Source: Thermodesulfobacteriota bacterium
GTDB lineage: Bacteria; Desulfobacterota_D; UBA1144; Nemesobacterales; UBA2774
Assembly (NCBI GenBank): GCA_963422265.1
Contig: OY729416.1
Span: forward strand, 1,024,001 to 1,088,000
Length of the DNA: 64,000 bases
Direction: 5' to 3'
Both the position numbers and the translations under genes were made by a program. Below the pieces are notes generated by a model that saw only the letters and a list, made by a program, of their open reading frames with translations, ran no database searches and was not told the origin of the DNA. How positions within the stretch are numbered: the stretch's first letter is position 1; each line of letters opens with the position of its first letter. Shown piece after piece: positions 1 to 64,000 of the stretch.

Positions 1-122
1 TCCAAAGACGTTAGGAGGGATACGCACGGACCTGATCCTGCTTGCCGTGAATACTTTAATTACTACTCTAGCGGTTTTAACGAAGCCAAAGATAAAGGGG
101 GAGCGTTAGAGCGTTAGCCAAT

Positions 123-1427
123 ATGGACGCTAAATACCTTTATTTAGAGACTTACGGCTGTCAGATGAACGAATATGATTCTGACAGGATAATAAACGCC
201 CTTAACGCCGAGAGAACCGACAATCCTAAGGATGCCGATATTATCATCATAAACACTTGCGCAATAAGGGACAAAGCCGATCAGAAAGCCTTCAGTAGTC
301 TTGGGAAATACAAGCGCCTCAAAGCCAGAAACCCTGATAAGATAGTTGGGATAGCAGGGTGCGTCGCCCAGCTTTACGGAGATGAACTACTCAAGAAAAT
401 GCCTTATCTGGACTTTGTACTCGGACCCAGATCCATACCGAAGCTGCCTGAACTTATTTCTCGTATAGAAAAAGAAAAGCTAAGAGTCATTGAAACTTCC
501 TACGACGTTGAAGAATTATTTGAAGTAGAACCTTACCACGCGCAAGGAAAGGTTACCGCCTTCGTCTCTGTGCAGCAGGGGTGCAATAAAAGATGCTCCT
601 ACTGTATTGTCCCTTACGTTAGGGGCAAGGAGGTAAACAGACCATTAAAGGACATACTAAGCGAAACAAGTAGCCTGGTTGGTAAGGGGGTAAGGGAGAT
701 AACCTTTATAGGTCAAACGGTTAATTCGTGGAAGGAAAATGGATACAAATTTGGAGATTTACTAAGAGCTGCGGCGGATATTGACAATCTTGAACGCATA
801 CGCTTTACGACATCCTATCCACGCGACGTAACAAAAAGAATGATAGACGCAATGAAAGACGTGCCTCAAATATGCCGACATATACACCTACCCGTGCAGT
901 CTGGATCGGATAGGGTGTTAAGTATGATGAAGAGAACATATACGAGGGACTGGTACATGGGCAGCGTCCAAAGACTAAGGGACGGGATTCCCGACGTTGC
1001 GCTTTCTACCGATATAATCGTAGGATTCCCCGGTGAGACCGAAAGCGATTTTAATCATACTATGTCTCTAATAGATGAGGTTCAATTCGATACTGCTTTC
1101 TCGTTTAAGTTCTCTCCTCGACCCGGAACGCCTGCAGCGGAGTCCCCCAAAGAACAGCTAATAGATAATGAAATTGCAGGGGAAAGACTAGCGGCTCTTC
1201 AATCGGCTCAAAAAAACATATCGTTAAAAAAGAACCTTAGCAGGGTAGGTCAAATTGAAGAGGTGCTGGTAGAAGGTGAAAGTAGAAATAATCCGAGAGT
1301 TGTCTCCGGAAGGACTAGCCAAAATAGAATCGCTAACTTTGAGGGTGGTAAAGAGCTTTATGGACAAATCGTTAAGGTGAAAATCACAGAAGGTCTATCA
1401 AACTCTCTGAGAGGAGAGTTATGCTAA
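123..1427 (+). CDS. miaB: tRNA-2-methylthio-N6-dimethylallyladenosine synthase
   Basis: N-terminal TYGCQMNEYDS, radical SAM CNKRCSYC, C-terminal TRAM domain. Confidence 0.95.
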   Translation: MDAKYLYLETYGCQMNEYDSDRIINALNAERTDNPKDADIIIINTCAIRDKADQKAFSSLGKYKRLKARNPDKIVGIAGCVAQLYGDELLKKMPYLDFVLGPRSIPKLPELISRIEKEKLRVIETSYDVEELFEVEPYHAQGKVTAFVSVQQGCNKRCSYCIVPYVRGKEVNRPLKDILSETSSLVGKGVREITFIGQTVNSWKENGYKFGDLLRAAADIDNLERIRFTTSYPRDVTKRMIDAMKDVPQICRHIHLPVQSGSDRVLSMMKRTYTRDWYMGSVQRLRDGIPDVALSTDIIVGFPGETESDFNHTMSLIDEVQFDTAFSFKFSPRPGTPAAESPKEQLIDNEIAGERLAALQSAQKNISLKKNLSRVGQIEEVLVEGESRNNPRVVSGRTSQNRIANFEGGKELYGQIVKVKITEGLSNSLRGELC

Positions 1428-1449
1428 ACGCTGCGGGAGGTAACCTAGG

Positions 1450-1923
1450 TTGTTGCAAATGACCGTAACCGGCATAGCATTGGATCCTTTTGCCAACACG
1501 CCCATAGTCATACTGAAAGATTTAGACAATGATAAGACGCTTCCTATATGGGTCGGCTTTATGGAGGCAAGCTCAATCGCAATGGAGCTTGAACACACCC
1601 CACGAACAAGACCCATTACACATGATTTTATTAAAAACCTATTAGAAAAGCTAAAGTTCAAGGTAACGAAGATTGAGATTACAGACTTAAAGGATGATAT
1701 ATTTTACGCAAAAATTTATCTCAAAAGGGATAATGAAGAACACTCTGTTGATGCTAGACCGAGCGACGCAATAGCTATTGCACTGAGAACGGACTCTCCC
1801 ATAATGGTAAATGAGGAGATAATCGAGCGCTCAAGGGACATAGGAATAGACGAGGATAAGGATAGGATTAAAGAGTTTCTAGAAAGTATGCCCGAATCAG
1901 GTTTTGGGAAATACAAAATGTAG
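1450..1923 (+). CDS. Bifunctional nuclease family protein (DUF151)
   Basis: LPIWVG..EA..IA, RP.THD and DARPSDAIAIALR motifs. Confidence 0.9.
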   Translation: MLQMTVTGIALDPFANTPIVILKDLDNDKTLPIWVGFMEASSIAMELEHTPRTRPITHDFIKNLLEKLKFKVTKIEITDLKDDIFYAKIYLKRDNEEHSVDARPSDAIAIALRTDSPIMVNEEIIERSRDIGIDEDKDRIKEFLESMPESGFGKYKM

Positions 1924-2100
1924 CGTATAGGCTAGACAAACCTGTCTTAGCTAGAGGAACAACCCCTATTCCATTACCCCTGATCCTAAAATAAATTCAG
2001 AATAACGCTTGATGAAGATATACAGAGGAAACCCAGTTAGTATTGACAGTTAAGTCTAATTGATCTAGATTTTAGAATTGGTGTTCAGGAAAAGTTGGGG

Positions 2101-2424
2101 ATGAAACTACCTGAGAAAATGTATTTCCGTATAGGAGAGGTAAGTGATTTTACCGGTATTAAACCATACGTTTTAAGGTATTGGGAAAGTGAGTTTGACG
2201 AGATAAAACCGATAAGAAGAAAGTCGCAAAGGCTCTATGACAGAGGCGCTATATACACTATAGTTAAGATTAAGAATCTGCTGTATAAAGAGAATTTCAC
2301 TATAGCTGGAGCGAAAAAGAAGATAAAAGAAGAGGTTCGCAACAAGTATTCAGGCACAGATGTCAACGTTCTGTTACACGAAATACTGGGCGAGCTAAGA
2401 TCAATTGAGCAAAAAACTAGATAG
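2101..2424 (+). CDS. MerR-family transcriptional regulator
   Basis: YFRIGEVS...PYVLRYWESEF helix-turn-helix; usual position next to tRNA-Pro. Confidence 0.9.
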   Translation: MKLPEKMYFRIGEVSDFTGIKPYVLRYWESEFDEIKPIRRKSQRLYDRGAIYTIVKIKNLLYKENFTIAGAKKKIKEEVRNKYSGTDVNVLLHEILGELRSIEQKTR

Positions 2425-2429
2425 AAAGT

Positions 2430-2506
2430 CGGGGTGTGGCGCAGACTGGTAGCGCATCGGTCTGGGGGACCGGGGGTCGCCGGTTCAAGTCCGGCCACCC
2501 CGACCA
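2430..2506 (+). tRNA. tRNA-Pro (GGG)
   Basis: CGGGGTG acceptor pairs with CACCCCG, anticodon loop CT-GGG-GG, GGTTCAAGTCC T-arm, encoded CCA. Confidence 0.95.
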
Positions 2507-2543
2507 TTTAAGAAAGAACTGCTTACGCTCAACTAGTTTTAAG

Positions 2544-2975
2544 CTAAGGGCAAGCGTCATAAGTCAGCAGATGTTCGTGGCGCTTATTCTGATAAATACT
2601 GCCACCGCTAACAACTTCCTTGAAGTCTTTATGTAATGCCTTATCGCTAAAGCACAACAGCTTCGTGTCGGATGCTTTAGCTAAACCAAGGATGTGTTCA
2701 TCATTTGACTGCAATTTTAGATCATGGCATTCCCTAATCTCTTTTATCGCTCTTTCCACAGTATCTTTCTCAATAGATCTCGCCATACCACTTTGTTTTC
2801 TGCTGACAAAAAATCTTTTCATTTCTTTATTTGAATTGAGCTCTCTATCTATTTCTTCGTAAGTAGAATAAACAAGCTTGCCATTCTTTTTCTCTAGCCA
2901 CTTATGAATTGGGATCATATCCTCCGTTCTCTTCAGAAAATCTCCATACATATTCGCATCCAGAATCATACACAT
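2544..2975 (-). CDS. Putative PIN-like domain protein
   Basis: ILDAN at N-terminus, SNDEHILGLA and LLCFSDKALHKDF acidic motifs typical of PIN folds. Confidence 0.55.
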   Translation of the reverse strand: MCMILDANMYGDFLKRTEDMIPIHKWLEKKNGKLVYSTYEEIDRELNSNKEMKRFFVSRKQSGMARSIEKDTVERAIKEIRECHDLKLQSNDEHILGLAKASDTKLLCFSDKALHKDFKEVVSGGSIYQNKRHEHLLTYDACP

Positions 2976-2978
2976 AGT

Positions 2979-4295
2979 CTAATCCTCAAACCCTAGTAGA
3001 CGATCATCTTCTTTCAGGAAAAAGTCCCTATATCCATCGGGAGCATTCAATAGGTTGCCTTGATTATCAAAAGATAGGTTATGCACTTCTACTCTATCAC
3101 TCACAGGTTTAAGGTATATCAAGGATACCTCGTCAGGGGAAATGTTTCCCCTACGAATCTCTATGCTTGCCCTGTTAACCATATAATCACTGTGCGTTTC
3201 AATTAGGAAAGAGTTATTTGTAGTTTTTGCGCTTTCAATTAAAAGGGAGGAAAGTTCAGCCTGCGCCCTCGGGTGAAGATGAACCTCGGGCTGCTGCAAT
3301 AGGAAACTGTTGCCGCCAGAAGAAAGAAACATCCGCACCAGCAGAGGCAATATCTGACTCACTCCATACCCCGTATCCATAATATTAGACTTAGCTCCCC
3401 TTACCTTAAACTGCAATTGGAAAGGGTCCCCCATTGATTCTCCGAAGTTTCTTACCTCTATATCAGTGAACAATCCGGAGGATTTACCAAAACGCACTAA
3501 TTTGTTACGAATTGGTTTCCATCTCTCTTCCCCCTCTCTGTGCAGACGCATCAAGGCTATAGGAACATCACTCCCCTCTGGATCTAGAATCTCCCGAATA
3601 GGATCGTATGTGCGTTGCGGCTTTGAACGGATAGGGGCTAGGCTCACTACTTTTGAGGTAACGCCGTAGGCACGATGCAACTCTGAGACCACGTCCCTTA
3701 ATACATCTTTATGATCTTTAGGCAGTTCTTCTTCCAGCATAAGAAACAGTGGAAAATGTAGGATAGACTCGGTATCACGTAATGACTTAGGCAGTTCAAT
3801 CTCAAGGGGATCATTATCATTACCCGCTCTGTTTTTCAGTGACACTATACAAGAAGGTTTTCCACCTGTAATACCTGAATCAATAGAGATAAAAAAATTT
3901 GGAGAATCAATTTTCGTATGGCTAACAACCGGCTCAGATCCTTTATCCCTCCCCACAAAACGCACGGTGTACTTAGTTTTCGGCGTATCCCAGTCAAGAC
4001 CCAGTTCAAACTCAGTCTTTTTCCCCTTGTTGTTACCACTTCCGTTATTTCTTCTAACAATATCATCGAACGACCCTAGCCTATAGGGTTCTATATTGAA
4101 GTCCGGAACATTCAACCTAGCAAAAGAAATACTATCAATTACATGAAAACACCCTAGAGCAGTAGTTTTCCCCGTGCTGTTCTCTCCTATTAAAAAGGTC
4201 AAAGGACGGATTTCAAATGTCTGCCTGCCATCAAAACAGCGCACGTTCTCAATCGTGAATTTTTTCTTACTACTTATGCGGTTGTTTTTTGCCAT
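2979..4295 (-). CDS. ABC-type/AAA_15 ATPase with DUF3696-like C-terminus
   Basis: Walker A GENSTGKT, signature GYGVSQILP, QQPEVHLHP, IETHS. Confidence 0.85.
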   Translation of the reverse strand: MAKNNRISSKKKFTIENVRCFDGRQTFEIRPLTFLIGENSTGKTTALGCFHVIDSISFARLNVPDFNIEPYRLGSFDDIVRRNNGSGNNKGKKTEFELGLDWDTPKTKYTVRFVGRDKGSEPVVSHTKIDSPNFFISIDSGITGGKPSCIVSLKNRAGNDNDPLEIELPKSLRDTESILHFPLFLMLEEELPKDHKDVLRDVVSELHRAYGVTSKVVSLAPIRSKPQRTYDPIREILDPEGSDVPIALMRLHREGEERWKPIRNKLVRFGKSSGLFTDIEVRNFGESMGDPFQLQFKVRGAKSNIMDTGYGVSQILPLLVRMFLSSGGNSFLLQQPEVHLHPRAQAELSSLLIESAKTTNNSFLIETHSDYMVNRASIEIRRGNISPDEVSLIYLKPVSDRVEVHNLSFDNQGNLLNAPDGYRDFFLKEDDRLLGFED

Positions 4296-4422
4296 GAGCC
4301 TGAATTTTACTCACAAATACTACTAAAACTAAATGCTATTCAGTGCTTCTTCAACAGGTGATGCCCCGCATTATTGAATGTATCACCACTCTTCACTAAT
4401 GCTATAACCTAATAAACAGAGA

Positions 4423-7400
4423 TTAAGAACTCCACTCCTCAGCGAAAAGTTCCGCTTGTTTTAAGATGTTGTCCGTTGCTAGCTTTTGCTCGTCTGGTGG
4501 GTAACCGTATCGGCGTAAAACCTTTTTGACAATCAAACGAAGATTTGCCTGAACGCTCTCCTTTATCGTCCAATCAATTGACGCTTCGGCTTTTACTCTT
4601 TGCGCCAACTCTTGGGCGAGCTTGCGCAACGTTTTGTCTCCCATTACCTCCCTAGCACTGTCGTTCATAGATAAGGCGTCGTAAAAAGCTATCTCATCCT
4701 CGCTCAGACCAAAACCTTTAACTCGTTCATCAGAAGCCTTAATCTCTTTGGCGATTTCTATCAATTCTTCTATGATCTGCGCCGTCGTGAGCAGGTTGCT
4801 TTGATATTTTCTTATCGCGGCGTCTAGCATTTCCGATAATCTTTTGCCCTTGATGAAATTCTTCTTCATTCTGGTTTTGACCTCATCACTCAGAATTTTC
4901 CTTAGTAACTCTAAGGCGAGGTTCTTGCGCTCCATACCGCGCACCTCATCTAAAAACTCATCCGAAAGAACGGAAATATCCGGCTTTTTAATCCCAGCCG
5001 CGTCAAAGACGTCAATTACGCCTTCAACGACAAGCGCTTTATCAATAATCTGCCTTATCGCAGTTTCTACTTCGGCGTCGCTCTTGCCACCCCCCACAGG
5101 CTCAAACTTAGTCAGTCGAGCCTTTACCGCCTGAAAAAACCCAACTTCCTCCTTTAATTCCATCGCCTCGCGGCTTGGGACGGAAAGCGCAAAAGCCTTT
5201 GATAGCAGACTGACTTGCTTTGTAAACCTATTTTTGCCATCTTCTAAAGCCAGAATATGCTCTTGCGCTTGTAAAATAATCGTCATTTTTCCCCTTGCGT
5301 CCACCGAGAAGTATGGCTTATAATCAAAACCATTAAACATCTGAGCAACAACCTCACCCTTCTCCATCATCACATCAATCGCCTGCGATTGCTTAAAGGT
5401 AGGAGAGCCTTTACCACTGCTTTTGGTGTAATCGGCTAACGCCCGCTTTAAGTCTGAAGCTATGCCTATATAATCAACGATGAGTCCACCGGGCTTGTCT
5501 TTATAAACCCTGTTGACGCGGGCGATTGCCTGCATAAGATTATGCCCCCGCATCGGTTTATCAATATACATAGTATGCAGGCACGGGGCGTCAAATCCCG
5601 TAAGCCACATATCCCTTACTATTACTAGCTTTAGCGCATCACTAGGATCCTTAAACCTATTAGCAAACCATCTTCTATCTTGCCTTTTAGTATTATGTCC
5701 TTGCCAGCTTTGAGGATCGCTTGAGCTAGAAGTCATCACAACTTTTATAGATCCCTTGTCTTTATCGGCATGGCGCCAATCGGGGCGGAGCTTAACTATT
5801 TCTTCATACAGTTCAACGGCTATGCGCCTACTCATGGCGACTATCATCCCTTTACCCTCAAAGACTTCCCGTCTCGCTTCGAAATGCTCAATAACGTCTT
5901 GGGCAACGGTTTTCAATCTATCTCTATGTCCGACTATTGCCTCTACACGTGCCCATTTAGCCTTTGTTTTCTCCGTGGCAGTGAACTCCTGACCCTCGAT
6001 TATCCGATCAACCTCCTCATCTAGCTTATCCCTTTCCTCGTCTCTCAAATGCACCTGAGCAAGTCGTGATTCATAATAGATGGCGACGGTCGCCCCATCC
6101 TCCACAGCTTGCTGCATATCGTAAACGTCAATGTAGTTTCCAAAAACCGCCGGAGTAGAAGCATCCTCTTTCGCAATTGGCGTTGCGGTAAAACCAACAA
6201 AGGAAGCATTTGGCAACGCGTCCCTTACATACTTGGCAAAGCCATATTTCGTAAATGCCCCGTCCTCTCTCTCTAGGGTCCTAGCCTTAAAACCATACTG
6301 ACTGCGGTGTGCTTCGTCAGCGATAACGACAATATTCTTCCGCCCTGAAAGAAGTTCAAACTTTTCCTTACACCTCTCAGGGGAGAATTTTTGAATAGTG
6401 GTAAACACTATTCCACCCCCCGCCGTCTTTAGAAGGTTCTTCAAATGAGCGCGGCTGTCAGCCTGCGAAGGCTCTTGCCTTAATAATTGCTTGCCGCTGG
6501 CAAAAGTACCAAATAGCTGATCGTCAAGGTCGTTGCGGTCCGTAATAACCACTATGGTAGGATTCCCCATACGCGAATCTACAATGAGCTTTCCTGCGTA
6601 GAACAACATAGAGAGAGATTTTCCACTCCCTTGCGTGTGCCACATAATGCCGGCTTTACGATCTCCCATTGGTTGCGCGTCAATCGTAGGCAGTCCATAG
6701 GCGGCAGGGTCCTCCCTAACCGCCCCTGAATTGTCAGATGAAGCCCTGATAGTTGACTCTACCGCCTTGTTCACAGCGTGATATTGATGATAGGCTGCGA
6801 TTTTTTTGATAGTAACGACTCTCTTTATGCCACCCGCCCCGCTATCTCCGTCGGGTGAGGAGATCAACCCTTCAGTGAGCTCAGAAGACCCTTTCATTGA
6901 TTTCTCAAACACCGTAAAGTGCCTAATTAAATCCAAAATCACGTCTGGGCGGAGCATTCCCTTTACAAGCGTTTCTATTTGCGGTGTAGTTCCAGCGTCC
7001 TCCTTTACGCCATCAACCGCTCTCCATTCCACAAAACGTGACCATCTAGCAGTCAGAGAACCAACTTTGGCGTCAAGACCATCAGAAGTTACCAAAACGC
7101 CGTTGTAGCAAAACAGGCTAGGAATAGCATTTTTATAGTTTTGAAGCTGGTTAAATGCTTTTTGAACGGTTGCCTTTTCATCCACTGGATTCTTTAACTC
7201 AATCACCGCCAACGGCAAGCCATTCACAAATAGGACAACGTCTGGACGCCTAGTAACGTTACCGTCAACAACGGTTCGGCTTTGCTCAGCAGCTACGGTA
7301 AATTGATTGCAAAAGACAAGATCGTTGTTTAGAGGATTGTCAAAATCAATAAGCCAAGCGTTATCGCCGACGGCGTCTTCTCCTTTCTGGTACTCAACGC

Positions 7401-7680
7401 TAACCCCGTCAGTCAACATCTGATGAAACGCCTCGTTGCTTTCCACTAGACTTTGACTTGGCAAGTTTAATACCTCATGCAAAATCTGCACCCGCGCGTC
7501 TTGTGGAATAAGCGGATTGAGCTTATCAATCGCTGCTTCCAGGCGTGCGCGCAGGACGACGTCGGACAAGCTGACCCGTTCGCGCTCCTGCTCTTCTGGT
7601 GAAAGGTATGAGTAACCCTGATTTTGTAGAAGTTCTATGACGAAGTTTTCAACGTCGGATTCATATATAGTGGTGCTCAT
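4423..7680 (-). CDS. hsdR: Type I restriction endonuclease subunit R
   Basis: [17 protein letters not shown] nuclease motif, [25 protein letters not shown]. Confidence 0.97.
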
Positions 7681-8260
7681 GAACTTTCAGTTATTGCCCC
7701 GCTGGAATCCTCTATTAGGTTTTTGAGGCTCTTAAGGAACACATTATAGCTCTTGCTTCTGTTCTGAGACGAAAGATGAGTACCTATCGCTCGCGAACCT
7801 GAGATCTTTTGGTATTTACCTTTAGTTATTCTCTCTAGTTCAAGAGAGGGTTTGTCTATGTCATCGGGTATGCGGTATTTGCTTTTGTTTGTATGGCTAG
7901 CCAGCTTAGGACAATCATCAAGAGCCTCCTCAACGGCTTTAATGTCTCCAAAATACCAACTTTCCAGCTCCCGGCAGGCGATCCTAACAATGGTCTCGGA
8001 CTTGCCCGCTCTTCTGCATATATCAACTATCCGCCTCTTGACTTCCTTACACTCGCTACGGTCTTGGTCCAGCAGAACAATAAACCTACTGTTTGGGGCG
8101 TTATCCATCTCTTTAGACGTTTGGGCAGTTCCTTTTGAAGGTCTTGCTTGCCTTCAAACACGATATAGTGGGGGATAATGGAGTCCGGTAAAAGACCCGC
8201 AAGCAATCCCTCGAGCATTTTCTGTGCGGACCTTTCCTCCAGAAAAAAGACCAGATTCAC
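7677..8260 (-). pseudogene. DUF4276-family (TOPRIM-like) protein, frameshifted
   Basis: ORFs 8027..8260 (FFLEERS, FEGKQDL) and 7677..8108 (LLDQD, ELESWYFGD) are consecutive parts of one gene; frame break near 8095-8108. Confidence 0.75.
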
Positions 8261-9453
8261 GAAGGATCCGCTCCATCAAAAAAACCCTGTCTCCATAGGT
8301 AACCCATCTGATCGCCATCCTCCATGTAAGCCCGAACCTGCTCATCATCCTTAGCCCGATGGACGATCGCGTAACCGTTTTCTTTCTGAAGCCAGAAGAC
8401 TTCATCCAATTTGGCGGCGTTCAAGAAATCCGGGGAATGTGTAGATACAAAGACTTGCCCCCCGCGGTTGGCATACATACGAAACTCCTCCGCCAATTCA
8501 GACAGTAAGGACAGATACAATTGATTCTCTGGCTCTTCAACACAAAGCAAAGGGTGAGGATCGGGATCGTAAAGCAAAGTCGGGTAAGCGAGCATTTTTA
8601 TAGTCCCATCCGACACGTAACGCGCCAGAAAAGGATCCTCAAAAGTGCCATCACTAAACTTTAATAGAATTCGCCCTTCTTCAGTCTGCTTTGACTCAAC
8701 ACCCGATATTCCTGGCACCCGCTCTTTCAGTTTATTCACTATCTCCTTAAAGATAGCTAGATGGTTGTTGTGCAGGTATTCAATAACTAGAGACAAATTA
8801 TCTCTCTCAGTGGAAAGATGCTCGGCATAACCGGCCTCCTGCTCTGGTCGCGCCTGATTAACGTGAAAATCGGAGACGTGCCAACGCTCAATGAGGTTGC
8901 CCAGTGCAACCGCGGCGGGGAAACGTTCAAACTGGGCAAGCCCTTTAATCGCTAGCAAACCCTGAGACTTGAGCGTCTGCTTTTCGCGTTGCAGCTTTCT
9001 CACGTCAGTAACCTCTTCAAGCTCATTGGTTACGGCTTCTCCCTTGCCGTTTTTAAAATCCAGAAAACGCCAAGGCCGTCCCTTACGACCCCGACGATAT
9101 TTAAGAACTTCTCTTTTCACAGTTGGACGAGGACGACTCCCCTCTAATTCGTCAATCTCAAGCAGGTAAGTTATCAATCGCCCCCTAGTGGTTTGTCTAA
9201 ACTTGATTTCAATCTCTATTGGACCTTCAGAATTCCTACTTCTCACTTCATTAAAGCCCCTGCTTCCGCCAAGTTTGGCAAGGGCGGTTTTCACATTGGA
9301 AGTCATTGCGTTGCGGAGAAAACCGAACACGGAGAATAAAGTGGACTTACCAGCCCCATTAGCGCCAACGAATACCGCAAAACTGGGAATCTCCCGCATT
9401 TCTACTTCACGAAAGGCGCGAAAGTTTTTCAACCGTAGGTATTCAATTCGCAT
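8257..9453 (-). CDS. AAA_21/ABC-type ATPase (partner of DUF4276)
   Basis: GANGAGKS, SDGT signature, VEEPEN, STHS. Confidence 0.9.
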   Translation of the reverse strand: MRIEYLRLKNFRAFREVEMREIPSFAVFVGANGAGKSTLFSVFGFLRNAMTSNVKTALAKLGGSRGFNEVRSRNSEGPIEIEIKFRQTTRGRLITYLLEIDELEGSRPRPTVKREVLKYRRGRKGRPWRFLDFKNGKGEAVTNELEEVTDVRKLQREKQTLKSQGLLAIKGLAQFERFPAAVALGNLIERWHVSDFHVNQARPEQEAGYAEHLSTERDNLSLVIEYLHNNHLAIFKEIVNKLKERVPGISGVESKQTEEGRILLKFSDGTFEDPFLARYVSDGTIKMLAYPTLLYDPDPHPLLCVEEPENQLYLSLLSELAEEFRMYANRGGQVFVSTHSPDFLNAAKLDEVFWLQKENGYAIVHRAKDDEQVRAYMEDGDQMGYLWRQGFFDGADPS

Positions 9454-9588
9454 AGCCTGCTCCTTGCTTAAAAATTATCCATTTTATTCCGATTTGTCAT
9501 ATAGCGCATGGAGCAATACATCACGTTGTCTCACGCAGAGGTTATACCACGACCAATTGTCAGTCCTTCAACCAGCCCAGAATACCAT

Positions 9589-10485
9589 TTAGGGCTTGGA
9601 GCCGTATTCATAATCGCGTCCGATTTTCCAAACCTCTTTTTCTCTAAATGCCTGTATAGTCTGACGACGGGCGGCGTTGGTAACGGCTGGAGCCGAAAGT
9701 CCGTTCTGTTTGATATAATCCGACAGTCGTATAATGCTCTTTCCTTTTAAGTAGGTTATCCGCTTGTGCAACGATTCCAGCAAAGCCAAAGCTAAAATTC
9801 TTTCCATTATTTTCGCCTGCTTCTTCTCGCGGTAATCCCCAAAGGCTTCATAGTATATGCTCTTTTCCTTGTTGCGAATTATGACGCGTGGAAATCCTAA
9901 CTCTAACAACTGAAAGTTAATAATCACTCGCCCTATACGACCATTGCCGTCGCAAAACGGATGGACGGTCTCAAAGTCCAAATGGAACTTGGCGATTTTA
10001 TCTAAAAAATAACCGTCTAGGTCGTTTGAATAGGTAAATAGAACGTTACCGATCATTCGCTCAACATGCTCCGGTGGAGGGGCTATATGAGCACCAACCC
10101 GCACGTATTCACCCTTTTGTCGAAATCGCCCGGCAATAGAGTCGTCAATACCACCCATAAGCATTTTGTGTAAAAGAAGGATGAGTTCCTCGGTCAGACT
10201 TTCTCTTTTAACCTTGCTACGCTTATAATCAATTACCCGAGCTAAGTTTCTCGCCTCAAACACTTCCCGGACAGAGACGTTACGGGATAATTCCATCTCT
10301 AATAAAATTTTCTCCGTCTCTTTAAGCGTTAAAGTGGAGTTTTCTATGGCATTTGAGTTATAGATGCTCTCCGGTGCTTCCGCCTCGTCAATCAAGGCTA
10401 AAAGAGACTCCTTGCCGCTTGCTAAGGAAGCATATTCTTCCCGCAATGCGCTAATTCTTTTTCTAATAGATTGCCGAGTAGCCAC
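9589..10485 (-). CDS. Fic-family protein with C-terminal HTH-like extension
   Basis: HPFCDGNGRIGR Fic motif; SNAIEN inhibitory-helix-like motif. Confidence 0.9.
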   Translation of the reverse strand: MATRQSIRKRISALREEYASLASGKESLLALIDEAEAPESIYNSNAIENSTLTLKETEKILLEMELSRNVSVREVFEARNLARVIDYKRSKVKRESLTEELILLLHKMLMGGIDDSIAGRFRQKGEYVRVGAHIAPPPEHVERMIGNVLFTYSNDLDGYFLDKIAKFHLDFETVHPFCDGNGRIGRVIINFQLLELGFPRVIIRNKEKSIYYEAFGDYREKKQAKIMERILALALLESLHKRITYLKGKSIIRLSDYIKQNGLSAPAVTNAARRQTIQAFREKEVWKIGRDYEYGSKP

Positions 10486-10884
10486 AATGAACAGTTAAAA
10501 GATAGTTTTAAGTTTACAGTTTTGAGTTGACAGCTAACTAACAACTATCCACTTGATTATATAAATTCACTTGAATATGTCAATAAAGCGTGAAGAGAAG
10601 TGTTAAAGAGGGGTATATTCACGGGGTTTTTGTCTGAACTATGAGAAGGGGAATGACGATGGAGACAAAAGAAGCCCTCACCCTGTCCCTCTCCCAGAGG
10701 GGAGGGGTCTAAACTGTGATTGGTAGGATTAAAGGACGGACTTTGGCAACTAATCACTGATCACTGTCAATTATCAAACTAAACTTCATAGTATTCCCAA
10801 AATCATTAAAATCACAGTTCAGATACTCTCACTTCCCTATTCATCAGATTCGGTAACAGAGCATCCCGCGGGCTTTCAAGAGTG
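10426..10884. repeat. Direct repeat copy 1 (fic 5' end + upstream region + palindromic element + hsdS tail)
   Basis: Closely matches 11691-12125 over the fic start and upstream region; the hsdS-tail parts are more diverged. Confidence 0.9.
10812..10884 (-). repeat. hsdS 3'-tail remnant R5
   Basis: Translates TLESPRDALLPNLMNREVRVSEL*, matching the HsdS end TLESLRDTLLPKLMSGDVIIES. Confidence 0.85.
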
Positions 10885-10895
10885 CTCAATACAAA

Positions 10896-11054
10896 TCATT
10901 TTTTCTTAACGGGTGGAGATGGTTCTTGATCTTGAGGTCGAGAAACCAAAGGTAACGGAGGTGGTATTCTTGATGGTCTCGGAGGGGGTGGAGATAATAT
11001 TGTTCTTTTATACGCTTTAACTTCTTCTATTTTTTTATTGCTCATTTTACCCAT
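10896..11054 (-). CDS. Small proline-rich peptide (52 aa)
   Basis: MGKMSNKKIEEVKAYKRTILSPPPPRPSRIPPPLPLVSRPQDQEPSPPVKKK*; starts 15 nt after the upstream gene, preceded by GAGAGG. Confidence 0.5.
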   Translation of the reverse strand: MGKMSNKKIEEVKAYKRTILSPPPPRPSRIPPPLPLVSRPQDQEPSPPVKKK

Positions 11055-11069
11055 CCTCTCAAGCTTATT

Positions 11070-11651
11070 CTACAATATTTGTTCAATAGCTGCAATATCT
11101 GATAACCGAATAAGTAGATGTCCTCTTGCAAACACTTCTTTATTTGCACCCTCTGATAAGTATTGTGGATCGGTGATAATCACAAAATCATCATCTTTTA
11201 TATTATCCGTAAATTCTTGAACATACCCAGATAAACAGACTCCATTCTTAAGATAAATTATATAATATGATTTCGCAGTTACAGCAAAATACGAATGTAA
11301 AACTGTAGGAAATGAAGTTTTCCGCGTAACCCTAAATCTTCGCAGAATTTGAAACAATCTATCTTCATTGGCTAACTGGGAAGATACAAAACCTATAAAA
11401 ACAGGAAGTAGTAATTTCCCAACAAACAGTCCAAATTCAGGTGAGGACATTACGTTTCCCATTCCCTCTACGTTAAAGAAAACAAGCACTTTTTCTACAA
11501 AAAGAACACAACTTTTGTTAATTACAGTAAAAATCACGACATAAATAACCCCTTCAAACCTCTGAGGTTTTACATAACTGGTTAGCAAATAAAACACAGC
11601 TAACGATACAAACCCAGGCGTTAGTAGGTCAATTAAATTTATAACTTGCAA
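11070..11651 (-). CDS. Membrane protein, DUF6338-like
   Basis: LLTPGF N-terminus, 2-3 TM helices, C-terminal IYLKNG..LSGY soluble domain. Confidence 0.55.
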   Translation of the reverse strand: MQVINLIDLLTPGFVSLAVFYLLTSYVKPQRFEGVIYVVIFTVINKSCVLFVEKVLVFFNVEGMGNVMSSPEFGLFVGKLLLPVFIGFVSSQLANEDRLFQILRRFRVTRKTSFPTVLHSYFAVTAKSYYIIYLKNGVCLSGYVQEFTDNIKDDDFVIITDPQYLSEGANKEVFARGHLLIRLSDIAAIEQIL

Positions 11652-11681
11652 AATTGAATTTTTCTCCTTGGTGGTTAACCC

Positions 11682-11750
11682 TTAATCAAAGGAAGCATAT
11701 TGTTCCCGCAATGCGCCAATTCTTTTTCTAATAGATTGCCGAGTAGCCAC
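11682..11750 (-). pseudogene. Truncated duplicate of the fic 5' end
   Basis: VATRQSIRKRIGALREQYASFD* versus MATRQSIRKRISALREEYASLA of 9589..10485. Confidence 0.85.
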
Positions 11751-12125
11751 AATGAACAGTTAAAAGATAGTTTTAAGTTTACAGTTTTGAGTTGACAGCT
11801 AACTAACAACTATCCACTTGATTATATCAATTCACTTGTATATGTCAATAAAGCGTGAAGAGAAGTGTTAAAGAGGGGTGTATTCACGGGTATTTTGTCT
11901 GAACTTATGAGAAGGGGAATGACGATGGAGACAAAAGAAGCCCTCACCCTGTCCCTCTCCCAGAGGGAGAGGGGAAAAGAAAGTCTAAACTGTGATTGGT
12001 AGAATTAAAGGATAGACTTTGACGACTAACCGCTGACCACTGTCACTTATTCAAATTAACCTTCATAGTATTCTAATAATCATTACTTCCCCACTCATCA
12101 GCTTAGGCAATAAGGTATCCCGAAC
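11691..12125. repeat. Direct repeat copy 2
   Basis: Matches 10426-10884. Confidence 0.9.
12083..12124 (-). repeat. hsdS 3'-tail remnant R4
   Basis: Translates RDTLLPKLMSGEV. Confidence 0.85.
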
Positions 12126-12156
12126 GATTGGAAGTATTAGCTTTTTACCGCTTAAA

Positions 12157-12921
12157 CTATGAGGCGAGCTCATTTTTAGATCGCTCTCTATCACTCCATA
12201 GAACAGGTTTGATTTCGTAGTTTTTTAGCGCATCTAATGCATTACTTGATATGTCTCGCCCACTGTCATTGATGAACGCATACGCCTTCGAATCTTCAGG
12301 ACGAACATCTTTTGTATCAACCCAATCCACTATAATTGAATCCACGCTATTACGCGTGGGATTATTGATTGTTTTAATAATTCTCTCTGGAGACTCAAAC
12401 GACTTTGTAATCAGAAAATCAAACTTTCTCGGATAGCCAGATTTTCCAATAAATGAAATGTGCGTGGAATAACGAATTTGAGAAATGTCAAGCCAGCCTC
12501 TAACATCCTCAAAGAACAAGTTAGTTACGTGCGGTTGCGCTAAGTAAAACATATCGCTTATAGCTAAAATGGATTGTATTAGGAAATGCTTTCTTATGGC
12601 GAAGTTATCTGATGTGGCATTAACTTGTAAACAATCTCCCTCTTTTGCAACTCCATATCCTGCAAGGGTTAAGTTTAGCAATTTTTGCCTTTGTGGGCTA
12701 TCCAAGGAACACCCTTCCTGCAAAAGACCTGTGATTGTGCTTCCACCATCCGTTAATAGATAACCTTGATCCGTTTTCTCAAGATATATTTGGATATAAT
12801 CGTTGTTTCTATCCAGATAAGGTGCTGTAATCTCTACCCATTTATTGCCTACGGACTTCCAAGCGGTTTTGTCTCTTAACCAACCGTAATACTGATCAAT
12901 AAGTAAATTCATATCGCTCAT
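12157..12921 (-). CDS. DUF1828/DUF1829-family protein
   Basis: EITAPYLDRNNDYIQIY, LTDGG.T, GKSGY..KFDF (PD-(D/E)XK-like C-terminus). Confidence 0.8.
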   Translation of the reverse strand: MSDMNLLIDQYYGWLRDKTAWKSVGNKWVEITAPYLDRNNDYIQIYLEKTDQGYLLTDGGSTITGLLQEGCSLDSPQRQKLLNLTLAGYGVAKEGDCLQVNATSDNFAIRKHFLIQSILAISDMFYLAQPHVTNLFFEDVRGWLDISQIRYSTHISFIGKSGYPRKFDFLITKSFESPERIIKTINNPTRNSVDSIIVDWVDTKDVRPEDSKAYAFINDSGRDISSNALDALKNYEIKPVLWSDRERSKNELAS

Positions 12922-13364
12922 GTGAATAACCCTTTTCTAATAACAGGAATTGAAATGACATTACAATAAGTCATAAAATCATTGAGCGTCTGAATTTTAT
13001 CTTCTAAATTTGAAAATTTATCAGAAGGAATTTCAAATGCCCATTTTAGACCATAATTTTCTCGATAAAGATGTAAATGTCTTGCCCCGATTTCTTCTCC
13101 GTCAGGATTTATATGGGGTGGACCATCCAAGTCTAGGCGTGCCAACCCAATAACTTGCCTTGCTCTAAGGTGATGATTGCGTTTTGATAAGTTAATTGAA
13201 TACTACGTGTAATTTAGAATAAACTCTTCTTTTTTATCCTCTGACTGCAGTAGAATATGCAATTTGCCTCCCATAACAGGCATGTCTAATTCTTTACTAC
13301 TTGCAATTTTACCCATGGCAAGCAGCGCATCTCCCTCAGATTGAGTTAAAAATATGTCCGCCAT
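12918..13364 (-). pseudogene. DUF6978-like protein with internal TAG
   Basis: ATG 13364 MADIFLTQSEGDALL...; in-frame TAG at 13203-13205; continues in frame to RLDLDGPPHINPDG..HLHLYRENYGLKWAF. Confidence 0.7.
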
Positions 13365-13402
13365 TAAGTTGCCCTCACCTCCCTACTCATCAACTATGGA
13401 AT
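13364..13402 (-). repeat. hsdS 3'-tail remnant R3 (most degenerate)
   Basis: Translates IP*LMSREVRAT*; its TAA overlaps the next ATG (TAATG). Confidence 0.65.
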
Positions 13403-13528
13403 TCACCAATCATAGTAATTTTGTCTGAACTATGACTCTTAGGATGAAATGATGGACTTTGACGACTAACCGCTGACCACTGTCACTTATTCAAATTAAC
13501 CTTCATAGTATTCTAATAATCATTAAAA

Positions 13529-13597
13529 TTACAGTTCAGATACTATCACTTCCCCATTCATCAGTTTTGGCAACAACGTATCGCGCAGGCTTTCAAA
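13529..13597 (-). repeat. hsdS 3'-tail remnant R2
   Basis: Translates FESLRDTLLPKLMNGEVIVSEL*, with many synonymous differences from the intact hsdS. Confidence 0.88.
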
Positions 13598-13727
13598 TAG
13601 AAGAATAGTAATTCAAGAACTATTAACGTTACTCTTAGGATGAAATATGAAAAAGCCTGCTTTTAGATCAGCCTTATAGCGAAGTTCTCAATATCAGATC
13701 ATAACTATCGCTCATTATTACTAGATA

Positions 13728-15242
13728 TTAATAAATATGTTTGAATAGTTCCACTTCTTCTTTAGAAATAACAAATGGCATTATTTTAATCTCTTCCTTG
13801 TCGATTATGTCTGCGTTACTTATTACTTCTTTTAAATCCTTTTTAAGCCAATCTGAACACCATAAATCAACTTTATTATCTAACACCTTTTTACATAGTT
13901 TCTCATCATACTTTTTAGAATCATCCACTTTTAAGGTTATCCTTTGCAACCATATTTGGAGATGACCTATGTTCGGTAGTCTTTCAAACTTTGTTACTAT
14001 TTTGTCAATTATTAATTTTATATCCTTTTGTTCTAATGAATCTACTTGTTTTAATGAACGTATGAACTTACTAAGAATGGCTATTGAGATTGGGTAAGTT
14101 TTTGGGTTCTTCATCGCAATGTCTGTCATAATACTTATAAGGACTTTTAGATTTTTACTATTTTTCACCACTATATTACTGTAAAATTTGTGTAATTCCT
14201 TGGTGACAGTCCCAGAATTCGGATACTTGTCCGCAACATCACTAATAATGTATAACTTCTCTTGTAGAGTCTTTTTCAATCCTGTTTTATTCGTTGTTAT
14301 CCAGTAAAGTTTGTCAGGTTTGATTGAAGCTTTTACCACATTGTTTGACCTTATTGCCTTGCCTTCATTGAGGTTAAATCCCAATTCCGCAAGAACTTCA
14401 GTTAGATTTTTTATTATCTTCCCTGCCGTTTGTGGATTATTAACGAATATTCTGTAATCATCTCGATATCTCAATATCTGAAAATCTTTATCTTGATCTT
14501 GTTCAGAGTTAATTTTCTCCCGTAACTTTAAGTCCGCGTACCCTAATACAATCTCAGCAACAAAATCCATCAATACGCTTCCCTGCGGTATGCCGTTTGT
14601 CTGCCCGTAAGACATTGACTGTATGGATTTATCAATCTGATTTCCAAGTAGTTTCGAATCCGTGCGTTTCTCTTTCGCACATTCTTTTCCGTGAATTGCC
14701 CATGAGATAGAATGCGTGTAAATGGAACCGTAGCAATCGGTTATATCTGTTGTGTATAAGTACTCGTAATCTAAAGCTAACTCAATTGATTTCTGTTCCA
14801 CTTCGTCAAACCAATGCGTGATTTGCTCTGCCTTGTCTGTTTGTTCACTTTCGGATACAACAGGTAAACTGAAGCATTTAATTTTTTCATTTTCTCTAAA
14901 CTTCTCAAAACGGCCTTTTAGTGTTTTCCAATTAGTTTGTTCCGTAATCTTATGGACTAAAGCAACATACAATACTGGATGGATTAGTTGAATGGGCCGC
15001 CAAGCATACTGACCACTCTTGTTGGTCAATAGCTTATGATTAACCTTTTCATAATTGCTTGGTTTACTACCATTTGATGAGTAAAAATCTTTTAAAGGTT
15101 TACCATCCAACTCTTTTGAAATATCTTTTAACAATTCGGAAAATGTAAAATATGGTGGCAAATCAAGAGTGCAGTAACTTTCCTTTTTTAAAAGAAACTC
15201 ACGCGCCTCACTTTCTAATAAATCCAGAATGCTTTTTCCCAT
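13728..15242 (-). CDS. Reverse transcriptase-like protein, Abi family (Abi-P2-like)
   Basis: TDITDCYGSIYTH, NGIPQGS, RYRDDY catalytic motif; helical C-terminus; 504 aa, no intron/maturase domain. Confidence 0.85.
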   Translation of the reverse strand: MGKSILDLLESEAREFLLKKESYCTLDLPPYFTFSELLKDISKELDGKPLKDFYSSNGSKPSNYEKVNHKLLTNKSGQYAWRPIQLIHPVLYVALVHKITEQTNWKTLKGRFEKFRENEKIKCFSLPVVSESEQTDKAEQITHWFDEVEQKSIELALDYEYLYTTDITDCYGSIYTHSISWAIHGKECAKEKRTDSKLLGNQIDKSIQSMSYGQTNGIPQGSVLMDFVAEIVLGYADLKLREKINSEQDQDKDFQILRYRDDYRIFVNNPQTAGKIIKNLTEVLAELGFNLNEGKAIRSNNVVKASIKPDKLYWITTNKTGLKKTLQEKLYIISDVADKYPNSGTVTKELHKFYSNIVVKNSKNLKVLISIMTDIAMKNPKTYPISIAILSKFIRSLKQVDSLEQKDIKLIIDKIVTKFERLPNIGHLQIWLQRITLKVDDSKKYDEKLCKKVLDNKVDLWCSDWLKKDLKEVISNADIIDKEEIKIMPFVISKEEVELFKHIY

Positions 15243-15247
15243 ATTGG

Positions 15248-15358
15248 CTAATTAAATCCTATCTTCACTTCCCCACTCATCAGCTTCGGTAATAGGGCAT
15301 CTCGAAGACTTTCTAGGGTGCAGATTTGGGATTAGTTATTTTCAACCTTTGAGAATAT
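15248..15358 (-). repeat. hsdS 3'-tail remnant R1
   Basis: 15265-15338 differs from 24317-24390 at 6 of 74 nt; translates IFSKVENN*SQICTLESLRDALLPKLMSGEVKIGFN*. Confidence 0.93.
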
Positions 15359-15417
15359 ATCCAGTGCTCTCTATAGGCAAATTCAATTCTCTTATCATCC
15401 TTGAGTTCAGTCATTAC

Positions 15418-16113
15418 TTAGAATACTTTAAAATATCTTTCAAAAACTTCCCTAGTTTCCTCTGAGGTTCGTGATTTTCGAGCAGTATAAAGCTTAAGAA
15501 AAAACTCTCTGACATCTTCATCTTCTGCTATCCATATAATCTGACTGTTCTCAGTAGAAGCTTCGATCAAATCCTCTATTTGCTTATCCAAAAAATATTT
15601 CACATAATCTCTTATTTTATCAATATAACAATGCGTTGATGCAAACGAATCAGAAATAACCAGAGATTGAATTCCTCTTGCAAAATCAAAATCAGTGAAA
15701 TCGTTTATTTCCCTGGACGCAAAATCTACTTCTACAAAGGATGTTTTGTGTTCACAAGAAATCTCTATAACCCAGTTTTCTTCAATGTTTAACCAAATGT
15801 TCTTAATACAATCGCGAGAAATGTTTTCCGCAACCTCTTGCTTTAATTTACTTATGAAATATTTTTCTTTGAAATAAGTGGTAGTATGTTTTTCAAATTC
15901 CTCAAAATCTTTTACAACTCGCACCCTGTCTTGTTTGGCAAAAGCTTCCCTAAGCCTGTGACCTTTTGTCCAAAAGAACATAGTCTCATCGCCGCAGTTT
16001 TTTATGTATTCCAGAACTGTGAAATAAATATAGGCATCTTTGAATCCCTTGTCTGATACTTTGTCAAAAGGCGGTAAATGGTTCAAAGCCAACTCTTTCA
16101 TTTTTCCTATAAC
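15418..16113 (-). pseudogene. C-terminal part of an interrupted PIN-like (DUF4935-type) gene
   Basis: PPF...SDKGFKDAYIY motif; the ORF N-terminus is only the antisense of an FN3 fragment; the matching N-terminal part is at 23975..24295. Confidence 0.7.
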
Positions 16114-16119
16114 AGTAAA

Positions 16120-16270
16120 GTTACCCCCCCCCGCTAAGCCCACTGGTCTCAAGGCGGTGGCGGGCGACGGCCAGGTGACGCTAAGCTGGAATAATCCGAA
16201 TGGCACTACCATCTGGCAGTATCAGATCAAGCAGTGGACTGGGAATAGCGAGGCCGGGAGTTGGACTTAA
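16120..16270 (+). pseudogene. Fibronectin type III domain fragment
   Basis: PAKPTGLKAVAGDGQVTLSWNNP....QYQ. Confidence 0.7.
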
Positions 16271-16343
16271 TGACGTTGACATGCGTATTAAGACTTGTTA
16301 AGATGAATATGCCATATAGTGAACAATCTCACGGAGGGATGTA

Positions 16344-22938
<6,595 letters not shown>

Positions 22939-22975
22939 GGGGGAGATGTGCTATGATTAAAAGAATTAAAGATTA

Positions 22976-23015
22976 AATCCCCTGCTATATCCCCCTTTTA
23001 CAAAAGGGGGGGCAT
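22976..23015. repeat. REP-like palindrome / possible terminator after the autotransporter
   Basis: CCCCCTTT-TAC-AAAAGGGGG hairpin; resembles the element at 35941-35976. Confidence 0.5.
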
Positions 23016-23413
23016 TGTGTAGGGAATGAACTCTCGTCCCCCTATGCTCTATCTGGATTCCTAGTTGAGCTGGTAATGACGTGAGGGAGTGGGGTTCTAT
23101 TGACGGGGTGTTAAAAGCTGTTAGAACTAGCTATTATCTTTCATTTTCCATCTTTTTTCTGTTACTTTCTCGGCACTTTTCTTTAACTTTTCTATTCATT
23201 TTCTATCCTTTTTATCTCTTTTCTTTAACCTGGTAACCACGTCTCTATGAGGCAGGTCCTCATAATAATTTAAGCTCTCTTGGTGGTAAATATGACGTCG
23301 CTAATTGAGGTCTAATTGGAGTTTAACAGGAGATTAAAAGCATCTTCGGCAGACTTTCTGTATATACGCAAGTAATTAAAACGCCTTATCAAGTGTTTAG
23401 TGATACGGGATAT

Positions 23414-23614
23414 GGAATAAAAATGACCGGGATGCCAGCTTTCGGGATTGATCACAGCGACGAAGACATCTGGGCAATCGTAGCATTCCTCAAACGCCTG
23501 CCCGATTTAAGTCCTGAAGAATATCAGCTTATGAAAAATAGCAACATGCTATCGGGTATGGAGGGAAAGTCGGACGTGGATGATTTTGAGCATGATGAGC
23601 ATTATGGGCATTGA
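23414..23614 (+). pseudogene. C-terminal half of a c-type cytochrome gene (inverted)
   Basis: GIKMTGMPAF...DEDIWAIVAFLKRLP. Confidence 0.75.
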
Positions 23615-23653
23615 TTGTCCGGAGAAAAGCTTGGTTAGTAATAAGCGGTCACA

Positions 23654-23974
23654 GTTCTTGGTTATCCAGAAAAGCTCTGAAGAGCTTAGCTCCTCAGCCT
23701 CTTTTGCAAGTCTGGGGGGGCTTGGATTAAACCCTTTTGCAGGTTCTGCGTTGGGGGAACCATGGCACCCTATGCACATATTCTCGTAATGGTGAAATCC
23801 GATTTCTACAAGCTCACCGTCATTGAGCCTCGGTCTCTCAATCCCATATGAGTGTTTTTTTATCGAGCGATGCTTGGCAAAGTCAAGGGTCCACTTTACC
23901 ACTATAGAATCAGGGCTAGTCGCAGCGACGTCGTAATTACCCGAATATATATATGCGGTTATACCCGCTACAAT
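23654..23974 (-). pseudogene. N-terminal half of a c-type cytochrome gene
   Basis: CIGCH haem motif, PSPPRL, ELFWITKN; fused in frame to the PIN N-terminus. Confidence 0.75.
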
Positions 23975-24295
23975 AGAGTCTGCGTCTTCCAATTTAATTA
24001 CACTAAATGTAAAGTTCTCGTTATTTAGTAGATCAGAAATAAAACCCTCAATGTCAAATTTTTTGGTCTGATATTCGTTGACCTGCATTAAAGAACGAAA
24101 AATGTTTGATAAAAAAGAATCTCGCTGTAATGTGAGACTTTTCCTTTTGCAAATCTTTATTTCCTCAATTACCATTTCTGGAATAATAATATCCGCCACC
24201 TGTGCAAAACTTTGCAGTTCTGTTCTCCCTCCCAGAAAGTTTTGGACATCTTTGTTATTTGCAATACTTGTATCAACAATTACTTTGAAATCCAT
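23975..24295 (-). pseudogene. N-terminal part of the interrupted PIN-like gene
   Basis: VIVDTS and IIIPEMVIEEI PIN motifs; begins 7 nt after the hsdS stop. Confidence 0.7.
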
Positions 24296-24302
24296 ATTAC
24301 TC

Positions 24303-25745
24303 TTAGCTCTCTATTATCACATCCCCACTCATCAGCTTCGGTAATAGGGTATCTCGCAGACTCTCTAGGGTGCGGATTTGGGATTGGTTAGTTTGGGATT
24401 TGTGAAATATAGGATTCACCACGCTATTGAATCTAACTAAAGTGTTTATATCAGGTTTAGGTACTTTGATTTCCATTATACTACCATTATTAACATCTGG
24501 TTGGACTGTCCCACTTATTAAACTATCTTTGACGTTCTGAAAATCCTGACTATAGACAAAACACCAAATATAATAATGGCTCTCTTCCGTTGTTTTTAAT
24601 CCCGCAAAGCCCGTTGATAAAACCGTATCGGCAACTGATTGTTTTGAAAATGCGTCAAACATCAAAACTTTCCTGACCCCTCCTTTTTTGGCAAACCACA
24701 CTGAATAATCTACTGGTTGCATATTTGCTCTAGAGGGTCTGCTACCATATGTTATCTTAGTACCCATACCTTGGATTTTCCCTCCCTGCACATCAGCGGT
24801 TGCAATATATGTTTTCTCTCCTTCAAATTTATGTATTCCACTACTCATTATTTTTGATAACTCAGAGTTGCCGAGAGATACTTCCTCCCACCCTTCATCT
24901 CTATCCTCCACAAAGTACTTTCTGAACAGGGTTTGTGCCATGTTTTCTAGTGTTTTGTTTTGGCGGTAGAGAAGTTCTATTGTGTCGTCAAGACTGGATA
25001 ATACTTCGGCAATCGCCTTTTGTTTGGGAAGTGGGGGGAGAAAAACTTCCAAATTTTCAATATCAGACTTACTGATTGATGAAAAAATACTTCCAGATGA
25101 ACTGCTGTTAAATTGATTTGCAGAAAATTTGAGCAAATAAAAAAGAAAATCTCGCTCACCACTTCTCATTCTCAGTCCAGCATTTCCCCGACCAATAGAG
25201 CATTTCTGCCTCGTGAAATTGACATCACCAACTGGTGCTCGCACGCTTAGCAAAAGGTAGTTGGGCTCTATAACCTTCTTGGGACTAGAACAATAGACTC
25301 TTGGGGTAACGTATCTATAACCAAAATCAACTACACCTTGATAAAATGGTAATCCTTCTCCATTTTCATTATAAGTTTCGGATTTTGGAGACTGCCCCAT
25401 AATTACATCCACAACCTCCCCCAACCTCACTTCTCGCCAACCTTTCCTATAAATAGTAATTCCATATCTATCAATGTGCTTCTTCACTTCAGGGCTGGTT
25501 ATGCTCTCATAAGAAACAAAGTCAAAGAAGAAAAGCAAATTGGTATCTTCCTCAAAACAAGTTTTGAGTTTTGCTGCAAGTGAGTAGTCTGCTTCTTTTT
25601 CTTTGATAGCAATATCCACATCAGAGGCTTCCTTAAATGTATCCATAGCTCTTGACCCAAAGAGTACCGCTTCATCAATTTTTTTGTATGTAGAAATGAT
25701 TTTGATAATTTCGTTCAGTTGAGATTCTGAAAGCCCATATTTCAT
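24303..25745 (-). CDS. hsdS: Type I RM specificity subunit fused to an N-terminal minimal nucleotidyltransferase (MNT)
   Basis: LFGSRA....SDVDIA in the first ~100 aa; then two TRDs, LPPLPKQKAIAEVLSSLDD spacer and LRDTLLPKLMSG tail. Confidence 0.92.
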   Translation of the reverse strand: MKYGLSESQLNEIIKIISTYKKIDEAVLFGSRAMDTFKEASDVDIAIKEKEADYSLAAKLKTCFEEDTNLLFFFDFVSYESITSPEVKKHIDRYGITIYRKGWREVRLGEVVDVIMGQSPKSETYNENGEGLPFYQGVVDFGYRYVTPRVYCSSPKKVIEPNYLLLSVRAPVGDVNFTRQKCSIGRGNAGLRMRSGERDFLFYLLKFSANQFNSSSSGSIFSSISKSDIENLEVFLPPLPKQKAIAEVLSSLDDTIELLYRQNKTLENMAQTLFRKYFVEDRDEGWEEVSLGNSELSKIMSSGIHKFEGEKTYIATADVQGGKIQGMGTKITYGSRPSRANMQPVDYSVWFAKKGGVRKVLMFDAFSKQSVADTVLSTGFAGLKTTEESHYYIWCFVYSQDFQNVKDSLISGTVQPDVNNGSIMEIKVPKPDINTLVRFNSVVNPIFHKSQTNQSQIRTLESLRDTLLPKLMSGDVIIES

Positions 25746-26149
25746 AATTCTTTTTTTAGATAGTGATATAAATCTCTGACAATGGCAAAATAGGTTGCGT
25801 TAATAAAAGTGAGCACCTCTTTTAAGATTTCAGGATGATAAATATGACTAGTCTTATTGCGTTTATTTAGAGCTTCTAACCACTCTTCAGCATTGCTGAT
25901 GATTTCTGCCTGAAAAGCTTGTCGTAGGACTTTTTTGGGAGTTCCCAGTTGGCTATAGCCAGAATTTTCCAAATAGTCCTTGAGTGTTTTCCATGAAAGC
26001 TCTATCAATATCTTATAGCTTTGAACAAGAGACATTTGATAAGCTTCATTGTCTTGATTCTGCTCATACTCTTCCTGTCTTCGACAAAAGACTTTAAAAG
26101 ATTTTTCAAAGTTCTGAAACCTCTGTTTCCATCTGTCTTCGTTGTTCAT
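25742..26149 (-). CDS. HEPN-family (HI0074-like nucleotidyltransferase substrate-binding) protein
   Basis: RWKQRFQNF, ELSWKTLKDYL, RNKTSH (R-X4-H). Confidence 0.88.
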   Translation of the reverse strand: MNNEDRWKQRFQNFEKSFKVFCRRQEEYEQNQDNEAYQMSLVQSYKILIELSWKTLKDYLENSGYSQLGTPKKVLRQAFQAEIISNAEEWLEALNKRNKTSHIYHPEILKEVLTFINATYFAIVRDLYHYLKKEL

Positions 26150-26328
26150 CTCTGTCCTCTTTTGTAAGCTTCATTAGGATAACCAGAAATTATATTATTA
26201 AACGGAAGCAGTTCCTGCATAAGAACCCTTTGCGCTTTCGTGTTTTTAGCAATATACGCTGGCTGATAGACTTAACAGCCACTTATCCAAACCTTACATC
26301 TCGACAGCCTTTTGGTCGTGCTTGCGTA

Positions 26329-27504
26329 TTACTCATCCTGATCCTGTTCATACCTCTTAAAGTCGCACCCTACAATATTCATATAGGGAAAGAATAAGAA
26401 TAAACGGTTGCGACGGTTATTAGTCAGCTCTCTGAGAAGGTTTAACCGACAAAGATCATTGAGCATTTTCGCTACGGTTGGCGAAGAAAGATTGAGTTTG
26501 CGTTTTACGTGTGAAGCATTAACGATTGGCGTCTGAAAAAGCTCTTCTAAAAGTCTTAAATTATTACTCGCCCGTCCCCCTGTCCCACTCCTTATTGTTT
26601 CTTCCGTGTTTTCTTTGAGCTTGAGCGATTCTTGCAGAAGGTAAATGCTAAATTTTGCGGTTTTTTCAATACCTTCTAGGAAGAAAAGAAGCCATCCTGC
26701 TAAATTATTTTGTTGTCTGACCGCATCAAGTTTGTCGTAATATACTTGTCTATAAGATTCAAAAAATACGGAAGTGTAGAGTAAAGGCTTACTTAAAATC
26801 TTCTTCTCAACCAGAAAAAGGGGGATAATCATTCGTCCTACCCTTCCATTACCATCCAAAAAAGGATGAATTGTTTCAAATTGATAATGAGCAATACCAA
26901 TGCGGATCAAATCCGGAACCTTGAGCTTATCGTTGTTGAGAAATTTCTCTAAATCCGTCATTAAACCTGGCACTAGATTTTGATGAGGAGGGATAAAATG
27001 AGCCGTCTGTATAGAGCTTCCACCTATCCAATTTTGTGACGTTCGGAATTCTCCCGGTTTTTTCTCTCTGCCACGTCCTTTAGAAAGCAATATCCCGTGT
27101 AATTCTCTCATAAAACGGCTAGAGATAGGCAGTTGTTTTAGTTGTTCTAAACCATGCTTTATTGCTTTATTATACAATTGAACTTCAAGCCAATCATCCC
27201 GTTCTTCTAGGGATATATCTCTTTCTTCTTTGAAAGCGTCTTCAAAGCTTGTTCGCGTTCCTTCTATCTTACTTGAATAAGTAGCTTCCCCGCTGACAAA
27301 ACTAGAAATAAACAAGTCTATATTGGGAACAAGCTTCCCCATAGCGTTGAGTTCTCCAACAAATCGCGAAGATTTCTCAAGTTGCTGAGTCAAGGTTAAA
27401 TTGTCTATCTCTAATTCTTGATTGATGAAACTAGGAGAAAAAAAGTGGTATTTATAAGCTCCTATTTGACTGTAATTGCCGGAAATAAACGCTGATAATT
27501 TCAT
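26329..27504 (-). CDS. Fic-family protein with C-terminal wHTH
   Basis: SSKIEG, HPFLDGNGRVGR. Confidence 0.92.
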   Translation of the reverse strand: MKLSAFISGNYSQIGAYKYHFFSPSFINQELEIDNLTLTQQLEKSSRFVGELNAMGKLVPNIDLFISSFVSGEATYSSKIEGTRTSFEDAFKEERDISLEERDDWLEVQLYNKAIKHGLEQLKQLPISSRFMRELHGILLSKGRGREKKPGEFRTSQNWIGGSSIQTAHFIPPHQNLVPGLMTDLEKFLNNDKLKVPDLIRIGIAHYQFETIHPFLDGNGRVGRMIIPLFLVEKKILSKPLLYTSVFFESYRQVYYDKLDAVRQQNNLAGWLLFFLEGIEKTAKFSIYLLQESLKLKENTEETIRSGTGGRASNNLRLLEELFQTPIVNASHVKRKLNLSSPTVAKMLNDLCRLNLLRELTNNRRNRLFLFFPYMNIVGCDFKRYEQDQDE

Positions 27505-27617
27505 TATTTTTACTTTAACAAGAAAAAGTTAAATATAAAATTCTTTATTTTACTTTTTTGCACAAAAGTTAAATAAGGAACTGTTTATTTCATCTTTTAG
27601 AGTAAAAATGAATTATA
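27505..27617. promoter_or_regulatory. Three imperfect ~40-bp AT-rich repeats upstream of fic (possible operators)
   Basis: Units start TTATTT at ~27505, 27545 and 27585, each with an internal TTTACTT...AAGTTAAA-like dyad. Confidence 0.4.
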
Positions 27618-29133
27618 GATTTGACTTTATATTGTTTAAATTCTCCAAAATCCGCCTGTTAAGCTCCGCCTCTTCTTTAAGCTGCCCCTCAAACTCCGCC
27701 TTTAACTCCGCAAACCTCTCGCCAAAATCAAAGTCATCTTCCGTCTCCACCAAGCCCACGTAGCGACCTGGACTCAGCACGTAATCAAGCTCCCGAACCT
27801 TATCTATCGCAACGGAAGCGCAGAAGCCCGGAACGTCCTTGTATCCTCCCCCATCCTTCCGCCACTGATGGTAAGTATCGGCGATTTTCGCAATATCCTC
27901 ATCTGAAAATTCCCTTGTGCGCCTATTGATTAAATGCCCTAGATGCTGAGCGTCAATGAAAAGAATCTCTCCCAACCGATTTCTGTCGCCGTTAAAGCTG
28001 TGTCGCTTGTTGGAAAGAAACCACAGACAAGCCGGTATTTGGGTATTGAGAAATAGCTTCGTTGGCAAGTTGACGATACAATCAACAAGTCCTGCGTCCA
28101 CGAGATTCTTACGAATTACGTCCTCACCAGAAATTTTAGAAGTGAGTGAGCCCTTGGAAAGCACAAAGCCAGCAACCCCTTTTGGCGACAGGTGATGCAC
28201 GAAATGCTGCACCCAAGCGAAGTTTGCGTTTCCAGCCGGGGGCTTGCCATATTTCCATCTCCCGTCGTTTTGTAGCATCTCGCCGCTCCAGTCGCTATCG
28301 TTAAATGGTGGATTGGCGAGAATAAAATCCGCTCTTAGGTCGGGATGAACGTCTTTCAAGAACGATCCCTCGCCGTTCCATTTCACCTGCGAGCCGTCAA
28401 TTCTGCGAATGGCAAGATTCATTCGGCAAAGGCGGTAAGTAGTTTGATTGCTTTCCTGTCCAAAAATGGAAATATCGTTAAGCCGACCTTGGTGTTCACT
28501 TACAAACTTTTCGCTCATTATGAACATTCCACCACTGCCACAGCACGGGTCATACACGCGCCCCTTATACGGCTGGATCATTTCAACAAGCAACTGAACA
28601 ATTGACTTTGGCGTATAAAACTGCCCACCCTTCTTGCCTTCCGCTAAAGCGAATTCGCCCAAGAAGTATTCATAGACCCTGCCGAGAACATCCCTTGATT
28701 TCGCCGCTTCATCACCGAGCGCAATATCGCCAATAAGGTCAATCAACCCGCCAAGCGAATCCTTAGCGAGATTTTGCTTTGCATAAACAATGGGCAAAAT
28801 ACCCTTGAGAGTAAGATTCTCCTTTGCGATCGCATCCATAGCGCCATCTAAGTCCTTACCTATAGTCGGCAGTTTTGAGCGCGAGCGCAAATACGACCAG
28901 CGAGCTTCCTTAGGAACCCAGAATACGTTTTTTGCGGCGTATTCGTCCTTATCTTCTGGATCAGAATATTCATGCTCGCCCTTGCGTTCCTCTAGGCTAG
29001 CGTAAAGCTCTTCAAAAGAATCAGAGATGTATTTGAGGAATATCAAACCCAACACGATGTGCTTGTATTCCGCAGCGTCAACGTTCTTGCGCAGTTTGTC
29101 CGCCGCTTTGAAAAGCTGAGACTCAAAACTCAT
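27613..29133 (-). CDS. hsdM: Type I RM methyltransferase subunit
   Basis: [18 protein letters not shown]. Confidence 0.97.
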
Positions 29134-29243
29134 GGCTACTCCGCCCTAAATTTATGTTATAAAATTTTCTCATAGCTGTTAAGAAGTATCGTTAATTTGG
29201 GGTAAGAAGGGAAGAAATAAGTTCAGGGTGACGGGCGGCGGCG

Positions 29244-30527
29244 TTACGGAGAGATTATGCGCACCCCGTTCATATAGGGAATCAGTACCTCTGGAATTTT
29301 AACCGTTCCATCCTTTTCCTGATAATTTTCTAAAATCGCTATTACCGTCCTCCCAACGGCGAGACCCGAGCCGTTTAGCGTATGGATGAACCTAGGCTTG
29401 CCCCCGCCCTTAGGTCTATACCTTATAGACGCCCTTCTTGCCTGAAAATCCTCAAAGTTGCTACAGGAAGAGATTTCCCTATACGTGTTTTCACTTGGAA
29501 TCCATACCTCTATATCATAAGTCTTAGCAGAAGAAAACCCCATATCACCAGCGCAAAGAAGAACAACGCGGTATGGCAATCCAAGAAGCTCAAGCACGCA
29601 AACGGCATCTTTAGTAAGAGACTCATGCTCGTCATAAGAGACTTCAGGACTAGAGAATTTAACAAGCTCAACTTTGTTGAACTGATGCTGCCTTATAATG
29701 CCCCGAACGTCTTTGCCATAAGAACCAGCCTCACTCCTGAAGCATGGAGTGTAGGCTACGTATTTTACTGGCAGCTCAGCTTCATTTAGAATCTCATCCC
29801 TGTGAATATTAGTTACGGGAACTTCAGCAGTCGGCACGAGGTAAAAGTCCGTTCCCGCAATCTTAAACAGGTCCTCCTCAAACTTGGGCAAATTACCGGT
29901 TCCTATAAAACTCGCTTTATTAGCCATAAACGGCGGGAGAATCTCTGTGTAGCCGTGCTCGCCGACATGTATATCTATCATAAAATTGATAAGAGCCCTC
30001 TCGAGCCTCGCCCCAAGCCCTTTGTAAAGCGCAAATCGCGCCCCTGCTATCTTGGACGCCGTATCAAGGTCAAGAATATCAAGCGCCTTCCCAATCTCGA
30101 CGTGATCCCTAGGCTCAAAGTCAAACCCCCTCTTCTCACCCCACCTCTTCACTTCTACGTTGTCAACGTCCGAGCTTCCGACTGGCACCGTATCGTGCGG
30201 AACGTTAGGAACGGTAAGTAGAAAATCTCTAAACTTTTCTTCAGACCTAGCCCTTTCCTCTCCAAGCTCCTTTATCCTATCTGACAAAACCTTAAGCTCC
30301 GCCTGAAGAGCCTGAGCCTCTTGATTTCTTGCCCCTCTCCTGAGCGCTCCCACCTTTTTTGAGCCAACGTTTCTTTTATGCTCAAGATCTTCTACTTCCT
30401 TAATGATCCGCCTACGCCCCTCGTTCAGTGAGATAACAATATCCAAGTTGACTTGCGCCCCGCGATATTTAAGCCTCTTCTTTACCGTATCAAGATTTTC
30501 TTCTATGAATTTCGCGTCCAGCATCAT
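29244..30527 (-). CDS. serS: Seryl-tRNA synthetase
   Basis: [34 protein letters not shown]. Confidence 0.97.
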
Positions 30528-30684
30528 ATATCCTTTTGTCGAGGAATCTCACCACCTGATCCTCATGTTAAATATATACGCAGATTATAAGAATTAACAC
30601 AGCGTTTAACATGTTGTATGATTAAGTATAGACAGGTAAAATAGCCGTTTTATACTATTGCATTTATCATATAGGAGAGGACAA

Positions 30685-31404
30685 TTGAAAAAATTAGGTA
30701 AAGATATAGACATAACTTATATGGGACATGCCACCTTTATAATTAAATCCGTCGCGGGAAAAATGCTTTTGATAGACCCTTGGGTAGATGGAAACCCATC
30801 CTGCCCGGACGAGCTCAAAAAGATTGAGCATTTAGACTTAGTAGCCGTAACCCACGCTCATTTTGACCACTTAGGGGACGGCGTCCAAATATGCACAGAG
30901 CATCAGCCCAAGATAGTAGGAATAATTGAGACGTGCCAGTGGCTCAACTCCAAGGGCGTTGAAAACACACTTCCAATGAACAAGGGCGGTACTCAAGAAG
31001 TAGAAGGCATTAAGTTTACAATGGTTAACGCAGTCCACAGCGGGGGAATACAGGAAGAGGATGGAACTATAATATATGGCGGCGATCCATCGGGGCTCGT
31101 AATAGAGTTTGAGAATGGATTTAAGGTATATCACGCTGGGGATACGGCAGTCTTCGGAGATATGAAGCTAATCGCCGACATCTATAAACCCGAACTCGCA
31201 ATCCTGCCCATCGGAGATTTATTCACTATGTCGCCCCTTGAGGCAGCTTATGCTTGTAAGCTCTTATTGCCCAAATACGTGATACCTATGCATTACGGAA
31301 CCTTCCCGGGTCTAACAGGAACCCCGTCAAGATTTAGAGAGCTCGCCGAGGGTATTGACGGACTAGAAATTATAGAGATGAACCCGGGTGAAACGCTAAC
31401 CTAA
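30685..31404 (+). CDS. Metallo-beta-lactamase-fold hydrolase (UPF0173-like)
   Basis: THAHFDH, YHAGDT, PMHYGTF; probable TTG start after GGAG. Confidence 0.9.
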   Translation: MKKLGKDIDITYMGHATFIIKSVAGKMLLIDPWVDGNPSCPDELKKIEHLDLVAVTHAHFDHLGDGVQICTEHQPKIVGIIETCQWLNSKGVENTLPMNKGGTQEVEGIKFTMVNAVHSGGIQEEDGTIIYGGDPSGLVIEFENGFKVYHAGDTAVFGDMKLIADIYKPELAILPIGDLFTMSPLEAAYACKLLLPKYVIPMHYGTFPGLTGTPSRFRELAEGIDGLEIIEMNPGETLT

Positions 31405-31427
31405 GACGCATATAGCCAAGCAAAACC

Positions 31428-32762
31428 ATGTTTGAAGGAATATCGGAAAAACTCAACGTTACCTTAAAGAAGGTCAGGGGCTACGGCAAGCTTAGTGAAA
31501 AGAATATTCAGGAGACCTTAAAAGAGGTGCGCCTTAGCCTACTTGAGGCTGACGTTAACTTTAAGGTCGTAAGAGAATTCGTTAGCTCGGTAAAAGACCG
31601 CTCTTTGGGGCAAGAGGTAATGCAGAGCCTCACGCCGGGACAGCAATTCGTTAAAATCGTGCACGAGGAGCTTATTAAGGTCTTAGGAAACGAGAACTCG
31701 GAACTTGATCTAAGAACCACACCCCCAGTCGGGATAATGCTAGTGGGGCTTCAAGGTTCTGGTAAGACCACAACCGCATCGAAACTCGCAAAACATCTAA
31801 AAGAGAAATTGGGTAGAAATCCTTATCTCGTCCCGGCTGACGTTTATAGGCCGGCAGCCGTAGAACAGTTAAAGATTCTTTCAAGACAGGTTGGGGTTGA
31901 CGTCTTTGACACGCACCCGGGATCAAAGCCTGCTGATATTTGTTCGGAGGCTATGGAATTGGCGCGCCGGAGCGCCTATGACGTTGTGATCTTTGACACC
32001 GCAGGACGACTTCACGTTGACGATGAGTTAATGAATGAGCTTAAAGACATAAAGGCTCTGGTTAATCCTCACCAGGTGTTACTAGTGGCGGACGCAATGA
32101 CCGGTCAGGACGCCGTCAACGTCTCCTCAAGCTTTAACGAAGCCATAGAAATAAACGGAGTAGTCTTAACCAAGATGGACGGTGATGCAAGGGGCGGGGC
32201 GGCGCTATCAATCAAAGCCGTAACCGGGAAACCGATCAAGTTCTTTGGCACGGGAGAAAAGCTTGAAGCCCTTGAAGTCTTTTACCCTGATAGGATTGCG
32301 TCTCGCATCTTGGGCATGGGCGACGTCCTTACGTTTATAGAAAAGGCTCAAGCCGCCTTTGAAGATAAAAAAGCTGAGGAGATGGCTAAAAAGTTCCTCA
32401 AAAAGCAATTTTCCCTAGCAGACTTTAGGGAAGCGATGCTGACGATGAATAAGGTAGGCTCACTTGAAAGTATGTCTCAAATGCTTCCGGGCATGAAGCA
32501 GATAGCTAATAATCCAAAAGCTATGGAGACGGCTGAAAGGGAACTTAAAAAGACGTTAGCCATAATCAATTCTATGACGCCTAAGGAAAGGCTTAATCAT
32601 ACAATCCTTAATGGAAAGAGGAGAAAAAGAATCGCCAAGGGAAGCGGAACTAGCGTGCAAGACATAAATAGAATGATAAAAAACTACATGCAGATGAGAA
32701 ACATGATGAAAAACATGGGGGGAATGGGTAAGATAGCTAAAAGAATGATGAAGGCAATGTAG
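31428..32762 (+). CDS. ffh: Signal recognition particle protein
   Basis: GLQGSGKTT, DTAGR, TKMDGDARGG, Met-rich M domain. Confidence 0.97.
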   Translation: MFEGISEKLNVTLKKVRGYGKLSEKNIQETLKEVRLSLLEADVNFKVVREFVSSVKDRSLGQEVMQSLTPGQQFVKIVHEELIKVLGNENSELDLRTTPPVGIMLVGLQGSGKTTTASKLAKHLKEKLGRNPYLVPADVYRPAAVEQLKILSRQVGVDVFDTHPGSKPADICSEAMELARRSAYDVVIFDTAGRLHVDDELMNELKDIKALVNPHQVLLVADAMTGQDAVNVSSSFNEAIEINGVVLTKMDGDARGGAALSIKAVTGKPIKFFGTGEKLEALEVFYPDRIASRILGMGDVLTFIEKAQAAFEDKKAEEMAKKFLKKQFSLADFREAMLTMNKVGSLESMSQMLPGMKQIANNPKAMETAERELKKTLAIINSMTPKERLNHTILNGKRRKRIAKGSGTSVQDINRMIKNYMQMRNMMKNMGGMGKIAKRMMKAM

Positions 32763-32831
32763 CGCATATAATCGCGTCAGTAACTGAAAATAGGTAAGGC
32801 AAAATAAGCATAAACAAGGAGGCGTCAATAG

Positions 32832-33080
32832 TTGGTAAAAATAAGGCTTACGAGAATCGGTTCGAAGAAGAGACCATTTTACAGGATTGTGGCAGCCGAC
32901 TCGCGCTCGCCCCGCGACGGAAAGTTTCTTGAGATACTGGGATACTATGACCCCCGCAGGAAACCACACGTCCTAGAAGTCAACACCGACAGGGTGCAGG
33001 ATTGGCTTCAGAAAGGAGCACAAACAAGCGAAAGAGTTGGGAAGCTAATTTCATCTCTCAAACCAAATGAATTGAGCTAA
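32832..33080 (+). CDS. rpsP: 30S ribosomal protein S16
   Basis: [24 protein letters not shown]. Confidence 0.97.
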
Positions 33081-33175
33081 AATGGGTTAAAGGTCTCACA
33101 ACACAAGTAAGTGATAGCGAACAAAACAGGAAGGCGTCAGACCACAACAAATTGTCAGACAGGGAGGTATCAGAC

Positions 33176-33418
33176 ATGGAACAGCTAAAGGAGCTTGTAA
33201 CCTATATCGCTAAGGCTTTAGTAGATAATCCGGATAAAGTGGAGGTTCACGAAATCGCGGGTGAACAGACGTCGGTAATTGAACTAAGGGTTGAACAAAG
33301 CGACCTAGGTAAAATTATTGGCAAACAGGGGAAAACCGCCAGGGCGATTAGAACAATTCTGGGCGCGGCGGCTTCTAAGATGAAGAAAAGAGCCGTCTTG
33401 GAAATCCTCGAGGATTAG
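33176..33418 (+). CDS. khpA: KH-domain RNA-binding protein
   Basis: [18 protein letters not shown]; between rpsP and rimM. Confidence 0.92.
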
Positions 33419-33437
33419 GCGTTCCTATCGTAGAGAT

Positions 33438-33947
33438 ATGGGGTTAATTCGTTATGGGACGATTGTCAAGCTACACGGGCTTTCTGGAGAGGTAAAGTTG
33501 CTACCGCTTAGCCATAGCTTAGATAATATCGCAAGGCTGGAAAGAATTTTTATAGAAAGCGCCCCGGGTGAGAAAGCCCAAGAGTTTCGCATTGTCCGAG
33601 CAAGAATCCAAAAAGATTGGGCAATAGTAAAGCTAAAAGGAGTTGAATCACCAAATCGGGCTGAGAAGCTAAAAGGAGCGGTGGCTTACGTAGAAGCTTC
33701 TGAACTGACGGAGCTAGAGAACGATGAATATTACTGGTTTGAGCTGATAGGCCTTGAGGTATATACCGAGAATGGACGTTACATAGGAAAAGTTGAAAAT
33801 TTAATTGAAAGAGCGTTACAAAGCCTGCTAATAGTAAAAAACGAAGAACAAGAAACTTTAATCCCCTTAACCGAGCCTTTCATTAAAACTATAAACCTTG
33901 AAGAGTCAAAAATAATAATCTCTCCGATTCAAGGACTTCTCGAGTAA
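33438..33947 (+). CDS. rimM: Ribosome maturation factor
   Basis: HGLSGEVK, EYYWFELIGL; synteny. Confidence 0.92.
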   Translation: MGLIRYGTIVKLHGLSGEVKLLPLSHSLDNIARLERIFIESAPGEKAQEFRIVRARIQKDWAIVKLKGVESPNRAEKLKGAVAYVEASELTELENDEYYWFELIGLEVYTENGRYIGKVENLIERALQSLLIVKNEEQETLIPLTEPFIKTINLEESKIIISPIQGLLE

Positions 33948-34171
33948 AAGAATAAATCCACAGACTACTTAGATGAATGCAAATGACTATATTCACCATA
34001 TTGAATCAAGCCTGTACTGAACTCGTTTAAGGAATTAAGCATTCAGCACAAGTTTTCAACCAATGAGGGAAATCAATTCTGTTAGCAAAGTGAAGGAACA
34101 ATCTGGATCCCTCAGCTACCTACTAGATGAAATCCCGTCCTGATAGGAGAAGAGAAAAAGCGAGCAATAGT

Positions 34172-35473
34172 ATGAGATATGATATTCTGACGATTTTTCC
34201 GGACTTCTTTGAATCAATCTTCTCGTTTGGAATGATTAAGAAGGCTCAAGAGAAAGGCATAATAAAAATTAACGCGCACGACGTAAGAGACTTTTCCACA
34301 GATAAGCACCGAACCGTTGACGATGCCCCTTACGGAGGCGGGGGTGGAATGTTGATGAAACCCGAACCTATAGGCGCGGCGATAGAGACAATACGAGGTT
34401 ACGATACAAAATCCCTAGTTATTCTTACAACGCCTGCTGGAGAAAAATTCTCGGACCGTATTGCCAGAGAACTTGCCGAATACGAACAGCTTGTAGTTAT
34501 CTGCGGAAGGTATGAAGGAATTGACGAGAGGGTCAGTCAACTGTACGTGGACAGGCAAATCTCAATAGGCGACTACGTGCTCACGGGGGGCGAATACGCC
34601 GCAAGCATAATAATTGACGGCGTTTCAAGGTTTATACCTGGAGTCTTAGGGAATGAATCATCCTCCGAAAACGACTCGTTCAAAGGGGGACTATTAGAAT
34701 ATCCCCAATACACGAGACCCGAAACCTACATGGGAGAGAAGGTCCCCGAAGTCCTTATATCTGGAAATCATAAAGAGATAGTGGAATGGAGAAGGGCGAA
34801 GAGCCTTGAAAAAACCTTTAGAAAAAGACCTGACCTGATAGACAGGGTAAAACTCGGCGCCGAGGACCTAAGGCTAGTAAAGGGACTAAAAAAAGCTAAT
34901 TCGCCTTATCTCAAAACGTATATTGCACTAGTTCATTACCCAGTATATAATAAAAAGTTAAAAATAGTTACGACCGCGTTTACTAATTTAGACTTGCACG
35001 ACATAGCTAGAGCGGGCGCTACGTATGGTATAAGGAAGTTTTACCTAGCACAGCCAAATCCCGAACAGCAAGAGTTAGCCAACCGCGTCCTAAGGCACTG
35101 GTCAGAGGAGGAAGCAGCTTTATTTAATAAGTCGAGAGCTGAAGCCCTTGGTATCGTAGAGATCAGAAGTTCAGTTGAGGAAATTATAGACGATATTGAG
35201 AGAATGGAAAACAAGCGTCCCAAGCTAATAGTAACGGACGCCAGAGCAAAAGAGGGCATGAGCGGGTACAGTGAGCTAAGAGACATCATGTTTTCAAGCG
35301 GTGAGCAACCTTATCTAATTTTGTTCGGAACCGGCTGGGGTTTATCAGAAGAAATTATGGAGAGTGCGGATTACTCCCTGAAACCCGTAAGCGGCTATAC
35401 GGACTATAATCACCTTTCGGTTAGAAGTGCAGCGGCTATTATTCTTGATAGATTATTTTCATGTAAAATATAG
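34172..35473 (+). CDS. trmD: tRNA (guanine-N1)-methyltransferase fused to a C-terminal SPOUT (DUF2168-like) domain
   Basis: [33 protein letters not shown]; then [35 protein letters not shown]. Confidence 0.92.
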
Positions 35474-35489
35474 GCGTAGGAGAATTCAA

Positions 35490-35863
35490 ATGAGCGTTAT
35501 AAGAGAGCTAGAAAAAACTATAATGAGGCAAGATTTATCTGAATTCCGGGCGGGCGACACTGTTGCCGTCCACTACAAAATTAAAGAGGGCAACAGGGAA
35601 AGAATACAAATATTCGAGGGCATCGTCATTGCGAAAAAAGGGGGTGGAGCTAGAGAGACTTTTCTCGTTAGAAAGGTCTCATACGGGGTCGGCGTCGAGA
35701 GAATATTCCCCCTTCACTCACCACTCATGACAAAATTGAAGTAAAAAGACTGGGTAAAGTAAGAAGGGCTAAACTTTATTATCTCAGGGGACGTTCAAAG
35801 AAAGCCAGCAGAATTAAAGAGAGAGCAAGGTCAGGAAATGCCAAGGCGAAATCCAGGCAATAA
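35490..35863 (+). CDS. rplS: 50S ribosomal protein L19 (apparent 1-nt deletion near 35728)
   Basis: [37 protein letters not shown] continues in another frame. Confidence 0.9.
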
Positions 35864-35880
35864 AGGCTTTTTTTCATTCC

Positions 35881-36085
35881 CCATCATTCCTGCGAAAGCA
35901 GGAATCTAGAAGGAAGACTCTCGTTCCCCCTTCCTCTATCAAATCTCCCTATATCCTCCTTTTTCAAAGGGGGAGTATGTAGAGAAGGATTATCATCCTC
36001 CTATCCCATTTCTGGATTCCCGCTCGGGGGCGGGAATGATGGAAAGCACCCTCACCCTTGCCCTGAGGGGAAAAGACGGGATTTC
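35881..36085. repeat. 205-bp composite REP-like unit, copy 1
   Basis: ATTCCTGC-GAAA-GCAGGAAT and ATTCCCGC...GCGGGAAT hairpins; 3 mismatches to copy 2. Confidence 0.9.
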
Positions 36086-36271
36086 ACAGTTGCGCTTCGC
36101 CCCCCCCCCAGTGGGTTTCAGAGAGTTAGGAAGGATATTCCCCTCCTTTTGTAAAGGAGGGTTAGGGTGGATTTTCTTTTTACCCGTAGAGGCGGTTGCC
36201 CACCCTAAGGTAAAGATAAGGGTAACTACAAGGGTGACCCTACAAAATGATGGGGTGGAAATGAGTGGAAA

Positions 36272-36476
36272 CCATCATTCCTGCGAAAGCAGGAATCTAG
36301 AAGGAAGACTCTCGTTCCCCCTTCCTCTATCAAATCCCCCTATATCCTCCTTTTTCAAAGGGGGAGTATGTAGAGAAGGATTCTCATCCTCCTATCCCAT
36401 TTCTGGATTCCCGCTCGGGGGCGGGAATGATGGAAAGCACCCTCACCCTTACCCTGAGGGGAAAAGACGGGATTTC
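36272..36476. repeat. 205-bp composite REP-like unit, copy 2
   Basis: Direct repeat of 35881-36085. Confidence 0.9.
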
Positions 36477-36658
36477 TCTATAGTAATGACGTATGTAGCG
36501 CAAACCCTTGTGGGAATGCCCCGAGGAACTGGTAAGAGTTCGGTTTGAAATGACAAAAGAGGGATTCTTGTATGGGTCAGGCTTTCGGACGAGCCATCTG
36601 GGAAGCGGGCGAATAAACGCTAATGAGATTCTGAAACAATTTTAGAATGGCGCCTGCC

Positions 36659-36925
36659 CTAACTTTCTACAACCTCTTCAGTAAGGACATTGACTTTATC
36701 ATCCCTGACGTCAGCCAGACCACCTTGAACTATGATTCTCGTTTCCGCCCCACCCTTTTTGTATCTAAGTTCGCCGTCCATGAGAGTAGTAATGAAAGGT
36801 GCGTGCCCAGGCAGAACGCCGAATTCCCCTGCCTCGCCGGGAGCGACAACCTCTTCTACCTGCTCATCTACAACGAGTTTAAAAGGAGTAATTACCTTTA
36901 GATGAATTGCATCCGCCAACTCCAT
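36659..36925 (-). CDS. atpC: ATP synthase epsilon (short, beta-sandwich only)
   Basis: GEFGVLPGHAPFIT; follows atpD. Confidence 0.92.
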   Translation of the reverse strand: MELADAIHLKVITPFKLVVDEQVEEVVAPGEAGEFGVLPGHAPFITTLMDGELRYKKGGAETRIIVQGGLADVRDDKVNVLTEEVVES

Positions 36926-36999
36926 TACCTCCTCTGCACATTACAAAACCTCAAGCGCCGTTATCCATAAGTTTTCACGGGCGGCGGTCTCTAGCGCAT

Positions 37000-39316
<2,317 letters not shown>

Positions 39317-39348
39317 AAGTTGCTCTTCCGTCTACTGGGAGAATTGAC

Positions 39349-40863
39349 TCAGAAATCGCCCAATTGACTCTTAAGTTCATCAAGAGCTTTGGTGACGCTT
39401 GCCCTAAGCTCATCTGAAATCTGTTTTTGAGTTCTAATCACATCCAGCAGGCTCGCATACTTTGATTCAAAAAATGAATAAAGCTCTTTCTCATATTTCT
39501 TTACCGATTCTACAGAGTAGTCATCCACGTAGCCGTTCGTAACTGCGAATATAATCAGCACCTGTTTCTCAACCGCAAGCGGCTCGTACTGACCCTGCTT
39601 AAGGGCTTCTACTAATCTGCTCCCACGAGCGAGCTGAGCCTGGGTCGCCTTGTCAAGGTCTGAAGCAAACTGTGAGAAAGCCTCGACCTCTCTATACTGC
39701 GCAAGCTCAAGCCTTAACGTTCCAGCAACGCTCTTCATCGCCTTTATCTGCGCGGAACCGCCAACCCTTGATACAGAAAGTCCAACGTTAATAGCGGGAC
39801 GGACACCAGAGTAAAAGAGATCGCTCTCAAGGTATATCTGACCATCCGTAATTGAAATCACATTTGTAGGAATGTAGGCGGATACGTCTCCTGCCTGAGT
39901 TTCTATAATAGGCAGTGCCGTAAGAGAACCCCCTCCATCCTCGTCCCTCATTTTAGCGGCGCGCTCAAGCAGTCTCGAGTGAAGATAGAAAACGTCTCCG
40001 GGATAAGCCTCACGTCCGGGTGGTCTTCTGAGAAGCAAAGAAAGCTGTCTGTAAGCCCATGCGTGTTTTGTAAGATCGTCATAAATAACGAGAGCGTGCC
40101 TTCCCGTATCGCGAAAATGCTCTCCAAGGGCGCATCCAGCATAAGGAGCGATAAACTGAAACGGCGCCGGATCGCTTGCGGTAGCGGCGACTACCGTCGT
40201 ATATTCCATAGCTCCGTGCTCTTTTAATTTATCAACAACCTGTGCCACGGTTGACTGCTTTTGCCCTATCGCAACGTAAATACAGTAAACGTCCTCTTCC
40301 TTTTGGTTAATTATAGTATCCACCGCTATCGCCGTCTTGCCAATCTGACGGTCGCCGAGTATGAGCTCTCTTTGCCCTCTACCTATCGGGATCATGGTGT
40401 CAATAGACTTAATACCCGTCTGAAGAGGCTCGCTAACCGACTGCCTATAAACGACACCCGGAGCCTTAAGCTCAATCAATCTCGCCTCAGAGGTCTCGAT
40501 CTCTCCCTTTCCGTCAATTGGCTGTCCGAGAGCATTCACGACGCGACCCTTCATTACGTCGCCCACGGGAACCTCAGCGATTTTATCGGTTCTTTTTACG
40601 AGATCACCTTCCTGAACCTCGGTATCTTCTCCGAATAAGGCGATACCCACGTTATCCTCTTCCAGATTGAGCACAAGCCCCATTATACCACTTGCGAATT
40701 CAACCAACTCCCCTGCCATTGCACGGTCGAGCCCATAGGCGCGAGCCACTCCATCACCGATCGAAATAACGGTGCCTACTTCTGACGTCTCTATCTTGGT
40801 CTCGTACCCTTTAATCCTGTTTCTTAGTATTTCCCCTATTTGCTCTATCTTAGCTTCCTGCAT
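39349..40863 (-). CDS. atpA: ATP synthase alpha
   Basis: [32 protein letters not shown]. Confidence 0.98.
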
Positions 40864-40921
40864 ATTTAACGCTCCTTGACATTATTGAATAACAAGCCTT
40901 TATTCGGACACACAGGCTTGA

Positions 40922-41464
40922 CTAGGATTGAGAAAGGACGCTCCTTATTCTTTCGAGCTGGAACTTAATACTACCGTCAAATACTTTATCTTCAACCTTT
41001 ACAATAACTCCGCCGATTATATCCGGAGCGACCCTTGATTCTATTTCTACGTTACGTCCCATTACTTGGGTTAATTTCTCTTTAATGTCCGATAAGTCTT
41101 CTTCCGAAGCCTGCGTCGCCGTAACAACCTCCGCCCTAAGCCTCCCTGACGCTTTTATCAGCTTGTGAATAAACGTCCTCTCAGATAGAATAAGGGCTTT
41201 GAACTTGTTAAGCTCAAGAGCCAGAGTCAAAAAGTTTAGCACTAGTGAGTCGTATCCTTGCCGTCTGCATACGTCAGCGGTGATGCCCGTTCTCTCAGGG
41301 AGCCTAAAAGTTGAACTACAAAGTATTTTTCTCACCTCTTCGTTATCAGAAACAAGGGAAAAGAATCCTTCCATATCGGACGTCACCTTATCAAGCTTGC
41401 CCTCTTGCCTAGCACTCTGGATTAGCGCTTCTGTAAGATCCCTTAGCGTTGCGATCGATCCCAT
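40922..41464 (-). CDS. atpH: ATP synthase delta
   Basis: IIGGVIVKV.D.VFDGS; synteny. Confidence 0.9.
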   Translation of the reverse strand: MGSIATLRDLTEALIQSARQEGKLDKVTSDMEGFFSLVSDNEEVRKILCSSTFRLPERTGITADVCRRQGYDSLVLNFLTLALELNKFKALILSERTFIHKLIKASGRLRAEVVTATQASEEDLSDIKEKLTQVMGRNVEIESRVAPDIIGGVIVKVEDKVFDGSIKFQLERIRSVLSQS

Positions 41465-42003
41465 TTCTCTCCCTCTAGTTCTAAACTAGCGGTGAACTCA
41501 CGTATGAACCTTCGCTCATCGGATTTATCTAACCTTTGTCTAATTAAACCCTCGGCGTGCAGAAGCACCTGGGCAAGCGCTTTTGATTGGATTTCTCGTC
41601 TCGCCCTGCTCATTTGAAGCTCTATTGCCTCTATAGCTTCCTTCTTTATGTTTTGAGACGCCGCTTCTGCCTGTCTTATTATCTCCCGCCTCTCAGCCTG
41701 ACCCTGCTCACGTATAGCTTCTTTCAGCAAACTAACCTCATCTTCTATAGACTCTAATTTCTGAGCGTATTCCCCATACTTATTTTTAGCCTCAGCGATT
41801 CGCCTCTGAGCCTCGTCTATCTCATTCCCTATCTTAGTTCGCCTTTGAACCACAAACTTCCTTACAGGTGTCCTTAGGAAATAAACGAGAACGCCAAGAA
41901 GAATAAAAAGGTTTAACGCATACTCTAATACGAATCGCCAATTAAAAGTGCCGCCATCACTAGCACCTGTAATTATTAGATTTAACGCTTCTAAGCCTAC
42001 CAA
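41443..42003 (-). CDS. atpF: ATP synthase subunit b
   Basis: N-terminal TM helix + coiled coil; synteny. Confidence 0.85.
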   Translation of the reverse strand: MVGLEALNLIITGASDGGTFNWRFVLEYALNLFILLGVLVYFLRTPVRKFVVQRRTKIGNEIDEAQRRIAEAKNKYGEYAQKLESIEDEVSLLKEAIREQGQAERREIIRQAEAASQNIKKEAIEAIELQMSRARREIQSKALAQVLLHAEGLIRQRLDKSDERRFIREFTASLELEGEKWDRSQR

Positions 42004-42518
42004 CTACCGTTTACCTCCCTGCCTAACACCTTAGAAGCCACGTCTTTTGCCAGAACTTCCACGTCAGAGTCAATCCTCTTCTTTATCTCTTCTGTCTCAG
42101 CTTTGAGCCTACTCTTGGCATCCTCAAGCAAACTAGCCGTCTCCTCTCTTGCCCTCGTCGTTAACCCGTTAGCTATAGCTTCCCCGTCCCTCACCAGATT
42201 GTTTCTTTCTTCGGTCGCCTGCTCTCTCGCTTTGGCTAACCTCGCCTCATAGGCCTCTATTATATTTCTAACCTTCTCGTCAAGCTCCCGAGCCTCTTGT
42301 AACGCGCCTTCCGTGAGCTTTTCCCTCCTGTCTATCACATCCATAAAAGGCCTAAAAACAAGCTTATTTAAGATAAATATAGCAGCTATGAAAATTATGA
42401 CTTGAATGAATACAGTTTTATCTACGCTTAGTATATCTTCCGAAGCGGCAAGGGCATTTGAGCCACTTATCGTAAGCGAACCTAATAGTATAGCAATAAA
42501 CCTTGTATATCTAAGCAT
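41997..42518 (-). CDS. ATP synthase subunit b'
   Basis: TM helix, LNKLVFRP....DRRE, coiled coil; second b-type gene. Confidence 0.85.
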   Translation of the reverse strand: MLRYTRFIAILLGSLTISGSNALAASEDILSVDKTVFIQVIIFIAAIFILNKLVFRPFMDVIDRREKLTEGALQEARELDEKVRNIIEAYEARLAKAREQATEERNNLVRDGEAIANGLTTRAREETASLLEDAKSRLKAETEEIKKRIDSDVEVLAKDVASKVLGREVNGSW

Positions 42519-42552
42519 GACGAGAATTCTCTACTTTCCCTCTCAATGATGA

Positions 42553-43836
42553 CTATAAAGACCGTCTAATCATACTCCCATTCTTTGAAAAAGCAATTTT
42601 AAGAAGCGGCGGAGCTATAAACGTAGTTAGCATGACCATTACAGTAATAGCAGAAAACATTTTGGACGTAAAAATCCCATAGCTAAGACCTACTTGAGCG
42701 AAAATCAACCCTACTTCCCCCCTCGGAATCATTCCAAAGCCTATAGCACTTTTGTTAATTCCTTTCTTGAAAACCACCAAGCCACTTACGTATTTACCTA
42801 TTACCGCTAAGATGAATAATACAATCGCAATTGAGAGAATAGGAACGTTCCCACTTATAAAAGGGTTTAATACATTAATATCCACCGCCGCTCCTACCAT
42901 TATGAAGAATATTGGCGTAAAAACGTCCGAGACGGGTTTAATTTTTTCCTCTATAGACTTAGCCTGATGCGTACTTGCCAAAACAAGCCCTGCCGCGAAC
43001 GCCCCCACAATCGGGGCTAAACCTACCAGACTTGCCAGAAATGAAAAGAGTAACGCAAAGGCGAGCATCGATAATAAAAGAACCCCGCGCACACGCATTT
43101 TTTCAACCAGCTTAAAGAGCTTTTTAGAAATCAAGTTTCCGATAACTATCGCAGCGATAAGAAATGCAAAGGATTTAAGAAATATGATTCCCACACTGCC
43201 CGCTGACAAGCTGATACCCGACCCGCCGCTTTGCGACGCCTCAATCAATCCGCTCACAATCCCTAAAATAATAAGGCCTAGGACGTCGTCTATTACAGCA
43301 GCCCCTAAAATGATACGTGCTTCACCACTTTGAAGCTTATTCATATCCGAGAGAACCCTAGCGGTAATTCCCACGCTTGTGGCGGTCAACGTAGCCCCAA
43401 CTGCTATCGCTATCAGAATATTTGCATTAGGGTCAGCGCTTCCAATAAGTCCAAATTCCTCAAAAGCTAGAATGCTCGCAAATCCAAAGGCAAATGGAAC
43501 GACAATGCCTACAATCGCAACTAAAACTGAAGTTGCCCCAACCTTGAGCAAGCTCCTAAGATCAGTTTCAAGCCCGATTTCAAATAACAGTATTGCGACC
43601 CCAACCTCTGCTAAGAGATGAAAAACGTCATACCCCGCCATACCCGGTATAGAGGGGACAATGGCAAGAACGCTCCCACCGAGTATCACCCCCGCAATAA
43701 GCTCTCCTAAGACGGAAGGTTGCTTGACGCGTTCTGCTAATTCCCCGAATATCTTGGAAAAAACGAAGATCAGCACAAGCGCTATAAAAAAGTTTTCAAC
43801 GGTGTAGTGCCCCGCTGCAGCTTTCTCTATACTCAT
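42553..43836 (-). CDS. Cation:proton antiporter (CPA2/NapA-like)
   Basis: LLFEIGLE, ATSVGIT, AAVIDDV, GMIPRGEVG; many TM helices. Confidence 0.9.
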   Translation of the reverse strand: MSIEKAAAGHYTVENFFIALVLIFVFSKIFGELAERVKQPSVLGELIAGVILGGSVLAIVPSIPGMAGYDVFHLLAEVGVAILLFEIGLETDLRSLLKVGATSVLVAIVGIVVPFAFGFASILAFEEFGLIGSADPNANILIAIAVGATLTATSVGITARVLSDMNKLQSGEARIILGAAVIDDVLGLIILGIVSGLIEASQSGGSGISLSAGSVGIIFLKSFAFLIAAIVIGNLISKKLFKLVEKMRVRGVLLLSMLAFALLFSFLASLVGLAPIVGAFAAGLVLASTHQAKSIEEKIKPVSDVFTPIFFIMVGAAVDINVLNPFISGNVPILSIAIVLFILAVIGKYVSGLVVFKKGINKSAIGFGMIPRGEVGLIFAQVGLSYGIFTSKMFSAITVMVMLTTFIAPPLLKIAFSKNGSMIRRSL

Positions 43837-44030
43837 TTGCGGATAAAATTCCTCAGCAGAAGATTTGCTAAAAATCGCAAGTATTTAACACGGGATATTA
43901 TCGGTGTCAAATATATCCACACATTACGCAGATATATCCCCCAGTAATGATGTCTAGTGCATACAATCATACGATACGACCCGATTACCATAATAACGCA
44001 TAAGGTCGGACTTAATTATCTAATCTAACA

Positions 44031-45056
44031 CTAAGACAAGGAGACTGTCTTAGCACCCTTCCGCTTTTCAATTTCAAGATCAAGCTCGGTGCGAACCCCT
44101 ATGGAATGTAAAACCTCATTCGCTTCCTGAAGGCTCTTTGAATTAGATACGGTTCTTGCCAGCTTTGAAAGCTTCTCATAGACGACGGAGGTAGAAAAAT
44201 AATAGGTTACCGTTGATGAGATTGAGGGTTTGACCATCCTAGTTCCGCTCCTTATAGTGCCTTGCTCAAACTCCCCTCTTGCATAACGGACGGGCGCTCT
44301 GCTAGCTTCGGTAGGCACTACGGAAATAAGATCTTCCATAATGGAAAGGGCTTCGCGCGTTATGCCCCAACTGCCTAAGACGCCTTCCTCCCTAGCTAAT
44401 ATCCTTATTGAACGTTCTAGCTCTTCATGGGAAAGCTCCCCGTCGCTCCCAAACCCGAATAGCCCCATAAATGTTGTAATCTGAGCGTCAGCCATTGCTA
44501 TAGCCGCAGTCATTACTGAGTCGGCAAGTGGACTCATAAGGCCAGGTTCATCACCCTGAGCGAGAAAATCACCTCCCACGTCTATGCCAACTACGAGATC
44601 GGCTCCAAGTTTCTCCGCCGCGTTCAAAATACCTTCTGCGATCTTCTTGGGACCACCGTTAATGCCTAAAAGCAACGTCTCTCGCCCCAAAACCTGAGAG
44701 AAACCAGCCTCCGCAAACCTAACCCCTGTGCTCGTAACGGTATCTTTATTAGCGCACCAAACTACTTCATTTAGTTTCCGCGTATTTCTAATCTCCTCAA
44801 AAGACCTGGGCCCGGGCACCGGATCCAAGACCGATCTCTCCCAAGGAAGCCCTGCAAATACGCACTTCACGCCAAACATACTTAGAAGATCATAGGTAGG
44901 AATTGTCCCAACAACGTCCCCTCCTCCCCCGATCCCTATGAGTATAGCTTTACTAGAGCTTTTAATTATGCGCTCAAGCGACGCAGTTCTAGGCAACCAT
45001 TGTCTCCGCAAGGAAAGTTTTCGCTCCGCATATCTCAATGCTGTATATCCAATCAA
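44031..45056 (-). CDS. DUF1152-family protein (true start probably downstream)
   Basis: GIGGGGDV, GIDVGGD, SPLAD, G.DGEL. Confidence 0.75.
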   Translation of the reverse strand: MIGYTALRYAERKLSLRRQWLPRTASLERIIKSSSKAILIGIGGGGDVVGTIPTYDLLSMFGVKCVFAGLPWERSVLDPVPGPRSFEEIRNTRKLNEVVWCANKDTVTSTGVRFAEAGFSQVLGRETLLLGINGGPKKIAEGILNAAEKLGADLVVGIDVGGDFLAQGDEPGLMSPLADSVMTAAIAMADAQITTFMGLFGFGSDGELSHEELERSIRILAREEGVLGSWGITREALSIMEDLISVVPTEASRAPVRYARGEFEQGTIRSGTRMVKPSISSTVTYYFSTSVVYEKLSKLARTVSNSKSLQEANEVLHSIGVRTELDLEIEKRKGAKTVSLS

Positions 45057-45130
45057 GTAGAGAATGAATGTATTTCTTCACTCTGAAATCGTTTCAAGGC
45101 CAGAATGGCGAAATTAGGTAATAGCAATAG

Positions 45131-46855
45131 CTATCGTTTAAGCTTATACCCCACTTTTTGCATGTCCCAAGCGTCTTTGGTAATACCCTTCTCGCGGAGC
45201 TTATTTTTCTGCACCCTTTGGGTCCCGGTTTTGGGAAGTGATTTTTCAAACCTAATAAACCTAGGAATCATAAAATAAGGCATTTTCGGTTCAAGAAACC
45301 GTATAAGATTTTCGGGATCGATTTTTCTATCTTTCTTAGGCACAACCACTATCATTAGCTCGTCTTCAGCGTAATGTCCGGCCTCAGCCTTCACCCCTAT
45401 AGCCCCAGACTCCTCGACATCAGGATGAGCGTTGACGATTTTCTCAACCTCAAATGAGCTTATATTCTCTCCCCGCCTTCTGATGTAGTCCTTCACCCTA
45501 TCTACAAAGTATATATATCCATCCTTGTCCATACATCCTGCATCTCCCGTGTGAAACCAGAAATTACGGAAGTCCTGAACGGTCTTTTCCGGCATCTTAT
45601 TATAGTAATAGAGCATAACGTTAGGAGTTCTAGGACGCACTATTATTTCTCCGATCTGTCCCCTTGGAACCTCTTCGTCAGTTTCAGGATCGGCGATCTT
45701 AATCTCATACCCCGGAGCCTCCTTACCACACGAACCTACCCTGAAAGGCTCGCCCGGTCGCATCCAAGTGCACTGCCCTATTTCAGTAAGACCATAACCT
45801 TCCATAAACCTAATATTAAACCTCTCCATAAACTCCTCTATTATGTCGTGAGGCGCAGGAGAACCCAGAACGAGCTTTACCTTGTGCTGTTTTTCCTCGG
45901 GAACCGGGGGCGTGTTCCACATAAAATAAGAAATAGTTCCTACGATATTAAATTTAGTAACCCCATGATCCACCATCCATTTCCAGAAGCTGCTAGCGCT
46001 GTATTTCTCTTCAATGACAGCTTTGGCACCCATTATCAGGGCTGGATATACAGTCATCACCATTGCGTTTGAGTGAAAGAGCGGCAAGCATGTAAAACAA
46101 ACGTCGTTAGGTCCCACGTCCATTATCTGGACATAGTTATAAGCGCTTGAGTAATCGGCGGCGCAAGGCCTTACCACCCCTTTTGACCTTCCCGTTGTGC
46201 CTGACGTGTACATAAGCCTCGCATGATCTATAAACGTAATTTCAACCCCTGGATCAGAAGCCTTCTGCCCTTCTACAAACTCGGCATAAGAGTTCATCGT
46301 TTTAAAGTCGTATCCATGCCTGTCAAAATCTTCCCCGCCGTCTCTAGTCCATACGATTACGCGTTCTAGTTGCGGAATTCTTTCCGCTATAGGGGGCATA
46401 CGATCGAGGTATTCCTCAGCGATAAATAAGACCTTTGAATCTGAGCTATCTATTATGTATTGCAAAAAATCCATCTTGTATCCGGTGTTGATTGGAACCA
46501 TCACGGCACCCATCTTCAATATGCCAAACCATATAATTACGTAGTCGTCGGAATTAGGCATATATACGGCGACTTTATCGCCTTTCGCTACGCCTACGCT
46601 TAGGAGCCCGTTTGCAATTTGATTTGACAACTGATTAGTTTTGTAAAAGCTAATAGGCTTGTTGTATCCAAACTGCAAGAATGGCTTCTTGCCTAGCTTT
46701 TTTGCCCGCGCTTTTAATACCTTAGGCAGTACCCAATCGGATTTATCCTGACCCAGATACCACTCAACGTCGAACTTTCCGTTCTCTCTCTTATAAGTAA
46801 CTGCGTGGTGTAAATCCTTAGATGGTTTGGGTTTATCTTTAGCGTTTTTTGCCAC
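45131..46855 (-). CDS. AMP-dependent acyl-CoA ligase (CaiC-like)
   Basis: YTSGTTGRSKG, YGLTE, WFHTGD, DR.KD.IRRRGENISS.EVE. Confidence 0.9.
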   Translation of the reverse strand: MAKNAKDKPKPSKDLHHAVTYKRENGKFDVEWYLGQDKSDWVLPKVLKARAKKLGKKPFLQFGYNKPISFYKTNQLSNQIANGLLSVGVAKGDKVAVYMPNSDDYVIIWFGILKMGAVMVPINTGYKMDFLQYIIDSSDSKVLFIAEEYLDRMPPIAERIPQLERVIVWTRDGGEDFDRHGYDFKTMNSYAEFVEGQKASDPGVEITFIDHARLMYTSGTTGRSKGVVRPCAADYSSAYNYVQIMDVGPNDVCFTCLPLFHSNAMVMTVYPALIMGAKAVIEEKYSASSFWKWMVDHGVTKFNIVGTISYFMWNTPPVPEEKQHKVKLVLGSPAPHDIIEEFMERFNIRFMEGYGLTEIGQCTWMRPGEPFRVGSCGKEAPGYEIKIADPETDEEVPRGQIGEIIVRPRTPNVMLYYYNKMPEKTVQDFRNFWFHTGDAGCMDKDGYIYFVDRVKDYIRRRGENISSFEVEKIVNAHPDVEESGAIGVKAEAGHYAEDELMIVVVPKKDRKIDPENLIRFLEPKMPYFMIPRFIRFEKSLPKTGTQRVQKNKLREKGITKDAWDMQKVGYKLKR

Positions 46856-46968
46856 GATCCTCGCCTCAATCTCTTTTATGACGCTAGTCAGTTTACAATG
46901 TTACTCAATAAAGGCAACGTTTCAAAAGGAAGCCCTCCCTACCATTGTAAATAAATCCGTAGGAGGAG

Positions 46969-47706
46969 CTAGCTACCACTATCCTTTTTCCTGCCAAACA
47001 TCCACGCTACTAATATGCCCAACTCGTAAAAGACGATTATCGGAATCAGCATAAACAGCATAGACACCACATCCGTGGTAGGAGTAAGCGCAGCCGCTAC
47101 GACAGCACTTATCAGAATAGCGTATTTTCTTTTTTCCTGAAGCCACGCGCTTGTTACGATTCCAGCCTTGGATAGAATGAAGATGATAACGGGAAACTCA
47201 AAGACAAGACCGAAGCCAAAGATAAGTGCCATAAAGAATGAGAGCGCCTCACGTATGCTGGGAAACGCCTTTACGTATTCTGAAGAATACTCGTTAAGTA
47301 AAAACCTAAAAGCTGGAGGGGAGGCTATGTAATAACAGAAGAGAGCACCAAGTGCGAAAAACAACGACCCGAAAAAAATAAAAGGAGTTATTATTCGCTT
47401 TTCATGCTTATAGAGCCCGGGAGCAATAAACTTCCAGCCTTGATAAAGGATAAAAGGGACAGATAATACGAGAGAGGTAAAGAAGGAGACCTTAAGGTAA
47501 GTAGTAAAACCCTCAGCAGGCTTTGTGAAAATTAGGGAGCTTCCCTCGGGCAGATTTTCAATTATAGGCATCATTAGAGAATCAAACACCCTCTCGGAAA
47601 AAACATAGGCCGGAATAAAGAAGAGCAGCACGGAAAGAAGCGATAACAATATACGCTTTCTCAACTCGGCAAGGTGATCTAAAAAAGTCATCTTAGGCTC
47701 TTTCAT
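46969..47706 (-). CDS. tatC: Twin-arginine translocase subunit
   Basis: HLAELRKR, W.FIAPGLY..E, FEFP, TP..D. Confidence 0.95.
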   Translation of the reverse strand: MKEPKMTFLDHLAELRKRILLSLLSVLLFFIPAYVFSERVFDSLMMPIIENLPEGSSLIFTKPAEGFTTYLKVSFFTSLVLSVPFILYQGWKFIAPGLYKHEKRIITPFIFFGSLFFALGALFCYYIASPPAFRFLLNEYSSEYVKAFPSIREALSFFMALIFGFGLVFEFPVIIFILSKAGIVTSAWLQEKRKYAILISAVVAAALTPTTDVVSMLFMLIPIIVFYELGILVAWMFGRKKDSGS

Positions 47707-48034
47707 TATCCTGAGGCGGAAGGTTAACTCAATTGGTGGTCGTACTCAATCCCTTAGCCAGCCAAGCATACTTGTGATCATCTTAGCCAAATTAGACGGA
47801 GACACTCCTAACGAAGCCTCACAATATGTGGTGAAATTATTTCTAACCGCATCTCAAAGAGAGTGAGTTCAGGAGCAATCACACAAAATATTTAAGACGG
47901 ACATTATGCACGTCACAAACCTTATATCAAAATGCTACGCACTGCCAAGGATCATTGACTCTTAACCGGTTCTGCGACATATTAAAGTTTAGAATCTATT
48001 TTAAGAACAGGATTAGAAATTAAACTAAAGTAAA

Positions 48035-49281
48035 ATGGCTTCCCACAAACAGCTAGATTTAGTGTGTGATGAATCTAAGCAGTTGAGCGCTCGTCAGTTG
48101 AATATTCTGTTATCGCCCAAACAGAATGGGACTGAAAGGGATGACTCTAGAAAATATCTCAGTTCGCTAGGAATTGAAATTACTGAAAATAGACAACCAA
48201 TTCAATTTATGCGCAATTCAAATGAGCTTATCCATCGGTGGTCGCCTTATGTGCAAGGTTTTTCTGCCCAATTTGTCCAAAGAATTCTAGACAAGTATAA
48301 AAACCAATATAAATCACCTGTGATCCTAGATCCATTTGCGGGAAGCGGGACAGTTCTAGTGCAATCAAAGCTAAACAACTTAGAATCACACGGTATAGAA
48401 ATTAATCCTTTACTGCACTTCATAGCAAGAACTAAAGTAAATACGTAGAGAACAAAACCATCTAAACTTCTTGAAATATATTCTAAAATTTCTCAAAGCC
48501 ATTACTTTGACGCTCCGAGCTTCTTAAAATCTGAAAGACAATTCAACTCAAGCGTCTTGAAGAATTTGGAAATAATAAAAGGTGGTATAGACAGCTTTGA
48601 GCCTAAGAATAAAGAAGAAGAGAACATCAAAGACTTAATGCTAGTAGCATTTTCAGCTATATTAATCGATTGTAGCAATCTAAAACGGACGCCATGCTTG
48701 GGATACAGCAAGAGAAAGAGAGTAGATGAAGGTGCTCCATTAAGATTGTACAAACGAAAGATTAATGAAATTGCCCATGATTTAAAAGTTTTGCAAAAGA
48801 GTTATGGAAAAAATGATACTGCAAGCAAAACCCATCTAGCAAATTCAAAAGATTATCAACATAATACAAGCTACGACTTGGTCTTAACTTCGCCCCCCTA
48901 TATGAATGGTCTTGATTACGTGATCAATTATAAAATCGAAATGGGATGGCTAGGATTCGCAGAAAATCACAACCAGTTAAAAAAATCAAGGATTCTATGG
49001 TCGTGTGTGACAACGTTTCTAAAGGACTAATAAAAACCTTTAATAGTAGCAAAAGATATAAAAATGAGTGGTTAGAAGAAATTATGCAAAATATTGAAAA
49101 CAACATAAGGAGACGGGGCACCTATCGTAGGCCTGATATGCCTGCAATCGTAAACAAATACTTTGATGATATGTACAAAGTCATGAAAAATGTTGTAGAT
49201 GCAATAAGTTGTGGTGGCAGGTTTATTAGCTTAGAAAATGTTCCGCGAAACCGTAGTAACACTCTGCAAAAACTAACTTGA
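48035..49281 (+). pseudogene. Decayed amino-DNA methyltransferase (SPPY, likely N4-cytosine)
   Basis: DPFAGSGT then TSPPY; in-frame TAG at 48446, frameshift at the A-run ~48980, apparently truncated C-terminus. Confidence 0.8.
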
Positions 49282-49529
49282 TCAGCGATGACAGGTAACA
49301 ACTTAGGATATCAGGACAACCCGGCTAAGGAGATAGTTTAATTAGCGAGATACAATAAACATATTCATTCGATTCAGTGAAAGAAGAATACTTATAGCCT
49401 ATAAAAACTCAGACTTAGATGTTACTGCTTTTGCTATCCAAACTTATAGAACAATAGACTGCCAAAATAAAACTATCAATATATATGGTATCTTTACCAC
49501 CCTAACCTTCTAAATCTTTGGGAAAACTT

Positions 49530-50417
49530 ATGACGTTTCAACAGCTAATACTAAACCTTCAGGATTTCTGGGCTAAGAAAGGCTGTATTATAATGCAGCC
49601 CTATGACGTTGAAAAGGGGGCAGGAACCTTTCATCCGGCGACTTTTCTCAGATGTCTAGGACCCGAACCCTGGCAGGTGGCTTACGTTGAGCCGTCAAGA
49701 CGCCCTACGGATGGAAGATATGGAGACAACCCAAATAGGCTTCAGCACTACTATCAATTTCAGGTCATAGTAAAACCCTCGCCCGCAAATATACAGGAGC
49801 TATATTTAGACAGTCTGAGGCATCTAGGAATTGACCCCTTAGTACATGATATAAGATTTGTAGAAGATGACTGGGAGTCCCCAACCCTTGGGGCTTGGGG
49901 GCTTGGGTGGGAAGTGTGGCTAGATGGTATGGAAATCACACAGTTCACCTATTTTCAGCAAGCAGGCGGTATAGACCTAAAACCCATATCGGCTGAAATT
50001 ACCTATGGAACGGAAAGGATAGCGATGTACCTACAATGCGTAGAGAGCGTTTACGACCTTGAATGGACAGAAGGCGTAACCTATGGGGAGATTCATCACA
50101 GAGAAGAATTTGAATTTTCCACTTATAACTTTGAGGAATCCGACGCCGAAATGCTTAGAGAACTATTTGATAAATTTGAGAAGGAATGCGGTAGGTTGGC
50201 GCAGAAGAGACTTCCTCTGCCCGCGTATGATTACTGCTTAAAATGCTCACACGCCTTTAACCTGCTTGACGCACGGGGAGCCATTGGAGTTGCCGAGCGT
50301 GCCTCATACATAGCTAAGGTAAGAACGCTGGCGAAGACATGCGCTGAAGGTTACCTAAGAGAAAGGGAGGAGATGGGATTTCCTCTTGCTAAAAAGAATC
50401 CATGGAAAAAGAGCTAA
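49530..50417 (+). CDS. glyQ: Glycyl-tRNA synthetase alpha
   Basis: [31 protein letters not shown]. Confidence 0.97.
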
Positions 50418-52486
50418 TACTAGAAATCGGGACAGAGGAAATACCAGCTAGCTTCATCGAGTGGGCGATTAAGGACCTATACAAGATTGCCAAACAAGAG
50501 CTTGATGGAAACTTTCTAAACTACGAAGAGATAACAACATACGGAACGCCGAGAAGGCTTGTTTTAAGGGTAACGGCTTTAGCCCCTAGTCAAGAAAACA
50601 GAACCAAAGAGACGCATGGTCCCCCTATAAAAATCGCATTCGACAAAAAGGGGAACTATACGAAAGCAGCTATGGGATTCGCTAAATCGCAGGGAGTTAA
50701 GCCAAAAGACCTCATTGTCGCTAAACGTGATAGAGGAGAGTTCCTCACCCTAAGAAAACAGTTAAAAGGACAGAAGACTGAAAAACTCTTAAAATATATT
50801 CTCCCAAGAATAATACTCTCAATTCCCTTTAGAAAATCTATGAAATGGGGAGATGGGGAAGTTACGTTTGCAAGACCGATAAGGTGGGCACTCACACTTT
50901 ACGGCGGAAAAATCGTTCCATTCAATTTAGAAGGCTTAAAAAGCTCTTCAAAGAGCTACGGGCACAGATTTATGGGTAAAGGCTCTATTAAAATGGCAAA
51001 CTGGGACGACTACGTAAGCGCACTCAGAGAGAACTTTGTAATACTGAATCAGGATGAAAGAAAGAGCATGATTGAAAAGGGCATAAACGGACTTGCAAGT
51101 GAAATTGGAGGGAGAATTGAAGAAGACTCCGACCTTCTTGAAACCGTAACCAATCTCGTAGAATTCCCAGTCGTTCTCAAGGGTGAATTTGAAAACGAGT
51201 TTCTTAATCTGCCAAAAGAAGTTCTAATTAGCGTAATGAAGAATCATCAAAAGTATTTTCCTGTCTTCGCCGATCCAGATGGCGACAAGCTACTCCCCTG
51301 CTTCATATTTGTTTGCGGAACCCCAGTAAAAAACGTTGAAATCGTAATTAAGGGAAATGAAAGGGTGATTAAGGCAAGGTTTTCAGACGCAAGGTTCTTT
51401 TTTAATGAAGATAAAAGCTCTCCGCTAGAAAATAAACTCGAGCGCCTAAAAGAAATGGTTTTTTTATCCAAAGTAGGATCGTACTACAACAAGACAGAGC
51501 GTCTTACAAAATTGGCAAGTAAACTAGGGGACAAACTGGGGTTGAAAGAGGACGTAGTGGACTTAGCTCGCGCAGCCTATCTATCAAAAGCCGATCTCGC
51601 AACTCAGATGGTTTTTGAATTTCCCGAACTCCAAGGGATCATGGGCAAATACTATGCTGAAATCTCGGGAGAGAAAACGAAAGTCGCAAAGGCGATTGAG
51701 GAACAGTATATGCCTTCCTCCCGCGAAGGGAAATTACCCCAAACAAATATTGGCGTCGTCATCAGTATAGCTGACAAATTAGACTCTATATCATCCTGCT
51801 TTATATCGGGACTTACGCCTACTGGAACGTCTGACCCCCAGGCTTTAAGAAGGCAAGCAATAGGCATAATAAATATAATCCTCGATAGAAACCTTGAGTT
51901 AAGCCTAAAAGGCTCGTTCCGCCTGAGTCTCAAAACCATTATAGACCAAGATAACAATGGATTTTCCGAGCAGGATGGCAAGGTCATAGAAGATATAATA
52001 GATTTTATGAAAGAAAGATTCAGAAACATTACGATTACGGATGGATTTACAAGCGACGTCGTGGACTCCGTAGTCACAGTTGACTTTGACGACGTCTTGG
52101 AAACAAGGAAAAAGATCGAGGCTATTTCGGAATTTAGCCAAGCGCCTGACTTTGAACCCCTAGGCATAGCTTTCAAACGCGTCGTCAACATCGTTAAGCA
52201 TCAGGGGAAAAGTAGGATAAAGGACAATCTAATGGAACCAGTCGAAAAGGAGTTATACAAATCTCTTGTTGAAACTAAAGAAAAGGCAGAGTTTGAAATA
52301 GGTCGTAAAGATTATTCAGCGGGCTTATTCATAATGAAAGAATTAAAAGAACCGGTAGATAAATTCTTTGATAACCTCATGGTAATGCATCAAGACCCCG
52401 AGATAAGGCAAAACAGAGTATCCCTGCTTCGTGAGATAAGAGACTTGTTTTTCAAAATCGCGGATTTTTCAAAGCTAAAGGCATAA
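50402..52486 (+). CDS. glyS: Glycyl-tRNA synthetase beta
   Basis: [32 protein letters not shown]. Confidence 0.96.
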
Positions 52487-52648
52487 ATAATAAGTCCACA
52501 GATTACGGTAAGATCTGCTCAGCAAGCTCACCATTCAACCCAATGAACCGCATACAAGAAAAAGACGGATCCATCAACTACGCTTAAAATAATAACGTCA
52601 GGCCACTCCGTTTCGCTAACTCCTAGAATCCCACTCGGGAAGACGCCC

Positions 52649-54205
52649 TTACTTTGCATAAGCCATCGATCTTACTTCTCTTATAACCGTTATCTTTACC
52701 TGTCCGGGATAAGCCACTTCCTTCTCAATTTTTTGAGCGATTTCATGTGAAAGCAGCGCCCCTTCCTCGTCGTTCACTTTAGTATTCTCAACTATCACCC
52801 TTATCTCGCGTCCAGCCTGTATAGCATAACACTTTTCAACTCCCCTGAAGGAGCTAGCTATGCTCTCTATATCCTCAATTCTTTTTACGTAAGCTTCATA
52901 AGTTTCTCTTCTAGCTCCTGGCCTTGCAGCAGATATAGCATCCGCAGCCTGCACTATAATCGCCAAAAGGGACTGTGGATGTGGATCATGGGCAGAGGCA
53001 ACCGCTTCTATTATCTCCTGTGGTTCACCATACTTCCTTACTAGAGATTCCCCTATATCAACGTGAGAACCCTCCGTTTCATGGTCAACTGCTTTACCAA
53101 TGTCGTGTAGTAACCCTGCACGCTTGGCAAGCTTTATATCGTATCCGATTTCAGCCGCCAATATGCCGGATATAAATGCGACTTCTACTGAATGATTCAA
53201 TATATTTTGAGAATAGCTAGTTCTATACTTTAACCTGCCCACCAACTTCACTAACTCAGGGTGCATATTGTGCGTTCCCAGATCAAACAAAGCCTCCTGA
53301 CCAGCCTTCTGAATCTCCTTCTCAATTTCTTTCTCTACGTCAGCAACGATTTCTTCTATTCTAGCCGGGTGTATCCTTCCATCTTCAATTAGCCTCTCGA
53401 GAGACACCCTAGCCACCTCCCTCCTAATAGGATTTAATGACGAAACCACCACCGTCTCGGGAGTATCATCAATGATTATATCAACGCCCGTCCTAGATTC
53501 GATAGATCTTATGTTGCGCCCTTCTCTACCTATAATTCTTCCCTTCATATCATTATTTGGAAGGCTCACGACGGATACGCTCTTCTCGCTAGTATATTCG
53601 CCAGCATATTTTTGCATCGCAAGGGCTATTATATCTTTCGCTTTACGTTCAGCATCCTCAAGCAACTGATCCTCCAACTGCTTGAGTTTCTTAGCAGCCT
53701 CGTGTCTAGCCTCATCTTCAATGATTCTTATAAGCTCGCTCTTAGCTGATTCCTGAGTCATTCCCGCAATCTCTTCTATTTTCTTTTTAGCTTCTTCTAT
53801 TACAGTATCAAGTTCAATTTGCTTATCAGAAAACGCCTGCTCAGCTAGAGCGAGTTCTTTCTCTTTCTCCTGAATCTTGTTGTCCTTCTTCTCAACCGCC
53901 TCTATTTTTCTCTCCAGAATCTCCTCACGCTTCTGAATCTTCCTTTCATATTCGGAAAATTCCCTTCGCCTTTCTCTTGAATCCCTTTCGATCTCAGAAG
54001 TTCTCTTCTCTACTACCTCCTTTGCCCTCAGTTCACCTTGCACCTTGATTTTTTCAGCTTCCCGATTAGCCGAATCTATAATCATCTCGGCTTCATCCTT
54101 TTTAACCCCTATCTCCCTTTTTAGCTGAGCGTATTTGTAAGAAAAATGAGATGCGAAACCTAAGATGAAGGCTATGAGAGCCACAACAACCGTCCAATCA
54201 ACCAT
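52649..54205 (-). CDS. rny: Ribonuclease Y
   Basis: N-terminal TM, coiled coil, KH (KGRIIGREGRNIR), HD (LLHDIGK). Confidence 0.96.
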   Translation of the reverse strand: MVDWTVVVALIAFILGFASHFSYKYAQLKREIGVKKDEAEMIIDSANREAEKIKVQGELRAKEVVEKRTSEIERDSRERRREFSEYERKIQKREEILERKIEAVEKKDNKIQEKEKELALAEQAFSDKQIELDTVIEEAKKKIEEIAGMTQESAKSELIRIIEDEARHEAAKKLKQLEDQLLEDAERKAKDIIALAMQKYAGEYTSEKSVSVVSLPNNDMKGRIIGREGRNIRSIESRTGVDIIIDDTPETVVVSSLNPIRREVARVSLERLIEDGRIHPARIEEIVADVEKEIEKEIQKAGQEALFDLGTHNMHPELVKLVGRLKYRTSYSQNILNHSVEVAFISGILAAEIGYDIKLAKRAGLLHDIGKAVDHETEGSHVDIGESLVRKYGEPQEIIEAVASAHDPHPQSLLAIIVQAADAISAARPGARRETYEAYVKRIEDIESIASSFRGVEKCYAIQAGREIRVIVENTKVNDEEGALLSHEIAQKIEKEVAYPGQVKITVIREVRSMAYAK

Positions 54206-54223
54206 CTTTATTGCCTCCTTTGC

Positions 54224-54833
54224 CTATTCAGCGAAAACTATACCCCTCTCTGTAACTATAACGCCTACACCCTGATCTAATTTGCCCGTAGGAACCTTAT
54301 TGAGTATCTGGAAGCTATAAGAAAGACCTATCCTTCTATCTCTGGGTATATTAATCAAAACCCGGTCGTAATATCCCTTACCGTAACCTATTCTCCCACC
54401 AGAGAGGTCAAACGCAACTCCGGGAACGATTATAAGATCAACTTCATCGGGATCACTAACCGCACTATGCTTATCAGGCTCAGGAATGCTGAACTTACCG
54501 GGTGTAAGCTCTTTCAGGTCACTTACCTTGTGAAAAGTAAGATTAGCACCGCTAACTCTTGGGAAATAAACTTCCTTTCCCGACTCTATTGCGCATAGAA
54601 ATATACTATCCGTACCAGCCTCATTATTAGCGGAGCTATAAAGCGCTATGCGCTTGGATGCCTTAAAACGCCTGAGACTGGCTAGATTGTTAAAGATAAG
54701 ACAACTCTTTTCTTCTATATCATCCGCAAAAAGCTTTGACCTTCTCGTATAAATACGGGTGCGTATGGCATCTTTCTCCTCAAGATTAACATCGCCTCTA
54801 CTTAGAAGAGGAAGAAAGGTTTTGAGTTTCCAT
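54224..54833 (-). CDS. ygfA: 5-formyltetrahydrofolate cyclo-ligase (start uncertain)
   Basis: VPGVAFD..G.RIGYGKGYYDR; no in-frame canonical start after zapA, nearest RBS-preceded ATG (54833) is out of frame. Confidence 0.8.
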
Positions 54834-54836
54834 AAG

Positions 54837-55202
54837 TCATCTCCGTCTGCAGGAGCTTTCAAACTCTCCTGCTTTGAATTCCTCTCCGCGTATTCCTTTG
54901 CTAAAGCCAAGCGCTTCTTTTTCTTGAAGGGAGTTATCCAATATCTGAACCAATTCTTTTGATTTTTTCTCAGCACTGTACTTGAATTCCTCAAAATCCC
55001 TAGATATCCTGAAGTAATCGTCTGCAATCTTGAGCATCACGAGAAGAATGGAGCGAGGGATGACCATAGAATTGTTACTTTGTGATACCTCTTTTACTTT
55101 ATCTTCAAGATACGATACTACCTTATGGACGTAGACTTCCTCCGCGTCCGTCTTTATTACATAACCATTATTGAAAAAATTGACTTTAAGACGTTTCACC
55201 AT
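54837..55202 (-). CDS. zapA: Cell division protein ZapA-like
   Basis: Short beta N-terminus, L.IADDY, coiled coil; position upstream of ygfA-rny. Confidence 0.7.
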   Translation of the reverse strand: MVKRLKVNFFNNGYVIKTDAEEVYVHKVVSYLEDKVKEVSQSNNSMVIPRSILLVMLKIADDYFRISRDFEEFKYSAEKKSKELVQILDNSLQEKEALGFSKGIRGEEFKAGEFESSCRRR

Positions 55203-55410
55203 AATCCCCTGAACTACCCAAGTACACCTCTACCTTTTCAATAATCCCTCGCAACTTCTCATTATTATTATCCCTCTCCTCCTCGAGCCTTTTAACGCTT
55301 TCACGCAGCCTGCTGACTTCCTCTACTAGGCTCCGATGCTCTAACTCCAACTCTGCCCGTTTAGACAAAACCTCTTTAATCTTACTCTCAAGAATATCTA
55401 TCGTTTCCAT
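55186..55410 (-). CDS. ZapB-like coiled-coil protein
   Basis: 74-aa coiled coil overlapping the zapA start. Confidence 0.6.
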   Translation of the reverse strand: METIDILESKIKEVLSKRAELELEHRSLVEEVSRLRESVKRLEEERDNNNEKLRGIIEKVEVYLGSSGDYGETS

Positions 55411-55501
55411 AATGTTTTACCTACGCAAGTTTAATTTACTCTTGGTAAATATAATCTTATCTTGAAATTTTTGCAAGATGTGAGAACATAATAGCAGTAA
55501 A

Positions 55502-56575
55502 ATGGCTGAAACTGGAATGTTAAATCGGCTTGAAGAAGTCGAAAAAAAATATGGAAAAATTGAAAAATCCCTTAGCAACCCTGAAATAAGACCATCAGAG
55601 ATTCATAAATACTCAAAAGAGCTTTCAGATCTCGAAGAAATAGTAGAGATATACCGTGAGTATAAAAGGGTCGCTGAATCTATTCAAGATAACAAATCTC
55701 TATTTAGCGATAAAGACCTAGGCAAACTCGCGCAGCAGGAAAATGAAGAACTGGAAGATAGGAAAGTAGAATTAGAAGATAAGCTGCGCTTGTTGCTTCT
55801 ACCAAAGGATCCTAACGATTCTAAAAACGTAATTCTTGAAATAAGAGCGGGTACCGGCGGGGACGAGGCGGCTTTGTTCGCAGCTAATTTACTAAGAATG
55901 TACTCAAAATACGCTGAGAATAAGAAGTGGAAAGTAGAGATAATAAACTTAAGCGAAACAGGTATAGGTGGAATCAAGGAAATTGTTGCTTCAGTCGAAG
56001 GAGACAACGTATATAGTCATCTTAAATACGAGAGTGGCGTTCACAGAGTGCAAAGGGTACCATCAACGGAAGCGGGTGGACGCATTCATACTTCTACGGC
56101 AACGGTGGCGGTTCTTGCGGAGCCTGACGACGTAGAGGTCTTAATAGATCAAAAAGATTTGAAAATAGATACGTATAGGGCTTCAGGTCCAGGAGGACAA
56201 CACGTAAATAAAACTGACTCGGCGATTAGGATTACGCATCTACCTACAGGGATTGTGGTTCAGTGCCAGGACGAAAGATCACAGCACAAGAATCGTGCCC
56301 ACGCCATGAGGATGCTTAGGGCTAAGCTTTATGAAATAGAGGAAAGAAAAAGGGAATCAGAACTAGCGCGCACCCGGAAAAACCAAGTCGGGAGCGGTGA
56401 GAGAAGCGAAAAGATCAGAACTTACAATTTCAGAGACGGTAGAATTACCGACCACCGAATAAGTCTCACTCTTTATAAGATCGAATTTATTCTTGACGGC
56501 GAATTAGACGAGCTAGTCGATTCACTCACGGCGTTCTATCAAGCCCTCAGCCTAAAGGAAGCCATCTATACGTAG
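55502..56575 (+). CDS. prfA: Peptide chain release factor 1
   Basis: [13 protein letters not shown] anticodon motif, GGQ. Confidence 0.95.
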
Positions 56576-56669
56576 AAAGGAAAGGAGAATAAGAAGAATG
56601 GACATAAGGTTAGTACTCCTTAACTGATCCGTTTGTTGTATTTGCCAATATCATAAATAAAATATAGTT

Positions 56670-57482
56670 ATGGACTTTTATTGGACCATACCTCTCTGTT
56701 ATTTTATCGCATCGGTTTTATATGGGAGTCAGTTTACATTCAGAAACAAGAGCTTTGCAACTATAGGATTCTATATTGCACTCTCTGGATCTACAATACA
56801 GACCATAAGCCTATTTGCCCTTTACTCAAGGGGAAGCCTCATATTGGGAGGACTCGATAGCACTTTATTTTTATTCGCTTGGCTTATTACACTTGTTTAT
56901 ATCGCTTCTCAGATAAAATTTAACATTCCTACACTAGGAGCTTTTGTCTTCCCGCTTGCTTTTATAATGACGTTGCCGCATATGATCCTCCCTCAAGGGA
57001 TAATTGAGCAGGAACCTTCGCTACATAACCTTAGAATCACAATCCACATAGTGTTGATCCTTTTGGGTGAAGCGTTATTCACAGTAGCATTCATATCAGG
57101 ACTGCTATATATATTTCAGGAACGAAAAATTAGATTGAAGCGCGCCGGAACTTTTATAAGCAAGCTGCCCTCGCTAACGACCCTCGATAAAATAAACCAC
57201 GCATGTTTAATTGCCGGATTTCCATTAGTAACAATAGGTCTCGCATTAGGTATGCTTTTAGCTAAAGAAATATGGGGAGCAGATTGGGAATGGGGGCAAA
57301 AAGAGACATGGTCCATAGTTACCTGGTTTCTATATGCGGTTTTAATCCACGGCAGACTAGCTTCGGACTGGAAGGGACGAAAAGCCGCAGTTGGCGCAAT
57401 GCTCGGTTTTGGCGTTCTTGTCGCTTTATTCGCCATAGGCCTTCTTGCCCCGGGCAAGCACGACTTTTTAGGAGTATATTGA
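56670..57482 (+). CDS. Cytochrome c assembly protein (CcsA-like)
   Basis: Multi-TM, LPSL..LD, WG..W.W..KETWS. Confidence 0.85.
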   Translation: MDFYWTIPLCYFIASVLYGSQFTFRNKSFATIGFYIALSGSTIQTISLFALYSRGSLILGGLDSTLFLFAWLITLVYIASQIKFNIPTLGAFVFPLAFIMTLPHMILPQGIIEQEPSLHNLRITIHIVLILLGEALFTVAFISGLLYIFQERKIRLKRAGTFISKLPSLTTLDKINHACLIAGFPLVTIGLALGMLLAKEIWGADWEWGQKETWSIVTWFLYAVLIHGRLASDWKGRKAAVGAMLGFGVLVALFAIGLLAPGKHDFLGVY

Positions 57483-57656
57483 CCGCTGTCGCATAATATA
57501 TATTGGTAAGAGTCGCTAATATACTGTTATAACTAGATAATTGAGATGTGCAAATGCTAACAATTGTATTTGACAAAACCTTTCTAGAATATATATTTAT
57601 ATATTAGCGTGTTCATATTAACAAATTAACTTGTCAGTGTCTTAAAGGAAATACCT

Positions 57657-58025
57657 ATGAACGAAAAAGTACGTAGTGATGAGATTGATTACTTCAGTTA
57701 TTTCAAGAAGCTGTATGAAACTTGGGAGGAATCGACCTACAAGATGGTGGACATGTGGTTAAATAGCCCTCTCATGGAAAGGGCGTTGGACAAGTCGTCT
57801 GAATTACATAAATATATTCACGATTTTATGAATCAATCACTAGAAAACTCATATCCAGCCAAAAATGATACAGAAAAGCTTTTTAGTTCTTTGTCGTCGC
57901 TTGAAAAGAAAGTCGCTCGGCTCGAAGAAAAAGTTGAAACCCTTCAATCTCAAAAAAAAATAAAGTCGCCCTCGGAAAAAAGAGCGAGTAATAAACAGTC
58001 CAAAGCTAAGGAGAACAAACAATGA
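57657..58025 (+). CDS. PhaE/PhaR-like small PHA synthase subunit, paralogue 1
   Basis: Similar to the next gene; C-terminal coiled coil; upstream of phaC. Confidence 0.55.
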   Translation: MNEKVRSDEIDYFSYFKKLYETWEESTYKMVDMWLNSPLMERALDKSSELHKYIHDFMNQSLENSYPAKNDTEKLFSSLSSLEKKVARLEEKVETLQSQKKIKSPSEKRASNKQSKAKENKQ

Positions 58026-58516
58026 GTAAGGAATCTTTCGACTATTCCGAGCAATATAAGGAGTTTTATGAAAAATGGGACAAGACGGTATCTGAAGCTA
58101 TGAAAGTATGGACGTCAAGCCCATTATTCAGCAAAGCGGCTTCAGAAAATAGCGAAGAGTTTGACCCAATGTCGCATTACAAGAAGTTCTATGAAATATG
58201 GGAACAATCCTCTTCCACCCTACTGGAGGAATGGGTCAACAGCCCGCTGTTCGCTGCTAGTATGGGAAGAGCTGTAGAGAAATCTTCGGAGCTAAAAAAG
58301 CACTTTGACGAAGTTGTAGAAAGAACGCTAAAGAACATGCACTTCCCTTCAAAGAGTGATATAGAAAAAGTGCAGGCATGTATCAATAATCTGGAAGCCA
58401 AAATAAATGACCTTTCGGACAAGATAGAGGAGATTGTAGAGGATTATTCAAGCCCCACTTTGCAAAAACAGAGGAAAGCAGTGGGAAGGAAGAATTCTGA
58501 AACAAGTTCAAAATGA
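58022..58516 (+). CDS. PhaE/PhaR-like PHA synthase subunit, paralogue 2
   Basis: FYEIW...SPLFA..MG and M.FPSKSDI....I.NLE.K motifs. Confidence 0.7.
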   Translation: MSKESFDYSEQYKEFYEKWDKTVSEAMKVWTSSPLFSKAASENSEEFDPMSHYKKFYEIWEQSSSTLLEEWVNSPLFAASMGRAVEKSSELKKHFDEVVERTLKNMHFPSKSDIEKVQACINNLEAKINDLSDKIEEIVEDYSSPTLQKQRKAVGRKNSETSSK

Positions 58517-58634
58517 CGAGTAATACAGTCGGGACAGGAGATGAAACGATGTAAGAGCACAAGCGTTCATCCGTTCCTCTGAAGCAAGTGAGTTTTTTAG
58601 ATTTTCATAATGAAAACGAAGGAGGCAGTGGGAA

Positions 58635-59702
58635 ATGTCAATAAACTACTTAGGCATCGCATCGCGAGAAGCCGAAAAATCTAAAGAAAAGTTTAACAAA
58701 GCCATTGAGTTAGCGTTATTAAACCCAAAAGATCCAGAAGTTGGCGTAACCCCGCACGACGTAATATTCACCGAGAACAAGCTGCGACTCCTGCACTACC
58801 GTCCCCTATCCCAAAAAACGAGCAAGGTTCCGCTAGTAATGATCTTCGCGCTTGTCAACCGCCCTTATATTCTCGACCTCAAACCCGGCAGGAGCGTCGT
58901 AGAAGTGCTCCTTCAAAACGGAATAGACGTATATCTGATAGATTGGGGAGTACCGGGAGATGAAGACAAATATCTTGATCTGAACCACTATATTAACCGC
59001 TATATAAGGCAGGTCGTCAAAAAAGTTAAAAAGGACTCAGGCTCTGAGAAGGTAAATCTGCTAGGATACTGCATGGGTGGGACGATGTCGGCAATATACG
59101 CAGCTTTGTATCCAAGAGACGTCCAAAACTTAATTCTCATGACGGCAGGGATTGATTTTAAGGTCAAGGGCACGTTAAACCTCTGGGGAAGCAAAGAAAA
59201 CTTTAACGTTGATAAGTTTGTAGAAGCCTATGGAAACGTGCCTCCAGAATTTTTACAAGCTGGGTTTCTATTTATGAAACCTGTGCAAAACATAATTTCA
59301 AAATATGTAAATTTCTATGAAAACATCGACAACGAAGCATTTATAAGTAATTTCCTTGCCATGGAGAAGTGGTTAAACGACAACGTCCCAGTGCCGGGAG
59401 AGGTTTTCAGGGAATTTGTAAAATATATGTATCAGGAAAACCGCCTAACAGAAAATAAACTCAAGGTGAACGGAAAGCTTGTAGAACTAAAAAAAATTAA
59501 ATGCCCAGTTCTAAATCTCATTGCGCAACACGACCACCTAGTCCCACCAGACTCAAGCCTGAGCTTTGAGGGATTGATATCAAGCAAAGACAAAAAGACC
59601 ATAGTATTCCCAACAGGACACATCGGCATGTCGGTAAGCAGGAAGTCTTTGAAAGGACTATGGCCCGACGTAGCCGAATGGCTGTCTGAAAGATCAAACT
59701 AA
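58635..59702 (+). CDS. phaC: Class III/IV polyhydroxyalkanoate synthase
   Basis: ALVNRPYILDL, YLIDWG, lipase box GYCMGG, DHLVP, GHIG; 355 aa. Confidence 0.93.
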   Translation: MSINYLGIASREAEKSKEKFNKAIELALLNPKDPEVGVTPHDVIFTENKLRLLHYRPLSQKTSKVPLVMIFALVNRPYILDLKPGRSVVEVLLQNGIDVYLIDWGVPGDEDKYLDLNHYINRYIRQVVKKVKKDSGSEKVNLLGYCMGGTMSAIYAALYPRDVQNLILMTAGIDFKVKGTLNLWGSKENFNVDKFVEAYGNVPPEFLQAGFLFMKPVQNIISKYVNFYENIDNEAFISNFLAMEKWLNDNVPVPGEVFREFVKYMYQENRLTENKLKVNGKLVELKKIKCPVLNLIAQHDHLVPPDSSLSFEGLISSKDKKTIVFPTGHIGMSVSRKSLKGLWPDVAEWLSERSN

Positions 59703-59762
59703 CATTATGATACTAATACAAGCTTGCCGGCGGGCACAACGCTAAGCAAAGGCTTTTATAGC

Positions 59763-60518
59763 TTAGATATAATGCCCACCGTTAATTCTTAGGGTAACTC
59801 CCGTAACCCAGCTTGCGGCTGGAGAGCAAAGATAAACAGTAGCAAGCGCGATTTCTTCAGGAGTTCCAAACCTAGCGAGAGCGATTTCTTTCTTTATCTG
59901 CTCTCTAATGTCTTCCGGCACGGTACCCAGCATATCAGTCTCGACAAAGCCAGGAGCTATGCAGTTAACTCTAACCTTGTCCCTGGCAAGCTCTCTTGCC
60001 ATCGTTTTAGTAAAACCGATTATCCCTGCTTTTGTAGACGCGTAATTAGCCTGCCCCACGTTACCCATTTCTCCTATAATAGAGGATATTGAAACAATCA
60101 CGCCACCGTTTCCAGACATCAGATTTATTATTGCCTTCGTGCAGTTAAACACGCTCGAGAGGTTGGTTTGAATAACTTCATTCCATTGCTCAAAGGTCAT
60201 TCTCTTAAGCATTCTATCTCTATTGATACCAGCATTATTAACTAAAATATCCACTTTCCCAAAGTGATTCATTACAGCTTTACCTAAATTCTGAGCCTGA
60301 TGAAAATTCGCAACGTTTGCCCTTACCGTAACGCATTTTCTCCCTAACTTCTCAATTTCTTTTTTTACCTTCTCCGCTTCCTTATCACTCCTTGAATAGT
60401 TGAGTAATACGTCCGCTCCAGCCTCTGCCAAGCCCAAGCATATAGCCTTACCAATTCCTCTTGAACCACCCGTCACTATAGCGACTTTACCAGTTAAATC
60501 ATGCAACTGCTCTAACAT
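59763..60518 (-). CDS. Acetoacetyl-CoA / 3-oxoacyl reductase (PhaB/FabG-like SDR)
   Basis: TGGSRGIG, NNAGINRD, YASTK; next to phaC. Confidence 0.85.
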   Translation of the reverse strand: MLEQLHDLTGKVAIVTGGSRGIGKAICLGLAEAGADVLLNYSRSDKEAEKVKKEIEKLGRKCVTVRANVANFHQAQNLGKAVMNHFGKVDILVNNAGINRDRMLKRMTFEQWNEVIQTNLSSVFNCTKAIINLMSGNGGVIVSISSIIGEMGNVGQANYASTKAGIIGFTKTMARELARDKVRVNCIAPGFVETDMLGTVPEDIREQIKKEIALARFGTPEEIALATVYLCSPAASWVTGVTLRINGGHYI

Positions 60519-60736
60519 AACCTACCTCCTAATTATCGTCTATCATAAGCCCTCATAAACTTCCTATACAACAACACCCTAAAAACCAGTCCTATAGATT
60601 GTATTTTTAATAGTCTTTTTGTCAAATTTTTAACCCTAGTTTTTTAGTTTTCAGCTTTTAGAAGGACTCCCATTTCTCTTCCTCCCACGCTATATTACCA
60701 ATCGCGTCGGTAATGACGGGAAGAACAGGTACTTTC

Positions 60737-61522
60737 CTACTCTCCCGTAAAATAGGGCTCTCTTTTCTCTAAGAATGCCTGCAACCCCTCACCCATATCT
60801 TTAGAATCAAGGCATAAGGAAATGAGCGTCCTCTCGAGCAACAATGCCCTTTGTAAATCCATCTCAGAACCAGAGTTAATAGACACTTTCGCCGCACTCA
60901 CTGCAACTGGACCATTCTTCGCAATAGCTCCAGCAAGCTGCCTTGCCGCATCTAATATCTGTTCATGAGGAACGACCTTTTCAATAAGTCCTATATCCAA
61001 GGCTTCCTGAGCACCGATCATGCCTGCAGTAAAAATAAGTTCCTTTGCTTTCCCAAGACCGAGAATTCTTGTAAGCCTTTGCGTCCCACCCCATGCCGGA
61101 AACATGCCTAGCTTTGCCTCTGGGAACCCAAGCTTAGCTTTCTCAGATGCAATTCTAATATCACAGGCAAGGGCAAGCTCACACCCACCACCCAACGCGT
61201 ATCCGTTAATAGACGCTATAGAGGGAGTCTGCACATTCTGAATAAGGTCATAAACTTTATGCCCATATTCTATATACTCTTGAAACTCACTCGCTTTCAT
61301 TTGGCTCATCTGCATAACATCAGCGCCCGCTACGAAGGCTTTGTCCCCTGCTCCCGTAACAATCAAAGCCCTTAGGCTCTCACTAGGTAGAACGTTCTCC
61401 ATAAAATCTCTAAGCTCACGAAGCGTATCCCAGTTAAGCGCATTAAGCGCCCTTGGTCGACTGACAGTTAATATACCTACGCTATTCGCCTCTCTCTCAT
61501 AATTGATAAACTCAAACGCCAT
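60737..61522 (-). CDS. Enoyl-CoA hydratase/crotonase
   Basis: AFVAGAD, GYALGGGCELALACD, PE..LG..P.WGGTQRL. Confidence 0.92.
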   Translation of the reverse strand: MAFEFINYEREANSVGILTVSRPRALNALNWDTLRELRDFMENVLPSESLRALIVTGAGDKAFVAGADVMQMSQMKASEFQEYIEYGHKVYDLIQNVQTPSIASINGYALGGGCELALACDIRIASEKAKLGFPEAKLGMFPAWGGTQRLTRILGLGKAKELIFTAGMIGAQEALDIGLIEKVVPHEQILDAARQLAGAIAKNGPVAVSAAKVSINSGSEMDLQRALLLERTLISLCLDSKDMGEGLQAFLEKREPYFTGE

Positions 61523-61600
61523 CTATAACCTCCTTGATAGCAGACTACACCTATGTAAAATATATCATTCAGGCTTATTACCTCTTGTCAATGACTTTAT

Positions 61601-62203
61601 ATGAACTACCTTGCCCATCTTTACTTGGCTGAGAACTCAGAGGGTTCTATGCTGGGAAATCTGCTTGGAGATTTCGTAAAAGGTTATATAGACCACACCT
61701 ATAATAAAGAAATCTCTAAAGGAATCAGGATGCACAGGCGAGTGGACGCATTCACGGATTCCCACGAGAAGTTCCTAGCGAGTAAGAGACTAATCAGTAA
61801 GGAGAGACGAAGGTTCGCCGGAATAATAATAGACATGAGTTTTGATCATTTTCTGGCAAAGAACTGGTCTTCTTACTCAAGCGTCGAGCTATCGGATTTT
61901 ATCAATAAAGCCTATAATCTTTTAATAAAACACGCTAGCATTCTACCAAATAGGCTCAGGCTTTTTATCCCCAGGATGATTGAGGAGGACTGGATAGGTT
62001 CCTATGAACGCCTAGAAGGAATTGGAAAATCACTAGATGGAATATCAAGACGTCTCAAAAAACGATTTGACCGGGACAATTCACTTTTGGGAGCCGTAGA
62101 AGAAGTTGAAGCAAATTATAGGGAGCTCGAATCAAACTTCAAGGTATTCTTCCCCAAATTAGTCTTATACGTTGAGAGATACAGGCAAACTGATATAAAA
62201 TAA
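61601..62203 (+). CDS. acpH: ACP phosphodiesterase
   Basis: MNYLAHLYL, GDFVKG, HR.VDAFTD.H, D..FDHFLA. Confidence 0.9.
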   Translation: MNYLAHLYLAENSEGSMLGNLLGDFVKGYIDHTYNKEISKGIRMHRRVDAFTDSHEKFLASKRLISKERRRFAGIIIDMSFDHFLAKNWSSYSSVELSDFINKAYNLLIKHASILPNRLRLFIPRMIEEDWIGSYERLEGIGKSLDGISRRLKKRFDRDNSLLGAVEEVEANYRELESNFKVFFPKLVLYVERYRQTDIK

Positions 62204-62215
62204 GCGAAGTGAACT

Positions 62216-63088
62216 ATGAACTATAAAGATCAGCACCCTTCAGCAATTTTAATTATTCACAGCCCTGACAAGAAAGGACTTGTAGCAGCGGTAACGGAGT
62301 TTATCTTTAAGAACGGGGGGAATATTCTTTATCTCGACCAACACGTGGACTCTGGACAGAAAGTATTCTTTATGCGCGTAGAGTGGAGCTTGGAGAACTT
62401 CGTTATTTCCAGAGATAAGATAGGGGAGTATTTTAATACCCTGATAGCCGAGAGATTTGATATGAAGTGGAATCTATACTTTTCCGATTACAGTCCAAGG
62501 ATGGCGATTTTCGTGTCTAAGCTCCCCCATTGCCTCAATGATATACTATCACACTGCCAGTCTGGGGAATGGAACGTTGGGATCCCCCTGATTATCAGCA
62601 ATCACGAAGACTTGAAAGAAATCGCAAAAATGCACGGTATTGATTTCCACTTTACGCCAAACGTCAAACAGAATAAAAAGCAAGCCGAAAAGAAACAGCT
62701 TGAGCTTCTTAGGGAATACAATATAGATTTTATAGTCCTCGCCAGATATATGCAGATAGTGAGCGACGAGTTCGTATCCTACTACCCTAATAAAATAATT
62801 AACATACATCATTCCTTCCTTCCTGCCTTTCCGGGCGCAAGACCTTATCATTCCGCTTACGAGCGCGGCGTGAAGATAATAGGAGCTACAAGCCACTATG
62901 TAACGGCTGAGCTTGACGCAGGTCCAATAATAGAACAGAACGTAGTCCGGGTAAGCCATAAGGACAGCGTTGAAGATTTAATCAGAAAGGGAAGATACCT
63001 TGAAAAAGTAGTTCTCTCACAGGCAATATGGCACCATCTGAAAAGACACATCCTCGTATATGGAAACAGGACGTTTATATTCAACTGA
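62216..63088 (+). CDS. purU: Formyltetrahydrofolate deformylase
   Basis: ACT domain, LARYMQ, INIHHSFLPAF.GA.PY. Confidence 0.95.
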   Translation: MNYKDQHPSAILIIHSPDKKGLVAAVTEFIFKNGGNILYLDQHVDSGQKVFFMRVEWSLENFVISRDKIGEYFNTLIAERFDMKWNLYFSDYSPRMAIFVSKLPHCLNDILSHCQSGEWNVGIPLIISNHEDLKEIAKMHGIDFHFTPNVKQNKKQAEKKQLELLREYNIDFIVLARYMQIVSDEFVSYYPNKIINIHHSFLPAFPGARPYHSAYERGVKIIGATSHYVTAELDAGPIIEQNVVRVSHKDSVEDLIRKGRYLEKVVLSQAIWHHLKRHILVYGNRTFIFN

Positions 63089-63099
63089 TAAAGTGCATG

Positions 63100-64000
63100 C
63101 TAATGCCTTTCTTCAAACGTAACCTTCTTGTCTTTAAGCGCTTCAACCGCCTTTTGAAGCCCGCCAATGGTAAGTGGAAACATCTTATTCCGCATAAATT
63201 CCCTAACCATGCCGATAGACTCCGTGAATCGCCATTCCTCAACGGGCGTCGGGTTTAGCCATACCATATCGGGGTATTTTTGCTTTATACGATTGAGCCA
63301 AGAAAATCCCGGTTCGTCGTTATTATGCTCAACGCTTCCATTCTGGTAGAGAAGCTCATAAGGAGACATGGATGCGTCCCCAACTAGTATAACTTTGTAA
63401 TCGCTGTTGTAAGTATTGAGGACTTCAAACGTCGGCGTTGCTTCCTGCCACCTCCTCTCATTATTCTTCCACACCGACTCGTAAACGCAGTTATGAAAAT
63501 AAAAATACTCCAAATGCTTAAACTCGTATTTCGCAGCCGAGAATAAGCGAGAGCAAAGTTCTATATGATCATCCATCGAACCACCGATATCCAAAAACAA
63601 GAGCACCTTTATGTTATTCTTTTTGGATGCCACCATTTCGAGTTCAAGGAGTCCGGCGTTCTTGCACGTCTTCTCAACTGTCTTATCTAGATTAAGCTCT
63701 TCTTTAACCCCTTCTCTCGTCAGTATGCGAAGTTTCCTGAGAGCCATCTTCATGTTTCTGGTCTGAAGTTCAACGCCATCATCCAAGTCCCTAAACTCGC
63801 GTTTGTCCCAAACTTTGATCGCCCTCCTATTTCTGTTGCCATCCTGTCCTATTCTTATACCTTCGGGGTTATAGCCATAGGCACCGAATGGTGACGTCCC
63901 ACCGGTGCCTATCCATCTATTCCCGCCCTGGTGTCTTTCCTTCTGCTTTTCCATAAGGTCTCTCAACCTTTCAAGGAGTTTGTCAAGACCACCCATAGAC
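63100..64000 (-). CDS. VWA/CoxE-like domain protein, 5' end outside the window
   Basis: RHQGGNRWIGTGGTSPFG, DIGGSM MIDAS-like motif, VGDASMSPYE. Confidence 0.85.
   Translation of the reverse strand, partial: SMGGLDKLLERLRDLMEKQKERHQGGNRWIGTGGTSPFGAYGYNPEGIRIGQDGNRNRRAIKVWDKREFRDLDDGVELQTRNMKMALRKLRILTREGVKEELNLDKTVEKTCKNAGLLELEMVASKKNNIKVLLFLDIGGSMDDHIELCSRLFSAAKYEFKHLEYFYFHNCVYESVWKNNERRWQEATPTFEVLNTYNSDYKVILVGDASMSPYELLYQNGSVEHNNDEPGFSWLNRIKQKYPDMVWLNPTPVEEWRFTESIGMVREFMRNKMFPLTIGGLQKAVEALKDKKVTFEERH

Follow-up and report, generated by a model that had tools for sequence, protein, structure and literature searches.

Orphan hsdS tails between the defence cassettes of a type I restriction-modification operon are probably scars of recombination between alleles

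How did copies of the 3' end of hsdS come to lie between the defence genes of a type I restriction-modification (RM) operon? To address this question, we analyzed a 64 kb stretch of DNA, called the window here, from a host genome that consists of a single 1.78 Mb contig. The window contains one minus-strand type I RM operon in which at least seven defence-type modules are embedded (features lie on the minus strand unless stated otherwise). The operon begins with hsdM (27613-29133; Pfam N6_Mtase, 1.2e-104, and HsdM_N), and a SoFic-type Fic protein is encoded between hsdM and hsdS (26329-27504; Pfam Fic_N and Fic; PADLOC SoFic, 5.8e-112). The hsdS gene (24303-25745; Pfam Methylase_S and Polbeta) carries an N-terminal nucleotidyltransferase (MNT) domain, whose partner is a HEPN-type NTase substrate-binding protein (25742-26149; Pfam NTase_sub_bind, 1.8e-29). 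The last RM gene is hsdR (4423-7680; Pfam HSDR_N, SWI2_SNF2, and T1RH-like_C, 3.7e-126); an ATPase and PIN pair directly 3' of it (2544-4295; Pfam AAA_15/AAA_21 and PIN) is outside the slot between hsdS and hsdR. This slot has taken up five cargo blocks in succession. The RM operon family spreads widely between phyla, and the hsdM of the window shares 61-78% amino acid identity with that of most loci from other phyla. RecA is encoded in the host genome.

An earlier note on this DNA had described six tail sequences, the true hsdS end and five remnants (R1 to R5), and all six were found where it had placed them, in a single orientation. With a protein HMM trained on 58 intact tails from other genomes and with a DNA HMM (nhmmer), the true tail, comprising the last ~40 codons of hsdS (nhmmer extent 24287-24430), scored 72.9 and 94.6 bits, respectively. 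The corresponding scores were 52.3 and 80.4 bits for R1 (15244-15362; ~37 codons with an internal stop), 42.3 and 47.0 for R2 (13529-13606; a different allele type ending in VSEL and a stop), 34.9 and 40.1 for R4 (12080-12133; ~16 codons), and 29.3 and 37.6 for R5 (10812-10886; the most decayed). All four are highly significant as orphan copies of the conserved 3' end of hsdS: the best protein match elsewhere in the window reached 8.2 bits, and a fuzzy scan of the whole genome for the tail returned four matches, all four within the defence-cassette locus. The short R3 (13364-13402), which overlaps the start of cargo 3, gave 9.7 bits with nhmmer (E 0.41) and no protein HMM match of 5 bits or more. 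This remnant is weak, yet a strain comparison supports it, as a contig of strain X1 connects R2 (13554) with R3 (13379) at aligned positions. By eye, 16 of 19 nt are identical to the tail core, and R3 directly precedes the DUF6978 start.

As the earlier note had proposed, the tails differ largely at synonymous sites (pS 0.42-0.82 versus pN 0.03-0.16, with a pN of 0.10-0.16 for R5 against the other tails); over 17 codons, R2 and the hsdS tail show 10 synonymous and 3 nonsynonymous differences. The exception is the pair of hsdS and R1 (0.15 versus 0.05), and R1 is indeed the closest match, being 89% identical over 84 nt with an identical 28-nt run common to both. The substitution pattern indicates that the tails diverged under purifying selection and, because the differences are mostly synonymous, that they come from different, once-functional hsdS alleles.

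The cargo follows the tails closely. Cargo 1 is a PIN-domain gene whose N-terminal part (23976-24295; Pfam PIN_4, weak) starts 7 nt past the hsdS stop and whose C-terminal part lies at 15418-16123 (Pfam PIN_12, C-terminal part; PADLOC PDC-S34, 2.1e-10). The two parts are 39% and 37% identical to the first and second parts of a single 249-aa ORF that starts 2 nt past the hsdS stop in locus L156. The PIN ORF and the ORF at 15418-16212 are halves of one gene, separated by a 7.85 kb insertion (16124-23975). Cargo 2, an AbiP2-type defence reverse transcriptase (RT; 13728-15242; Pfam RVT_1; PADLOC AbiP2, 8.5e-200), starts 5 nt past the R1 stop. Cargo 3 is a PDC-M24 pair (12157-13364; Pfam; PADLOC PDC-M24A and PDC-M24B, 5.9e-96) made up of DUF6978 (12918-13364), whose start overlaps R3 as TAATG, and DUF1828/DUF1829 (12157-12921); all three of these tail-to-gene spacings are as first described. 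Cargo 4 (10896-11651) combines a DUF6338-like predicted membrane protein (11070-11651; Pfam DUF6338, 6e-6, just below the cut-off) with a 52-aa proline-rich ORF (10896-11054), and had neither a PADLOC match nor a homologue among 166 comparison loci. Cargo 5 comprises Fic2, an intact Fic/DOC protein (9589-10485; Pfam Fic; PADLOC PDC-S04), and a HEC-01 pair (7677-9453; Pfam AAA_21 and DUF4276; PADLOC HEC-01, 3.7e-195 and 2.4e-46) of an ABC ATPase (8257-9453) and DUF4276 (7677-8260). Fic2 homologues of 72-75% identity occur in L011, L025, and L058, directly 5' of hsdR in the latter two.

Fragments of downstream genes accompany some of the tails. The claim that R4 and R5 each lead through the same type of spacer and a palindrome into fic 5' sequence was confirmed (repeat families D8, 97% identical, and D10, 71-91%). 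Behind R4, a spacer, the palindromic element, and the fic2 upstream region end in a scar, fic2', that corresponds to the first ~33 codons of fic2 (together 11637-12079). The D8 copy here is 97% identical to the copy preceding intact fic2, and tblastn with Fic2 residues 1-33 matched 11637-11750 (E 1.4e-6). A ~103-nt spacer copy also follows R2 (13423-13525; D10; 91% identity with the R4 copy). Between RT and R2 we found, in addition to what had been described, a remnant of the hsdR 5' end, hsdR' (13632-13715), which abuts R2 and represents the degenerate first ~30 codons including the ATG. It aligns locally with the 5' end of the window's hsdR (score 34, about 75 nt), whereas the family model detects it weakly (nhmmer 13647-13699, 8.5 bits, E 0.38). 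No hsdR' or fic' fragment was detectable in front of R1, R4, R5, or the three orphan tails of the Bacteroidota locus L168.

Elsewhere, the same cargo occurs in simpler surroundings. Directly behind an intact hsdS stand homologues of PIN in L156, of the AbiP2 RT in L102 (overlapping the stop), and of PDC-M24 in L057, L064, and L031. Donor-type simple alleles thus exist, and, as the earlier note had proposed, each tail belongs natively to the cargo that follows it, as its upstream flank. In L162 a composite of hsdR' and tail is followed by AbiP2, PDC-M24, and hsdR, and AbiP2 homologues stand behind orphan tails in both L162 and L168. Orphan tails downstream of an intact hsdS were present at 12 of 160 sampled loci of the same RM family, 7 of 80 from genomes and 5 of 80 from metagenomes, the latter a lower bound, as only 32 of the 80 have at least 3 kb downstream. 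Tail matches at E<=0.01 numbered 87 + 86 on the hsdS strand versus 0 + 1 on the opposite strand. Comparable multi-tail loci were found in other phyla: same-strand tail clusters occurred in 6 of 401 Bacteroidota genomes, all six being orphan-tail arrays between hsdS and hsdR, and L168 has three orphan tails. In the window's own phylum, the tail motif was present in 9 of 120 genomes, and none but the window's genome had more than one. A plasmid collection held only 79 tail places, in 77 records.

All orphan tails are 3'-complete and lead without a break into the next gene; their 5' ends, in contrast, vary from position 3 to 93 of the DNA model. Among the orphans, 15 of 27 have an ORF of at least 60 aa beginning no more than 15 nt from the stop, compared with 80 of 138 intact hsdS ends. 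Composite scars of hsdR' and tail recur in L162 and L172 besides the window, and the hsdR 5' fragment is 33 nt from the tail in L024, 4 nt in L077, overlapping in L078, and 315 nt in L028. The scars separate distinct defence modules (OLD from AAA_14-DUF4143; Shedu, DarTG, and RhuM from one another; AbiP2 from PDC-S54). They coincide with two conserved DNA islands flanking the slot. In the tail, pairwise identity averages 0.56-0.74, compared with 0.30 upstream and 0.26 downstream, although this profile is inflated over the roughly 27 nt by which the loci were selected. In hsdR it averages 0.56-0.62 over the first ~90 nt and 0.41-0.46 further in.

Taken together, the upstream flank of each block is the last 13 to 40 codons of the hsdS that formerly preceded it in a simpler hsdS-cargo-hsdR locus, and two blocks retain the first codons of their former downstream gene, hsdR' after RT and fic2' after R4. 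The tails are therefore probably junction scars of recombination between differently loaded alleles, which afterwards serve as direct repeats through which cassettes are lost or gained. Their present role as direct repeats is seen in the X1 contig, where the hsdS tail is joined to R1 (15269 to 24322) inside 28 shared letters and the 9,052-nt PIN cassette is missing. Strains differ in cassette content, and the junction falls within the tail repeat, as had been suggested; X1 also skips 392 nt within the HEC-01 region. The idea that the newest cassette is nearest hsdS is compatible with X1 lacking the hsdS-proximal cassette, but the difference could be a gain or a loss. In our model, DNA of a related locus with different cargo would use the conserved RM genes to pair with the resident operon, and the nonhomologous end would be closed near the cargo by a short-homology or illegitimate joint. 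This would amount to homology-facilitated illegitimate recombination or, equivalently, to single-crossover integration of a circularised tail-cargo-hsdR' unit, and new cargo would be stacked beside the old without replacing it. RecA-type recombination between scars would then remove cassettes, and an excised circle could re-insert them. We infer the insertion step, since no joining event was observed. On this reading, the tail leftovers show recombination building and trimming such defence islands.

Could the array have been threaded together by the assembler from alternative strain variants of the cargo region? Such variants exist (X1), and the R4 region (11747-12278) is unbridged among the contigs listed, so that its junction rests on the finished single-contig genome. 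However, R5-fic2, M24-R2, R2-RT-R1-PIN, and the two ends of the insertion are bridged by contigs from two studies, of samples S2, S4, and S5, and one of these samples may be the source; X2 and X5 match the window without a difference, and X6 with a few. The genome is also a single contig, and short, diverged repeats such as these (40-110 nt, 67-92% identity) are not what leads an assembler to concatenate. The same architecture occurs in unrelated genomes, and we give this explanation almost no credence. Tails made in place from the array's own hsdS end by slippage or unequal crossing-over, and since drifted, are highly improbable too. The 217-nt stretch of 97% identity shared by the R4 and R5 units and the three spacer copies would fit such duplication, but dead copies that decay neutrally would not differ mostly at synonymous sites, and the R4 and R5 units form an identity mosaic (tail 67%, spacer 71%, fic part 97%). 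Cargo homologues behind intact hsdS in other phyla also speak against local duplication. A second, complete RM operon with other cargo might instead have integrated alongside the first, its redundant hsdR, hsdM, and hsdS being later deleted down to an hsdR 5' and an hsdS 3' end. Composite scars are the expected end product, and L075 does hold two RM systems of the same family in tandem. Yet, if one sets aside hsdR genes split by frameshifts and the decayed hsdR of L015, none of the 166 loci has a long partial hsdR or hsdM or a TRD-bearing hsdS in the cargo slot as an intermediate, and independent deletions are unlikely to stop each time so close to the two gene ends, within some 40 codons. We consider this route improbable.

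The earlier note had favoured the hsdS C-terminal sequence as a reusable docking site in an array that is integron-like without a visible integrase. The evidence does not point to a dedicated site of this kind, since the 5' breakpoints of the remnants vary. The cassettes are stacked, but the likeness to an integron is only partly supported because no integrase, resolvase, or Y1 transposase was found in or near the locus and the breakpoints vary. In this docking model, which would rely on host RecA and no recombinase, the conserved hsdS 3' island would be a regular attachment site, and circles of cargo plus one tail, released by tail-tail recombination, would enter related hsdS tails by a single homologous crossover, so that arrays grow next to hsdS as in an integron. 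Several observations agree with this. The X1 junction falls inside the identical tail stretch and the differing cassette adjoins hsdS; all remnants stay within the conserved island; all orphan tails but one are on the hsdS strand; the tail-only scars (R1, R4, R5, and L168) match the prediction; and R1, nearest hsdS, is the best preserved, while R5, the farthest, is the most decayed. Against docking, the remnants' 5' limits differ between loci, the hsdR' and fic2' fragments, some abutting tails, are not predicted, the first circle requires a pre-existing array, and the homology within the window is short and imperfect. Contigs of runs X2, X5, and X6, which are blind to rare forms and so weigh little, showed no circles or alternative joints in the array part. 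RecA-driven docking is thus possible but doubtful, and we prefer junction scars between differently loaded alleles.

Two features of the tails bear on how such scars form. The scarless fronts of R1, R4, R5, and the L168 tails are not specifically predicted by anchored recombination. Random illegitimate breakpoints should also sometimes leave longer pieces, yet the secondary orphan tails, about 25 in number, all stop short of TRD2, the variable part of hsdS that lies upstream. The model needs a further element, either selection that removes TRD-bearing fragments or recombination restricted to the conserved island, and the latter leans towards the docking idea.

The array is also decaying: the PIN gene is interrupted, DUF6978 has an in-frame stop after codon 53, and DUF4276 is frameshifted. 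The insertion in PIN has a GC content of about 60% versus 37% around it, and contains one copy of a gene for a giant surface protein with Ig repeats (16600-22938, plus strand) as well as cytochrome c gene fragments. Both its junctions are spanned by contigs of other runs. Paralogues lie at four other sites in the host genome (85-88% identical), and the right flank of the insertion matches the locus at 956 kb at 97% identity, with an inversion of 23412-23655.

The array lies inside an operon whose three genes, hsdM (27613-29133; N6_Mtase, 1.2e-104, plus HsdM_N), hsdS (24303-25745; Methylase_S, 3.6e-27, with an N-terminal nucleotidyltransferase (MNT) domain) and hsdR (4423-7680; HSDR_N, SWI2_SNF2 and T1RH-like_C), are all on the minus strand of a complete host genome (1.78 Mb in a single contig, 44% GC). 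[quoted passage not shown] The cargo ORFs are likewise all on the minus strand and all nested between hsdM and hsdR: a SoFic protein and a HEPN-type protein sit between hsdM and hsdS, while the slot between hsdS and hsdR holds a PIN gene, an AbiP2 reverse transcriptase (RT), the PDC-M24 pair (DUF6978 and DUF1828/1829), a DUF6338-like block, a second Fic (fic2) and the HEC-01 pair (an ABC ATPase and DUF4276). An ATPase-PIN pair directly follows hsdR. PADLOC matched SoFic, AbiP2, PDC-M24A/B, PDC-S04, HEC-01A/B and PDC-S34 among the cargo, and gave no match for DUF6338 or for the N-terminal half of PIN. The DUF6338 cassette (10896-11651) pairs a predicted membrane protein with a 52-aa proline-rich ORF. 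It was the sole block without a defence-model match, homologues of it were absent from all 166 comparison loci, and its position makes it a defence candidate. Three cargos are damaged, with PIN split by a 7.85 kb insertion, an in-frame stop in DUF6978 (12918-13364) and a frameshift in DUF4276 (7677-8260), and the array is undergoing partial decay. The MNT-HsdS fusion itself (24303-26149) recurs in unrelated genomes of the RM family (L013, L056, L058 and L173), with a HEPN-type partner gene just upstream of the fusions, none being detected in L058.

The cargo genes are separated by copies of the hsdS 3' end. The earlier note had described six such tails in one shared orientation, and the sequence bears this out: the true end of hsdS (24303-24390) is followed by five orphan tails, numbered R1 to R5 from hsdS towards hsdR, at 15248-15358, 13529-13597, 13364-13402, 12083-12124 and 10812-10884. 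All are direct repeats covering the last 40 hsdS codons or fewer, and the PIN cassette is bordered by two of them, the hsdS tail and R1. When the 13-residue tail core was searched for by fuzzy matching across the whole genome, four matches came up, all four within the RM locus. A protein HMM trained on 58 intact tails of other genomes scored the true end at 72.9 bits, R1 at 52.3, R2 at 42.3, R4 at 34.9 and R5 at 29.3, with the next best match in the window at only 8.2 bits, and a DNA model of the tail gave 94.6, 80.4, 47.0, 40.1 and 37.6 bits for the same five. R3 was weak by the DNA model (9.7 bits, E 0.41) and was not detected by the protein model. Two observations back it: its place just ahead of where DUF6978 begins, and a joint between R2 and R3 at aligned positions in a contig from a different strain.

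What the earlier note had read from the tails also held. Cargo starts close behind them (PIN 7 nt past the hsdS stop, RT 5 nt past the R1 stop, DUF6978 in a TAATG overlap at R3), and R4 and R5 are both followed by a common spacer, a palindrome and fic 5' sequence. The tails differ largely at synonymous sites (42-82%, versus 3-16% of non-synonymous sites, over 13-17 aligned codons), the hsdS/R1 pair being closer at 15% versus 5%. The tails therefore diverged within working hsdS genes and not as dead copies. In the R4 and R5 units, the palindromic element that separates the tail from fic2 is G-rich (10652-10712 and 11930-11975); the genome holds four copies in all, the other two at genome positions 272373 and 1408811, and with so few copies it is not a major repeat family.

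Fragments of the downstream genes are present as well. The stretch of ~80 nt that separates the RT stop from R2 is a degenerate copy of the first ~30 hsdR codons, ATG included (hsdR'), and a 5' fragment of fic2 (fic2') is located after R4. The hsdR' scar aligned to the window's own hsdR with a local score of 34 and reached a weak 8.5 bits with the DNA family model; a protein HMM of hsdR heads did not detect it. Together, hsdR' and fic2' show that the blocks retain sequence that adjoined them on either side where they formerly stood: upstream, the cargos have the tails as their native flanks, and flanks of the downstream gene occur as well. The sequence before R1 was also considered as an hsdR start, having an ATG and a loose resemblance by reading, and was set aside, as no search backs it. 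An identical 15-nt string stands at the end of the hsdR' scar (13626-13640) and in the spacer past R2 (13438-13452), 188 nt apart, and may be microhomology used in a joint or may be chance.

If cargos travel with their flanks, alleles with a single cargo in the corresponding place are predicted, and such simple donor-type alleles do exist. A tail-alignment scan of species-genome and metagenome collections yielded 80 loci each of the same RM family from many phyla, with hsdM mostly 61-78% identical to that of the window and hsdS-hsdR gaps as short as a few bases in some loci and holding over 5 kb of cargo in others. Among them, hsdS is followed by PIN in L156, by AbiP2 in L102, and by PDC-M24 and then hsdR in L057 (also L064 and L031); Fic2 stands just before hsdR in L025 and L058, and L162 has hsdR' and a tail ahead of AbiP2, PDC-M24 and hsdR. 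In L058, from a sponge-symbiont MAG, the stretch 13357-14709 has a window-like layout of fic2 5' fragment, small two-gene insert, intact fic2 and hsdR, and the insert is flanked by repeated REP-like short ORF sequences.

Strains differ at the tails by whole cassettes. The window stretch was found, whole or in part, in six public sequencing runs from three studies, four of which were compared (X1, X2, X5 and X6). Over R5-fic2, M24-R2, R2-RT-R1-PIN and the two insertion borders, contigs of X2, X5 and X6 match the window, with no differences in X2 and X5 and a few in X6, and the source of the genome may be among these samples; 11747-12278 is unbridged among the contigs listed. X1, at ~92-98% identity over the aligned pieces, is a different strain. 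Its 62 kb contig runs from hsdS directly into RT, joining 24322 to 15269 and skipping 9,052 nt, and the 28 letters that fit both sides of the joint are the core in which the hsdS tail and R1 are identical, so that X1 is without the PIN cassette. In X1, R2 is also joined to R3 (174 nt skipped), a contig carries the fic2 5' fragment and two tail pieces ahead of PDC-M24, and DUF4276 has a 392-nt gap. X1 may or may not carry the DUF6338 block: one of its contigs leads from 13396 across 482 other letters to 10651, and PDC-M24 is on a separate contig. The joints show that the strains differ in the cassettes they carry and that the breakpoints lie in the tails. The 482-nt sequence of X1 stands at about the place of the palindromic element.

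The earlier note had allowed that the array might be a one-off decayed duplication; comparable multi-tail loci were found elsewhere, in 12 of the 160 comparison loci and 6 of 401 Bacteroidota genomes, and the feature is real and recurs across phyla. With the DNA model at E<=0.01, 87 tails lay on the hsdS strand and 0 on the opposite strand in the 80 genome loci, and 86 versus 1 in the metagenome loci. Besides the intact tail, a further, orphan one lay downstream in 7/80 genome loci (L024, L028, L040, L058, L077, L078 and L087) and likewise in 5/80 metagenome loci (L096, L102, L130, L154 and L166, with L162 further at E 0.021), the latter figure being a lower bound because only 32/80 metagenome loci have at least 3 kb downstream. 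Another 11 of the 160 loci, in which a short ORF precedes the sole tail, were left uncounted (L014, L015, L029, L030, L047, L054, L069, L083, L095, L105 and L115); L083 has a frameshifted hsdS and L095 a deletion, and the other nine could be scars or broken genes. Orphan 5' fragments of hsdR occurred in 8/80 genome loci (the split gene of L010 excluded) and 6/80 metagenome loci; the fragment adjoins an orphan tail or is no more than 33 nt from one in L024, L077, L078, L162 and L172, and is 315 nt away in L028.

Every orphan tail has a complete 3' end that is continuous into the next gene, with variable 5' limits. An ORF of at least 60 aa begins no more than 15 nt past the stop for 15 of 27 orphans (the window's four among them) and at 80 of 138 intact hsdS ends. 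A motif scan of the Bacteroidota genomes found the tail motif in 100 and same-strand clusters in the six, each of which reads one intact hsdS, one to three orphan tails and then hsdR; in one of these loci (L168), three orphan tails stand ahead of AbiP2, PDC-S54 and a stretch ending in an IS200-like gene. Elsewhere, scars mark the module boundaries OLD / AAA_14-DUF4143 (L024), Shedu / DarTG / RhuM (L078) and RhuM'-IS200-like / MNT-HepT (L077). The window array, with four or five orphans, is the largest among the loci examined. Within its own phylum the tail motif was found in 9/120 genomes, with more than one motif in the window's genome only, and among 41 relatives it was found in 4. A tblastn search of plasmids with the 35-aa tail returned 79 places in 77 records; the one 'hypothetical protein' match inspected (H10) is no scar but an hsdS interrupted by IS3. 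IS200-like Y1 (RAYT-like) transposase genes occur as cargo in scar-bearing loci (L077 10680-11270; L168 5947-6408, minus strand; L173 5508-6113; and, by eye, L028 7703-8278).

How the blocks came to be stacked can be approached from where the scars fall. They coincide with two islands of DNA conservation that flank the hsdS-hsdR slot: in a profile anchored on the tail motif, identity was 0.56-0.74 in the tail versus ~0.3 on either side, a contrast partly inflated by how the loci were chosen, and the first ~90 nt of hsdR had 0.56-0.62 versus 0.41-0.46 further in. We propose that incoming DNA of a related locus would pair with the resident operon through the conserved RM genes, and that its non-homologous end would be closed near the cargo by a short-homology joint; as an alternative route, a circularised fragment might integrate through one crossover. 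Either route would stack the cargo and leave an hsdR'-tail or tail-only scar behind. RecA is present in the genome. No integrase, resolvase or Y1 transposase was found in or near the locus; the three Phage_integrase matches of the genome are at 492, 625 and 1,166 kb, with the window at 1,024-1,088 kb, and Y1 transposase (PF01797) had no match in the whole genome.

The main rival is the model of the earlier note, in which the conserved hsdS tail acts as an attachment site at which [tail + cargo] units stack in an integron-like manner. It is kept alive by the observation that none of the ~25 secondary orphans extends to the variable TRD2, which reflects either recombination confined to the conserved island or selection against TRD-carrying fragments. 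An integron is a one-directional cassette array in which a repeated recombination sequence bounds each cassette and the content varies between strains. The window array is similarly one-directional, repeat-bounded and strain-variable, with promoterless-looking cassettes; unlike an integron, it has no intI or other nearby recombinase, its repeat, a piece of hsdS coding sequence whose 5' limits vary, is probably not an attC-type site, and it also holds scars of the downstream genes. A broader version would make the last ~30 codons of hsdS and the first ~30 of hsdR universal, recombinase-free attachment sequences, with every cassette that formerly stood behind an hsdS carrying its own tail and able to circle out and be captured by any related type I RM operon via host homologous recombination. 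We consider this version doubtful; if true, the RM operons of this family would be integron-like collectors of anti-phage genes shared across phyla.

Stacking by homologous pairing and a short-homology joint, our preferred reading, works like homology-facilitated illegitimate recombination, in which a homologous anchor and a microhomology joint insert foreign DNA beside conserved sequence, and which is known from laboratory transformation assays in naturally transformable bacteria; its role in building defence arrays is proposed here. Islands at the 3' ends of tRNA and other genes accrete in tandem, with a duplicated gene end, an island-borne integrase and exact att repeats. The window resembles them in that a gene end is directly repeated at the borders of successive inserts while the gene stays intact, and differs in having no integrase between hsdM and hsdR and no exact att repeats. 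Elements mobilised by IS200/IS605-type transposases also differ, since a Y1 transposase is absent from the window's genome both in cis and in trans. The rlo genes of Campylobacter are single cargo genes in type I RM operons. So is prrC in EcoprrI, which two sources mention (10.1101/2024.01.29.577857; PMC12707154). As in these cases, a defence gene lies between hsd genes; unlike them, for which no remnant-delimited array is described, the window stacks five blocks with orphan tails between.

A close precedent for the embedding is the preprint of Payne et al. 2024 (10.1101/2024.01.29.577857), which, in its available text, reports embedded defence genes for type I RM, BREX, DISARM and Hma loci and treats where the embedding came from as an open matter, a 'genomic sink'. 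The window has the same arrangement, with accessory defence genes nested between hsd genes in the same orientation, and its two Fic proteins, HEC-01, PDC-M24 and a PIN half match the HEC/PDC models of Payne et al. or other PADLOC models. The words 'hsdS', 'recombination', 'remnant' and 'truncated' are absent from the main text of the preprint as distinct from its supplements; the window, unlike the preprint, bears on how the cargo entered, its boundaries carrying scars that record joining events. Phase-variable hsdS shufflons and invertons, as far as the accessible part of PMC7672463 describes them, place extra partial hsdS genes beside type I RM genes; those partial genes carry TRDs and are inverted, with an invertase, whereas the window remnants comprise the C-terminal helix only, are direct repeats with no nearby recombinase and cannot change specificity. 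A unit of evolution made of an ORF 3' region, the intergenic sequence and the 5' region of the next ORF has been described for a tandem paralogue cluster (PMC2568036, seen in part). The tail-spacer-fic2' and hsdR'-tail junction units are similar, although that case concerns paralogous lipoprotein genes of one species without stacking of RM cargo. In the text of the RM review PMC12707154, neither 'remnant' nor 'illegitimate' occurs. The accessible literature on truncated, partial, orphan or remnant hsdS treated inverton and pseudogene contexts only, and we found no description, in sources that mostly exclude subscription journals, of C-terminal-helix-only direct-repeat remnants as boundaries of a cargo array. 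The array is a variant of the embedded defence island and not a new class of mobile element.

The available text of the preprint (10.1101/2024.01.29.577857) leaves open how defence genes come to sit in such operons with no transposase or integrase at work, and the scars, as a sequence record of joining events, bear on how cargos pile up inside RM operons, with the joining step itself as proposed here. They indicate that a cargo arrives together with the end of the hsdS that it formerly followed, and that blocks of differently loaded alleles are stacked; in our reading, the leftover repeats would then mediate loss or gain of cassettes between strains. They also provide an annotation rule, by which an ORF starting a few bases past an orphan hsdS tail is a defence candidate; the DUF6338-like membrane protein is one such case, and a number of unnamed ORFs of the comparison loci are others.

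The PIN gene has a separate history of disruption. Its N-terminal part stands behind hsdS and its C-terminal part is ORF 15418-16212; both match one 249-aa ORF in L156 that begins 2 nt past an intact hsdS. The insertion between them (16124-23975; 7.85 kb, ~60% GC) has no transposase and is a copy of a giant Ig-repeat surface-protein gene (product of 2,112 aa, 285-nt tandem repeats, glycine-rich C-terminal region) with four paralogues at other genome positions that share 85-88% identity over 2.3-3.9 kb. Also in it are parts of a neighbouring cytochrome c gene, rearranged: its right flank matches the 956 kb locus at 97% identity, but 23412-23655 is inverted, which leaves the cytochrome c gene in halves on opposite strands. 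Upstream of the giant gene lies a run of ~56 C (16424-16479), at which the contigs of other runs break and which could be a slippage-prone tract controlling the gene.
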